45,151 nt of DNA from Pirellulales bacterium. Lineage in GTDB: Bacteria > Planctomycetota > Planctomycetia > Pirellulales > UBA1268. The position numbers and the translations under genes were made by a program. Positions 1-45,151 of this stretch are shown one piece after another (the first letter of the stretch is position 1; every line of letters begins with the position of its first letter). The notes below the pieces were generated by a model that saw only the letters and a list, made by a program, of their open reading frames with translations, made no database searches and was not told the DNA's origin. The stretch is taken from NCBI GenBank assembly GCA_044346905.1, contig JBIIYH010000002.1, positions 1 through 45,151 on the forward strand, written 5' to 3'.

Positions 1-65
1 TGGTCCGCGACCGCGTCCGGCAACGGCTCGGCGTGGAGCTCGCGCCCCTGATTCAAGTCTGGTGA
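1..65 (+). CDS. 3' end of a CDS running off the left edge, possibly the MurB C-terminus
   Basis: An open frame (codons at 3,6,...) ends at TGA 63-65. The tail VRDRVRQRLGVELAPLIQVW resembles the C-terminal 'V..rfGv.LepEv' end of UDP-N-acetylenolpyruvoylglucosamine reductases. It lies directly upstream of an ftsQ-like gene, which fits dcw-cluster order. Only 20 codons are visible. Confidence 0.3.
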   Translation, partial: VRDRVRQRLGVELAPLIQVW

Positions 66-90
66 TCCCGGTCGTGGCCCGCTTCAACTC

Positions 91-981
91 ATGACCGCGT
101 TCCAGCCTCGTCGCCGCCTGCCCGCCGTCGTACCCCCCACGGCCCCGCCTCCCGCGGGGCTGGCGGGGTTCATGCGGGATCATCGCGCGGGCCTGGCGGC
201 GATCGCGGTCGCGGCCGCGGCGGTCGCCGCGGGCTGGTTGCTCTGGCGGCAGTTCGGCGATCGCGCCCGTGCCGACCGGGCGGCGGTCCTGATGCCCGCC
301 GACATCGAGCTCGTGGGCGCGGCCGACTGGATCACCCGCGACCTGAAGGCCGAGGCCCTGCGTGACGCCAGCCTCGACGCCGGCCTCCCGCTCGACGACC
401 CCGAACTCGCCCGGCGGCTCGCCCGGGCCTTCGACATTCACCCCTGGGTGCGCGAGGTGGTCCGGGTGACGCTCCGCCATCCGGCCGGGGCCGTCGTGGA
501 GATCCGCTGCCGGGAGCCCGTGGCGATGATCGCCGTCCCGGGGGGCCTGCTCGCGGTGGATGCCGACGGCATCGTGCTGCCGAGTGACGACTTCACCGCC
601 GAGTCGGCCGCCCGCTACCCCAAGCTCGCGGGAATCGCGAGCACCCCACGAGGAGCGGCCGGCTTTCCCTGGGGCGATCCGGCCGTGGAGGAGGGCGCGG
701 CGCTCGCGGCCGTGATCGGACCGGAGTGGAACTCCCTGGGTCTCGGCGAGCTGCGGCCGGTCGGAGACGCACGGGCGCGGTCGTGGGATCTCGTCGGCTC
801 GGGTGACCTCCTGATCCACTTTGGCTCGGCCCCTGGCCATGAGCGACCCGACGAGCCGACCGCCGCGATGAAGGTGGCCCGGCTCCGGGCCCTGGCGGCC
901 GACGGGCAGCCCGCGGGCGAGATCGACCTGCTCGCCTCGCCCGATCCCGCCGCCCTCTCGCCGGTCATCCCCGCGCCGTGA
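91..981 (+). CDS. ftsQ: FtsQ/DivIB-like cell division protein (single TM + POTRA-like domain)
   Basis: ORF track 91-981. An N-terminal TM helix (AAIAVAAAAVAAGWLLW) is followed by a POTRA-like segment (HPWVREVVRVTLRHPAGAVVEIRCREPVAMIAV..LLAVDADGIVLP), the typical FtsQ pattern. Confidence 0.55.
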   Translation: MTAFQPRRRLPAVVPPTAPPPAGLAGFMRDHRAGLAAIAVAAAAVAAGWLLWRQFGDRARADRAAVLMPADIELVGAADWITRDLKAEALRDASLDAGLPLDDPELARRLARAFDIHPWVREVVRVTLRHPAGAVVEIRCREPVAMIAVPGGLLAVDADGIVLPSDDFTAESAARYPKLAGIASTPRGAAGFPWGDPAVEEGAALAAVIGPEWNSLGLGELRPVGDARARSWDLVGSGDLLIHFGSAPGHERPDEPTAAMKVARLRALAADGQPAGEIDLLASPDPAALSPVIPAP

Positions 982-1007
982 GGCAAGGACGACCCCGCTC
1001 GCACCGC

Positions 1008-1553
1008 TCAGAGCACCAGGCGGCGAATCGCCTGAAACTGGGGGTGCGCGGCGGTGCGGCACCACTCGAAGAGCACCGCCTCGCTCGTGGTGAGGATCGC
1101 GCCGGCCGCCTCGAGCCGCCGCAGGGCCGTCTCGTGGTCGATTCCGTGCCGTGAAGCGACCGCATCCACGGCCACGAACACGACCATGCCTGCCGCCAAC
1201 AGGTCGAGCGCGGTCTGGGTCACGCAGACGTGCGTCTCCAAACCGGCGAGCACCACCGCGGCCGCCCCCGATGCGACGGCCGCGTCGAAGGTCCCGCAGC
1301 CAACGCAGCTGAAACCGAGCTTGGAGCCCGGCGGCGGCAGCAGCGACGCCAACTCCACCGGCGTGGGACCGAGCCCCTGCGGATACTGCTCCGTGAGCAC
1401 GGCCCGCACCCCCAGCAGCCGCGCCGCCTCGGCCAGCCGCCGACAGCGGGCCACGACCCGCTCGCCGTCGGCCATCGCGGCGAGCAGCCGCTCCTGCACG
1501 TCGATGATCGCAAGCACCGAGCTGGCCGGATCGAGTCGCATGCGACTCATCAT
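1008..1553 (-). CDS. Isochorismatase-family hydrolase
   Basis: This is the C-terminal 181 aa of ORF 1008-1892, trimmed to the ATGATG at 1553. Motifs: LAIIDVQE and the catalytic-Cys context GLETHVCVTQTALD. The upstream part of the ORF is Arg/Ser/Pro-rich junk that overlaps tsaE. Confidence 0.8.
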   Translation of the reverse strand: MMSRMRLDPASSVLAIIDVQERLLAAMADGERVVARCRRLAEAARLLGVRAVLTEQYPQGLGPTPVELASLLPPPGSKLGFSCVGCGTFDAAVASGAAAVVLAGLETHVCVTQTALDLLAAGMVVFVAVDAVASRHGIDHETALRRLEAAGAILTTSEAVLFEWCRTAAHPQFQAIRRLVL

Positions 1554-1596
1554 ACCTCGAGGCGGGACTCCCCGAGCGTCCGTCGCGACGGCCCGG

Positions 1597-2115
1597 TCAA
1601 CCCCGAGCGTACGGCGTTGAAGCCCCCAGCCTGCGCACGATGGCCGCAGCCTCGGCTCCGCGGCCCGTGAACCTGAGCACGCGGGCCGACGGCGACTCGA
1701 TCCCGAGCGCGAGATCGATCCGCTCGGCGGGCAATGCCGCGGCGATCCGCTCAGGCCACTCGACGAACACCCAGCCCGCGCCGGCGATCGCGTCGTCCCA
1801 GCCGGTCTCCGCGAGCTCGGCCGGGTCAGCCAGCCGATACATGTCGGCATGCACGATCCGCTCGGGCCGCCCGCCCGCCGCGGGCGGTTCATGTACGTGG
1901 ATCAGCCCGAAGGTCGGGCTCGTGACTTCCGCCGGGTCGAGGCCCACGGCCGCGGCCACAGCCTTGACGAAGGTCGTCTTCCCGGCGCCGAGGTCGCCCG
2001 CGAGCGTCACGACCGCGCGGGGCGGCAGCACGGACGCCAGCCGGGCGGCCAGCCGGCCGAGGGCCTGCTCGTCATCGACCAGGATCGTGGCCGTGCCGCT
2101 AGCGGCCGAGGTCAT
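1597..2115 (-). CDS. tsaE: tRNA t6A37 biosynthesis ATPase TsaE (YjeE)
   Basis: Trimmed to ATG 2115 (MTSAAS...). P-loop GDLGAGKTTFVK, then SPTFGLIHVH and HADMYRL as in the TsaE family. Confidence 0.85.
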   Translation of the reverse strand: MTSAASGTATILVDDEQALGRLAARLASVLPPRAVVTLAGDLGAGKTTFVKAVAAAVGLDPAEVTSPTFGLIHVHEPPAAGGRPERIVHADMYRLADPAELAETGWDDAIAGAGWVFVEWPERIAAALPAERIDLALGIESPSARVLRFTGRGAEAAAIVRRLGASTPYARG

Positions 2116-3046
2116 GCTCGTATCCTCGCGCCGCAAGCGGGCGGTGGCCGCCGTCGCGTTGCCGGGCAAATAGCCCTGCGCCGGCCACGACCTCGCCGAT
2201 GACCGTGAACGGGGTCTCGAGTGGAGACCGACCGGCTTGCCCGACCAGCCGGCGGGCCTCCTCCGGCGGCATGGCCAGCACGAGTTCGAAGTCCTCGCCG
2301 TCGCCGAGCGCATGCTCGAGCGGCGAACGCCCGTCGCCGGGCCGGCTCGCCATGAGCACGGCATCGGGATGGATCGGCACCGCGTCGAGATCGAGCACCG
2401 CGGCCCTGTTGCTGGCCTGCATCATCCGCGCGAGGTCGAGCGAGAGGCCGTCGCTGACGTCGATGGCCGCGTGGACCGTGAAGGCCCCGGCGATCGCGGC
2501 CGCCTCGCGGCACCGCGGCGTCACGGCCAGATGCCGGCCCAGCAGGCTGCCGCCGCAGGCCCCGCTGACCACCAGCAGGTCGCCCGGCCGGGCTCCGTCC
2601 CGCCGCCAGGCGGCACCGGGAGCCACGCTGCCGATGAGCGTGGTGCTGATCACCAACGGGCCATCCCAGGCGTTGGTGTCGCCGCCGGCCAGGGCCACGT
2701 CGAACTCGGCGGCGACCGCGGCCAGACCGGCCTGGAGCCCACGGCCGATGACGTCGCCCGCCTGCCGAGGCAGCGCCACGGCCACCACCGCGGCCTCGGG
2801 CCGGCTGCCCATCGCCGCCAGGTCGCTCAGGCTCACGGCCAGCGCCTTGTGGCCGACGGCCTCGGGCGGGCACTCGGGCCCGAGCACGAAATCGATCCCC
2901 TCCATCAGCATGTCCACCGTCACCACCGTCCGCCGCGACGCCGGCGGCCGCAGCACCGCCGCATCGTCGCCGGCTGGCACCTCGAGCCGACGGTCGCGGG
3001 GCAGGCCACGCAGCAAGGCGGCTACGAACTCGTTTTCGGACGGCAT
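2099..3046 (-). CDS. thiL: Thiamine-monophosphate kinase
   Basis: Trimmed to ATG 3046 (MPSENEF...). AIR-synthase-related fold motifs: GDDAAVL, DMLMEGIDF, ALAVSLSDLAAMG, GGDTN, IDVSDGLSLDL. The 3' end overlaps the tsaE start by 17 nt. Confidence 0.85.
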   Translation of the reverse strand: MPSENEFVAALLRGLPRDRRLEVPAGDDAAVLRPPASRRTVVTVDMLMEGIDFVLGPECPPEAVGHKALAVSLSDLAAMGSRPEAAVVAVALPRQAGDVIGRGLQAGLAAVAAEFDVALAGGDTNAWDGPLVISTTLIGSVAPGAAWRRDGARPGDLLVVSGACGGSLLGRHLAVTPRCREAAAIAGAFTVHAAIDVSDGLSLDLARMMQASNRAAVLDLDAVPIHPDAVLMASRPGDGRSPLEHALGDGEDFELVLAMPPEEARRLVGQAGRSPLETPFTVIGEVVAGAGLFARQRDGGHRPLAARGYEHDLGR

Positions 3047-3098
3047 GCACAGGGCTCTCGCGGGCCCCGGAGTATAAGCCTGCACGGTCGCGGCCGAC

Positions 3099-4406
3099 TT
3101 ACCGCCGCACCGTCTCGGAGACGAGGTGGCCGAACAGCGTCTCGCGGCCCCGCAGCACGTAGAACTTGATCGGGTTGAGATGATCGGCCTCGGCCCGGTC
3201 GAGGATATACGCCAGATTGTCGAGCGCGATCGTCTCCCAGACATGGAGCCCGACGAGGATGTCTCCCTTGCGGATCCCCTGCTCGGCGGCCGGCCCCCCT
3301 TCGCGGACCTCGGCCACGAGCAGGCCGCCGCGATACCGGGACTGGAGTTTTTGCACCGTGGCCGCCGCCAGCGGTTCGACCCGCAGGCCGACCTCCCGCC
3401 AGCACCGCTCCTCGAGTGGCACGGCGGAGCGGTCTGCCACCGCCAGCGACATCTCGATCCGCTCCTCGGCCCCCGCCCGCACCACCGTCACCGGCACCCG
3501 CTCGCCCGGCTTGCGTCCGAGCAGGGCCCGCTCGATGTCGAGTTGATGGGTGACGGGCAGGTCGCCAACCTGCGTGATCCGATCGCCGGCCCGCACGCCC
3601 CCGCTCTCGGCCGGACTGCGGCGATGCACCACCTCGACGACCGCACAGCGGCGGCCGTCGGACTTGGCCACGATCCCGTGCCAGGTTTGCCCGATCCGCT
3701 CCACGGAGAGCAACTGCGACACGATGTCGAGCACCCGGTCGATCGGGATCGCAAACCCGATCCCCTGGGCCCCGGCCCTGACGGCCACGTTGATCCCGAT
3801 CACCTCGCCATCGATGTTGAGGAGCGGACCACCCGAGTTGCCGGGGTTGATGCTGGCGTCGGTCTGGATCAGATCGTCGTATCGCTGGGTGCGGCTGACC
3901 TCGACGTCGCGGTGGAGCGCCGAGATGATGCCCCGCGTGACCGTGTGCTCGTACCCGTAGGCGTTCCCCAACGCCAGCACGGTCTCGCCGATCATCAGAT
4001 CGGACGACGTGCCGATCCGGGCCACGGGCAGCGGAGCGCCGGCGTCGATCTTGATGATCGCCAGATCGGTGCGGGGATCGTGGGAGACGAGCGCGGCAGC
4101 CACGGTCCGACCGCTGGCGAGCGTGACCTCGATCCGCTTGACACCCTCGACGACGTGGTAGTTGGTGACGACGTAGCCGCGGGGATCGATCACGACCCCG
4201 GTGCCCATCCCGTTGACGCGGCGGACCTCGCCCGCCCCCTCCCCCTCGGAGGGGACGAGCTTTTGCCCGTGAATGTTGACGACGGAGTCCTTCTGCGACT
4301 CGACGGCGATCACGATCGCCGAGCGGCGGGCCTCCGAGCCGGCGGCGGGCAACGGGATGGCGGCCGGAAGCACCGCCATCAAAAGCAAGGCCCGCAGCAG
4401 CCGCAT
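3099..4406 (-). CDS. Periplasmic HtrA/DegP-family serine protease with two PDZ domains
   Basis: Trimmed to ATG 4406 (MRLLRALLLMAVLPAAIPLPAAG, a signal peptide). Catalytic triad contexts TNYHVV, DLAIIKI and GNSGGPLLN, followed by two PDZ-like segments. Confidence 0.85.
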   Translation of the reverse strand: MRLLRALLLMAVLPAAIPLPAAGSEARRSAIVIAVESQKDSVVNIHGQKLVPSEGEGAGEVRRVNGMGTGVVIDPRGYVVTNYHVVEGVKRIEVTLASGRTVAAALVSHDPRTDLAIIKIDAGAPLPVARIGTSSDLMIGETVLALGNAYGYEHTVTRGIISALHRDVEVSRTQRYDDLIQTDASINPGNSGGPLLNIDGEVIGINVAVRAGAQGIGFAIPIDRVLDIVSQLLSVERIGQTWHGIVAKSDGRRCAVVEVVHRRSPAESGGVRAGDRITQVGDLPVTHQLDIERALLGRKPGERVPVTVVRAGAEERIEMSLAVADRSAVPLEERCWREVGLRVEPLAAATVQKLQSRYRGGLLVAEVREGGPAAEQGIRKGDILVGLHVWETIALDNLAYILDRAEADHLNPIKFYVLRGRETLFGHLVSETVRR

Positions 4407-4589
4407 CGGCACCCGCTCCCCTGTAACCCCGACCGACACACGACTTCCGGCCGGTACCTGCGGCCAAAACGCCAGGGCCAGTGTGGGCATCGGCCGGGGC
4501 TCGCCCGCAGGTTCAGCGGTTACCCCCGGGGGCGGCAGAGTTTCGCAGCCGGCCGCCCGGGGGCTCGGAACCTGCGGCCGCCGGGAAAA

Positions 4590-5783
4590 TCATTCATGAC
4601 GGCCGCTGCCGGCCACGAGCAGCGGCAGCAGTTGCAGGAGCAAGAAACCGCCCAGGGCGGCCAGCGCCACGAACGGCCAGGTGCCCGCCAGCCAGCCGCC
4701 CAGGGCCCAATCGAACTCGTGGGCGAGCCCCCCCACCAGGGCCGCCAGGATCACGAGCCCCAAGGCCGCCAGAATGATTCCGCAGCCGAGCGACGCCATC
4801 GTGCCCCGGAACGTGCCCAGGTCGCTGAACTCCTCCTGATGGAGATCGACGGCCCGCCCCTTGGCGACACTGCGGGGCACCGCGTCGGCCAGTTCGATCG
4901 CCCGCGCCGCGTCGGCCCAGCTGGCCGCCGGCACGACCGGCGCGGCGACGGGGTCTGGTTCACGCTCGAGCGCGGCCTCGAGCAAGCTCATCGTCTCGGC
5001 TGCCGGCTGGTATGCCTGCTCCTCGTCGGCCTGCCCCGGCTGGGACCACCGCCATGGTCGCGACCAGTCGGCGGGAATCTCCACGGCAGCGATGCCGCGC
5101 TCGCAGTGCACCGCGAGCCGCACGCCCGGCTCACCCCCCGCGGCGGCCTGCCAGCGAACGGGCACGCTCGTGGGGCCGGTGAAGCCCACGACGAGCGTTT
5201 GCCAGGCGGCCGCATCAGTCTCCGGGCCGACGCCCAGCGCTGAGAGCCGGGCCGGATCCCCCGTCAAGACGCGGACCAGATCGGCGTCGCAGGCGAGCGC
5301 CGCGAGGACGTCACTCCGGCGGCGGCTCGCGAGCCGCCGCTCGAGCACCAGCGACTCGACGCCGCCGAGCGGCCCGCTGCCGGCGAGACTCGCCTCGAGC
5401 AGTTCCCGCAGCCGGGCCACGAACGGATGGAGCCGCTCGGGCAGGAGCGGCACGATCACCCCACCGACGTCGCGGCGGATCATTTCTACTTCCCAGGCCC
5501 AGAGCATCGAGGGGTCGAGGGGATGCGAGGCGACCAGCGGGCGGCCCGCCTGGACGAGCAGCCGGACCGCCTCGGCCCGCTCGGTGGACCAGCCGTCGCG
5601 GCCCACGAGCACGGCGTCGCACACGGCCGGGTCGAGCAGGCCGCCGCTGTCACCGGCGTGGGCCGCCGCCGCGGGCATGTCCACGGTGATCGCGATCTCG
5701 TGGCCCCGGCGGGTCGCCTCCGCGGCCACCGCCGCGATCCTCGGATCGGTGCCCAGCATGCCCAGCTTCAGTGCGGCCTTCAT
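4590..5783 (-). CDS. Hypothetical membrane-anchored protein (degenerate Gfo/Idh/MocA-like N-terminus, two C-terminal TM helices)
   Basis: This is the C-terminal 397 aa of the 825-aa ORF 4590-7067, trimmed to ATG 5783 (MKAALKLGMLG...). The upstream part of the ORF is antisense to cinA. The composition looks protein-like. C-terminal hydrophobic helices: GCGIILAALGLVILAALVGGL and WPFVALAALGGFLLLQLLPLLVA. Confidence 0.5.
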   Translation of the reverse strand: MKAALKLGMLGTDPRIAAVAAEATRRGHEIAITVDMPAAAAHAGDSGGLLDPAVCDAVLVGRDGWSTERAEAVRLLVQAGRPLVASHPLDPSMLWAWEVEMIRRDVGGVIVPLLPERLHPFVARLRELLEASLAGSGPLGGVESLVLERRLASRRRSDVLAALACDADLVRVLTGDPARLSALGVGPETDAAAWQTLVVGFTGPTSVPVRWQAAAGGEPGVRLAVHCERGIAAVEIPADWSRPWRWSQPGQADEEQAYQPAAETMSLLEAALEREPDPVAAPVVPAASWADAARAIELADAVPRSVAKGRAVDLHQEEFSDLGTFRGTMASLGCGIILAALGLVILAALVGGLAHEFDWALGGWLAGTWPFVALAALGGFLLLQLLPLLVAGSGRHE

Positions 5784-5969
5784 GAGGGCATTGTTCCCCA
5801 ACCACGGCCGATCGGCCAGCCGGCCCCGTTGCGCCCCCCGGGATTGATGGATGCAAGGGTGCCGCCGTGCTGGGCAGGGGGCCCGAGCCCGGGTATAGAA
5901 AGGGGTTGATTCGTGATTTCCCCGGGCCACTTCGCTTGCCCCCCGGAAACTCGGCCTCGGGAGACTCGC

Positions 5970-7175
5970 ATGCACGCGGAGGTGATCGCCATCGGCGACG
6001 AGCTGGTGACTGGCCAGCGGCTCGACACCAACAGCCGCTGGCTGTCGGCGGAGCTGGCCGTGCTCGGGATCCCCGTCAGCTTCCACACCACGGCGGCCGA
6101 CACGCTCGAGGCCGGGATCGAGGCTTTTCGGATCGCCGCGGGCCGGGCCGACGTGGTCGTGGCCACGGGTGGCCTGGGCCCCACCGCCGACGACCTCACC
6201 CGCGACGTCCTGGCCGCCCTGGCCGGCTGCCCGCTCATGCTCTCGGAGCCGTCGCTCGCAGCGATCGAGGCGCGGTTCGCATCCCGCGGCATGCCCTGCC
6301 CGGAGTCGAACCGGCGGCAGGCGCTGTTTCCGGAGGGGAGCCGGATCATTCCCAATCCCCACGGCACCGCGCCGGGCATCGATCTTTCCGTCATCGTCGC
6401 GGGCCGCCGCAGCCGGGTGTTCGCCCTGCCCGGCGTGCCCGCCGAAATGAAGCCGATGTGGCAGGCGACGGTCGCTCCGGCGGTGCTGGCGATGCTGCCC
6501 GAGGCGGCCACGATCCTCCAGCGGCGGATCAAATGTTTCGGCGCGGGCGAAAGCGCGATCGAGGCGATGCTCCCCGATCTGGTTCGCCGGGGCCGCGACC
6601 CGCTGGTGGGCATCACCGCCCACGAGGCGACGATCACCCTGCGAATCGCGGCCCGGGGTCGCGACGACGCGGAGTGCCGCGGCAAGATCGCGGCGACCGA
6701 GCGGGTGATCCGCGATTGCCTGGGGCCGCTCGTGTTCGGGGTCGAGGACGAGGAGCTCGAAGACGCGACGCTCGCGGCCGTCGCCGGCACGCTCGCCGTG
6801 TGCGAGGCGGGCACCGCGGGGGCGGTCGCCGCCCTGCTCGGCCAGGCCGAGGCCCGCCGCCAAAGCGATGGGCTCGCGAGCGTGTTTCTTGGCGGGCTCG
6901 TGCTGCCGAGCGACGAGCTCGCTGCCACCGCTGCCGCAGCCCGAGCGCGGCGGGAGTTTGCGGCCGACGTCGGCCTGGGCATCGGGGGGATCGGCACCAC
7001 GGCCGACGGCCGGCAGGCGGTGATCCTGGCCATCGACGCTCCGGCCGGCACCGCTCATGTGGAGCACGTGCTCGGCGGCGGGCCGACGTTGGCCATGGTC
7101 CGGGCCGCCAAGGCCGGGATCGATCTCGTGCGGAGTCGTGCGGCAGCGGCTCGCCCTGCGGAGGCCCCTCGATGA
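5970..7175 (+). CDS. cinA: CinA-family competence/damage-inducible protein (MoCF-biosynthesis domain + CinA C-terminal domain)
   Basis: Trimmed to ATG 5970 (MHAEVIAIGDELVTGQ...) with a GGGAG 7 nt upstream. Motifs: VVVATGGLGPTADDLT and NPHGTAPG. Confidence 0.8.
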   Translation: MHAEVIAIGDELVTGQRLDTNSRWLSAELAVLGIPVSFHTTAADTLEAGIEAFRIAAGRADVVVATGGLGPTADDLTRDVLAALAGCPLMLSEPSLAAIEARFASRGMPCPESNRRQALFPEGSRIIPNPHGTAPGIDLSVIVAGRRSRVFALPGVPAEMKPMWQATVAPAVLAMLPEAATILQRRIKCFGAGESAIEAMLPDLVRRGRDPLVGITAHEATITLRIAARGRDDAECRGKIAATERVIRDCLGPLVFGVEDEELEDATLAAVAGTLAVCEAGTAGAVAALLGQAEARRQSDGLASVFLGGLVLPSDELAATAAAARARREFAADVGLGIGGIGTTADGRQAVILAIDAPAGTAHVEHVLGGGPTLAMVRAAKAGIDLVRSRAAAARPAEAPR

Positions 7176-8281
7176 GTCCAGCCGGCTCCAGCCGCGGCTC
7201 GGAGGCCATCTGGCGAACCACGGTCCTGTTCGCCGGACTCGTGACGCTCGTGGCCCTGATCGCCTGGCCCTCCTTCATGGGCCGCATTCAATACGCCCGG
7301 ACCCGGGCCGAACTGGCGGCGATCGCCGATGCCGCAGCGGGCGCCCGGCTGGCACCGGTGGCCAAGCTGTTCACGACGCTCGCCCGGCTGATCGGCCCCT
7401 CGGTCGTCAACGTGACGGCGGACCGCCGGCTGGCGAGCATCGCCGACGAGATCGCCGCCCTGCACGGGGAATCGCCCCAAGGGATCAGCGACGAGTCGGT
7501 CGGGTCCGGGGTGATCGTGGGCAGCGACGGCGTGATCGTGACCAACTATCACGTGGTGGCCCGGGCCGACCGGATCTCCGTCCGGCTGGCCGACGGCCGC
7601 GAGTTTCCCGCCCGGCTGATCGGGGCCGATGCGGGCACCGACGTGGCCGTGCTCGAGATCGATGCCGAGGGGCTTCCGGCCGCAACGTGGGGAGACAGCG
7701 ACGGGCTCGAGGTCGGCGAGATGGTCTGGGCGATCGGCAATCCCTTCGGCCTCGACCGGACCCTGACTTACGGGATCATCAGCGCCGTGGGCCGCCGGGG
7801 CGTCACGGGCGACCCGCTGCAGGAGTTCCTTCAGACCGACGCCGCGATCAACCCCGGCAACTCCGGGGGCCCGCTGGTGGACGTCAATGGCCGGGTCGTG
7901 GGCATCACGACGGCGATGGCCGGCCACGACTCCCAGGGCATCGGCTTCGCGATCCCGAGCAACACGGCCCGCGAAGTCGCCGAGGCGATCCACCGCCTCG
8001 GCCACGTGGAGCGGGGCTATCTCGGGCTGGCCCTGCGGCGCACGGTGGACGGCAGCGATGGCGTGCTCGTGATGGCCACCGAGCGGGACAGCCCCGGCGC
8101 CGAGGCGGGCCTCGAGGCCGGCGACGTGATCGTGGCCTTCGACGGCCAGGAGGTGCCGGCCCCCGCAGCGCTCGTGCTGCTCCTGACCCGGGCCGACGTG
8201 GGCACGGAAGTGCCGCTCGAGATCGTGCGCGAGGGCCGCCGCCTCACGCTCCCCGTCCGCATCGGCCGCCGGCCGCGCTAG
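7172..8281 (+). CDS. Membrane-anchored HtrA-like serine protease with one PDZ domain
   Basis: The ATG at 7172 overlaps the cinA stop (ATGA). N-terminal TM helix (TVLFAGLVTLVALIAW). Triad contexts TNYHVV, DVAVLEI and GNSGGPLVD. PDZ segment GVLVMATERDSPGAEAGLEAGDVIVAFDG. Confidence 0.8.
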   Translation: MSPAGSSRGSEAIWRTTVLFAGLVTLVALIAWPSFMGRIQYARTRAELAAIADAAAGARLAPVAKLFTTLARLIGPSVVNVTADRRLASIADEIAALHGESPQGISDESVGSGVIVGSDGVIVTNYHVVARADRISVRLADGREFPARLIGADAGTDVAVLEIDAEGLPAATWGDSDGLEVGEMVWAIGNPFGLDRTLTYGIISAVGRRGVTGDPLQEFLQTDAAINPGNSGGPLVDVNGRVVGITTAMAGHDSQGIGFAIPSNTAREVAEAIHRLGHVERGYLGLALRRTVDGSDGVLVMATERDSPGAEAGLEAGDVIVAFDGQEVPAPAALVLLLTRADVGTEVPLEIVREGRRLTLPVRIGRRPR

Positions 8282-8533
8282 CTATACGGCGGCAATGCCA
8301 TCCCTGGCCATTGCCGCCTTGGCGGCACTCCGGCCGCACCTCCGGGCGGCCGTGCTCGTGCGATTGCCTGGCGCACGGCGTGCGTGCAGACGAATCCACG
8401 GAATCCGGCATCCACTTCCACAACCGTTGGACAGCTCGGGGTGGCCGGTTCCCTGGAGCCGGCCTTGATAGCGAGCGCAGGCAGGATGCCGAAGCGAGCT
8501 AGCATGGAGCGACCGAAGGGCAGGATGCCCGCA

Positions 8534-8701
8534 GGGAGCGTCCGGGCGACAGGGACCGGCCACCCCGAGCCTGCGTCACCCAAGACGAAGGGAGCGTCCG
8601 GCGACGGGACACGGGTAACCCCGAGCCTGCGTTACCCAAGACGCGGGGAGCGTCCGGGCGACAGGGACCGGCCACCCCGAGCCTGCGTTACCCAAGGCGC
8701 G
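8534..8701. repeat. Tandem repeat, 3 x 56 bp, between convergent gene ends
   Basis: Units lie at 8534-8589, 8590-8645 and 8646-8701, each starting GGGAGCGTCCGG and ending GAGCCTGCGT(C/T)ACCCAAG. Units 1 and 3 are nearly identical, and unit 2 diverges in its centre. The same peptide string (GSGWPVPVARTLPA) recurs in two spurious ORF-track translations, which confirms the repeat. Confidence 0.85.
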
Positions 8702-8709
8702 ACGCGGCG

Positions 8710-11700
8710 TCAGGCTTCCGGGGCGGGGTCGTCGGGCATCTCGCCGAGCATCTTCGTGAAGTCGAAACTCCCGCCACCGCCGAAGGAAAACCCTCCGGGC
8801 TCCGCCGGCGACGCCTCGGTCGGCGGCGCGGCCGACGCCGGCGTCCGCTCCACCGGCGTGCCCTGCGGCCGAGCTCGCATCCGGGCGGCCATCGTTGAGA
8901 GCCACTCGGGCGATGGGAAGGCGTAGGGGCGGAACTTCTCGAGCGTGCCCGTCTCCTCGTGGATGAACAGGCCCCGATTGGGGCCGAGCTTGGCCGCCGT
9001 CGGGCTGTCCACCAGCGTGCTCGAGTCGGAACTGCTCATCTGGAAGAGCACGCGCAGCTCGAACTCCTTGATCGCGCCGCGGTCGAAGGTCCGCTGGAGG
9101 TTCGTGAGGGAGTCGCACCAGCAGATCACGTGGATGCCCACGGGCGGGCCGTCCCGAAGCACGGTCAGGAAGTTGTCGGCCGGGGTGGCCTTCTTCTCCT
9201 CGCCGTAGCCGCCGAAGCCGAAGTCGCCGTCGGCCTTGCGGAGCTCGCGGAACCGGCCCAGGTCCCGCACCACGAGAAACACTGCCTCGCCGTCGAGCAC
9301 CTGCTCGTCGAGCCGCCGCTTCACCTCGGTGGCGAGGGCAGCCAACGCGTCGGGCACCCCCAGCCGACCGGCGAGCTCGATCTCGTGGGGCAGGTGCTCG
9401 GCCAGCCGGGCCAGCATGATGTCGGGCTTCTCCTCGGCGATCGCCGGCTCCAGGACCACGAACCGGGCCGCCCGCCCCAGGCCGCCCCCGGGAAACGGGT
9501 CGTGCTCGGCCGCCAGGCTGACGATCGACATCGCCAACAGGCTCGTGCCGAGATCCTCCCGCTGGCCGGCGATTAGCATGTTGGCGCCCCCCTGGCGGCG
9601 GAAGATCGCCGCGGTGGGATCCTTGATGGCGATCGCGTCGCCCAGCCAGGCGAGCGGCGCGAGCAGCTCCTGGCCGTGGACGGTGCCCTGCTCGAGCATC
9701 TCCGTGAGCAGCGGATTGTGGGCCGGGTCGGCCGCCTGGTTGCCGTCGAACACGATCCGCTCGAGGTGCGGGATGTCGGTCCGGCGGTCGGCCAGCTTCC
9801 GCAGGTCGCCGAGATACTGCTCCCGCTGCTCGTCGGTGAGAAACACGACCTGGAACGGGTTGTTGCCCTCGACCATGCCGTTGGCGTCGTTGTAGATCGC
9901 CTCACCAGGGCGGGTCAGCAGCCGGGCGGCAGTGTTGTCGTCGCTGAGGATCAGGCTGGAGTCGGCCTCGTTGCACTGCAGGGCCACGCGGACCGCCATC
10001 TGGCCCATCGTGGCCCGCGGCAGGCTGTAGGAGCCGCCGAGCGTCTGCGAGCCGAGCAGTACGTGAATCCCGAAGGCACGACCCTGGCGGACGAGCCGGT
10101 CGAGGATCAAGGCGGCATCCTGGGCGATCTTGTCGTCCTCGACGAAGATCTCCTGAAACTCGTCGATCAACAGCAGGATCCGCGGCATCGGGTCGGGGTG
10201 CCCCGTCTGACGGAAGCCCGCCACGTTCTGCACCGAGAGCTCCCGGAACAGATCGCCGCGGCGTTTGAGCTCGCGGTCGAGCTGCTCCATCACCGAGAGG
10301 CCGAACTCCCGCTCGCTCTCGATCGCGATCACGCGGGCGTGCGGCAGCGCGTAGTGGTCGTAGAGTTTGAACTCGACGCCCTTCTTGAAGTCGATCAGGT
10401 AGAACTGGATCTCGTTGGGGCTGTATTGCAAGGCCAGGCTGGTGATCATGGCGTGCATCAGCGTCGATTTGCCGGAGCCCGTCTTGCCGGCGATCAGCAC
10501 GTGCTGGCTCGTGCCCTTGCCGAGCTTGAGGAACTGGAGCTTCTTGGCGCCGGCGGGGCCGAGCGGCGCGAGCACCTCCTCGGCGGTACTGCCGTGCCAC
10601 CAGTCCTCCGCCTTGGGGGCCACGCGGTCGAATGGCACCACCACCCGCTTGGCCGCCTTGGCCGCCCGGCCCACCCGCTGGATGATCCGCGTGAACACGT
10701 CGTCGGAGGGCGCCTGCTCGACCGAGAGCGGCCAGCGGGAAAACTCCGGGTCGGCCCAGGTGAACTCGCCGTCGTCGAGCGTCAGCACGGTTGAATGCTG
10801 CTCGACCTCGGCCAGGCTGAATCCCGCCGGCATCTGCTGGGAGGGATCGACCGAAAGCAGCACGTAGACGCCGCAGCGGGCTCCGGAGGCGGCGATGCTC
10901 GCCAGCCGGCGGGCGCTGGTCTCGGTGAAGTTGGCCGGGAAGTTGGCCACCACCACGAACCGGTAGGGCTCGGGCACCTCCGCGTCGGCATTGTAAGCGC
11001 CGATCGATTCGTATTCGTTGCGGAGATACTTCTGGATCACCACCTCCATCTGCTCGGTGATGTCGGCCAGCTTCTGCTCGATCAGCTGCGGCTCGGTCCA
11101 GATCCGGCTCGTGACCAAAAGCTCATCATGGTCGGCCAGGTGCATGAAGCCGGCAAACTGCTTGCCCAGGCCGAGCGGGTCGATGATCGTGAACCGGCTC
11201 TGGCCGGCGGGGATGCCGGTGGCGATCCGCAGCATCATCGCCTGCATCATCGCCGACGAGGTCTCCTTCTGCTCTGGTGTGGTCCGAATCACGAGCGACG
11301 CGGCCACCGGCCAAGGCACCGTGGCGGGCTGCGTCCAGGACACGGGCCCGAAGGCATTCAGCTCGGGCACGCTCGACACGCCGCCCGGCACCCGCTCCAG
11401 CGACAACGCAAGCCCGCCGAACCGCAACCCGGGCGGCGGATCGGCGGGGAGCGGCACCGCTTCGTTTGCCAGTTCGTGCCAAGGGCGGAAGGCGGCTGCA
11501 TCCAGCCGGGACGCTTCGTCGTAGACGGCCCCGGCCGACTCCCGAGCCTCCCGCCAGCGGGCGGTCATCGCGGCCCAACGCTCGTCGCGGCGGGCATTCA
11601 CCGCGGCCAGTCGCTCGTCCCGCTCCCGCTCCAGCCGCGCGACATCCTCCCCGAGCGCGGTCTCGAGTGCGGTGATCTTGGGCGGATACTTGGCCTCGGC

Positions 11701-12906
11701 GGCCTGCTTGTGTTCGGCCACCTTGGCGGCCAGCTTGTCGCAGCCCTCCTGATACTTGGCCTCGAGGGCCGCCAGATCCGCATCCCGCTTCGCGACCAGC
11801 TCGGCGCACTGTGCCTCGAGCTGGGCCTTGCGATCCTCCCCCTCCTTCTGAAACGCCTCCTTCAGCTTCTGCGACTGCTCGTCCCGTCGGGCCACGAGCC
11901 GGGCCCGGGCGGGCGGAACGAGCCGCCTGCCGGCCGCGACCGTCTCGACCAGTTGCCCATGCACCGCCGCCAGTTCCGCGCGGGCGGCGGCTCGCTTACG
12001 GCCCAGGAACCACAGGCCGCCACCGAGCCCTCCCACAAGGAGCGCGGCCGCCGCACCGCCGGCGATGGCCGCCCGGGTCGCGATGTCCATGCCGGAGAGC
12101 CCGAAGAAGCCGCCGGCGGCTGCCGCAGCGGCCAGGGCCAGCGGCCCGGCGACGACCGCCCCCTGAAGGCCGCTCGAAAACGCCTGCTTCACCGCCGGCA
12201 GGCCGGCGATCTCCTTGGCCTGCTCGGCGGCGGCATCGCGAAGGGCCAGCAGCTTCTGGAGCGGATCATCGGGGAGGTCGGCGGCCTCGGCGGCGGCCCC
12301 CTCCTCGAAGGCAGCCGGCTCCGTGACCGGCACACCCCGCTTGGCCAGCTGCTTGCCCGCCGCGGACAACGCCTCGTCGAACTGGGCGGCTGCGCGACCG
12401 ACCTCGCCTTCGCCCTTGGCGAAGCTCACGAGCGGCTGCTTGGCCCGATCCTTGGCCACCGAAGTCGCCGCCATCGTGGCGAAGTCGGCCTCTTCCTTGA
12501 GATCGGCCACCTTCTTCGCACAGGTCACCTGGTGGTTTTTGGCCCTTGCCTGGCGGTCGGCATCGAGCTTCTTCCGATTCGTCGCCAGGAAGGCCTCGGC
12601 CTCCCGCACGACCTCCGCATGCTTCCGGCGGGTGGCCTCGATCTCCGCCGCGTGCCGCTTGCGGGTCGCATCCAGCGCGGCCGCCGCGGCGGAACTGGTC
12701 TCGTCTCGGGCGGTCTGGTACTCGGCGGTGATCTCGGTCTCGGCCTTGGCCCGGACGGCGGACTCCCGGCGCAGCAGGGCCATCTGCTCCCGCAGCACGC
12801 CGGGGGCATAGGCCGAGGGCGGCCGCGGCGCGGCCCCGGCAGCGGGAACGTCGCTGTCGCTGAAGGGAGATGCCGGGGCGGAAGATGTCGGGACGTCGGT
12901 GCTCAC
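8710..12906 (-). CDS. EssC/EccC-like type VII secretion ATPase (FtsK/SpoIIIE family, three P-loop domains, TM hairpin, long coiled coils)
   Basis: 1398-aa ORF with a GTG start at 12906 and a GAGGAA 5 nt upstream. Intact Walker A GKTGSGKS (10465-10488) and Walker B LLLIDEFQ (10153-10176). It is flanked by two FtsK-like domains with degenerate P-loops: RTTPEQKETS (11257-11286) and GQREDLGTS (9541-9567). Gly/Ala-rich TM hairpin at about aa 247-301 (12004-12168). WXG100-like genes lie immediately upstream. Confidence 0.85.
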   Translation of the reverse strand: MSTDVPTSSAPASPFSDSDVPAAGAAPRPPSAYAPGVLREQMALLRRESAVRAKAETEITAEYQTARDETSSAAAAALDATRKRHAAEIEATRRKHAEVVREAEAFLATNRKKLDADRQARAKNHQVTCAKKVADLKEEADFATMAATSVAKDRAKQPLVSFAKGEGEVGRAAAQFDEALSAAGKQLAKRGVPVTEPAAFEEGAAAEAADLPDDPLQKLLALRDAAAEQAKEIAGLPAVKQAFSSGLQGAVVAGPLALAAAAAAGGFFGLSGMDIATRAAIAGGAAAALLVGGLGGGLWFLGRKRAAARAELAAVHGQLVETVAAGRRLVPPARARLVARRDEQSQKLKEAFQKEGEDRKAQLEAQCAELVAKRDADLAALEAKYQEGCDKLAAKVAEHKQAAEAKYPPKITALETALGEDVARLERERDERLAAVNARRDERWAAMTARWREARESAGAVYDEASRLDAAAFRPWHELANEAVPLPADPPPGLRFGGLALSLERVPGGVSSVPELNAFGPVSWTQPATVPWPVAASLVIRTTPEQKETSSAMMQAMMLRIATGIPAGQSRFTIIDPLGLGKQFAGFMHLADHDELLVTSRIWTEPQLIEQKLADITEQMEVVIQKYLRNEYESIGAYNADAEVPEPYRFVVVANFPANFTETSARRLASIAASGARCGVYVLLSVDPSQQMPAGFSLAEVEQHSTVLTLDDGEFTWADPEFSRWPLSVEQAPSDDVFTRIIQRVGRAAKAAKRVVVPFDRVAPKAEDWWHGSTAEEVLAPLGPAGAKKLQFLKLGKGTSQHVLIAGKTGSGKSTLMHAMITSLALQYSPNEIQFYLIDFKKGVEFKLYDHYALPHARVIAIESEREFGLSVMEQLDRELKRRGDLFRELSVQNVAGFRQTGHPDPMPRILLLIDEFQEIFVEDDKIAQDAALILDRLVRQGRAFGIHVLLGSQTLGGSYSLPRATMGQMAVRVALQCNEADSSLILSDDNTAARLLTRPGEAIYNDANGMVEGNNPFQVVFLTDEQREQYLGDLRKLADRRTDIPHLERIVFDGNQAADPAHNPLLTEMLEQGTVHGQELLAPLAWLGDAIAIKDPTAAIFRRQGGANMLIAGQREDLGTSLLAMSIVSLAAEHDPFPGGGLGRAARFVVLEPAIAEEKPDIMLARLAEHLPHEIELAGRLGVPDALAALATEVKRRLDEQVLDGEAVFLVVRDLGRFRELRKADGDFGFGGYGEEKKATPADNFLTVLRDGPPVGIHVICWCDSLTNLQRTFDRGAIKEFELRVLFQMSSSDSSTLVDSPTAAKLGPNRGLFIHEETGTLEKFRPYAFPSPEWLSTMAARMRARPQGTPVERTPASAAPPTEASPAEPGGFSFGGGGSFDFTKMLGEMPDDPAPEA

Positions 12907-12936
12907 GGAGTTCCTCGGGGCCGGCTCGGGAAACGA

Positions 12937-13173
12937 TCAATAACCGTCGGAGTCGCTCACGTCCCGCGCGGCCCGGTCGAGCACTTCGGCCAGGCGGCCG
13001 AGCGCGTCGAGCGTGTCCTTCACGTTCGGCAGCAGCGGCTCGACGTTCTGCTTGTGAAAGGCCTTGGCCCGGGCGTCAGGCCAGGTCTCGGCCGCCGCCT
13101 CCCACTTGAGATTGATCTGCTTGAGCGCGTTGGCGAGTTTGCTCGCGCCGCTCGAGAGGTCGCCGACCCTCAT
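12937..13173 (-). CDS. Small WXG100-like helical protein (W-P-D variant)
   Basis: 78-aa ORF whose ATG overlaps the stop of the upstream gene (ATGA at 13170-13173). The central motif ETWPDARAKAF (W at 13081-13083) parallels STWRDQEQQKF in the 90-aa paralogue. Predicted to be all-helical, with non-junk composition. Confidence 0.6.
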   Translation of the reverse strand: MRVGDLSSGASKLANALKQINLKWEAAAETWPDARAKAFHKQNVEPLLPNVKDTLDALGRLAEVLDRAARDVSDSDGY

Positions 13174-13784
13174 GCCTCACCCCCGCCCGGGTCGGTGGCG
13201 GCCGGGGCCGCGGGAGCGGCCGGGGCCGGCGACTCGTCGAGCTGCCTGGTCACGGTGCCGCCGCCGCCACCGCCGTCGCCCGCCGTCTGCCCGGCGGGCG
13301 AGGCGATCTGGCGGTAGGCGTCGAGCGCCCTGAGCATCGTGTCGAGCTGCGCCATGGCCCGCGGGCAGTCGACGTCGATCACGTCGCGAAACCGCACCAG
13401 CCGGACGCAGGTCTCACGAAACTGCTGCTGCACGACCGGCGTCCAGCGCCGCACGGCCTCGGCCTTCTGCTCGGCCCGGGCGAGCCTCTGCCGGGCCTTG
13501 TCCAACGCCTTCTTCTCCTCGATGCAGGACGGAGTGTTGTCGCCCACCTTCTTGAAGGTCCGGCAGTGCTCGAGGTCCTTGATCGCCTTGTTGACGAGGT
13601 CGCTCATCCGCCGGATCTCGGCCTTCCAGTAGGCGGCCCGGTCGACGCAGATGTATTCCACAGCCCGCTGGCCCTGGATCTCGACCTCGGCCAGAGCCTG
13701 CCCCGACTCGTGCGCGAAGGCCGCGAACGCGGTCTTCACGAACGCGAGCGTGTCGATCGACTTGACGTCGGCCTGCTGGTTCAT
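13170..13784 (-). CDS. Hypothetical helical protein with Gly/Pro/Ala-rich C-terminal tail (T7SS-like operon member)
   Basis: 204-aa ORF with protein-like composition (K/E/I/F-rich despite the GC-rich DNA). It sits between the two WXG-like genes on the same strand. The tail is SPAGQTAGDGGGGGGTV..PAPAAPAAPAATDPGGGEA. I recognise no family. Confidence 0.6.
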   Translation of the reverse strand: MNQQADVKSIDTLAFVKTAFAAFAHESGQALAEVEIQGQRAVEYICVDRAAYWKAEIRRMSDLVNKAIKDLEHCRTFKKVGDNTPSCIEEKKALDKARQRLARAEQKAEAVRRWTPVVQQQFRETCVRLVRFRDVIDVDCPRAMAQLDTMLRALDAYRQIASPAGQTAGDGGGGGGTVTRQLDESPAPAAPAAPAATDPGGGEA

Positions 13785-13842
13785 GGCTGATCCTCGTGCC
13801 GCTGCCTGCCGGGGGTGACCGGCGACCCGCCGGTGCCGGAGC

Positions 13843-14115
13843 TCACCGCTGCTGGAGATACTCCTCGACCCGCTCGGCCTTGCGAATCAGATAGGGCACG
13901 TATTCGCCCGTCGATTCCGCGAACCGTTTGAAGGTGGTGAGTTGGGCCTCGAACTCGGCGGCGAACTTCTGCTGCTCCTGGTCTCGCCAGGTCGAGCCGA
14001 GCTGCGCGAGTTGCCGCTGGACCATCTGCATGTGGGCCATGACTTCCTCGCTGAACGTTCGCAGATTCCCCGCGAAGCGTCGAAGCTCCGCCGGATCGAC
14101 GATTGCCTGTCCCAT
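13843..14115 (-). CDS. WXG100-family-like protein (ESAT-6/EsxA-like, W-R-D variant)
   Basis: 90 aa, trimmed from ORF 13843-15147 to ATG 14115 with a GAGGGG 8 nt upstream. It aligns by eye to YukE/EsxA: IVDPAELRRFAGNL...QLAQLGSTWRDQEQQKFAAEFEAQL. The W lies mid-protein (aa 43; TWRD = 13981-13992), as expected for a helix-turn-helix hairpin. Confidence 0.75.
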   Translation of the reverse strand: MGQAIVDPAELRRFAGNLRTFSEEVMAHMQMVQRQLAQLGSTWRDQEQQKFAAEFEAQLTTFKRFAESTGEYVPYLIRKAERVEEYLQQR

Positions 14116-14304
14116 CGTAGTGACCCCTCGTGCCCACGAATCCCGCAGGCCTGACGTCGCGTCCTGCCGGCGACGCCATCCTACCGCAAAATCGGCCGCC
14201 GTGGACACCGCCCGCTCCTCTTCCCGGCCGGCCCGCGTACACTCCTGCCACGCGGCGGCGTTCTCCCGAGCAGCGGCGTTTTTCCTTCGTGCAGCGAGAT
14301 CCCG

Positions 14305-15165
14305 ATGTCCCGTCCCTCCGCTCCCCATGCCCCGTCGGCCGCCGCCGCGATCGAGACCTCCACCCAGCCGGCAGCGGGCTGGCATGTGAGCCATTTGTTC
14401 TATGCGTTCGACCGCGAGCGGCTCGCGCGGATGACCGTGGCGGAACGCACGGCCGGAGCCGAGGCCTTCGCGGCCGCGGTCGCCCCCACCGGGCCCGAGG
14501 CTCCGACCCGACTGCAAAGCTGGATCGTGCCGGGCCACAAGGCCGACTTCGCCATCATGGCAATGGATCGAGAGCCCCTGGCGGTCGATCGCGTCCACCA
14601 GCGGCTCCTGGCCGGCCCGCTCGGCCCGGCGATCCAGCCCACCTATTCGTTCGTCAGCCTCACCGAGGTCAGCGAGTACGTGCCTACGGTCGAGCAGTAT
14701 GCCGAGCGGCTCGTGGCCGAGGGGGAAGAGCGGGATTCGGCGGCCTTCAAGGCCAAGCTGCAGGGCTACGCAGCCCGGGAGCCCGCCATGCGGCAGGCCC
14801 GGCTCGAGCCCGAGTTGCCCCCCTGGCCCAACGCCTGCTTCTACCCGATGAACAAGAAGCGCAAGGTCGGCGAAAACTGGTTCACCCTGCCCTTCTCCGA
14901 GCGGAGCCGCCTGATGGCCGAGCACGCCAAGTCGGGCATGACGTTCGGCGGTCGTGTCACCCAGCTGATCACCGTCTCGGTAGGTCTCGACGACTGGGAG
15001 TGGGGCGTGACGCTCTGGGCTCGGCGGCCCGATTGGCTCAAGGAGATCGTCTATACGATGCGGTTCGACGAGGCGAGCGCCCGGTACGCGGAGTTCGGCC
15101 CCTTCTACACCGGCTACGTTGCCACCGCCGCCGAGATCCTGGGGCACTGCGGCGTGACCGGCTGA
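14305..15165 (+). CDS. Chlorite dismutase-family protein, HemQ/ChdC (coproheme decarboxylase)-like
   Basis: ORF track 14305-15165. Family signature: YPMNKKRKVGENWFTLPFSERSRLMAEH...VTQLITVSVGLDDWEWGVTLWA...MRFDEASARYAEFGPFYTG. A Gln sits in 'VTQLIT' where, as far as I recall, true chlorite dismutases carry the distal Arg. Confidence 0.8.
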   Translation: MSRPSAPHAPSAAAAIETSTQPAAGWHVSHLFYAFDRERLARMTVAERTAGAEAFAAAVAPTGPEAPTRLQSWIVPGHKADFAIMAMDREPLAVDRVHQRLLAGPLGPAIQPTYSFVSLTEVSEYVPTVEQYAERLVAEGEERDSAAFKAKLQGYAAREPAMRQARLEPELPPWPNACFYPMNKKRKVGENWFTLPFSERSRLMAEHAKSGMTFGGRVTQLITVSVGLDDWEWGVTLWARRPDWLKEIVYTMRFDEASARYAEFGPFYTGYVATAAEILGHCGVTG

Positions 15166-15181
15166 CGATCCGAGAGCTCGG

Positions 15182-15940
15182 TCACTTCGCTGGCGCGAGG
15201 ATCAGCTCGACGTCGGTGCCGGGAGGTGGCACGCGGCCTTCGAACGCCTGAAACAGCAGCGCCTCGTTCGATTGGCTGCTCTCGATCGGCAGGTCGAGCA
15301 TCGCCCCGGGAAAGTTGGAGACGCAGATCATGTCGCCGCCGTCGGCCTGGTAGTGCTCCGTTCCATCCGCGGGATCCCGCCAGAAGCCGCTCCCCGCGAA
15401 CACCCAGTCGGCGTTCAACTGCTCTTCGGTCTGCGTGTTGCGAACCAACTCCTGAGCCGGCCGCTCCTGCCACTTTCCGTCGGCGTCCTGCCACCGAACC
15501 CGTACCGCCACCTTGGGGCCGCGGGCCGGGACGTACTCGGGGTCGAATGACACCGGATTGCCCGGCTCGAGCCCGATCGCCAGCAGGCCCGCATGCACGA
15601 GCCGGGCCGGGCAGCGGGTGGCGACGATCGCCTCGTGCTCCTTCGAGCCGGCCGGGCAGGCGAAGACCTCGATTTCACCCTCGGCGATCGCGATCTTCCC
15701 GCCGACGACCACCCGCTTGCCCGCGAGGTCGAGCCAGACGTCGTCGGTCCGGGAGAGCCGACGCAGCTCTGGGTGGCGGTCGGGGGGGGCGGCTGGCTCC
15801 TCTGCGACGGCCGGTTTCCCAGCGACGGCCGGTTCCGTGGCGACGGCCGGGCCGACGACGGTCAGGGTCGCCACGAGAACCGCGACCCACCGCAGCAGAC
15901 GGCAACCAGTGACGGGAGCGGGCGAAAGCTGGCCTGTCAT
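15182..15940 (-). CDS. Secreted hypothetical protein, YdjY-domain-like (tentative)
   Basis: ORF track 15182-15940. It has a signal peptide/TM (LLRWVAVLVATLTVVGPAVA) and a PAVA(x)E linker repeat. The conserved-looking core EIEVFACPAGSKEHEAIV resembles YdjY-domain proteins, recalled from memory. Confidence 0.55.
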   Translation of the reverse strand: MTGQLSPAPVTGCRLLRWVAVLVATLTVVGPAVATEPAVAGKPAVAEEPAAPPDRHPELRRLSRTDDVWLDLAGKRVVVGGKIAIAEGEIEVFACPAGSKEHEAIVATRCPARLVHAGLLAIGLEPGNPVSFDPEYVPARGPKVAVRVRWQDADGKWQERPAQELVRNTQTEEQLNADWVFAGSGFWRDPADGTEHYQADGGDMICVSNFPGAMLDLPIESSQSNEALLFQAFEGRVPPPGTDVELILAPAK

Positions 15941-15979
15941 GATCGGCTCCGGGGCCGGCTGGTGCGTGGCTGACGACTC

Positions 15980-17908
15980 ATGCCTCCGTTACGATACCCC
16001 GGCCGCTGCAACCCTGCGACGGCCCACTCTGAACTCCGCGAGAATCCGATGCCGTCTCAGCCCCCAGCCCAGGCCCGGTCGGGCTCCCGTCGCAGCCGGC
16101 CAGACGCCGTCGGCGGCCGCAACCCCGCCGCCGACGAGTCGGCGACCGCGCCGCCCGCGGCAGCGAGCCTGCCGGCACCGCGGGTGAAGCGGGCACTGGC
16201 CGCGCGGCGGATCCGTGCGCTGGCCGACGTGGCGAGCACCCTGGGGATTCGCGACCGGCTCCGGCGGCTGGGTGACCGCGTCGCCAAGGGCGCCGGCGAC
16301 CCTCAGCGGGCCGAGTTCATCGAGACGGCGATCGCCGAGTGCCTCGACGATGCACCCGCCGCGCCTCCGGCCGATCGCTGGCTGGCCTGCGAAGCCGCCG
16401 CGTGGGCGCTTGCCTGGATGGCGCGGGCCCGACGGGCGGGAGGCTCGGCAGGCGGCCTGCTCGAGCGACTCGTGGGCGAGGCCCGGTCAGCCGAGCCGCT
16501 CTTGGCCGCAGGCGACACGCTGCCGGCGAGGTTCGTGCTCGGCCTAGCGCGGCTGTTTCGCGACATCGAGGCCTGCCGCCGGCTCGAGCCGGCGGCCGCC
16601 GCCGCAGTGACCGCCGAGATCGAGCGGCTCACGTCGGTGGATGGCATCGTCACGGTGGCCGGTGGCGGGTCGATCGTCGAGCGGGTCGTCCGGTGGACGA
16701 TGATTCGCGACGTCGCGACGGCCACGGGCGAGCCGGCCTGGAACGAAGCCGTCGATCGCCGCTGGCAGGACGCGGCCACGAGTGCCATGCGGCTCTTGGG
16801 CGACGACGGCCGACGAGTCGCCGCCGGTGGTCTGATGCCGGCGGGATTCACCGCGCCGCTGCTGGCAGTCGCGGCGGAGTTGGGTGGGCGACGGAAGCGG
16901 ACGATGGAGGCCGTGGGCCGCTGCCGCTCGGCCCCCGGAAAGCCCGGCCACTTCATCCGCCGCGACCTGCACGACGCCGCGGCGGCCGTCGCGATCATGC
17001 GCACGGGCTGGGAGCGGGGCAGTCTCCGGGTGCTTGTCGACTACCGGCAGGCCGTGCCCCATCTCGAGATCGCCGCCGGCGACCGGCTGCTGGTCGATGG
17101 CCCGTGGGACTGGAGCGTGTCCTCTGCCGGCGAGGCGTGCGGCGTGGCAGGCCCCTGGACGGCGTCGTGCTGGGAGTCAGATCGGCAGGCGACGTTTCTG
17201 GAGATCACCACTCCGCTGGCAGGTGGACGGCAGTTCGAGCGGCAGGTGGTGCTCCTGCCGCGGGAGCGGGTCGTGGTGCTGGCTGACGCCGTGACCCAGC
17301 TCGGCGGGGCTGACGCCGTGACCCAGCTCGGCGGGGCTGACGCCGTGACCCAGCTCGGCGGGGCTGACGCCGTGACCGCGAACGCCGCGGTGGGGGTGAA
17401 CGGCCGGCATGGTGACCACCAGCCGACACCACTGCGGTATCAGTCCACGGTGCGGCTCGCTCAGGGACTCGACACCGACCTGGCCGAGGAGACCCGCGAG
17501 GCGATCGTGTTCGATACCCGGATGCGGCTGATGGCGCTGCCGCTGGCGTTGCCCGAGTGGAGGGTCGGCCGGGGCGGCAGCCTCGACCGCACCGCGGACG
17601 GCCTGACGCTGGTGCAGGAGTCGGCCGGGCGCCGGCTCTATGCCCCGCTGTGGCTTGACTGCGATGCTGCCCGGATCGGCCAGCCGCTCACCTGGCGGCA
17701 GCTGACCGTGGCCGACACCAGGATCAATCTCCCGGCCTGGCAGGCGGCCGGTTTTCGCGTGCAGTCGGGGCAGGAGCAGTGGCTGCTCTATCGCTCCCTC
17801 GACGCGGCCCGGAATCGCACGCTGCTGGGCTGCAACGTCTCGTGCGAGTTTCTGCTGGGCCGGATCCGGCCCCGCGGCACCGTCAAGCGGGTGCTGGAGA
17901 TCCAGTGA
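15980..17908 (+). CDS. Hypothetical protein, heparinase II/III-like architecture (tentative), carrying an in-frame 9-aa tandem repeat
   Basis: ORF track 15980-17908; an alternative start is ATG 16049. A helical N-terminal half is followed by a beta-rich C-terminal half with 'HLEIAAGDRLLVDGPWDW' and 'RQVVLLPRERVVVLADAV' patterns reminiscent of the heparinase II/III C-terminal domain. The function is not secure. Confidence 0.55.
   Translation: MPPLRYPGRCNPATAHSELRENPMPSQPPAQARSGSRRSRPDAVGGRNPAADESATAPPAAASLPAPRVKRALAARRIRALADVASTLGIRDRLRRLGDRVAKGAGDPQRAEFIETAIAECLDDAPAAPPADRWLACEAAAWALAWMARARRAGGSAGGLLERLVGEARSAEPLLAAGDTLPARFVLGLARLFRDIEACRRLEPAAAAAVTAEIERLTSVDGIVTVAGGGSIVERVVRWTMIRDVATATGEPAWNEAVDRRWQDAATSAMRLLGDDGRRVAAGGLMPAGFTAPLLAVAAELGGRRKRTMEAVGRCRSAPGKPGHFIRRDLHDAAAAVAIMRTGWERGSLRVLVDYRQAVPHLEIAAGDRLLVDGPWDWSVSSAGEACGVAGPWTASCWESDRQATFLEITTPLAGGRQFERQVVLLPRERVVVLADAVTQLGGADAVTQLGGADAVTQLGGADAVTANAAVGVNGRHGDHQPTPLRYQSTVRLAQGLDTDLAEETREAIVFDTRMRLMALPLALPEWRVGRGGSLDRTADGLTLVQESAGRRLYAPLWLDCDAARIGQPLTWRQLTVADTRINLPAWQAAGFRVQSGQEQWLLYRSLDAARNRTLLGCNVSCEFLLGRIRPRGTVKRVLEIQ
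17282..17377 (+). repeat. In-frame 27-bp tandem repeat (3 full units + 15-bp partial) encoding (ADAVTQLGG)3-ADAVT
   Basis: GCTGACGCCGTGACCCAGCTCGGCGGG occurs at 17282-17308, 17309-17335 and 17336-17362 as perfect copies. A partial copy lies at 17363-17377. The frame was verified against the ORF-track translation. Confidence 0.9.
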
Positions 17909-18657
17909 ACGCGACCGATGCCGAGCCGGGCGACGCCCCGCGACGTGACCGGATCGGCAGCAACGTCGCGGAGGTTCGCGAGCGAATCGCCGCGGCCTGC
18001 CGGCAGGCGGGCCGCGAGCCAGAGAGCGTGCGGCTGGTCGCGGTCACGAAATACGTCGCGGCCGACGTCACCCGGCTCGTACTCGAGGCGGGCCTCGCCG
18101 ATCTGGCCGAGAGCCGCCCGCAGGCGGTCTGGGCGAAGGCGGCGGCACTCGCCACGGCGGAACCAGCGGCTCGCTGGCACCTGATCGGCCATCTGCAGCG
18201 CAACAAGGTTCGTCGCACGCTCCCGCTGCTCGCCATGCTCCACACGCTCGACAGTCTCCGGTTGCTCGAGGCGATCGCGCAGGAGACTGCCGGCGAAGGG
18301 GCGGCCGGCCAGGCGGTCTGCGAGGTGCTCGTGGAAGTGAATCTGACGGCCGATCCCGGCCGCTCGGGCCTCGCGGTCACGGACGTGCCCGCGGTCGTGC
18401 GAGCGGCGGCGGCGGCGCCGGGAGTCCGGCTCCGGGGCCTGATGGGCATGGCAGGCCACCCCGACGCGGCGGCCGCAGACGCCCGCCGCGACTTCGCCCG
18501 CCTGCGGGAGTTGCGGAACGAGCTCGCGGCGACGCTCCCCGACCCGGGCCTGCTGGCCGAGCTCTCGATGGGCATGAGCGGCGACTTCGAGGCGGCGATT
18601 CTCGAGGGGGCGACGATCGTGCGGATCGGGTCAGCGCTGTTCGAGGGAATCGAGTAG
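17905..18657 (+). CDS. yggS: YggS-family pyridoxal-phosphate homeostasis protein
   Basis: GTG start at 17905 overlaps the upstream stop (GTGA). Motifs: LVAVTKY (PLP Lys), WHLIGHLQRNK, SMGMSGDFEAAI. Confidence 0.85.
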   Translation: MNATDAEPGDAPRRDRIGSNVAEVRERIAAACRQAGREPESVRLVAVTKYVAADVTRLVLEAGLADLAESRPQAVWAKAAALATAEPAARWHLIGHLQRNKVRRTLPLLAMLHTLDSLRLLEAIAQETAGEGAAGQAVCEVLVEVNLTADPGRSGLAVTDVPAVVRAAAAAPGVRLRGLMGMAGHPDAAAADARRDFARLRELRNELAATLPDPGLLAELSMGMSGDFEAAILEGATIVRIGSALFEGIE

Positions 18658-18663
18658 CCGGAA

Positions 18664-18749
18664 AAAATCCGGGCCGGGAGCGGATTTCCCAGCTCAGAGG
18701 AGCCGGCCCGATGACTGACTAACCGAAATCCGCTCCCGGCCCGGATTTT
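18664..18749. terminator. Bidirectional intrinsic terminator candidate: 25-bp perfect stem, 36-nt loop
   Basis: AAAATCCGGGCCGGGAGCGGATTTC (18664-18688) is the exact reverse complement of 18725-18749. It lies between convergent yggS (stop 18655-18657) and greA (stop 18750-18752). An A-run flanks the left side and a T-run the right side, giving U-tracts on both transcripts. Confidence 0.6.
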
Positions 18750-19226
18750 CTAGTCCAGCCGGACTTCGAGGATCTCGTACTTGAGCGTGCCGGCGGGCAC
18801 GTCGATCGACACGGTCTCTCCGACCTTGCGGCCCAGGAAGCCCTGCGCGAGCGGGCTGGCGACGTTGATCCGGCCGGCGTCGAAATCCTCCTCGCCGGCG
18901 CCGACGAGCACATACTCCTCCTCGTCACCGAACTTGAGATCCTTGACCCGGATCGTGGCTCCGAAGACGACCTCGCCGGTCGATTCCTTGGGCCGCTCGA
19001 CGATCACTGCCCGGGCCAGCTTGTCCCGCAGCAGGTTGATCTTCGCCTGGAGCATGCCCTGGCTCTCGCGGGCGCCGTGGTATTCGGCGTTCTCGCTCAG
19101 GTCGCCCTCGCTCCGGGCCGCCGCCACCCGCTGGGCGAGCTTCGGCATTTCCACCGTCTCGAGTTCGTCCACCTCGGCCTTGAGCTTGTCGTAGCCGGAC
19201 CTTGTCATGGGAATGCGGTCTGACAT
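18750..19226 (-). CDS. greA: Transcription elongation factor GreA
   Basis: 158 aa. MTRSGYDKLKAEVDEL...EGDLSENAEYHGARE...VASPLAQGFLGRKVGE is the canonical GreA pattern. Confidence 0.9.
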   Translation of the reverse strand: MSDRIPMTRSGYDKLKAEVDELETVEMPKLAQRVAAARSEGDLSENAEYHGARESQGMLQAKINLLRDKLARAVIVERPKESTGEVVFGATIRVKDLKFGDEEEYVLVGAGEEDFDAGRINVASPLAQGFLGRKVGETVSIDVPAGTLKYEILEVRLD

Positions 19227-19330
19227 GAAGGGGAACTCCCGCGGGATACCGAGACTCGAGAAAAGGAAACTGGGGGGAAAACTGGACGACGCGGCGGAGC
19301 CGAGGGCCCGCCGGCAGAGACCTGCCGGCG

Positions 19331-20053
19331 TCAGGCCAGGGTGGCCGACTCGGGCGTGTAGAGCAGCCTGCCACAGCTGCGACAGGTGACGATCCGGCCG
19401 GCGAGCAGCTCCGAGAGCTGGTTGCTCGTGATCTGCTGGTGGCAGCCGCCGCAGTCACGCCCCTCGGCGGCGGCCATCCCATCGGCGCCCTTGTGCCGCA
19501 CGGCCCGCAGGTATTTTTCCCGCAGGTCATCGGCCAACTCGGGCTCGAGGGTCGCCAACTCTCCGCTGATCCGGGCCACCTCGCCCTCGAGTTGCGCCGC
19601 CTCTTCTGCCACTCGCGCCTGTTCGTCGGCCAGCTTCTTCCGGGCCGCGGCGATGCTCTCCTCGGCCGCCGGCACCGCCGGCTTGAGCCCGTCGATCCGC
19701 TCGAGGGCCTCGAGGATCTCGTCTTCCAGCACCTTGGTGGCCATCCGATCGGCCGCGATCTGGTCGCGGAACAACTGGTATTCCTTGTTGCTCTTGGAGG
19801 CATTGAGCTTTGCCTCGAGATCGACGAGCTTGGCCTCGGCGGTCTTGAGCTGGAGCTGTTTGCGATCGGCCGCGAGGCGGGTCTGCACGACCGCCTCCTT
19901 GGCGGCGTCACGCTGGCCTTCGGCATGCGTCACCGCGGCGGAGAGCACGGCGACCCGGCGCGGACCAGCGGCCAGGCGGCCGCGGAGATCCTCCAGTTGC
20001 CGGTGCATCCGGTGGAGGGTCCGCAGCGTTCCGGTGGCGATGGCGACGGGCAT
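19331..20053 (-). CDS. Coiled-coil protein with C-terminal C4 zinc ribbon (COG1579-like)
   Basis: Trimmed to ATG 20053 (MPVAIATG...). A long coiled coil is followed by CGGCHQQI...TCRSCGRLLY. Confidence 0.75.
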   Translation of the reverse strand: MPVAIATGTLRTLHRMHRQLEDLRGRLAAGPRRVAVLSAAVTHAEGQRDAAKEAVVQTRLAADRKQLQLKTAEAKLVDLEAKLNASKSNKEYQLFRDQIAADRMATKVLEDEILEALERIDGLKPAVPAAEESIAAARKKLADEQARVAEEAAQLEGEVARISGELATLEPELADDLREKYLRAVRHKGADGMAAAEGRDCGGCHQQITSNQLSELLAGRIVTCRSCGRLLYTPESATLA

Positions 20054-20141
20054 GGTGATCTCCGGTGGGGCGGATGGTTCCGCCCCACCGAAGAGTGTAC
20101 CACAGCCGATCCGCCTGGCCACGGGCCCGCAGGTCGGGGCG

Positions 20142-21872
20142 TCAGCCCTGGCCGCTGCCGATGAAGTTTTCCAACTGCCGCGACCGGACCGGGTGCTGGA
20201 GCTTCTTGACCGCCTTGGCCTCGATCTGCCGGACCCGCTCGCGGGTGACGCGGAAGATCCGGCCGACCTCCTCGAGCGTGTAGGTGTAGCCGTCGGTCAG
20301 ACCGTAGCGCAGCCGGATGATCTCCCGCTCGCGGTAGGTGAGCGTCTTCAAGAGCGAGTCGATCCGGTCCCGCAGCAGGCCGTGGGTCGTCGACTGGGTC
20401 GGACTCACCCCGCCGACATCCTCGACGAACTCGCTGAAGCTCGCGTCCTCGCTCTCCCCCACCGGCCGGTCGAGGCTCATGGGCTGGCGGCCCATCTCCA
20501 TCACCCGGCGGGCCTCCTCGACCGGCACGTCGGCCACCTCCGCCACCTCCTCAGGACTCGGCTCGCGGCCGAGCTCGTGGAGCAGCTTCTTGGCCGTGGT
20601 CCGCAGCTTGGAGAGCACGTCGATCATGTGGACCGGGATCCGGATCGTGCGGGCCTGGTCGGCGATCGCCCGGGTGATCGCCTGCCGGATCCACCAGGTG
20701 GCGTAGGTCGAGAACTTGAAGCCGCGGCGATACTCGTATTTATCCACCGCCCGCATCAGCCCGGTGTTGCCCTCCTGGATCAAGTCGAGGAACGACAACC
20801 CGCGGTTGCGATACTTCTTGGCGATCGAGACCACCAGCCGGAGATTGGCCGCCGACAGGTTTCGCTTGGCCAGCTCGTACTCCTCGCGGAGCTTGTCGAG
20901 CATTCCCACGCGGGTCCGGAGCGACCGCGGGCTCTCGAGCGTGGTGAGCATCAGGTCGCGGAGTTCCTTCCGCATGTCGGCCAGGTCGTCGCACGACCGC
21001 TCGCCCGCCTTCATCGCCCTGACCTCGCGCTGGAGCGTGTCCATCCGGACCGACATGCCCCGCAGGATCTTGACGAGCGGCTGCACCCGGCGGGTCCGCA
21101 GCGACAACTCCTCCACCAGGATCAGCGACTTGGCGCGGCTGCGGCGAAACCGCTCCCGGGCCGCCTTGCCCTCGGCGGCGGTGGTCCGCCGGCTGATCAG
21201 GCGGCGGAAGTCGTCCCGGCTGCCGGCCATCAGCCGGTCGAGCGTGCCGAGGTTGTGGGGCATCCGAGCCTGGATCTGCTCCTTGGTGAGCCGCTCGGTC
21301 AGCGAGACCTTGATGGTGCGATCGAAGGGCAGATTCCCTTCGTGCACCTTGCGCAGCGTGTCGACGGTGGCCTGCAGCGAGTAGGCACAGCCGAGCACGG
21401 CCCGGCGGAACCGCTTGCGGGTCACTTCGATCCGCTTGGCGAGTGAGATCTCCTCGCGGCGGGTCAGCAGCGGAATCTCCGCCATCTGGGCCAGATACAT
21501 CCGGATCGGGTCGTTGGCGGCGTTGGACGGCGGCGTGGTGATCGCCTCGTCGCGACGCGGCTTGGCGGGCGCGGCAGCCACCGTCGCGGCGACTGCCTCC
21601 GCGGGCTCGGGCGGCGAATCCACCAGTTCGATCCCCTTTTCCTCGAGCGCAACAAGCAGCGCGTCGATCTTCTCGGGATCGACCGCCTCGTCGGGCAGGT
21701 ACTCGTTGACCTGATCGAAGGTCAGGTAGCCGAGCGAGGTGCCCAACTCCATGAGCCGGGCCAGATCGGTGCCGCTGCCCGCCGGCAACTCGGCCGAGGC
21801 TGCCGCATCGGGCGGAGCCGCAGGGGTCGAAGCGGGCACGGGGCGGTTGGAACGATGCACGGGCTTGGTCAT
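20142..21872 (-). CDS. rpoD: Primary RNA polymerase sigma-70 factor RpoD
   Basis: Trimmed to ATG 21872 with an AAGGAG 9 nt upstream. Region 2 [17 protein letters not shown], region 3, and region 4.2 [27 protein letters not shown]. It lies directly downstream of dnaG. Confidence 0.9.
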
Positions 21873-21961
21873 CTCGAGGTTCTCCTTCACCTTACCATCG
21901 TCACTCGCACGCCGCCCCCCGGTGCGCGATCGCACCGACTGCAACGACGAGGTGGGCACCC

Positions 21962-23800
21962 TCACCCTTCCTTGGGTTCGGACATGCCCTGGGCGGCCCG
22001 CCGCTGGGCGACGAGCCGTTCCAAGAGTTCAGCCTCCGACTGGGAATCGAGCCGGGATGTCTTGATCGCCCGGGCGCTGGCCCGGGCATGGGCCGAGGCC
22101 GCGCGGCGGCGGAGCGCGTCGGCCAGGTGGCCGATCCGTTCGGCCGGCTCGAGCGGCCCGCGGGCGGCCCGCTCCTCGTCCACGGCGACCAGCAGGCTCT
22201 GGAGCGCGGGATCGGGAAGTTCGAGGAGCAGCTCGGGCAGCCCGACGGGCCGGCCCGCCGCCCCGAGGCGGCGGGCCGCCTCGACGACGGCCCTGCCCTC
22301 GCGGCTGTCGAGATCGGCCGGATCGACCTCGCGGATCACGAGCCCAGCCCCCTCGGGAACGCCGACGAGCACCTCGAGCACTTCGCGGTCCCAGGCCGGC
22401 AGCCGCGGCGCCTGAGCCGGACGGCTTCCCCCGGCCGGCAGGGCTGCGGGCTTTCGCTTGCCCCGCAACTCCAGGAGCCGGCCCCGCAGCACGTCGCGGG
22501 AGAGACCGAATCGCCGCTCCAGCCGGCCGAGCACCCGATCCTCCCGCAGTCGCCGCTCGGAGCCGTCGAGCGCGGAGCCGCCGGCCGCGGCCAGCGCATT
22601 GAGCACGCTCTCAACCGCCGCCAGGGCCGCGTCGTCTCCGGCATCGGCCGGCAGCGCGGCGAGCGCCTCGTCCATCCGGTAGTCGAGCGGGTCCACGGCG
22701 GCGGCCATGATCGCCTCGAAGGCGTCGCGGCCATGAGCCACGACATAATCGCAGGGATCGACGCCGGCCGGCAGCCGGGCGATCCGGAGGTCGATCGGCT
22801 CGGAGAGCAACAGCCCCAGGATCTCGTTGGCACGCCGCCGCCCCGCGTCGTCGCCGTCGAGCACGAGCACGACACGATCGGCATACCGCCGCAGCAGTTT
22901 GGCGTGCCGCTCGCCGAGCGCCGTTCCCAAGACGGCCACCACGTCGCCGCAGCCGGCCTGCCGGGCGGCGAGGCAGTCGGTGTAGCCCTCCACGACCACC
23001 GCCCGCCCCGAGGCGGCCATCGCCTCCCGGGCCGAGTCGAGGCCGTAGAGCATCGAGCTTTTGGAGAACAAGGCCGTCTCGGGGGAGTTGACGTATTTGG
23101 CGGCCTCGACTCGGGCTCCTGGCAGCACCCGGCCGCCGAAGGCCACGCAGCGGCCGAGCGGATCGCGAATCGGAAACATCACCCGGCCGCGGAACCGGTC
23201 GTAGTGCCCCGGGCGATCCTCCCGCTTGACGACGAGGCCCGTCCGCTCGAGCAGGGCGACGGGCACCCCCGCGGTCGCCGCCTGCCGCAGGAGCCAGTCC
23301 CACGACTCGGGCGCGAACCCCACGCCGAACCGCTCGAGCGTCGCGGCCTCGAGCCCCCGGCCGGCCAGATACTCGCGGGCCACCGCGGCGCCGGGATCGG
23401 CCTGCAGGCAGTCGCGAAACCGCGCCGCCGCCCAGTCGAGCGTCCGCCAAAGCGCGGCCCGATCATCGGCCGGAAGCCCACTCTTGCCGCGGGGCAGGCT
23501 GATGCCGGCCCGGTCGGCGAGTTGCTCGAGCGCCTCGCGAAACTCGAGCCGCTCCATCCGCATCACGAAGTTGAACACGTCGCCGCCGACGTCGCAGACC
23601 CAGCAGCGGTAGGTCTGCCGCTCGGGATTGACCTGCAGGCTGGGCCGCGAGTCGTCGTGCCAAGGGCAGAGCCCCACGAAGCCCTTGCCCGCCCGCCGCA
23701 GCGCCATGTAGGAACCCACCAAGTCGACGATGTCGACGGCCTCGCGGATGCGCTCCTTGAGGTCGTCGCGACCAATCGGTGAAGCGGGTTGCGAAGACAA
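21962..23800 (-). CDS. dnaG: DNA primase DnaG
   Basis: 612 aa. Zinc finger [40 protein letters not shown] motifs [11 protein letters not shown] and [12 protein letters not shown]. Confidence 0.9.
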
Positions 23801-23995
23801 GGGGTTGACCCGGGGTGAGCGGCTTGTCGGAGCGGGTCTCCGAATGAACTCCGGCGCAATCTATGACCGGCCGAAAAAGGGGTCAACGCCACTCACGACC
23901 CCCGCAAACCGCCCACCTTGCCAGGGCCTCCGGGGAAGCGGGGCGCATCTTCCCCCCGGGTCGCGTTGGGGGGCTTCGAGGGGCGAATTTTCGCG

Positions 23996-26779
23996 TCAGC
24001 GTGTGAAGCGGGGGTCCTTGGGATTGCCCCGCGACAGCGTGTAGGCGAGCAGGTCGAGCACCTCCTGCTCGTTCAGCTGATCGAGCAGGCCGGCGGGCAT
24101 CAGCGAGGTGGGCGAGGCCGTGATCTCCTCGATCTCGGATCGCGGCACGCGGACGAATCTGGTCGCATCCTCGGGGTCGGTCACGACCGTGACTGCAGCG
24201 GTGTCTTCGGCCACGATCCGCCCCGTGTGTACCTTGCCAGCCGCCGTCTGCACGATGCTCGCCTTGTATTGATCCGACACGATCCGGCTCGGCTCCACGA
24301 TCGCCTCGACGAGATCCTTGAGCTGGAACCGGCCGCCGGCCTGCGTGAGGTCGGGGCCGGTGGCGCCTCCGTCCGCGCCGAACCGGTGACAGACGATGCA
24401 CCGGGCCGCGGCAAAGGCCCGGCGGCCCTGCTCGAAGTCGCGGCTGCCCCCGCTCATGCCCTTCTCGGCGGCGGCGAGCACCTCCTCCACCGACCACTTC
24501 CGGCCGGGACCGACCGGCTGGGGCAGCGGCGGCGGCACGTAGGGCTTGCGGATGCCGAGCGTTTCGAGAGCGAGCTTCTCGTTTTCGGTCATCCCCGCCA
24601 GGCTCTCCGTCTCGATGTTGGCGAGGAACTTGTGGAAGCTGTTGCCGCCAGCCCAGTCGCTCGCGCCGGCGAACCACCCGTAGTAGGCCTTGCGGTCGGC
24701 GGCCCTCCACATCGGCGAGCCGGGCAGGTCACGGAGCGTCCGCAGCGCGTAGGCATAGTGGATCTGAAGCAGGTCGCTCCGCTTCTCGAGCGAGGCCCGC
24801 ACCGCGGAGCCGTACCCGGCGTTCCGCTCGATCAGTCGCCGGAGGTCGCCCTCGTCGGGGGCCAGGTTCGTACCGCCGGCGGTCTCGGTGGGCTTCGTGA
24901 GTTGGGCGGTGAGCTTGCCGACGATGCCCGGGGCCCGCACGGCCACGAGCAGGCTGGCCAGCTCCCGGTCGAGATCGGCGTTGCCCGAGGGAAACAGCGG
25001 CAGGAATCGCTCAGCGATCGCCCCGGCCGCCTCCGGCAACGGGGCCCCGAGCCGGATCAGGGCCAGTTGGTAGGCCCGCACGAGCCCGAGCCGGTCGGCA
25101 GGCGAAAGGCCCTGGAGTTCGACGGCGGCGAGCGCCGCGAGCACCGCCGACTGGGCAGCGGGCTCCGCCTGCCGGGCCACGGCGATCGCTCCCTCGATCA
25201 CGGCCAACGGCTGTGGGCCGGCCAGCGCCCGCGCCTGCCAGAGTTCGAGCGGCTGGTGCTCGAGGGCCAGCCGCGCGGCGTAACGGATGAAGCGATCAGG
25301 ATGCCCGAGCAGCGGCAACGCCTTGGCGACCGCCGCGGCCGGATCCTCGGCCCGGCGGTGGCAGGTCTCCAGGTCCCGCCGCAACTGCCGCTCCGCGGCC
25401 CCCCGCTGATCGTGGGCATCCACAGCTGCCGTCGGCTCGGGCCCTTGGTAGGTGACGCGATAGAGCTCGCTCTGGCCGCCGCGGCCGCCGACCGTGAAAT
25501 ACATCGCCCCGTCGCGACCGACGACCGCATCGGTCAAGGGCAGCGGCGTCCGCGAGACGAACTCCTCCTTGGTGCCAGTGTAGGTCGAGCCGGCCGGCTC
25601 GAGGTGGAGCGCATACATCGTGCCGAACGTCCAGTCGCAGACATACAGCGCCCGCTGATACTTCGCGGGAAACCTCGCCCCGTAGCCGAAGCAGACGCCG
25701 ACCGGCGAGCCGGGCCCGATGTCCACCAGGGCCGGAAGACTGTCGGCATAGAACGCGGGCCACTTCGCGGTGCCGCTCCGCCAGCCGAGCTCACTGCCGC
25801 TGGTGGCATGGTTGACGCGGGTGGGGCGATACCAGGGCGTGCCGAAGTCCCACTCCATGTCGGCGTCGTAGGCGAACAGCTCCCCATCGGCGTTGAAGGC
25901 GAAGTCGTAGGCATTGCGGTAGCCGGCGCTCCAGACCTCCCAGGTCTTGCCCTCGGGGTCGGTGCTGACGATGAAGCCACCCGGCGCCAGGATGCCCGCG
26001 GCATGGCCATTAGCGTCCCACATCCTGGGGATGATCACGTCCTCGTCCCAGTTGGCCGGCAGCCGGCTGTCGCTGTCCGGCGCCAGTTCCACTCGCCGCT
26101 GCGTCTCACGGATGCCTCCCATGGTCTGCGGCGGGGTGACGTTCGTGACCGCGAACGGCAGTTTCGTGTGGTTGCCGCAGATCACGAACAGCCGCTTCCC
26201 ATCGGGTGAAAGCAGGATGTTGTGCGGCCCGTGCTCGCCGCCGCCGTCGAAGGCCCGTAGCTTTTCGACCTTGTCGGGCAGCTCGTCGCCGTCGGAGTCG
26301 GTGACGCGATACAGGCCGCTGCCGGTGCCTCCGTTGCACACGACATACAACGCGTCGAAGGCCCAGAGCAGGCCCTGGGCGCCGGTGATCGGCACGGGAA
26401 GCTTCTCGACGATCGTCTCCCCGGAGCCGTCGAGCGGGGCGGGGCTGATCCGGACGAGCCCCTTGTCCCCCTGATCGCTCGCAATCAGCCGCCCCTCTGG
26501 ATCCACTGCCAGCGACACCCATGACCCGAGTTCGTCGCGGGGCACCACGAACAACCGTTCGACCACGAAGCCCGGCGGCACGGCGAACGGCTGCTCGGCG
26601 GCCGCGGTCTGGCCCGCCACCGGCATCCGCTCCGCCGGCTGAGACCAGCGGGCCGGACCGGCGACCGGCGCGGCCGCGGCGAGGGCCGTGAGCGCGAGCC
26701 CGCCCAGGGCTACGCAGACGCCGGCGCTCCGGCGGTAGGAGTTGGGACGAATCCAACACAATGGACTCTGCAGGCTCAT
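23996..26779 (-). CDS. Secreted beta-propeller dehydrogenase-like / HEAT-repeat / cytochrome c fusion protein (planctomycete 'membrane-bound dehydrogenase' type)
   Basis: Start chosen at ATG 26779, which has a GGAGG 7 nt upstream (the ORF-track start is 26803). It has a signal peptide, a propeller-like N-terminal half, helical repeats, and a C-terminal heme-c site AARCIVCHRFGADGGATGPDL. Confidence 0.8.
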   Translation of the reverse strand: MSLQSPLCWIRPNSYRRSAGVCVALGGLALTALAAAAPVAGPARWSQPAERMPVAGQTAAAEQPFAVPPGFVVERLFVVPRDELGSWVSLAVDPEGRLIASDQGDKGLVRISPAPLDGSGETIVEKLPVPITGAQGLLWAFDALYVVCNGGTGSGLYRVTDSDGDELPDKVEKLRAFDGGGEHGPHNILLSPDGKRLFVICGNHTKLPFAVTNVTPPQTMGGIRETQRRVELAPDSDSRLPANWDEDVIIPRMWDANGHAAGILAPGGFIVSTDPEGKTWEVWSAGYRNAYDFAFNADGELFAYDADMEWDFGTPWYRPTRVNHATSGSELGWRSGTAKWPAFYADSLPALVDIGPGSPVGVCFGYGARFPAKYQRALYVCDWTFGTMYALHLEPAGSTYTGTKEEFVSRTPLPLTDAVVGRDGAMYFTVGGRGGQSELYRVTYQGPEPTAAVDAHDQRGAAERQLRRDLETCHRRAEDPAAAVAKALPLLGHPDRFIRYAARLALEHQPLELWQARALAGPQPLAVIEGAIAVARQAEPAAQSAVLAALAAVELQGLSPADRLGLVRAYQLALIRLGAPLPEAAGAIAERFLPLFPSGNADLDRELASLLVAVRAPGIVGKLTAQLTKPTETAGGTNLAPDEGDLRRLIERNAGYGSAVRASLEKRSDLLQIHYAYALRTLRDLPGSPMWRAADRKAYYGWFAGASDWAGGNSFHKFLANIETESLAGMTENEKLALETLGIRKPYVPPPLPQPVGPGRKWSVEEVLAAAEKGMSGGSRDFEQGRRAFAAARCIVCHRFGADGGATGPDLTQAGGRFQLKDLVEAIVEPSRIVSDQYKASIVQTAAGKVHTGRIVAEDTAAVTVVTDPEDATRFVRVPRSEIEEITASPTSLMPAGLLDQLNEQEVLDLLAYTLSRGNPKDPRFTR

Positions 26780-26874
26780 CAATGCCTCCCTCACGCAGAT
26801 CATAATCCGGGCACAGACACCGAAAACTCGCCCCGCCGGCGGCCCGGTCCACTGGGGATCACGGATTGACGGCG

Positions 26875-27327
26875 TCAGGAGAGCAGCCGGTCCACGCTCT
26901 CCAGCAGCCGGTCCATCGCAAACGGCTTGCGGATGTAATCGTCCACGCCGAGCATCTCGGCATAGGCCTTGTGGCGGCTCCCCTCGTTGGCGGTGATCAT
27001 GATCACCCGCATCGGGTCGGGCCGACTGCGGCGGAGTTTTTCCAGCACGAGAAACCCGCTCCGCTTGGGCATCATCATGTCGAGCACCACGAGGTCGGGC
27101 TCCTCGCTCTCGGCCATCACCAGGCCCTGGTTGCCGTCACGAGCCACGAGGATCTGGTAGCCGCGAGTCTCGAGGACGGTCCGCATCGACTCGACAATCT
27201 CGTGATCGTCATCGACGAGCAGAATCCGCTTGCCGGCTCCACGGGAGGCGGCGTCAGAGGCCGGGCGAGCGTCGGGCGAGGCCGGCGTGGCCCTGGCGGT
27301 CTTGCGGGGCTTCTTGGCGGCGGGCAT
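26875..27327 (-). CDS. Stand-alone response regulator receiver protein with a basic N-terminal extension
   Basis: Trimmed to ATG 27327 (MPAAKKPRK...). REC motifs: ILLVDDDHEI, DLVVLDMMMP, MITANEG, DDYIRKPF. No output domain and no kinase gene nearby. Confidence 0.8.
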   Translation of the reverse strand: MPAAKKPRKTARATPASPDARPASDAASRGAGKRILLVDDDHEIVESMRTVLETRGYQILVARDGNQGLVMAESEEPDLVVLDMMMPKRSGFLVLEKLRRSRPDPMRVIMITANEGSRHKAYAEMLGVDDYIRKPFAMDRLLESVDRLLS

Positions 27328-27411
27328 GAGGGTTTTTCCCGGAGCAAACAAATGAAAGCGTTTTCGCCATGAGCCTAGCACGGCCGCCCCCGGGTGGCCA
27401 CCATGGAGTGA

Positions 27412-28155
27412 TCAGGTCCGCAGAACCGCAGGCCGCGCGCCGCCCAGGCAGACCGCCGCCACGGCCACCCCGATCGCGGCCCCGAAAGCGATGTCGCTGG
27501 GGTAGTGGGCCGACGACGCCACTCGCTGCGCGGCCGCGAGCGTCGCGAGCGCGGCGAACGTCGCGGTGGCGTGTGGATATTTCCAGGCCAGCGCCGTGGC
27601 CAAGCCGGCGGCCACCGCCGCATGTCCGGAAGGAAAACTCATCAAGTCGGCAGGCTTGCCGACCAGCCCCCCACCACCGACCGCGGCCGCGGCGGCCGAC
27701 ACGCCAAACGTGTCGAAGACCGAAGCGACGGCCGTCAAGTCGGCGGCCCGTGGCCGCACCCGCGTGACGATCGCCTTCACGAGGTCCACCACCAGGCCGC
27801 CGGCATAGGTCGCCGCGACGAGCCGCGCAAAATCCATCCGACCAGCCAGGGAAAAACCTGCCCGCCGCCATGCCGGATCCACGCTCACGGTTACCGCCAA
27901 GATCACCGCCACCGCCAGGCCGTGCGCGAACGCCTCACTCAAGTCGATCAGCCGCCCCAGGTCGCCCGGCAGGCGATGGTTCCGAAACCAGGCGGCGACC
28001 GGAACATCGACCAGAAATAGACCGCATCCGACCACAGCCAAGCCGAAGGCCACCCCCAGCCTGCCTGTCAGGCCGCCGGGCACGCCTCGCCCGACCGAAG
28101 CTGCGTCGTCCGTGCGGCGTTCGCTACCCCGACTCGTCATGTGGCGCGTGTCCAT
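27412..28155 (-). CDS. PAP2-family membrane phosphatase
   Basis: Trimmed to ATG 28155 (MDTRHM...); an alternative start is 28140. Acid-phosphatase motifs: KAIVTRVRPRA, FPSGHA, SSAHYPSDI. Multiple TM helices. Confidence 0.75.
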   Translation of the reverse strand: MDTRHMTSRGSERRTDDAASVGRGVPGGLTGRLGVAFGLAVVGCGLFLVDVPVAAWFRNHRLPGDLGRLIDLSEAFAHGLAVAVILAVTVSVDPAWRRAGFSLAGRMDFARLVAATYAGGLVVDLVKAIVTRVRPRAADLTAVASVFDTFGVSAAAAAVGGGGLVGKPADLMSFPSGHAAVAAGLATALAWKYPHATATFAALATLAAAQRVASSAHYPSDIAFGAAIGVAVAAVCLGGARPAVLRT

Positions 28156-28235
28156 GCGGGGAGTCTGCCAGATCGGCCGAGGCAGCGCCCATCCGGGCGG
28201 GCTGAGGGCCGCAGCGACCTGCCGCCTCACCGCCG

Positions 28236-29783
28236 TTATTGCCACAACCCTCTGTCGAGCAGCCGGTAGTTGATCGCCTCGCTCACATGGCTGCAGCCGA
28301 TGCCGTCGGCGGCGTCGAGATCGGCCACGGTGCGGGCCACCCGCAGCACCTTGTCGTGCGCCCGGGCCGAGAGCCCGAGATCGGCCACCGCCGCCCGCAG
28401 CAGCTCGGCCGCGGCCGGCTCGAGCCGGCACAGCTCGCGGATCTGACGGCTCGTCATCCGGGCATTCGACCGGGTCGCGCAGCCCTTGAACCGCTCCGTC
28501 TGCCGCAGCCGGGCCGCCAACACCGCCTCCCGCATCTGCCCGCTCGACGTGCCCGGCCGCTTGGCGGCCAGCTCCCGAAAGGGCACCGCCGGCACCTCCA
28601 GGTGGATGTCGATCCGGTCGAGCAGCGGCCCCGACACCTTGCTCATGTATTTCTCCACTTGCGGCGTGGTGCATTGGCACTGCCGCCGCGGGTCGCCGCG
28701 GTAGCCGCACGGGCAGGGATTGAGGGCGGCCACGAGCATGAAGTCGGCGGGAAACCGGGTCGTGGACTTGGCCCGACTGATGGTGACCTCGCCGTCTTCG
28801 AGCGGCTGGCGGAGCACCTCGAGCGTACGCCGGTTGAACTCCGGCAGTTCGTCGAGGAACAAGACACCATTGTGGGCGAGGCTGATCTCACCCGGCATCG
28901 GGATCGAGCGGCCGCCCACCAGGCCTGCCTCGCTGATCGTGTGGTGGGGCGCCCGGAAGGGCCGCGTGGCCAACAGCGGCTGCCCCGGCTGCAGCAGCCC
29001 CAGGGCGCTGTAGATCCGCGTGGTCTCGATCGACTCGGCGGCCGAAAGCTGCGGCAGGATCGTGGGCACCCGCTTGGCGAGCATCGTCTTGCCGCCCCCC
29101 GGCGGGCCCACCATCAGGCAGTTGTGGCCGCCGGCCGCCGCCACGCAGACGGCCCGCTTGGCCGCCTCCTGGCCGCGGACGTCGGCGAAGTCGACGTCAT
29201 AGGAGGCGAACCGGTCGAACCACTCCGCCACCCGGGTCGGGGCCGGCTGGATCTGCAGGTCGCCGGCGAAGAACTGCACCGCCTCGGTCAGCGACGAGAC
29301 CGGGATCACCTCGATGTCTTCCACGACCGCCGCCTCGGTGGCGCTGGCCGCCGGCACGACGATCCCGCGCAGGGGCCGCTCCCGCCGCTGCCGGGCCACC
29401 GCCATCGCGATCGAGAGCGCGCCGCGGGCGGGCCGCGTCGAGCCCTCCAGCGAAAGCTCGCCCACGACGGCGTATTCCTCGAGCCGCTCCGGAGCGAACT
29501 GTCCGCTCCCCGCCAGGATCCCCAGCGTGATCGGCAGGTCGAACGTGGCCGCCTGCTTGGGTAGCTCGGCCGGGGCGAGGTTGATCACGATCCGGTCGTT
29601 GGGCCGGTTGAAGCCGGAGTTGACCATCGCCCGGGCGACGCGATGGGTGCTCTCGCGGATGGCCGTGTCGGGCATCCCCACGAGGACCGTGGCCGGCAGG
29701 GAGCCGGCCGAGACATCCACCTCGACGTCCACGGGAACCGCATCGATGCCGAACAGTGAATAGGTCTGCAAGCGAGCAAGCAT
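28236..29783 (-). CDS. comM: YifB/ComM-family Mg-chelatase-like AAA+ ATPase
   Basis: Trimmed to ATG 29783 (MLARLQTYSLFGIDAVPVDVEVD...). Walker A VGPPGGGKTMLA, Walker B VLFLDELPEF, and the C-terminal ChlI-like region. Confidence 0.85.
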   Translation of the reverse strand: MLARLQTYSLFGIDAVPVDVEVDVSAGSLPATVLVGMPDTAIRESTHRVARAMVNSGFNRPNDRIVINLAPAELPKQAATFDLPITLGILAGSGQFAPERLEEYAVVGELSLEGSTRPARGALSIAMAVARQRRERPLRGIVVPAASATEAAVVEDIEVIPVSSLTEAVQFFAGDLQIQPAPTRVAEWFDRFASYDVDFADVRGQEAAKRAVCVAAAGGHNCLMVGPPGGGKTMLAKRVPTILPQLSAAESIETTRIYSALGLLQPGQPLLATRPFRAPHHTISEAGLVGGRSIPMPGEISLAHNGVLFLDELPEFNRRTLEVLRQPLEDGEVTISRAKSTTRFPADFMLVAALNPCPCGYRGDPRRQCQCTTPQVEKYMSKVSGPLLDRIDIHLEVPAVPFRELAAKRPGTSSGQMREAVLAARLRQTERFKGCATRSNARMTSRQIRELCRLEPAAAELLRAAVADLGLSARAHDKVLRVARTVADLDAADGIGCSHVSEAINYRLLDRGLWQ

Positions 29784-30044
29784 GGCGACGGCCTCCAACT
29801 CCATTTCGGGGGCCACGGCCGCGGCCACGCCGCAGAAACCTGGCACCAGACCAAAGGAATGTACACCCGTTCAGTTCCTGGTCAACCCCCAATCGCCCAG
29901 CACGGTCGCGGCAGTCGCCGGGGTCAGAAAACCTGGCGGCAACGAACCGCCCGGCAGTACCATAAAGGGGTACCGGCGGCCGAGGCGGCCGCGGGTGGAA
30001 GCAGACGAAACCGGCCGCGCCCCCCGCTCGCGGAGGCAGCTCGC

Positions 30045-31160
30045 GTGACCTCCATGCCAGCGATGCTCACCACGTTGATCGTGTCGTGCGGGACGCTCGT
30101 CGCCGGGCTCGCCGGTGTTCTGGTCTCGGCCGCCGAGCCGGCGGATCCCGCCCGCTTGCCCGCCATCACGGTGGCCGACGTGTCGCTCGGGCTCCGAGCC
30201 GCGGGGGAGCCGCTCACGGTCGAGTCGCTGCAGCACCGTGTCGTGGTGTTCGCATTCTGGAACCACGAGTCGCAAGACTCCCGAGCCATGCTGCCGCTGC
30301 TCGAGCAGCTGCACCGCAGCCAGGCGCCGGCGGGCCTACTCGTGGTCGGTGCCCACATCCAATCCGGCGGTCCGGTCGAGGTGCGGGAGGCGGCCCGGAA
30401 AGCCGGCCTGACTTTTCCCGTGGTCGTGAAGCCGTCGATCAACGGGCTGGATCCCCCCGCACCGCCTCATGTCGTGGTGTTCGACCACACCGGCGGCACA
30501 ATCGCCAGCGGTACCATCCTGGAGGTCGCCCAGCCGGTGCTGGCCGCCGTGCGGGCGGCACCGCCGATCGTGCTCGCTGGGCGGCACCTCCAGAAGCTCC
30601 CCGCCATCGAACGGATGCTGCGCGACGAAGCGCAACTCAAAGCGGCGCTTCACAAGGCGACCGAACTGGCCGAGTCGGCCGACGAAGCCACCGCCGAGGA
30701 GGCGAAGTTCGTGCTCGAGCGACTGGGCGTGTTGGCCGCTTCGTTGCTGGCCAAGGCGGAAGCCACCAAGGCCACCGATCCTGCCGCGGCGACTGAGCTT
30801 TTGCACCGCGTGGCCACGGCCTTCCGCGGCCACGAGGCGGGTGATCGGGCGGTCAATCTGCAGCGGGAGTGGAAACGCGACCCGCAGGTGACGAACGGGC
30901 TGCAGGCCGCGCACCTCGCCAGGCAGCTCGAAGCCCTGCGGGCCCAGGCCCTCGCCCCGGCGGGCGTCCCACACAGCGGCGGACAGCCCGGCCCGCGGGT
31001 GGCAAGCCTGAAGACGGTCGCCTCGATACCACCTGCGGTGAAAGACCGGCTCGCCCAACTCGCCGCCAGCATCCTGCGGCTCGGCCCGGGCTCCACCTAC
31101 GCCTCCCGCGCCGAAGAGATCGTCATCGAGTTCGGCCTGGACCTTCCCACATCCCCCTGA
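30045..31160 (+). CDS. Secreted thioredoxin-fold (TlpA/redoxin-like) protein lacking the CxxC motif, with a helical C-terminal extension
   Basis: GTG 30045 has a GGAGG 8 nt upstream; an alternative start is ATG 30054. It has a signal/TM segment. The segment VVVFAFWNHESQDSRAMLPLL occupies the place of the redoxin 'W..WC..C' active site but contains no Cys. Confidence 0.6.
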   Translation: MTSMPAMLTTLIVSCGTLVAGLAGVLVSAAEPADPARLPAITVADVSLGLRAAGEPLTVESLQHRVVVFAFWNHESQDSRAMLPLLEQLHRSQAPAGLLVVGAHIQSGGPVEVREAARKAGLTFPVVVKPSINGLDPPAPPHVVVFDHTGGTIASGTILEVAQPVLAAVRAAPPIVLAGRHLQKLPAIERMLRDEAQLKAALHKATELAESADEATAEEAKFVLERLGVLAASLLAKAEATKATDPAAATELLHRVATAFRGHEAGDRAVNLQREWKRDPQVTNGLQAAHLARQLEALRAQALAPAGVPHSGGQPGPRVASLKTVASIPPAVKDRLAQLAASILRLGPGSTYASRAEEIVIEFGLDLPTSP

Positions 31161-31171
31161 GACCATCCCCC

Positions 31172-31861
31172 ATGCCGTGCCCTGCCCCACACCATGGTGC
31201 CCCCGTCCGCGTGCCTCGCCGCGTGCCGCTCAAGCAGGCAGTCACGCTGGCCGTCCTGCTCATGCCTTGGGCCAGCCGGGCGGAGGCTCCGGCCGAGTGG
31301 CGGTCGCTGTTCGATGGGCGGGCCCTCGGCCAGTGGAAGCCGACGCCGTTCGGCGGCGAGGGGGAGGTGAGCGTCGATCGGGGCCTGCTGCGGATCGCGC
31401 TGGGGGCCGATCTTAGCGGCGTGACCTGGCAGGGAGACTTCCCCCGCCAGAACTTCGAACTCGCCCTCGAGGCCCGCCGGGTGGACGGGAGCGACTTCTT
31501 CTGCGGCCTCACCTTCCCGGTCGGCAAGTCACACTGCAGCCTGATCGTGGGAGGCTGGGGCGGCGGCGTGGTGGGCCTGTCGAGCATCGACGGCCAGGAT
31601 GCCGCCAACAACGCCACGACCCGGGTCATGTCGTTCACGAGCGGCCGCTGGTACGCCGTCCGGGTCCGGGTCACGCCCGACAAGATCACCTGCTTTCTCG
31701 ACGACGAGCAGATCATCGACCAGCCGCTGGCCGACCACGAGATCTCGGTCCGCGAGGAGGTGGCGGCTTCACAGCCGCTGGGGATCGCGACCTACGCGAC
31801 GACGGCCGAACTGCGGAACATCCGCTGGCGGCCCGTGGCCGAAGCCCCTGCCAAACCATGA
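31172..31861 (+). CDS. DUF1080 (3-keto-disaccharide hydrolase-like) domain protein, secreted
   Basis: Trimmed to ATG 31172. It has a signal peptide, followed by WRSLFDGRALGQWK...FELALEARR...WYAVRVRV...ELRNIRW, typical of DUF1080. Confidence 0.75.
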   Translation: MPCPAPHHGAPVRVPRRVPLKQAVTLAVLLMPWASRAEAPAEWRSLFDGRALGQWKPTPFGGEGEVSVDRGLLRIALGADLSGVTWQGDFPRQNFELALEARRVDGSDFFCGLTFPVGKSHCSLIVGGWGGGVVGLSSIDGQDAANNATTRVMSFTSGRWYAVRVRVTPDKITCFLDDEQIIDQPLADHEISVREEVAASQPLGIATYATTAELRNIRWRPVAEAPAKP

Positions 31862-32598
31862 CCGGATCCGATCCCGAACCGAACGACGCCGCCCGGCTGC
31901 GATACCGGATCGCCGGCGAAGCGGCCCGCGGGGTGACCGCCGGGAGCGACACCCGCCGGGCGGTGTTTCGGGCCGCCCGCCGGGTGGCCCGCGACTGGGT
32001 GCCCGAGGACCAACTCCCCGACGATGCCCAGGTCCGCGACGAGGTCCACCGCCGCCTCGACGCCACCGGGTCGCTGGCCCACCTCGTCGGCGACCGGTTC
32101 GACGCCCTGGCGGCCTCTGTGGCCGTGCTGGCGACGGTCCGCTCGCACCCGGCCCGGCCCGCGGAGGGCGACCTGCTCGACCACACGCTCGAGGTCTTCG
32201 ACCGCGTGCACCGGGAGCGGCCCTTCGACGAGGAGCTGCTGACTGCGGCGCTCGTCCACGACGTGGGGATGGCGATCGACCGGCGGGCGGCGGTGGCCGC
32301 CACGCTCGAGGCGATCGGCGACCTCGTGACCCCGCGGACCCGCTGGCTCGTCGAATCGCTGCCGGCGGCCCGGGCCTACGCCGACCAGACCCTCGGCCAT
32401 CGGGCCCGGAAGCGGCTCGAGGCCCACCCCGACTTCCTCGACGCGCTCTTGCTCGCCGAGGCGGATCGCGGGGGCGGCAGCTCCGGGGATCCACCGCCGT
32501 CGCTGGAGCAGGCGGTGGCAGTGCTGCGGGCGCTCGACCGCGCGGCCGCGGAGGATGGCGACGGCCGACACCCACCTGACCCCCGGGATTCTCCATGA
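31858..32598 (+). CDS. HD-domain protein (putative metal-dependent phosphohydrolase)
   Basis: The ATG overlaps the upstream stop (ATGA at 31858-31861). It has the H...HD pattern: LLDHTLEVF ... LTAALVHDVGMAID. Confidence 0.6.
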   Translation: MTGSDPEPNDAARLRYRIAGEAARGVTAGSDTRRAVFRAARRVARDWVPEDQLPDDAQVRDEVHRRLDATGSLAHLVGDRFDALAASVAVLATVRSHPARPAEGDLLDHTLEVFDRVHRERPFDEELLTAALVHDVGMAIDRRAAVAATLEAIGDLVTPRTRWLVESLPAARAYADQTLGHRARKRLEAHPDFLDALLLAEADRGGGSSGDPPPSLEQAVAVLRALDRAAAEDGDGRHPPDPRDSP

Positions 32599-32783
32599 CG
32601 GATTCCGATGGCTTCCCTCGGCGGCTGGCCCGCCGCCCCCCACGCGAAGATGCCTGTCTTTTTTCTCTACCCTTGTTCTCTGCCCTGTCCTTTTTCTCTA
32701 CTGGAAAAAAGTTGTGGAAGTGCCATGGCCCATCCTCTCCTTCTGACGCCCTCGATGCGCCGCTGATGAAAAGCGAGTGACGA

Positions 32784-33311
32784 GTGCTGCCCACGTCCAC
32801 CACGCTCACGCCCGTTGCCGAGCCAGACTTCGCCGTGCTGCGCGAACTGGCCGAAGCCATCTGGCGGCAGCACTACTCGGCGATCATTTCAGCCGCCCAG
32901 ATCGACTTCATGCTCGCCGGCCGGTTCAGCGACGCTGCCTTGCGGGAGCACGTTCAGGCAGCCGACAGGTGGCTCGAACTGCTGCGGGTCTCGGGCGTGC
33001 CGGTCGGCTACTGCGGGTACGAACTGGCGGACATGGACGACGACGGGAGCGGGCCTGCTGCCATGAAACTCGGCCAACTTTACGTGCACAAACCCCACCG
33101 CGGTCTGGGACTCGGCCGGTTCATGCTCCGGCACGTCGAAGACCGGGCGCGTGAACTGGGCAGCGGGCGACTTTGGCTGCAGGTCAACAAGAACAACACC
33201 GCGGCCATCGGGTTCTACCGCTCAGCCGGATTCGAAGTTGTCCGGGAGGCCGTGTTCGAGATCGGTGGCGGCTTCGTCATGGACGACTACGTGATGGCGA
33301 TGGCCCTGTAG
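32784..33311 (+). CDS. GNAT-family N-acetyltransferase
   Basis: GTG start at 32784. Acetyl-CoA binding motif QLYVHKPHRGLGLGRFML, followed by NTAAIGFYRSAGF. Confidence 0.8.
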   Translation: MLPTSTTLTPVAEPDFAVLRELAEAIWRQHYSAIISAAQIDFMLAGRFSDAALREHVQAADRWLELLRVSGVPVGYCGYELADMDDDGSGPAAMKLGQLYVHKPHRGLGLGRFMLRHVEDRARELGSGRLWLQVNKNNTAAIGFYRSAGFEVVREAVFEIGGGFVMDDYVMAMAL

Positions 33312-33368
33312 GCCGTACCGCGGAACCCCCTTTGGCCGGTGACGGTTCTGAAGGCCTACGATGGCCGA

Positions 33369-33631
33369 TCAGCCACCGAGGCGTCGGGGATCCGTTTGCC
33401 ACCAGGGAGGTGGGGCGTCAAGCACATCGAATAGCACGGCGAGCGGGCGAACGACCCCCAGTCGAACCGTGTCGAATCGTGAGTCGCCGAAATCGAGTGG
33501 GTCGCGTGCCAGCCAAAAGTCGATTTCGCGAGCGATGCCAATGAGATCGCTGGACGCATTCGTTGCCGTGATGATCGCTTGGAGCTGTTCGTCTGCCTCA
33601 GGAACCCAGGGGAAAAGGTGACAGCCGCCAA
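33369..33631 (-). pseudogene. RelE/ParE-like toxin gene fragment, probably frameshifted at its 5' end
   Basis: The frame ending at stop 33369 reads PWVPEADEQLQAIITATNASSDLIGIAREIDFWLARDPLDFGDSRFDTVRLGVVRPLAVLFDVLDA, a ParE/RelE-like pattern (W.PEA..L..I...I...L..DP...G.SR...R....PL.V.F.V). It has no nearby start codon in that frame. A TTG at 33631 preceded by GAAGGAG opens the adjacent frame (MAAVTFSP...). The two frames meet at the homopolymer run GGGGAAAA at 33609-33616. Confidence 0.35.
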
Positions 33632-33638
33632 ATCTGGG
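33614..33638. repeat. Left arm of a 25-bp inverted repeat (24/25 match with 34009-34033)
   Basis: AAAGGTGACAGCCGCCAAATCTGGG compared with the reverse complement of CCCAGATTTGGTGGCTGTCACCTTT. Coordinates were cross-checked against ORF-track frames. Confidence 0.85.
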
Positions 33639-34051
33639 ACTCCTTCCATGCCGTCGTCCGCTATGGAGAAGGCAACCCGCTGCGGGCCAATCTCGTCTCC
33701 CGCGCGGAAGCATGGCCGTGGCCGAGCCTGGGCCAGGCTTCGGCGGACTGCCCGATTCCGCTCTCCGCCTGGCCGGTGCCCGGCCCAGCCGACCAGCACC
33801 GGGATTTGTCGATCGAGCACGTGAACCGGCCACAGACCGAAGGCTAGCTGGCCAGCGTTCGGGCGAGCGTGAATCGGGGCAGGCCCTATGGCGACGATGC
33901 CTGGGTGACGCAGGCGGCCACACGGCTCGACCTCCGGGCAACCATGCGGCCGCGCGGTCGGCCCAGGGCCGCCGAAGGCCACGCACCGCCCCTGAGGCCC
34001 GCATCTTGCCCAGATTTGGTGGCTGTCACCTTTATCCGATACGCATCGTAG
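33635..34051 (+). pseudogene. Relic of an IS200/RayT-like (Y1, 'transposase IS200-like') gene: C-terminal part only, with an in-frame TAG
   Basis: The + frame reads WDSFHAVVRYGEGNPLRANLVSRAEAWPWPSLG...IEHVNRPQTEG*LASVRASVNRGRPYGDDAWVTQAATRLDLRATMRPRGRPR. This matches the conserved tail of this family (RY.ErNP.RA.LV..AE.W.WSS ... VN.PqTe.EL..lR.S..rG.P.G...W ... RPRGRP). There is a TAG at 33845-33847, the catalytic N-terminal half is absent, and stops lie upstream at 33569-33574. Confidence 0.5.
34009..34033. repeat. Right arm of the 25-bp inverted repeat
   Basis: CCCAGATTTGGTGGCTGTCACCTTT. In the + orientation it encodes PDLVAVTF, mirroring PDLAAVTF encoded by the left arm on the minus strand. 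Confidence 0.85.
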
Positions 34052-34122
34052 AGGCGAGTTTCATCTCCGTCACATGCGGCCAGGACAGGCGACGGATCGT
34101 TGATGGGCGATGGTGGTGTCGC

Positions 34123-36135
34123 CTAGCGAGCGAGTGCCCTGACGACCGGCAATGGCACTGCTTCGAGCGGCACGTGCGTCAGCAGCATTTGCACCGCATC
34201 GGCCCGCGTCCGCGGCGCCTGCGAACGCAAAACCTCTCGTGCGGAACGGGGCGCCCGCTCGATGGCGAGCCGCCACTCGTCCGGGGAAACACGCTCGTCG
34301 GCACGAAACAGCACGCTCCGGGCATCGGGCTTCCACAGGCCAAGCGCCGTCATCAGGTTGGCCGCCTCGAAGGCCACGTGGTCGGGCTGCAGGTCCTGAT
34401 AGGGCCACAGCGTCACGCCAGGACCGCGGCAGCCCCGCACGAGCACCCGCTGCACCTCCCGCACCCTGCCGACGTCGGCGGCGAGCACCCGCGGCTCGAT
34501 CCCGTCGCGCAGGCAAAGCCAGGCGAGCGTGCCACTGGCCTGGCCGCACAGCATCATCTGGCCGTGCAGCCGCAGGGCAGCCTGCACGATGCTGCTCACG
34601 CCGATGTTCTTCGACGCCCCCAAGAGGCCGTCGCGGTCCACCGGCACGAGGCCGCGCAGCGGAAACATCGCCCTGTTGGTGTGCGTGTTCCAGTTGCGGC
34701 CCGCCGCATGCCTCGGAACCCAGGCCGCCCCGGGCCGATCCGCGACATACCAGCGGCGGGTGGGGTGGAAGTCGATGTGGAATTGAAAGCCGAACACGGC
34801 GTCGTTGGGCATGAAGCCCGCCCACAGCGGCTCCGTGCCCGCGGCGCGGATGTCTTGCTCGCGGAGCATGTCGAGAGCCGCGAGCCGCAGGCCCTCCCGG
34901 ATGTAGGGCTTCGGCGGCAGGCGGTCGGGCGTGCCGAACTCGTCGGTGAGCTCAAACGAGCGAAAGCTCTGGCCCAGGTCGCCGTGGGGGGCATGGGCCG
35001 TGGTCTGCAGGTAGTGGAGAAACGCGAGCGAGCGTTGTTTGGCGTCGGCGAAGATGATCCGCCGCTGCGCGGGCGTCATGTCGACGATGTTCTTCCGCGA
35101 CGCGCCGGCCTCCGTCGCTTCCAGGGCCTCCGCCACGTGGCTGGGCAGTTGGCAGAGGGGATAGTCCTGGGGCGTCGAGTTGAGCTGCAGCGTCTCCACG
35201 CCGCGCGGGAGGCCGAAATGCCGGCGATCGACCAGCCGCCGTTGCGTGTACACGCTGCATCCCGAATTCGAATAGATGCCGTCGCGCATGTCGCTGTCGA
35301 CCCACGGCGGCACCTGGAGCTCGAAGGAGCGGTCGTCATAACGTGCGGGGCGGGCAATGACGGCGTCGTGATCCGCCTCGCGGAGCGTGACGGACCACGT
35401 GATGGAATTCATCTCCTGCGGGGCCTCGTCGTCGAGCGTTTTCGGTGCGCTCGGCTCGTTGAAGCGGGAATGCGGGTCGACGCCCGCCAAGTACTTCGCG
35501 CCGCCCAGCCGGATCACGTCGCCCCAGTCGGAGGAATCGATCGTCAGCCGCGCCGCCACGGTAATCGTGCCGGCGCCGCCATCGGTCCGTTCGAAAACCA
35601 CTCCCGCCACGCGGCTGCCCTCGACGGTCACTCTCGCAGGCTGCCAGCCCCGCAGCAGACGAATCTGTCCGCTGCCCTCCGCAGCGTAGGGGGCGAGCAA
35701 GTCCTCGAAGAGCCTGGCCGCTGCGGCGGGCGTGATCGTCTCCGTGGCCGACCAGCTGTTGCCGGGCGCCGGCACTCCATATTCCTTGCGGTTGTGTTCG
35801 CGAATCCGCTCGATTATTTCGAGGAAGAGCCCCGAGCGGGGAAAATTCGTCGATTGTCCGCCGATGAGCGTGCGTTCATCGACCGGGCCGACGCCTTCTG
35901 CGCTGAACTGCCCCCCCAGCCAGTCGATGTCGTTCACGAGGGCGATGCGTTTCACGCCGAGTCGGGCCGCCTGCACGGCGGCGGCGCACGCCGACTCGTT
36001 TCCTCCCACGATCAGGAGATCGACGCGGAGCGACTGATCCTCGGCCTGGAGCGCCGCCGGCGGCGCGAGGAGCAGCGCGGCGAGGAGGGGAATCAGGAGC
36101 CGTCCGTACGGCCTGAACAACCGCGTGTCACTCAT
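34123..36135 (-). CDS. Secreted FAD-dependent oxidoreductase (FAD_oxidored family-like)
   Basis: 670-aa ORF with a signal peptide (LLIPLLAALLLAPPAALQA). Dinucleotide-binding motif DLLIVGGNESACAAAVQAARLG. Confidence 0.8.
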   Translation of the reverse strand: MSDTRLFRPYGRLLIPLLAALLLAPPAALQAEDQSLRVDLLIVGGNESACAAAVQAARLGVKRIALVNDIDWLGGQFSAEGVGPVDERTLIGGQSTNFPRSGLFLEIIERIREHNRKEYGVPAPGNSWSATETITPAAAARLFEDLLAPYAAEGSGQIRLLRGWQPARVTVEGSRVAGVVFERTDGGAGTITVAARLTIDSSDWGDVIRLGGAKYLAGVDPHSRFNEPSAPKTLDDEAPQEMNSITWSVTLREADHDAVIARPARYDDRSFELQVPPWVDSDMRDGIYSNSGCSVYTQRRLVDRRHFGLPRGVETLQLNSTPQDYPLCQLPSHVAEALEATEAGASRKNIVDMTPAQRRIIFADAKQRSLAFLHYLQTTAHAPHGDLGQSFRSFELTDEFGTPDRLPPKPYIREGLRLAALDMLREQDIRAAGTEPLWAGFMPNDAVFGFQFHIDFHPTRRWYVADRPGAAWVPRHAAGRNWNTHTNRAMFPLRGLVPVDRDGLLGASKNIGVSSIVQAALRLHGQMMLCGQASGTLAWLCLRDGIEPRVLAADVGRVREVQRVLVRGCRGPGVTLWPYQDLQPDHVAFEAANLMTALGLWKPDARSVLFRADERVSPDEWRLAIERAPRSAREVLRSQAPRTRADAVQMLLTHVPLEAVPLPVVRALAR

Positions 36136-36286
36136 GTCGTGGGAATGCTCCGGGATCGCTGCCCTGTCGACAGGATCCCGTCATCGTCCCACGCGGAAAT
36201 CACCCTGCCAAGAGCCCGCCACCGACTCCACGCCCGACGGCATGCCAGCCCGCAGGCCATGCGAGGCATCGGCGAGGGCAGATGCT

Positions 36287-37285
36287 TGAAGGATAGTCCG
36301 GCCAATGGCACTTCCGTAACCGTCGTCCGGTCGGTGAGTTGAATTAGGGCCCAGGCTGGTCGCTGACTGGTGCGTGCCGGGCCGGTCGTCGCGGGGATTC
36401 CCAGGTCCCGGCACGCTCCGGAAGCGTCGGTTTTCAAGCTCGGCGCAGACCTTCTCCGCATCCGGGCATCAGCCGGTTGGCGACGCCCGCCTCACAGCGA
36501 GTGGATGTCGATCGCAGGCAGCTCGTCAGGCGACAGTTGGAAGACGTCGCGGTCGTCGTGGACCTGCACGAGCTCGCCCCAATCGGTGGGCGGCCCGCGA
36601 GCGGGAGAGATCGGCGGCGGTTCGAGCGGTTCGCCCAAGTGCGTGAGGATCTTCCGGATCGGCCCGGGCTCCGTGATGAACGAGATGAGCCGGATGTCCC
36701 CGCCGCACGCCGGGCACTGCAGAGGAAACTCCTCCCCCACCCGCGCCATCAGCTTGGCCCACGCGATCCGCGAAGTGTCGTGGGAGCGGGGATTTGCACG
36801 TGTGCCACAGCAATCCTCAGCGTCGTGCCCGGCGTGGGCGCTGTTCGCGGCATCGCGCTGCTTCCCGACGTTGCCGACGGCGAGCGCCGTGATGGCCGGC
36901 CGCAGCGGGTGGTTCGGCGCAAACACTCCGTGGTAGCGATGCCGGTGCTTCCGCGGCGGCGGGATGAGATCGGCGAGCCGGTCGAGGAACCCAAACGGCG
37001 AGAGCTCGACGACGCCGCTGGCCCCCGGCTGCGTGGATTTTCGTGAGCGGCCGGGGCCGACCCAGTTGGCGGCCTTCTGTCGGGGCAGCACCTAGCGGAT
37101 GCGGGTGATGCGGTCGTCGCCGACGGGGCCGGCCGGGCCCAGCAGGAAGACGCCGTCGGTGACGGCCGTGTGCAGATGGGCGTGGCGGTTGAGCCCCGAG
37201 CCGAAGCGGTGGAGGAAGGTGACGGCACCGAGTCGGGGGCGGGGGGATGGCGGCATGGCCTGCTCTTCGCAGCGGAGGCGCTCAG
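36287..37285 (-). mobile_element. Truncated copy (A) of a degenerate IS91-family-like element: 3' 800 nt of the transposase frame plus a 205-bp terminal region
   Basis: 999 bp are repeated directly at 42803-43801 (offset 6516). All ORF-track translations are identical, and I see only 2 mismatches (37254 C vs T, 37275 G vs C). It carries the same in-frame TAG (37092-37094). A 10-bp perfect hairpin stem lies at 36372-36381/36407-36416, downstream of the transposase stop (36492-36494). Confidence 0.8.
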
Positions 37286-38616
37286 TTCAGCATCTCGTTG
37301 AACGTGACCGTGCGGCCGGTGTGCGCTGCCACACGACCCATGGCGGTGACGAGGCTCGCCTCGGCGCCACGAACCGCCTCGTTGTAGGTCTTTCCAGAAC
37401 GGATGGCCGTCACGAGGTCTTCCCATTCCACGCGGTACGGGTTTTTCTCGGGCTCCGATGCTGTCCAGAGGATGTTGTCCTTCGCCATCTGCTGGCCCTT
37501 GTAGATCGACGACTTGGCAGGCGCGTGGCCACTGGCGGAGATCGCGAACGCTCCCTTCGAGCCCTGGCCGAAGACGCCAAACTTCCGCTCGCAGTCCTTC
37601 ATCGTGCGGCCTGAATAGAAAAACTTCGTGCCGTCCGCGAAAGTCCATTCGACGCCGTAGCTATCGAAGTTTTGGTCGTCGAGCTTGCCGCGGAAATGCC
37701 GGCCACCGATTGCCTCGACCTTCACCGGCCAGGCGTTCTTCATCCAGCAGACCTCGTCGACGTGGTGCACGTAGAAGTCGCTGAACACGCCGCCGCTGGC
37801 CCAGAGAAAGCTGTGGAACCGCTTGGCCTGCCAGAAGAGCTCGGTCATGTTCTCGGGCGGACCGGGATAGAGGTCCATCGGCTGCACCGGCCCATGCTCG
37901 CGGTAGCCGTGGAACGCGATCAGTTCTCCAGCCTCGCCGTTGTGCAGCCGGTCGAAGAGTTCTTGGCGGGCCTCGCTGTGGCGGCACATCAACCCCACGC
38001 CGACCTTGGGGTTCTTCGCGTCGGCCTTGGCAGCCAGTTCGATGATCCGCTTCGTGCTCGGTCCGTCGATCGAAATCGGCTTTTCGAGAAACGCGTGGAC
38101 GCCGTTCTCGATGGCGTAGGCAAAGTGCGCCGCGCGGAAGCCGACCGGCGTGGCGAAGATCGCGATGTCGCCGGGCCGGAGGCTGTCGATCGCCTGCTCG
38201 TAGGCGTTGATGCCTGTGAAGCACCGCTCGTCGGGCACGTCGACCTGCTCCTTAAACAGCTCGGTGAGGCTTCGGCGACGGGAGGTGATTGAGTTTTGAA
38301 AGAGGTCGGCCATCGCCGCAAGCTTCACATTCCCGCTCGGCACTGAGAGCGCGTCGGCGGCTGCACCGCCTCCCCGTCCTCCACAGCCGATCAGGGCGAC
38401 CCGGATCTCGTCGCTCCCAGCCGCATGAACGGCGGGGGTCGTGCTGGCGAAGGCGGCGAGCGACGTGGCCGCGGCGACCCGGCCGGTGGTGCCGAGGAAT
38501 CCGCGGCGTGAGGTAGCGCCACCGCCGGCCTCCGGTCGTTCGAAGAGACTTTGCGCCTCTGCAAGTAGACCGCTTGCTCCGCAAGCGGATCCGACCGCAA
38601 AAGCCCCTCGCGGCAA
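37282..38616 (-). CDS. Tat-signal Gfo/Idh/MocA-family oxidoreductase (3' end possibly truncated by IS fragment A)
   Basis: 444-aa ORF. Twin-arginine signal SRRGFLGTTGRVAAA. Rossmann motif IRVALIGCGGRGGG. The stop codon (37282-37284) and the last base of the final codon lie inside the repeated IS segment. Confidence 0.8.
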   Translation of the reverse strand: MPRGAFAVGSACGASGLLAEAQSLFERPEAGGGATSRRGFLGTTGRVAAATSLAAFASTTPAVHAAGSDEIRVALIGCGGRGGGAAADALSVPSGNVKLAAMADLFQNSITSRRRSLTELFKEQVDVPDERCFTGINAYEQAIDSLRPGDIAIFATPVGFRAAHFAYAIENGVHAFLEKPISIDGPSTKRIIELAAKADAKNPKVGVGLMCRHSEARQELFDRLHNGEAGELIAFHGYREHGPVQPMDLYPGPPENMTELFWQAKRFHSFLWASGGVFSDFYVHHVDEVCWMKNAWPVKVEAIGGRHFRGKLDDQNFDSYGVEWTFADGTKFFYSGRTMKDCERKFGVFGQGSKGAFAISASGHAPAKSSIYKGQQMAKDNILWTASEPEKNPYRVEWEDLVTAIRSGKTYNEAVRGAEASLVTAMGRVAAHTGRTVTFNEMLN

Positions 38617-38823
38617 CGAGCGGGGTGACGCTGGCCATCACCATCCGCGCATACGCCCAGAAGCGCCGAAGGTGATCGCGACGCGTCATCCCACCGGCTT
38701 CCGCCGGGGGCTTTTGGGTGGCGGTGTGCAGGAATCTGGTGATCGCCGGGCGAAATACCGTAAAATTTTCATGGCACTGGCCGATCGATTCGATCTATAG
38801 TTTGACCGTGGAGGCATTGCCGC

Positions 38824-41244
38824 GTGCAGCGAAATCGAGCCATCAGGTATCCGGTGCCGGTCGTCGCGGTTGCGGTCGCGGCGGTCCTGCTCGCCCCCGC
38901 GTGGGCTTGGGCCGCGGATGCTGTTCCGTCGTTCACGCGGGACATTAAGGGCATTCTGTCGAACCGCTGCGTGCGGTGCCACGGTCCCGACCCCGAGGCG
39001 CGGGCCGGCGGCGGCGATGAGGGGCTGCGGCTCGATACTTTCGCGGGAGCGACGGCCGACCTGGGCGGCCAGGCGGCGATCGTGCCGGGCACGCCGGAAG
39101 AAAGCGAACTCATCGCCCGAATCACGTCGACCGATCCCGATCTCGTGATGCCGCCCCCCGAGGCTGGCGAGCGGCTTCCGGAAAAGCAGGTCGATCTCCT
39201 GAAGCGGTGGATCGCAGCCGGCGCGACCTACGAGCCGCACTGGGCCTACGTGCCCCCGAAGCGGCCGCCGGTTCCGGCGGTGCAGCACACGGCCTGGCCG
39301 AGAAACGACATCGACCGCTTCATCCTCGCGCGGCTGGAAGCCGAGGGGCTCGCGCCGCAGCCCGAGGCCGACCGGGCCACGCTCGCCCGCCGGCTCGCCC
39401 TCGATCTCACCGGCCTGCCGCCCACTCCTGCCGAGGTCGATGCGTTCGTGGCCGACACGTCAATCGACGCGGTCGAGAAACTCGTCGAGCGGCTCCTCGC
39501 CCACGACGGCTATGGCGAGCACATGGCGCGGCAGTGGCTCGACCTTGCCCGCTATGCCGACAGCGCCGGCTACGCCGACGACCCGCCGCGGACGATCTGG
39601 GGCTGGCGCGACTGGGTGGTCCGCGCCTTCGATGCCAACATGCCATTCGACGAGTTCACGATACGGCAGTTGGCCGGCGACCTGCTGCCGAGTGCCACGA
39701 TCGACGACAAAGTCGCCACGGCCTTTCACCGCAACACGCTCACGAATAACGAAGGGGGCACGATCGACGAGGAGTACCGCACGGTCGCCGTCATCGACCG
39801 CGTGAACACGACGATGAGCACCTGGATGGGCACGACGATGGCCTGCGCACAGTGCCACGACCACAAATACGACCCGCTGTCGCAGAAGGAATACTTCCAG
39901 CTCTACGCGATCCTGAACAACACATCCGATGCGGACCACAAGGACGAGTTGCCGGTGGTGCGGCTACCCTGGAAGGAAATCGATGACAAGCGGGCTTCGA
40001 TCGAACAAGAGATCGCGGAGATCGAGGCGGGAATCCCCGACTTGAAGAAGCCGCCCGCGAAGGACCGGCCCGAGCCGCCCGAGTTTCGGCCGGCCCGGAA
40101 GATCGTTGCCGACCTGCGGAAGCGGCTCGACGAAAACCCCGCTGCGACGGTGCCAGTGCTCGAGGAACTCGCCGGCGAGAAGCGGCGGATCACGAAGATC
40201 CAGCTCCGCGGCAACTGGCAGAACCTCGGCGACGTGGTCCGCGAAGGAGTGCCGGACGTGTTTCACGACCTGAACGCGGCCAACGAAGATCGTGTCGACC
40301 GCATGGCGCTCGCGAAGTGGCTCGTCGATCCCGCGAATCCGCTCACGGCCCGCGTGGTCGTCAATCGGATCTGGGAGCGGCTCTTTGGGATCGGCATCGT
40401 GTCGACGAGCGAGGAGTTTGGCAGCCAGGGAGACCTGCCGAGTCATCCGGAGCTGCTCGACTGGCTCGCCTCTGAACTCGTCGAGAGCGGCTGGAACCTG
40501 AAGGCGATCCAGCGGCTGATCGTGACGACCGCCGCCTACCGGCAGACCTCGAAGTGCCCGCCCGACCTCGTGGCCCGCGATCCGGAAAACCGGCTCATCG
40601 CCTGCGGCCCGCGGGTGCGGCTCTCGGCGGAGGTAATCCGCGACCAGGCCTTGGCCGCCGCAGGCCTTCTCTCGCGAAAGAAGGGGGGCCCGAGCGTGAA
40701 GCCGCCGCAGCCGAATCTGGGCCTGAGCGCGGCCTTCGGCGGCAGCACCGACTGGCAGACGAGCACCGGTGAGGATCGCTACCGCCGCGCGCTCTACACG
40801 ACCTGGCGGCGGAGCAATCCGTATCCCGCGATGGCCACGTTCGACGCGCCGTCGCGGGAGGTCTGCACGATCCGCCGGCCGCGGACCAACACACCGCTGC
40901 AGGCACTCGTGACGATGAACGACCCCGCGTATGTCGAGGCGGCGCAGGCGCTCGCCCGGCGGATGGTGCGCGAGGGTGGCCCCACCGACGCCGACCGCGC
41001 CGCGCATGGCTTCCGCCTCGTGCTCGCGCGGCGGCCGACGCCCGCCGAGATCGACAGGCTCGTCGGCCTGCATGGCGACGCGCACGACGACTTTCTGGCG
41101 ACGCCCGAAGAAGGCAAGAAGATGGCCACCGACCCACTCGGCCCCGTGCCCTCCGATCTGCAAATCGACACGGCCGACCTCGCCGCCTGGACGGTGGTGG
41201 CCAACGTGATCTTGAATCTCGACGAAACCTTCATGTGTCCGTGA
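38824..41244 (+). CDS. Planctomycete cytochrome c (PSCyt) / DUF1549 / DUF1553 protein
   Basis: GTG start at 38824 with a GGAGG 9 nt upstream. It has a signal peptide, the heme site CVRCHGPD, a DUF1549-like segment WPRNDIDRFILARLEAEGL, and a DUF1553-like segment CAQCHDHKYDP. Confidence 0.85.
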   Translation: MQRNRAIRYPVPVVAVAVAAVLLAPAWAWAADAVPSFTRDIKGILSNRCVRCHGPDPEARAGGGDEGLRLDTFAGATADLGGQAAIVPGTPEESELIARITSTDPDLVMPPPEAGERLPEKQVDLLKRWIAAGATYEPHWAYVPPKRPPVPAVQHTAWPRNDIDRFILARLEAEGLAPQPEADRATLARRLALDLTGLPPTPAEVDAFVADTSIDAVEKLVERLLAHDGYGEHMARQWLDLARYADSAGYADDPPRTIWGWRDWVVRAFDANMPFDEFTIRQLAGDLLPSATIDDKVATAFHRNTLTNNEGGTIDEEYRTVAVIDRVNTTMSTWMGTTMACAQCHDHKYDPLSQKEYFQLYAILNNTSDADHKDELPVVRLPWKEIDDKRASIEQEIAEIEAGIPDLKKPPAKDRPEPPEFRPARKIVADLRKRLDENPAATVPVLEELAGEKRRITKIQLRGNWQNLGDVVREGVPDVFHDLNAANEDRVDRMALAKWLVDPANPLTARVVVNRIWERLFGIGIVSTSEEFGSQGDLPSHPELLDWLASELVESGWNLKAIQRLIVTTAAYRQTSKCPPDLVARDPENRLIACGPRVRLSAEVIRDQALAAAGLLSRKKGGPSVKPPQPNLGLSAAFGGSTDWQTSTGEDRYRRALYTTWRRSNPYPAMATFDAPSREVCTIRRPRTNTPLQALVTMNDPAYVEAAQALARRMVREGGPTDADRAAHGFRLVLARRPTPAEIDRLVGLHGDAHDDFLATPEEGKKMATDPLGPVPSDLQIDTADLAAWTVVANVILNLDETFMCP

Positions 41245-41252
41245 GGAGCCCC

Positions 41253-42707
41253 ATGAACCCGATCCTCGAACACAAACTGCTCGCGACCCGTCGTCAACTG
41301 CTCGGCGGCATGGCCGGCGGCATCGGCGCGATTGCCATGCGCGAGCTTTTGGCGGCGACGAACGCGGCTTCCGTCCCGGCGCTCGCGGCCGACCCGATGG
41401 CGGCGAAGAAGCCGCCGCTGCCGGCCAAGGCGAAGCGGATGATCGTGATCCACCTCACGGGATCGCCGCCGCATCTCGACATGTACGACAACAAGCCGGA
41501 GCTCACGAAGCGCGACGGCCAGGATTGCCCCGCCGAGGCCATCGCCGGGAAAAAGTTCGCCTTCACCACCGGCACGCCGAAGCTCCTGGGCACGCGGCGG
41601 AAGTGGACGCGGTGCGGCGAGAGCGGCATTGAGCTTTCCGACGCAATCCCGCATCTGCATCGGGTGGCCGACAAGCTCTGCCTCGTGCGGAGCATGTTCA
41701 CCGACCAGTTCAACCACGCCCCGGCCGAACTCATGGTCTACACCGGCTCGCCCCGGGCCGGCCGGCCGAGCCTGGGCAGCTGGGCCACGTATGGGCTCGG
41801 CACGGAGAACGCCGACCTGCCGGGGTTCGTCGTCTTGATCTCGTCGGGCTCGCAGCCCAACGGCGGCACGAGCAGTTTTGGATCGGGCTTCCTGCCGAGC
41901 GTCTATCAGGGCGTGCAGTGCCGGTCGAAGGGGGACCCAGTGCTCTACGTCTCCGACCCGCCGGGGATGAGCCGCGACATGCGGCGGAAGACGCTCGACG
42001 CCCTCAAGGATCTAAACGAGCTCCAGGCCCGGGAGCTCGGCAACCCGGAGACGGTCACGCGGATCGCGCAGTACGAGCTCGCCTACCGCATGCAGACGAG
42101 CGTGCCCGATGTGATGGACATCTCGAAAGAGCCCGAGCACGTGCTCGAGGCCTACGGCGCGAAGCCGGGCGAAGCGAGCCTCGCCAACAACTGCCTGCTC
42201 GCCCGGCGGCTCGTGGAAGACGGCGTACGGTTCGTGCACCTCTTCGACTGGGGCTGGGATTTCCACGGCACGCGGCCGCAGGAAGGCATCCTCGAGGGCC
42301 TCACCCAGAAGGCTGCCACGTTCGACCGGCCGGCGGCCGCGCTCATCGAGGATCTCGAAGCCCGCGGGCTGCTCGAAGACACGCTCGTGCTATGCACCGG
42401 TGAGTTTGGCCGCACGCCCTTCCAGGAGGGGCGCACGTCGGCCAGCGGCATCCTCGGCCGCGACCACTATCCCGATTGCTATTCCGTCTGGATGGCCGGC
42501 GGCGGCGTGAAGCCGGGCTACGTGCACGGCGCAAGCGACGATCTCGGCTTCAAGGTGGCGAGCGACATGGTGCACATCCACGACCTGCAGGCCACGATCA
42601 TCCATCTGCTCGGCTTCGACCACACGAAGCTCACCTACCGCTTCCAGGGCCGCGACTTCCGCCTCACCGACGTGCACGGCCATGTCGTCAAGGCCCTGCT
42701 CTCCTGA
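41253..42707 (+). CDS. DUF1501 (sulfatase-like) protein, usual partner of DUF1549/DUF1553 proteins
   Basis: Start chosen at ATG 41253, which has a GAGGAG 4 nt upstream (the ORF-track alternative, GTG 41235, overlaps the upstream gene). Tat-like TRRQLLGGMAGG. Motifs HLFDWGWDFHG and TGEFGRTP. Confidence 0.85.
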   Translation: MNPILEHKLLATRRQLLGGMAGGIGAIAMRELLAATNAASVPALAADPMAAKKPPLPAKAKRMIVIHLTGSPPHLDMYDNKPELTKRDGQDCPAEAIAGKKFAFTTGTPKLLGTRRKWTRCGESGIELSDAIPHLHRVADKLCLVRSMFTDQFNHAPAELMVYTGSPRAGRPSLGSWATYGLGTENADLPGFVVLISSGSQPNGGTSSFGSGFLPSVYQGVQCRSKGDPVLYVSDPPGMSRDMRRKTLDALKDLNELQARELGNPETVTRIAQYELAYRMQTSVPDVMDISKEPEHVLEAYGAKPGEASLANNCLLARRLVEDGVRFVHLFDWGWDFHGTRPQEGILEGLTQKAATFDRPAAALIEDLEARGLLEDTLVLCTGEFGRTPFQEGRTSASGILGRDHYPDCYSVWMAGGGVKPGYVHGASDDLGFKVASDMVHIHDLQATIIHLLGFDHTKLTYRFQGRDFRLTDVHGHVVKALLS

Positions 42708-42802
42708 CGTTCGGAAAAGGGGCGTCCGCTTTTTCGTGCTACTTCTGGAGCAGCAGGTCGCTCCAGAGCTTGGCGGCGTTGCGCTGCCCTTGCGGGCTGA
42801 AG

Positions 42803-44084
42803 TGAAGGATAGTCCGGCCAATGGCACTTCCGTAACCGTCGTCCGGTCGGTGAGTTGAATTAGGGCCCAGGCTGGTCGCTGACTGGTGCGTGCCGGGCCG
42901 GTCGTCGCGGGGATTCCCAGGTCCCGGCACGCTCCGGAAGCGTCGGTTTTCAAGCTCGGCGCAGACCTTCTCCGCATCCGGGCATCAGCCGGTTGGCGAC
43001 GCCCGCCTCACAGCGAGTGGATGTCGATCGCAGGCAGCTCGTCAGGCGACAGTTGGAAGACGTCGCGGTCGTCGTGGACCTGCACGAGCTCGCCCCAATC
43101 GGTGGGCGGCCCGCGAGCGGGAGAGATCGGCGGCGGTTCGAGCGGTTCGCCCAAGTGCGTGAGGATCTTCCGGATCGGCCCGGGCTCCGTGATGAACGAG
43201 ATGAGCCGGATGTCCCCGCCGCACGCCGGGCACTGCAGAGGAAACTCCTCCCCCACCCGCGCCATCAGCTTGGCCCACGCGATCCGCGAAGTGTCGTGGG
43301 AGCGGGGATTTGCACGTGTGCCACAGCAATCCTCAGCGTCGTGCCCGGCGTGGGCGCTGTTCGCGGCATCGCGCTGCTTCCCGACGTTGCCGACGGCGAG
43401 CGCCGTGATGGCCGGCCGCAGCGGGTGGTTCGGCGCAAACACTCCGTGGTAGCGATGCCGGTGCTTCCGCGGCGGCGGGATGAGATCGGCGAGCCGGTCG
43501 AGGAACCCAAACGGCGAGAGCTCGACGACGCCGCTGGCCCCCGGCTGCGTGGATTTTCGTGAGCGGCCGGGGCCGACCCAGTTGGCGGCCTTCTGTCGGG
43601 GCAGCACCTAGCGGATGCGGGTGATGCGGTCGTCGCCGACGGGGCCGGCCGGGCCCAGCAGGAAGACGCCGTCGGTGACGGCCGTGTGCAGATGGGCGTG
43701 GCGGTTGAGCCCCGAGCCGAAGCGGTGGAGGAAGGTGACGGCACCGAGTCGGGGGCGGGGGGATGGCGGTATGGCCTGCTCTTCGCAGCGCAGGCGCTCA
43801 GGGCAGAGCAACTGCTCGATCTCATCCAGAAAAATCCTCGTCACTGCCGCGACGGCCTTGGGGCGGTCGCCGAGCACTCCCCGGAGCCGCTTCGGCAGGG
43901 AGATGACCCACTGCCGCACGGGCACCGGCGGGATCACGTGATCGACGAGGTGCGCCGCAGTCTGCGCCATGTGCCTGCCATTGCAGGAGGGACACATGCC
44001 CCGGCGCTTGCACGAGAAGGCTACGCCGAACCTCTGCAGGCACCGTGTGAAGAGCGCGCGGGCGAAGCCCGACCCGTCCTGCAT
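42803..44084 (-). mobile_element. Longer copy (B) of the degenerate IS91-family-like element (the transposase-upstream boundary is not definable; it lies between 44085 and about 44150)
   Basis: It shares the exact low-coordinate end with copy A (42803 = 36287 + 6516). It contains the same terminal 205 bp with the hairpin at 42888-42897/42923-42932, plus a longer stretch of the transposase reading frame. Confidence 0.75.
43008..44084 (-). pseudogene. IS91-family (HUH/Y2 rolling-circle) transposase-like gene, N-terminally truncated and interrupted by an in-frame TAG
   Basis: Two same-frame ORFs (43608-44084 and 43008-43607) are separated only by TAG 43608-43610. The N-terminal part reads FSCKRRGMCPSCNGRHMAQTAAHLVDHVIPPVPVRQWVISLPKRLR and has the HUH-like NRHAHLHTAVTDGVF. 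The C-terminal part reads RKHRHRYHGVFAPNHPLR and has the zinc ribbon CPACGGDIRLISFITEPGPIRKILTHLGEP. A TGA lies 6 codons upstream of the first ATG. The segment between the HUH and the C-terminal region is much shorter than I would expect for this family. Confidence 0.7.
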
Positions 44085-44153
44085 GGAACCTCGGCCGCGT
44101 CAAACCGATGATACGAGTCAGGCCTGTGACAGTAGCCGATGACCGCGCGGCCG

Positions 44154-44615
44154 TCAGCGTGGCAGCGTCGCCGGGTCGATCACGGCGTGGGCGATTTTCT
44201 TTCGCTTCCAGGTGTACGTCACGTGCACCGTGCCGTCGGCAGCCTGGATGATCGCAGGATAGGAGAACTCGCCGGGCTCGGTTTCGAGCGTCGCGGCCGG
44301 AATCCAGGTTTTTCCGTCGCGGCTCACGGCGATGTTCAGCGGTGAGCGGCCGGTCTCGCTGTGGTTGTAGATCAGCAGATGGCGGCCGTCGGCGAGCGTG
44401 ACGGCATCGGTGCCGGAATTGGGGTTGGGCAGATCCGTGAGCGTCAGTTCTCCCCAGGAGCAGCCTCCGTCGAGGCTCTCGACCCGGAAGATCCGCTTGT
44501 TCTGTCGCGTGCGGCCGAGGGCCAGCAACCTGCCTCCGCCGAGGTTGAGAATGCTCGGCTGGATGGCGCCGATCGTCTTGCCGTCGGGCCGCGGGACGAG
44601 CCCCGAATCACAAGC
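44154..44615 (-). pseudogene. 3' fragment of a BNR/Asp-box sialidase-like (exo-alpha-sialidase) gene
   Basis: The open frame runs from stop 44616-44618 to stop 44154-44156. Its first possible start is TTG 44528. It has the Asp-boxes SLDGGCSW and SRDGKTW and the C-terminal pattern YPAIIQAADGTVHVTYTW. Only about 150 aa (roughly three propeller blades) remain, and there is no room for the N-terminal half before the next gene. Confidence 0.55.
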
Positions 44616-44634
44616 TCATTGGCCGGGCTGGCCT

Positions 44635-45151
44635 TCAGCCCGCCGCCGGCAGCGCGGCGGCGGCCCCGGGCCGCTGGGGATCGACGCCCAGCGCCACCAA
44701 GAGCTCCTGGACCCGGGCCGCCAGCCGCTCGCGTTCGCGCCGCTGCTCGGCCGACTGTGGCTGCCGCGACTCGCCCATGCGGAAGCCGCGGAGCTCGACC
44801 CCGGCCCGGAAGCCCTCCGGAAAATCCACCCCGAGAAAGAGCGCGTCAAAGAGGGCGGTCAGCCGCCGCTGCAGCTCGAGCGCCGCGGTCAGGTTGCCGG
44901 CCCGGGCTGCGTCATAGACCGCCCGCGTCAGTTCCGGGAGCACGCCGCTGGTGGCGTTGGTACCGCCGTCGCAGCCGACCGCGAGCATCGGCACGAGGGC
45001 CGCATCCCAGCCGGTGAGGAAGGCGAAGTCGGGCCGCACCGGCCGCACGGCCGCGATCAGGCGGCCCATGTGGGAGATGTCGCCGCTCGAGTCCTTGATG
45101 CCCGTGATCCGGGGAAACTCCTCCGCCAGGCTCCGCACGGTGGCCACGTCG
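44635..45151 (-). CDS. DapA-family lyase (dihydrodipicolinate synthase / N-acetylneuraminate lyase family), 5' end beyond the window
   Basis: The C-terminal approximately 170 aa are visible. The Schiff-base lysine context ITGIKDSSGD is present, followed by GCDGGTNATS. Adjacency to the sialidase fragment suggests a NanA-like role (inference). Confidence 0.75.
   Translation of the reverse strand, partial: DVATVRSLAEEFPRITGIKDSSGDISHMGRLIAAVRPVRPDFAFLTGWDAALVPMLAVGCDGGTNATSGVLPELTRAVYDAARAGNLTAALELQRRLTALFDALFLGVDFPEGFRAGVELRGFRMGESRQPQSAEQRRERERLAARVQELLVALGVDPQRPGAAAALPAAG

Follow-up and report, generated by a model that had tools for sequence, protein, structure and literature searches.

A four-gene operon of WXG100-like proteins and an EccC/EssC-like ATPase conserved in Planctomycetota

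Introduction

How is a planctomycete locus to be understood in which genes for WXG100-like proteins are packed against the gene of an EssC/EccC-like ATPase, and none of the usual partners of type VII secretion is encoded nearby? Systems for type VII secretion (T7SS) are regarded as a trait of Actinomycetota and Bacillota, and the latest classification into T7SSa-j spans these two phyla only (PMC11217815). The canonical T7SSa are the ESX systems with EccB/C/D/E and MycP, and T7SSb-j combine EssC with EsaA/EssA/EssB/EsaB and variants thereof (PMC11217815).

A minimal type VII-like class is already known from comparative genomics. This WXG/ATPase class is credited to Anantharaman et al. 2012 (PMC11090510, PMC4978471), and the combination of WxG and FtsK has been called a minimal T7SS set (PMC4978471). 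In footnote 6 to their Table 1, Zhang et al. 2012 (PMC3482391) describe a solo WXG protein with a three-domain YueA-like ATPase of which the middle domain alone is active, list planctomycetes among the carriers and speak of "mobile versions of T7SS".

Here, we present a computational analysis of such an operon from a Pirellulales bacterium. The window, i.e. the whole stretch of DNA analysed, comprises 45,151 nt, and a sequence-only reading of it had proposed a compact module containing the defining core of a T7SS.

Results

Organization and surroundings of the operon

The operon consists of the following genes:

wxgA: 13843..14115, minus strand; 90 aa, ATG start; WXG100-family protein, predicted hairpin, HP0062-like type
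mid204: 13170..13784, minus strand; 204 aa, ATG start; predicted helical protein of an orphan family
wxgB: 12937..13173, minus strand; 78 aa, ATG start; candidate divergent WXG100-like protein
ATPase gene: 8710..12906, minus strand; 1398 aa, GTG start; EssC/EccC-like, open reading frame confirmed

This four-gene operon is real and tightly packed. The coordinates, the gaps of 58 nt (wxgA-mid204) and 30 nt (wxgB-ATPase) and the ATGA at 13173-13170, in which the start of wxgB overlaps the stop of mid204, were all reproduced as first described. Shine-Dalgarno-like motifs of the GAGG(A) type lie 1-9 nt upstream of all four starts, and the third-position GC of the four frames (0.90-0.91) is similar to that of the adjoining genes.

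The operon lies between genes for CinA and an HtrA-like protein and, at its opposite end, a chlorite-dismutase/HemQ-like gene. It had been regarded as embedded in housekeeping genes rather than in an island, and this view held: its GC content and GC3 are as in the flanks, close relatives have the flanks in common, and no integrase or transposase adjoins it within the window. The planctomycetal character claimed for the surroundings was likewise borne out by PSCyt1/PSCyt2/PSD1 and DUF1501 genes in the window. A Pfam scan of the 30 window proteins outside the operon found no T7SS accessory family, neither EccB, EccD, EccE or MycP nor EsaA, EssA, EssB or EsaB/YukD, in agreement with the earlier statement that accessory membrane components are missing from the window. 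At the locus, PADLOC reported generic P-loop similarity and otherwise no defence genes.

The small proteins

The product of wxgA had been called WXG100-like, and it passes the Pfam WXG100 model (PF06013) with 35.5 bits at a cut-off of 27.3; with the NCBIfam subfamily model TIGR03930 it stays below the cut-off (33.8 against 44.85 bits). Instead of the W-x-G turn it carries W43-R44-D45 (nt 13981-13989), and these three residues as well as F51 are invariant among 21 diverse homologues. The family profile matched H. pylori HP0062 (3fx7/2gts) best in the PDB (E 3e-12, full length), followed by EsxB (2e-8, end to end) and S. aureus EsxA (3e-4). HP0062, with the same W-R-D turn, is counted as WXG100-like (PMC3397514), and homologues of wxgA are named "WXG100 family type VII secretion target" by NCBI. 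Profile comparison shows wxgA to belong to the WXG100 proteins of the HP0062 (W-R-D) type, and by homology its 90-aa product would fold as a helix-turn-helix hairpin like the family members of about 100 residues. No other protein of the module is as strongly conserved (46-97% identity across the phylum); secreted effectors are not usually so constant, and a structural or regulatory role would agree with it.

The assignment of the 78-aa product of wxgB as WXG-like stood in part. Its match to Pfam WXG100 (20.5 bits, E 6e-4) misses the cut-off of 27.3, and with this model no more than 6 of the 27 family members attain E<=0.01. Within these 27 homologues W31 and D33 of the turn motif W31-x-D33 (nt 13075-13083) are invariant and F39 is conserved in at least 90%. 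A weak kinship to wxgA was seen by hhalign of the two families (E 7e-4, anchored on the W-x-D...F stretch) and in a shuffle control, where 45 of 54 wxgA sequences outscored the best of 2160 shuffles with the wxgB profile. The best meaningful PDB match was S. aureus EsxA (E 0.02). These comparisons weakly suggest that wxgB is a divergent W-x-D paralogue.

For mid204, the helical nature proposed earlier is supported by an AF2 model with four predicted helices (2-23, 29-77, 85-134 and 140-161) and a disordered, Gly/Pro/Ala-rich tail (165-204); the overall pLDDT is 67, rising to 80-94 within the long hairpin. The protein gave no match in Pfam, NCBIfam or PADLOC and none in the PDB, by sequence profile or by fold; in these Pfam and PDB comparisons no likeness to LXG proteins or any T7SS substrate was detected, and Pfam and NCBIfam revealed no toxin or immunity domain. 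It represents an orphan four-helix family, large (1529 clusters at 50% identity, E<=1e-3) and entirely unannotated, in which W53 and Y157 never vary and C87 and W114 are kept in at least 90%. In longer homologues of 339-386 aa, all ten that were scanned add a C-terminal Imm33-like domain (PF24719). Reading of the C-terminal helices of wxgA, wxgB and mid204 did not reveal a YxxxD/E export motif.

Architecture of the ATPase

The ATPase can be divided as follows (residues; window coordinates, all on the minus strand):

1-245; 12172..12906: N-terminal cytoplasmic region, charged and apparently coiled-coil-like
246-302; 12001..12171: predicted hairpin of two membrane helices joined by a loop of about 8 residues, then the positively charged GRKRAAAR
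303-490; 11437..12000: putative cytoplasmic coiled-coil "stalk" joining the membrane hairpin to the NTPase-like domains (composition, alignment conservation)
493-760; 10627..11430: first FtsK-like alpha/beta domain, degenerate, highly conserved (AF2)
778-1025; 9832..10575: middle P-loop domain (motif search, Pfam, alignments to EccC/EccC5/YukB)
1050-1345; 8872..9759: third FtsK-like domain, degenerate (AF2, Foldseek alignment to EccC)
1346-1398; 8713..8871: low-complexity C-terminal tail, pLDDT <50

The N-terminal region contains no Pfam domain and no FHA domain, and in one homologue (P0046) a Ser/Thr kinase domain takes its place. Hydropathy analysis (Kyte-Doolittle) predicts segments at 246-270 and 279-302, i.e. 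the two N-proximal transmembrane helices expected of EccC/EssC. All planctomycetal homologues that were compared have this pair, and a comparable one was not seen in the ATPase relatives from Rhodococcus, Deinococcus and Helicobacter.

The protein had been described as a membrane-anchored multi-P-loop ATPase. The predicted hairpin agrees with the anchor; the multi-P-loop part is wrong, because only the middle domain keeps Walker A (GKTGSGKS, residues 807-814, nt 10465-10488) and Walker B (LLLIDE, 911-916, nt 10159-10176), and there is a single Pfam FtsK_SpoIIIE match (795-955, 2.6e-32). In both flanking domains, the lysine of Walker A and the D-E pair of Walker B are missing. In detail, the first has no GK[ST], Walker A or Walker B but many invariant columns (e.g. 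IIDPLGLG, VIQKYLRN), and EssC was its only weak match among PDB sequences (E 0.2). The third shows GQREDLGTS and VVRDLG at the Walker A and B positions, matches EccC5 weakly in sequence (E 0.004) and retains a RVLFQMSSSDSS motif, which we take to be the FtsK-like signature. From these motifs, the middle one of the three FtsK-like domains is the only one predicted to be catalytically competent, and a single P-loop is also common to the relatives from Rhodococcus, Deinococcus and Helicobacter. The C-terminal tail carries a conserved motif, F-x-F-G...F-[ND]-F-T-K-x-L, in the alignment.

Affinity to EccC/EssC

The EssC/EccC-like assignment had been linked to a possible grouping with FtsK- or TcpA-type translocases as its counter-evidence, and EccC/EssC outscored both by NCBIfam, PDB profiles and Foldseek. 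Profile searches against the PDB gave E-values of 5e-36 for EccC, 6e-31 for EccC5 and 4e-25 for YukB as against 1e-9 for FtsK and TcpA; NCBIfam scores were 109 (EccCa), 102 (EccCb) and 97 bits (EssC) as against 40 for FtsK; and Foldseek aligned the three domains with D1-D3 of EccC (4nh0) over 908 columns at 2e-27, with FtsK at 5e-14. By sequence as well as by fold, DNA translocases are thus more distant from the ATPase than EccC/EssC.

The claim of a defining T7SS core survived in its basic form, a WXG100 gene in one operon with an EccC-like ATPase gene, but several hallmarks are missing. The equivalog models TIGR03924/03925/03928 match a single domain only and stay far below their cut-offs (109 vs 509, 102 vs 347 and 97 vs 778 bits), the turn is not W-x-G, YxxxD/E was not found, and in place of four NTPase-like domains (DUF, D1, D2, D3) the model has three alpha/beta domains with one Walker A.

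Conservation and inheritance

The gene order in other Planctomycetota had been proposed as a check, and the small genes proved syntenic with the ATPase gene: the order wxgA - mid204 - wxgB - ATPase recurs in 47 of the 50 related loci with enough upstream DNA to inform on gene order. This arrangement is far beyond chance. The loci stem from Pirellulales, Isosphaeraceae, Gemmataceae and Phycisphaerae, so that the order is shown to be shared by Planctomycetia and Phycisphaerae. What flanks it varies, and no further neighbour is conserved across the loci of distant lineages. In a few lineages (L046, L059, L067) the ATPase gene stands without adjacent small genes. About 48 close homologues of the ATPase were found, all in Planctomycetota, and GTDB species representatives contain at least 580 matches. 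Tundrisphaera lichenicola, which is cultured and has a complete genome, carries the same four genes, and so does Singulisphaera sp. Ch08. In Tundrisphaera, a DDE transposase gene lies downstream of the operon.

In a tree of the ATPases, the planctomycetal proteins are monophyletic with respect to relatives from Rhodococcus, Deinococcus and Helicobacter, and their clades roughly track taxonomy. Together with the host-like composition, this suggests that the module has apparently been inherited vertically within Planctomycetota.

Discussion

Relation to known systems

The class of Zhang et al. shares with the window the three FtsK-like domains, the central one alone with Walker A/B, and the small WXG100 partners (PMC3482391, footnote). 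However, the footnote presents that class as mobile, whereas the module of the window is chromosomally stable, with host-like composition, flanks common to close relatives and an ATPase tree roughly following taxonomy; the mid204 gene and the membrane hairpin are features of the window that the footnote does not mention. The T7SS-like module had been called minimal and experimentally uncharacterised. Accessory genes are indeed absent from the window, but novelty was overrated because the footnote noted the class in planctomycetes in 2012 and NCBI already names the wxgA homologues. Compared with that footnote, novelty seems to lie in the four-gene form, which spans the phylum and is apparently inherited vertically, in its membrane anchor and in the 204-aa family.

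The "WXG100 secretion system" HP0062/HP0066 of Helicobacter pylori (3FX7; PMC3397514; PMC4978471) resembles the module in several respects: HP0062 is the full-length, W-R-D-bearing match of wxgA, and its ATPase likewise bears GKTGSGKS as the sole P-loop, midway along an FtsK-like array. A plasmid copy in Helicobacter sp. NHP19-012 even shows the order of the window, i.e. small WXG protein, larger helical protein, small protein and ATPase. In contrast, the Helicobacter ATPase (823 aa, about 26% identity) lacks the N-terminal coiled-coil and membrane-hairpin module of about 500 aa and has at most one hydrophobic segment. The middle gene of the plasmid copy encodes a WHH/colicin-DNase toxin and is followed by a SUKH immunity gene, both lying between the two small helical genes; this toxin is not a mid204 homologue, and mid204 has no similarity to its N-terminal part.

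Type III-A CoCoNuT/TerY-P loci (Bell et al. 2024, PMC11090510) combine an EssC-like ATPase with two WXG100 proteins, one of them motif-less. As in the window, only the central of the three ATPase domains is predicted active. The N-terminus forms a coiled coil (>200 residues in CoCoNuT), as it apparently does in the window, and a further coiled-coil protein is encoded alongside (PMC11090510). These ATPases are without transmembrane helices and reside in defence operons beside a coiled-coil-nuclease fusion (PMC11090510), whereas the window has a conserved membrane hairpin, no defence genes nearby and a mid204 without a nuclease domain.

With canonical T7SS the locus shares a WXG100 hairpin protein and a membrane-anchored FtsK-family ATPase with a two-helix hairpin. 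Canonical ATPases possess four NTPase-like domains (DUF and D1-D3), of which D1 is catalytic and D2/D3 bind nucleotide (PMC11217815); the ATPase of the window has three domains and a single nucleotide site. Furthermore, FHA domain, accessory membrane proteins and ubiquitin-like EsaB/YukD are absent from the locus, W-x-D replaces W-x-G, YxxxD/E is missing, and the host, a diderm, belongs to neither Actinomycetota nor Bacillota.

A probable minimal T7SS-like module

On balance, the locus probably belongs to the minimal T7SS-like class, as a member with four genes that is fixed in the chromosome, a reading that we hold with moderate confidence. Besides the affinities of wxgA and the ATPase, the synteny and the apparently vertical inheritance, it draws on the Helicobacter relative that has a toxin and an immunity gene between its small helical genes. 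By analogy with EccC, whose helices form or gate the pore in ESX-5, the ATPase would act as a hexamer in the cytoplasmic membrane with 12 transmembrane helices forming or gating a pore. Energy would come from the middle domain, and the two degenerate, strongly conserved domains may serve as regulatory or substrate-docking modules like D2/D3 of EccC. The wxgA product could be a folded helical-bundle substrate or co-substrate, either as a homodimer, as in HP0062, or in combination with wxgB. With the two hairpins, mid204 may build an elongated helical complex comparable to an LXG effector and its two Lap partners, in which it would be cargo or adaptor. The small proteins would be exported across the inner membrane to the periplasm; no route through the outer membrane is encoded at the locus.

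Several observations count against this reading: the canonical partners absent from the window, the missed equivalog cut-offs, the three NTPase-like domains instead of four, the W-x-D turn and the lack of YxxxD/E, a mid204 unlike LXG or T7SS substrates, the few lineages whose ATPases have no adjacent small genes, and the strong conservation of wxgA.

Alternative explanations

Not every member of such a class need be a membrane translocase, as the CoCoNuT relatives without membrane helices imply (PMC11090510). The module might accordingly be a non-secretory, membrane-tethered ATPase complex with the WXG-like hairpins and mid204 as cytoplasmic adaptors or regulators, which we regard as unlikely. 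Roles in planctomycete envelope or membrane organisation, in FtsZ-independent division, or in stress or defence as in TerY-P/CoCoNuT might be imagined. The phylum-wide conservation, above all of wxgA, the housekeeping flanks, the lack of an outer-membrane component near the operon, the kinase fusion of P0046 and a hairpin loop of about 8 residues that leaves the ATPase without a periplasmic domain all favour such a complex, as do the helix-free relatives in defence operons. Opposed to it are the membrane hairpin in all planctomycetal homologues checked and the PADLOC result at the locus. Moreover, to our knowledge every experimentally studied pair of WXG100 and EccC/EssC proteins is a protein exporter (see also PMC11217815).

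Export of polymorphic toxins for interbacterial antagonism, with mid204 or an unlinked protein as effector and the Imm33-like domain as immunity function, appears decidedly improbable. It draws on the Helicobacter plasmid relative (WXG - WHH nuclease toxin - SUKH immunity - small protein - ATPase), on the Imm33-like domain of the ten long mid204 homologues and on the export of LXG toxins with two small helical partners by T7SSb (PMC9600955). The mid204 of the window, however, carries no toxin or immunity domain and differs from the N-terminal part of the Helicobacter toxin, no immunity gene lies next to the operon, and its constant content and phylum-wide sequence conservation contrast with the variability of polymorphic-toxin cassettes.

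In FtsK, the gamma (KOPS-binding) domain sits downstream of the FtsK-like domains. A chromosomal FtsK-type or conjugative TraB/TcpA-type DNA translocase with small helical genes adjacent by chance can practically be dismissed: the Pfam FtsK_SpoIIIE match and the name "DNA segregation ATPase FtsK/SpoIIIE" given to several homologues (JGI annotation) speak for it, but FtsK and TcpA score far below EccC and EssC by every measure, three domains with one active site fit EccC-type proteins and not FtsK, Pfam finds no domain downstream of the three FtsK-like domains, where the low-complexity tail lies, and the co-operonic WXG100 genes are kept in 47 of 50 loci.

Significance

The locus is of interest as a four-gene version found conserved throughout a diderm phylum, with one predicted catalytic site, no accessory membrane proteins at the locus and a WXG100 partner under very strong conservation. 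If it is an exporter, it would be a natural minimal system, informative on what a lone EssC-type ATPase can do, on the degenerate domains and on the recognition of helical-bundle substrates; if not, it would reveal a non-secretory role of the WXG100/EssC pairing. Some planctomycetes are genetically tractable. Cultured carriers of the operon include T. lichenicola and Singulisphaera sp. Ch08. A bolder proposal, which we consider doubtful, takes the module for an ancient, vertically inherited housekeeping machine and no mobile toxin exporter: a self-sufficient, single-component T7SS-like translocase in which the hexamer with its 12 helices would itself serve as channel, moving a conserved helical complex of wxgA, wxgB and mid204 to the periplasm, where it would build or regulate a planctomycete-specific feature of the envelope. 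If true, no natural type VII-like system would be simpler, and none in an LPS-type diderm would have been known to function before it.

Organization of the operon and its surroundings

Four open reading frames form a compact operon on the minus strand, all exactly where the sequence-only reading had placed them:

14115..13843, minus strand, wxgA, WXG100-family protein of 90 aa
13784..13170, minus strand, mid204, helical protein of 204 aa
13173..12937, minus strand, wxgB, divergent WXG100-like protein of 78 aa
12906..8710, minus strand, EssC/EccC-like ATPase of 1398 aa, GTG start

As had been read from the sequence, the genes are tightly packed, with intergenic gaps of 58 and 30 nt and an ATGA overlap of the mid204 stop with the wxgB start. 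A GAGG(A)-type ribosome-binding motif lies ahead of all four starts, GC content is even throughout the operon region, and the GC3 of the four frames (0.90-0.91) is the same as in neighbouring genes. The previously proposed flanks were also found: one side carries CinA and an HtrA-type protease, the other a chlorite-dismutase/HemQ-like gene. More distant housekeeping genes in the window encode GreA, a sigma-70 factor, DnaG and a ComM-like Mg-chelatase, and a planctomycete-specific PSCyt1/PSCyt2/PSD1 + DUF1501 pair is present as well. Consensus scans for promoters and terminators yielded nothing above shuffled expectation, and the Rfam search gave no match. PADLOC reported nothing beyond a generic P-loop resemblance to SspH, mad8 and HerA, and an association with defence systems was therefore rejected.

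Several further features were observed. Three well-supported coding regions without a Pfam match adjoin the operon (15182-15940, minus; 15980-17908, plus; 4590-5750, minus); the Pfam-less neighbours of 252 and 642 aa accompany it in close relatives only (about 19-22 loci). A GC-rich repeat of 56-58 nt in three tandem copies (8530-8699, 78-100% identical) lies about 10 nt past the ATPase stop, in the convergent intergenic region with the HtrA-like gene, and has a partial inverted copy at 8434-8462. Its 25-nt core is absent from the rest of the window, it has no Rfam match, and folding of the region is slightly stronger than in shuffled sequences (z = -2.8). It may represent a terminator-like structure or a REP-like element. 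A perfect 967-bp direct repeat (36287-37253 and 42803-43769, spacing 6516 bp), both copies of which contain an IS91/Y2-type transposase fragment, flanks a GFO/IDH/MocA oxidoreductase gene and the PSCyt1-PSCyt2-PSD1/DUF1501 gene pair; in addition, a fragment of an IS91 zinc-binding transposase occupies 43608-44084. The arrangement could reflect either a composite-transposon-like unit or a duplication from assembly.

Architecture of the ATPase

The earlier description of the ATPase as a multi-P-loop protein is incorrect, since it contains a single Walker A motif (GKTGSGKS, aa 807-814), a single Walker B motif (LLLIDE) and one FtsK_SpoIIIE domain according to Pfam. The AlphaFold2 model of residues 481-1398 comprises three FtsK-like alpha/beta domains. 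In the first and third, both the Walker A lysine and the D-E pair of Walker B are missing, yet conservation is very strong. The top structural match was the three-domain cytoplasmic part of EccC from Thermomonospora curvata (4NH0; E 2e-27, 908 columns), followed by EccC and EssC D2-D3 fragments, with single-domain FtsK motors (5e-14) and TcpA (1e-10) much lower in the list. EccC and EssC relatives also led the sequence-profile comparison (EccC 5e-36, EccC5 6e-31 and YukB 4e-25 versus about 1e-9 for FtsK/TcpA) and the NCBIfam scores (EccCa 109, EccCb 102 and EssC 97 bits versus 40 for FtsK, all far under the equivalog cut-offs), in agreement with the EssC/EccC type originally assigned. Profiled individually, the two degenerate domains gave marginal matches only (EssC E 0.2, EccC5 E 0.004), and a one-to-one assignment of the three domains to DUF/D1/D2/D3 of EccC was abandoned for this reason.

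The N-terminus consists of about 245 charged residues which appear coiled-coil-like, followed by two hydrophobic helices (246-270 and 279-302) with a connecting loop of about 8 residues and by about 190 residues that probably form a coiled coil. Neither an FHA domain nor a periplasmic domain is present in the ATPase.

The otherwise low-complexity tail (aa 1346-1398, window 8713-8871) harbors a short motif, F-x-F-G...F-[ND]-F-T-K-x-L-[DG]-[DE], which is kept in close homologues, is missing from the two most divergent ones and may be an interaction peptide. In one homologue (P0046; 1577 aa, from a JGI contig of 391 kb, 53% identical over the C-terminal 62%), a Ser/Thr protein kinase domain replaces the N-terminal region, which is reminiscent of Gram-positive T7SS variants with which FHA domains and kinases are associated.

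The WXG100-like proteins

The WXG100-like nature ascribed to the 90-aa protein is evident from Pfam, where wxgA scores 35.5 bits against a threshold of 27.3, and NCBI names its planctomycetal homologues "WXG100 family type VII secretion target". A family profile built from 21 diverse homologues aligned end-to-end with Helicobacter pylori HP0062, for which a crystal structure exists (E 3e-12), and less well with EsxB (2e-8) and S. aureus EsxA (3e-4). The hairpin turn carries an invariant W-R-D in place of W-x-G, identical to the turn of HP0062. The latter has been described as an ESAT-6-like homodimeric hairpin protein whose gene is clustered with an FtsK/SpoIIIE gene (PMC3397514).

For the 78-aa protein, the proposed WXG-like character holds in part: wxgB shows an invariant W-x-D with a conserved F six residues downstream, and stays under the Pfam WXG100 threshold (20.5 bits). 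Two weak lines relate it to wxgA, a profile-profile alignment anchored at W-x-D...F (E 7e-4) and a ranking in which the wxgB profile placed 45 of 54 real wxgA sequences over the best of 2160 composition-matched shuffles. Judged from these sequence comparisons, wxgB is a probable divergent paralogue of wxgA, for which proven WXG100 membership is not claimed. The YxxxD/E motif is absent from wxgA, wxgB and mid204.

A wxgA homologue with 62% identity to the window copy was also found in an Acidobacteria-labelled MAG (CDHKMI010000077.1; locus L081, 8001-8273), between arginine decarboxylase and acyltransferase genes and with no ATPase within the 7-8 kb flanks.

The mid204 family

The helical character predicted for the 204-aa protein agrees with its AlphaFold2 model (pLDDT 67 overall, up to 80-94 in the core), in which a long helical hairpin (29-77 / 85-134) and two shorter flanking helices precede a disordered tail. 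No match to mid204 was found in Pfam, NCBIfam or PADLOC. Foldseek against the PDB returned generic coiled-coil matches alone (best E 0.2), the profile search of PDB sequences returned chance MHC matches, and hhalign comparisons with the two WXG families reached E values of 0.012 and 0.059 with probabilities below 4%. Homology to any searched family or fold can thus not be claimed. A YbaB/EbfC match (Pfam E 0.13), a candidate link to ESX-associated YbaB-like proteins, was dropped because it had no other support.

The family comprises 1529 clusters at 50% identity (E<=1e-3). In long homologues (339-386 aa), a C-terminal Imm33-like domain (PF24719) was present in all ten scanned (P0315, P0341, P0352, P0355, P0364, P0366, P0373, P0374, P0378 and P0419), at the place of which the window protein has its disordered tail; further long forms of this kind are encoded at two related loci (L041:7702-8766 and L080:8244-9326). 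Domains of this type are familiar from immunity proteins of polymorphic toxins.

Conservation and inheritance in Planctomycetota

All close ATPase homologues belong to the Planctomycetota. A GTDB scan with one genome per species yielded 580 or more matching stretches, and the 80 best ones stem from Pirellulales, Isosphaeraceae (including the complete genome of Singulisphaera sp. Ch08), Gemmataceae, Thermoguttaceae, Phycisphaerales and Tepidisphaeraceae. The gene order was compared across the phylum, as the sequence-only reading had suggested, using 50 informative loci in which the ATPase is full-length and the upstream DNA spans 1.4 kb or more. In 47 of these, profile HMMs detected the full set of three small genes, and their upstream position in the same order and strand was script-confirmed in 39; the other eight probably reflect mis-called ATPase starts. 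The cultured Tundrisphaera lichenicola (complete genome) possesses the four genes with quite different flanks. CinA and HemQ-like flanks are common to the window and close relatives, and clustering of flanking ORFs revealed no extra neighbour conserved among distant lineages. In a quick neighbor-joining (NJ) distance tree, indicative only, the planctomycetal ATPases are monophyletic with respect to plasmid relatives from Rhodococcus, Deinococcus and Helicobacter, and their clades roughly track taxonomy. Homologue distribution, synteny and tree therefore point to an old, chromosomally stable module, in line with the earlier impression that it is not an obvious island.

Three loci (L046, L059 and L067, probably also L056 and L064) encode a full-length ATPase with membrane hairpin and single P-loop and lack the small genes upstream. 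A separate paralogue clade was rejected, as L046 and L059 group together (with L064) and L067 falls inside the Phycisphaerae clade; in the absence of a single deep clade, unlinking or loss of the small genes seems more likely.

In Isosphaeraceae loci, large opposite-strand ORFs immediately upstream of the module cluster with the ATPase family in all-against-all BLAST (one without Walker A). They may represent either degenerate paralogues or ORFs that arise spuriously from high GC content:

L033 (Singulisphaera sp. Ch08), 374-4882 and 5126-7228
L039, 3709-5415

Relation to known systems and possible function

Taken together, the locus is well supported as a member of the minimal class of a WXG100 protein with an EssC-like ATPase active in its middle domain alone. 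The initial T7SS-like interpretation was right in outline, and the module lies outside canonical T7SSa/T7SSb; the T7SSa-j classification is limited to Actinomycetota and Bacillota, with ATPases of four NTPase domains (PMC11217815). The class was previously noted in planctomycetes, as solo WXG proteins with a YueA-like ATPase whose middle domain alone of three is active, and was termed mobile there (Zhang et al. 2012, PMC3482391, Table 1 footnote 6). A WxG protein with an FtsK-type ATPase has also been called a minimal T7SS set (PMC4978471). In a full-text literature search this footnote was the only mention of the class in Planctomycetota, and no experimental work on the class was found.

Outside the phylum, tblastn against plasmids identified three-domain, single-P-loop relatives in Rhodococcus, Deinococcus, Caballeronia and Helicobacter, none of which shows the paired hydrophobic segments of the planctomycetal ATPases. 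The Rhodococcus gene adjoins TerD genes. The Helicobacter plasmid locus has the layout of a polymorphic-toxin system, in an order parallel to the planctomycetal operon: a WXG100 protein (89 aa), a 340-aa toxin ending in a WHH/colicin-DNase domain, then a SUKH (SMI1/KNR4) immunity protein, a protein of 77 aa and the ATPase. No similarity to mid204 was detectable in the N-terminal part of this toxin (hhalign E 0.1). EssC homologues of CoCoNuT loci likewise combine three domains, of which the central one alone is active, with an N-terminal coiled coil exceeding 200 residues; they lack membrane helices and are encoded with two WXG100 proteins, one without the motif (Bell et al. 2024, PMC11090510).

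We consider it fairly probable that a hexameric, membrane-anchored ATPase exports the small proteins over the cytoplasmic membrane as a folded helical complex. The catalytic middle domain would serve as motor, the degenerate domains would provide docking or regulation, and mid204 might be cargo or adaptor by analogy to LXG effectors with two small partners. Our confidence is limited because wxgA is more strongly conserved than is usual among secreted proteins, the ATPase lacks a periplasmic domain, the locus encodes no outer-membrane route and relatives without membrane helices exist. The same four facts lend real weight to a non-secretory, adaptor-type role, which we regard as a serious if unlikely alternative to export. 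An export of toxins is less probable still: the Helicobacter relative and the Imm33-like fusions of long mid204 homologues fit it, but the invariant content of the planctomycetal operon does not. FtsK and TcpA are the lower-ranking resemblances of the ATPase, and a DNA-translocase role is very unlikely.

The present study adds the conserved four-gene form with its membrane anchor, the phylum-wide distribution with apparently vertical inheritance, and the large unannotated mid204 family. The kind of system itself is not new, and the operon makes a good candidate as a model of a minimal type VII-like system.
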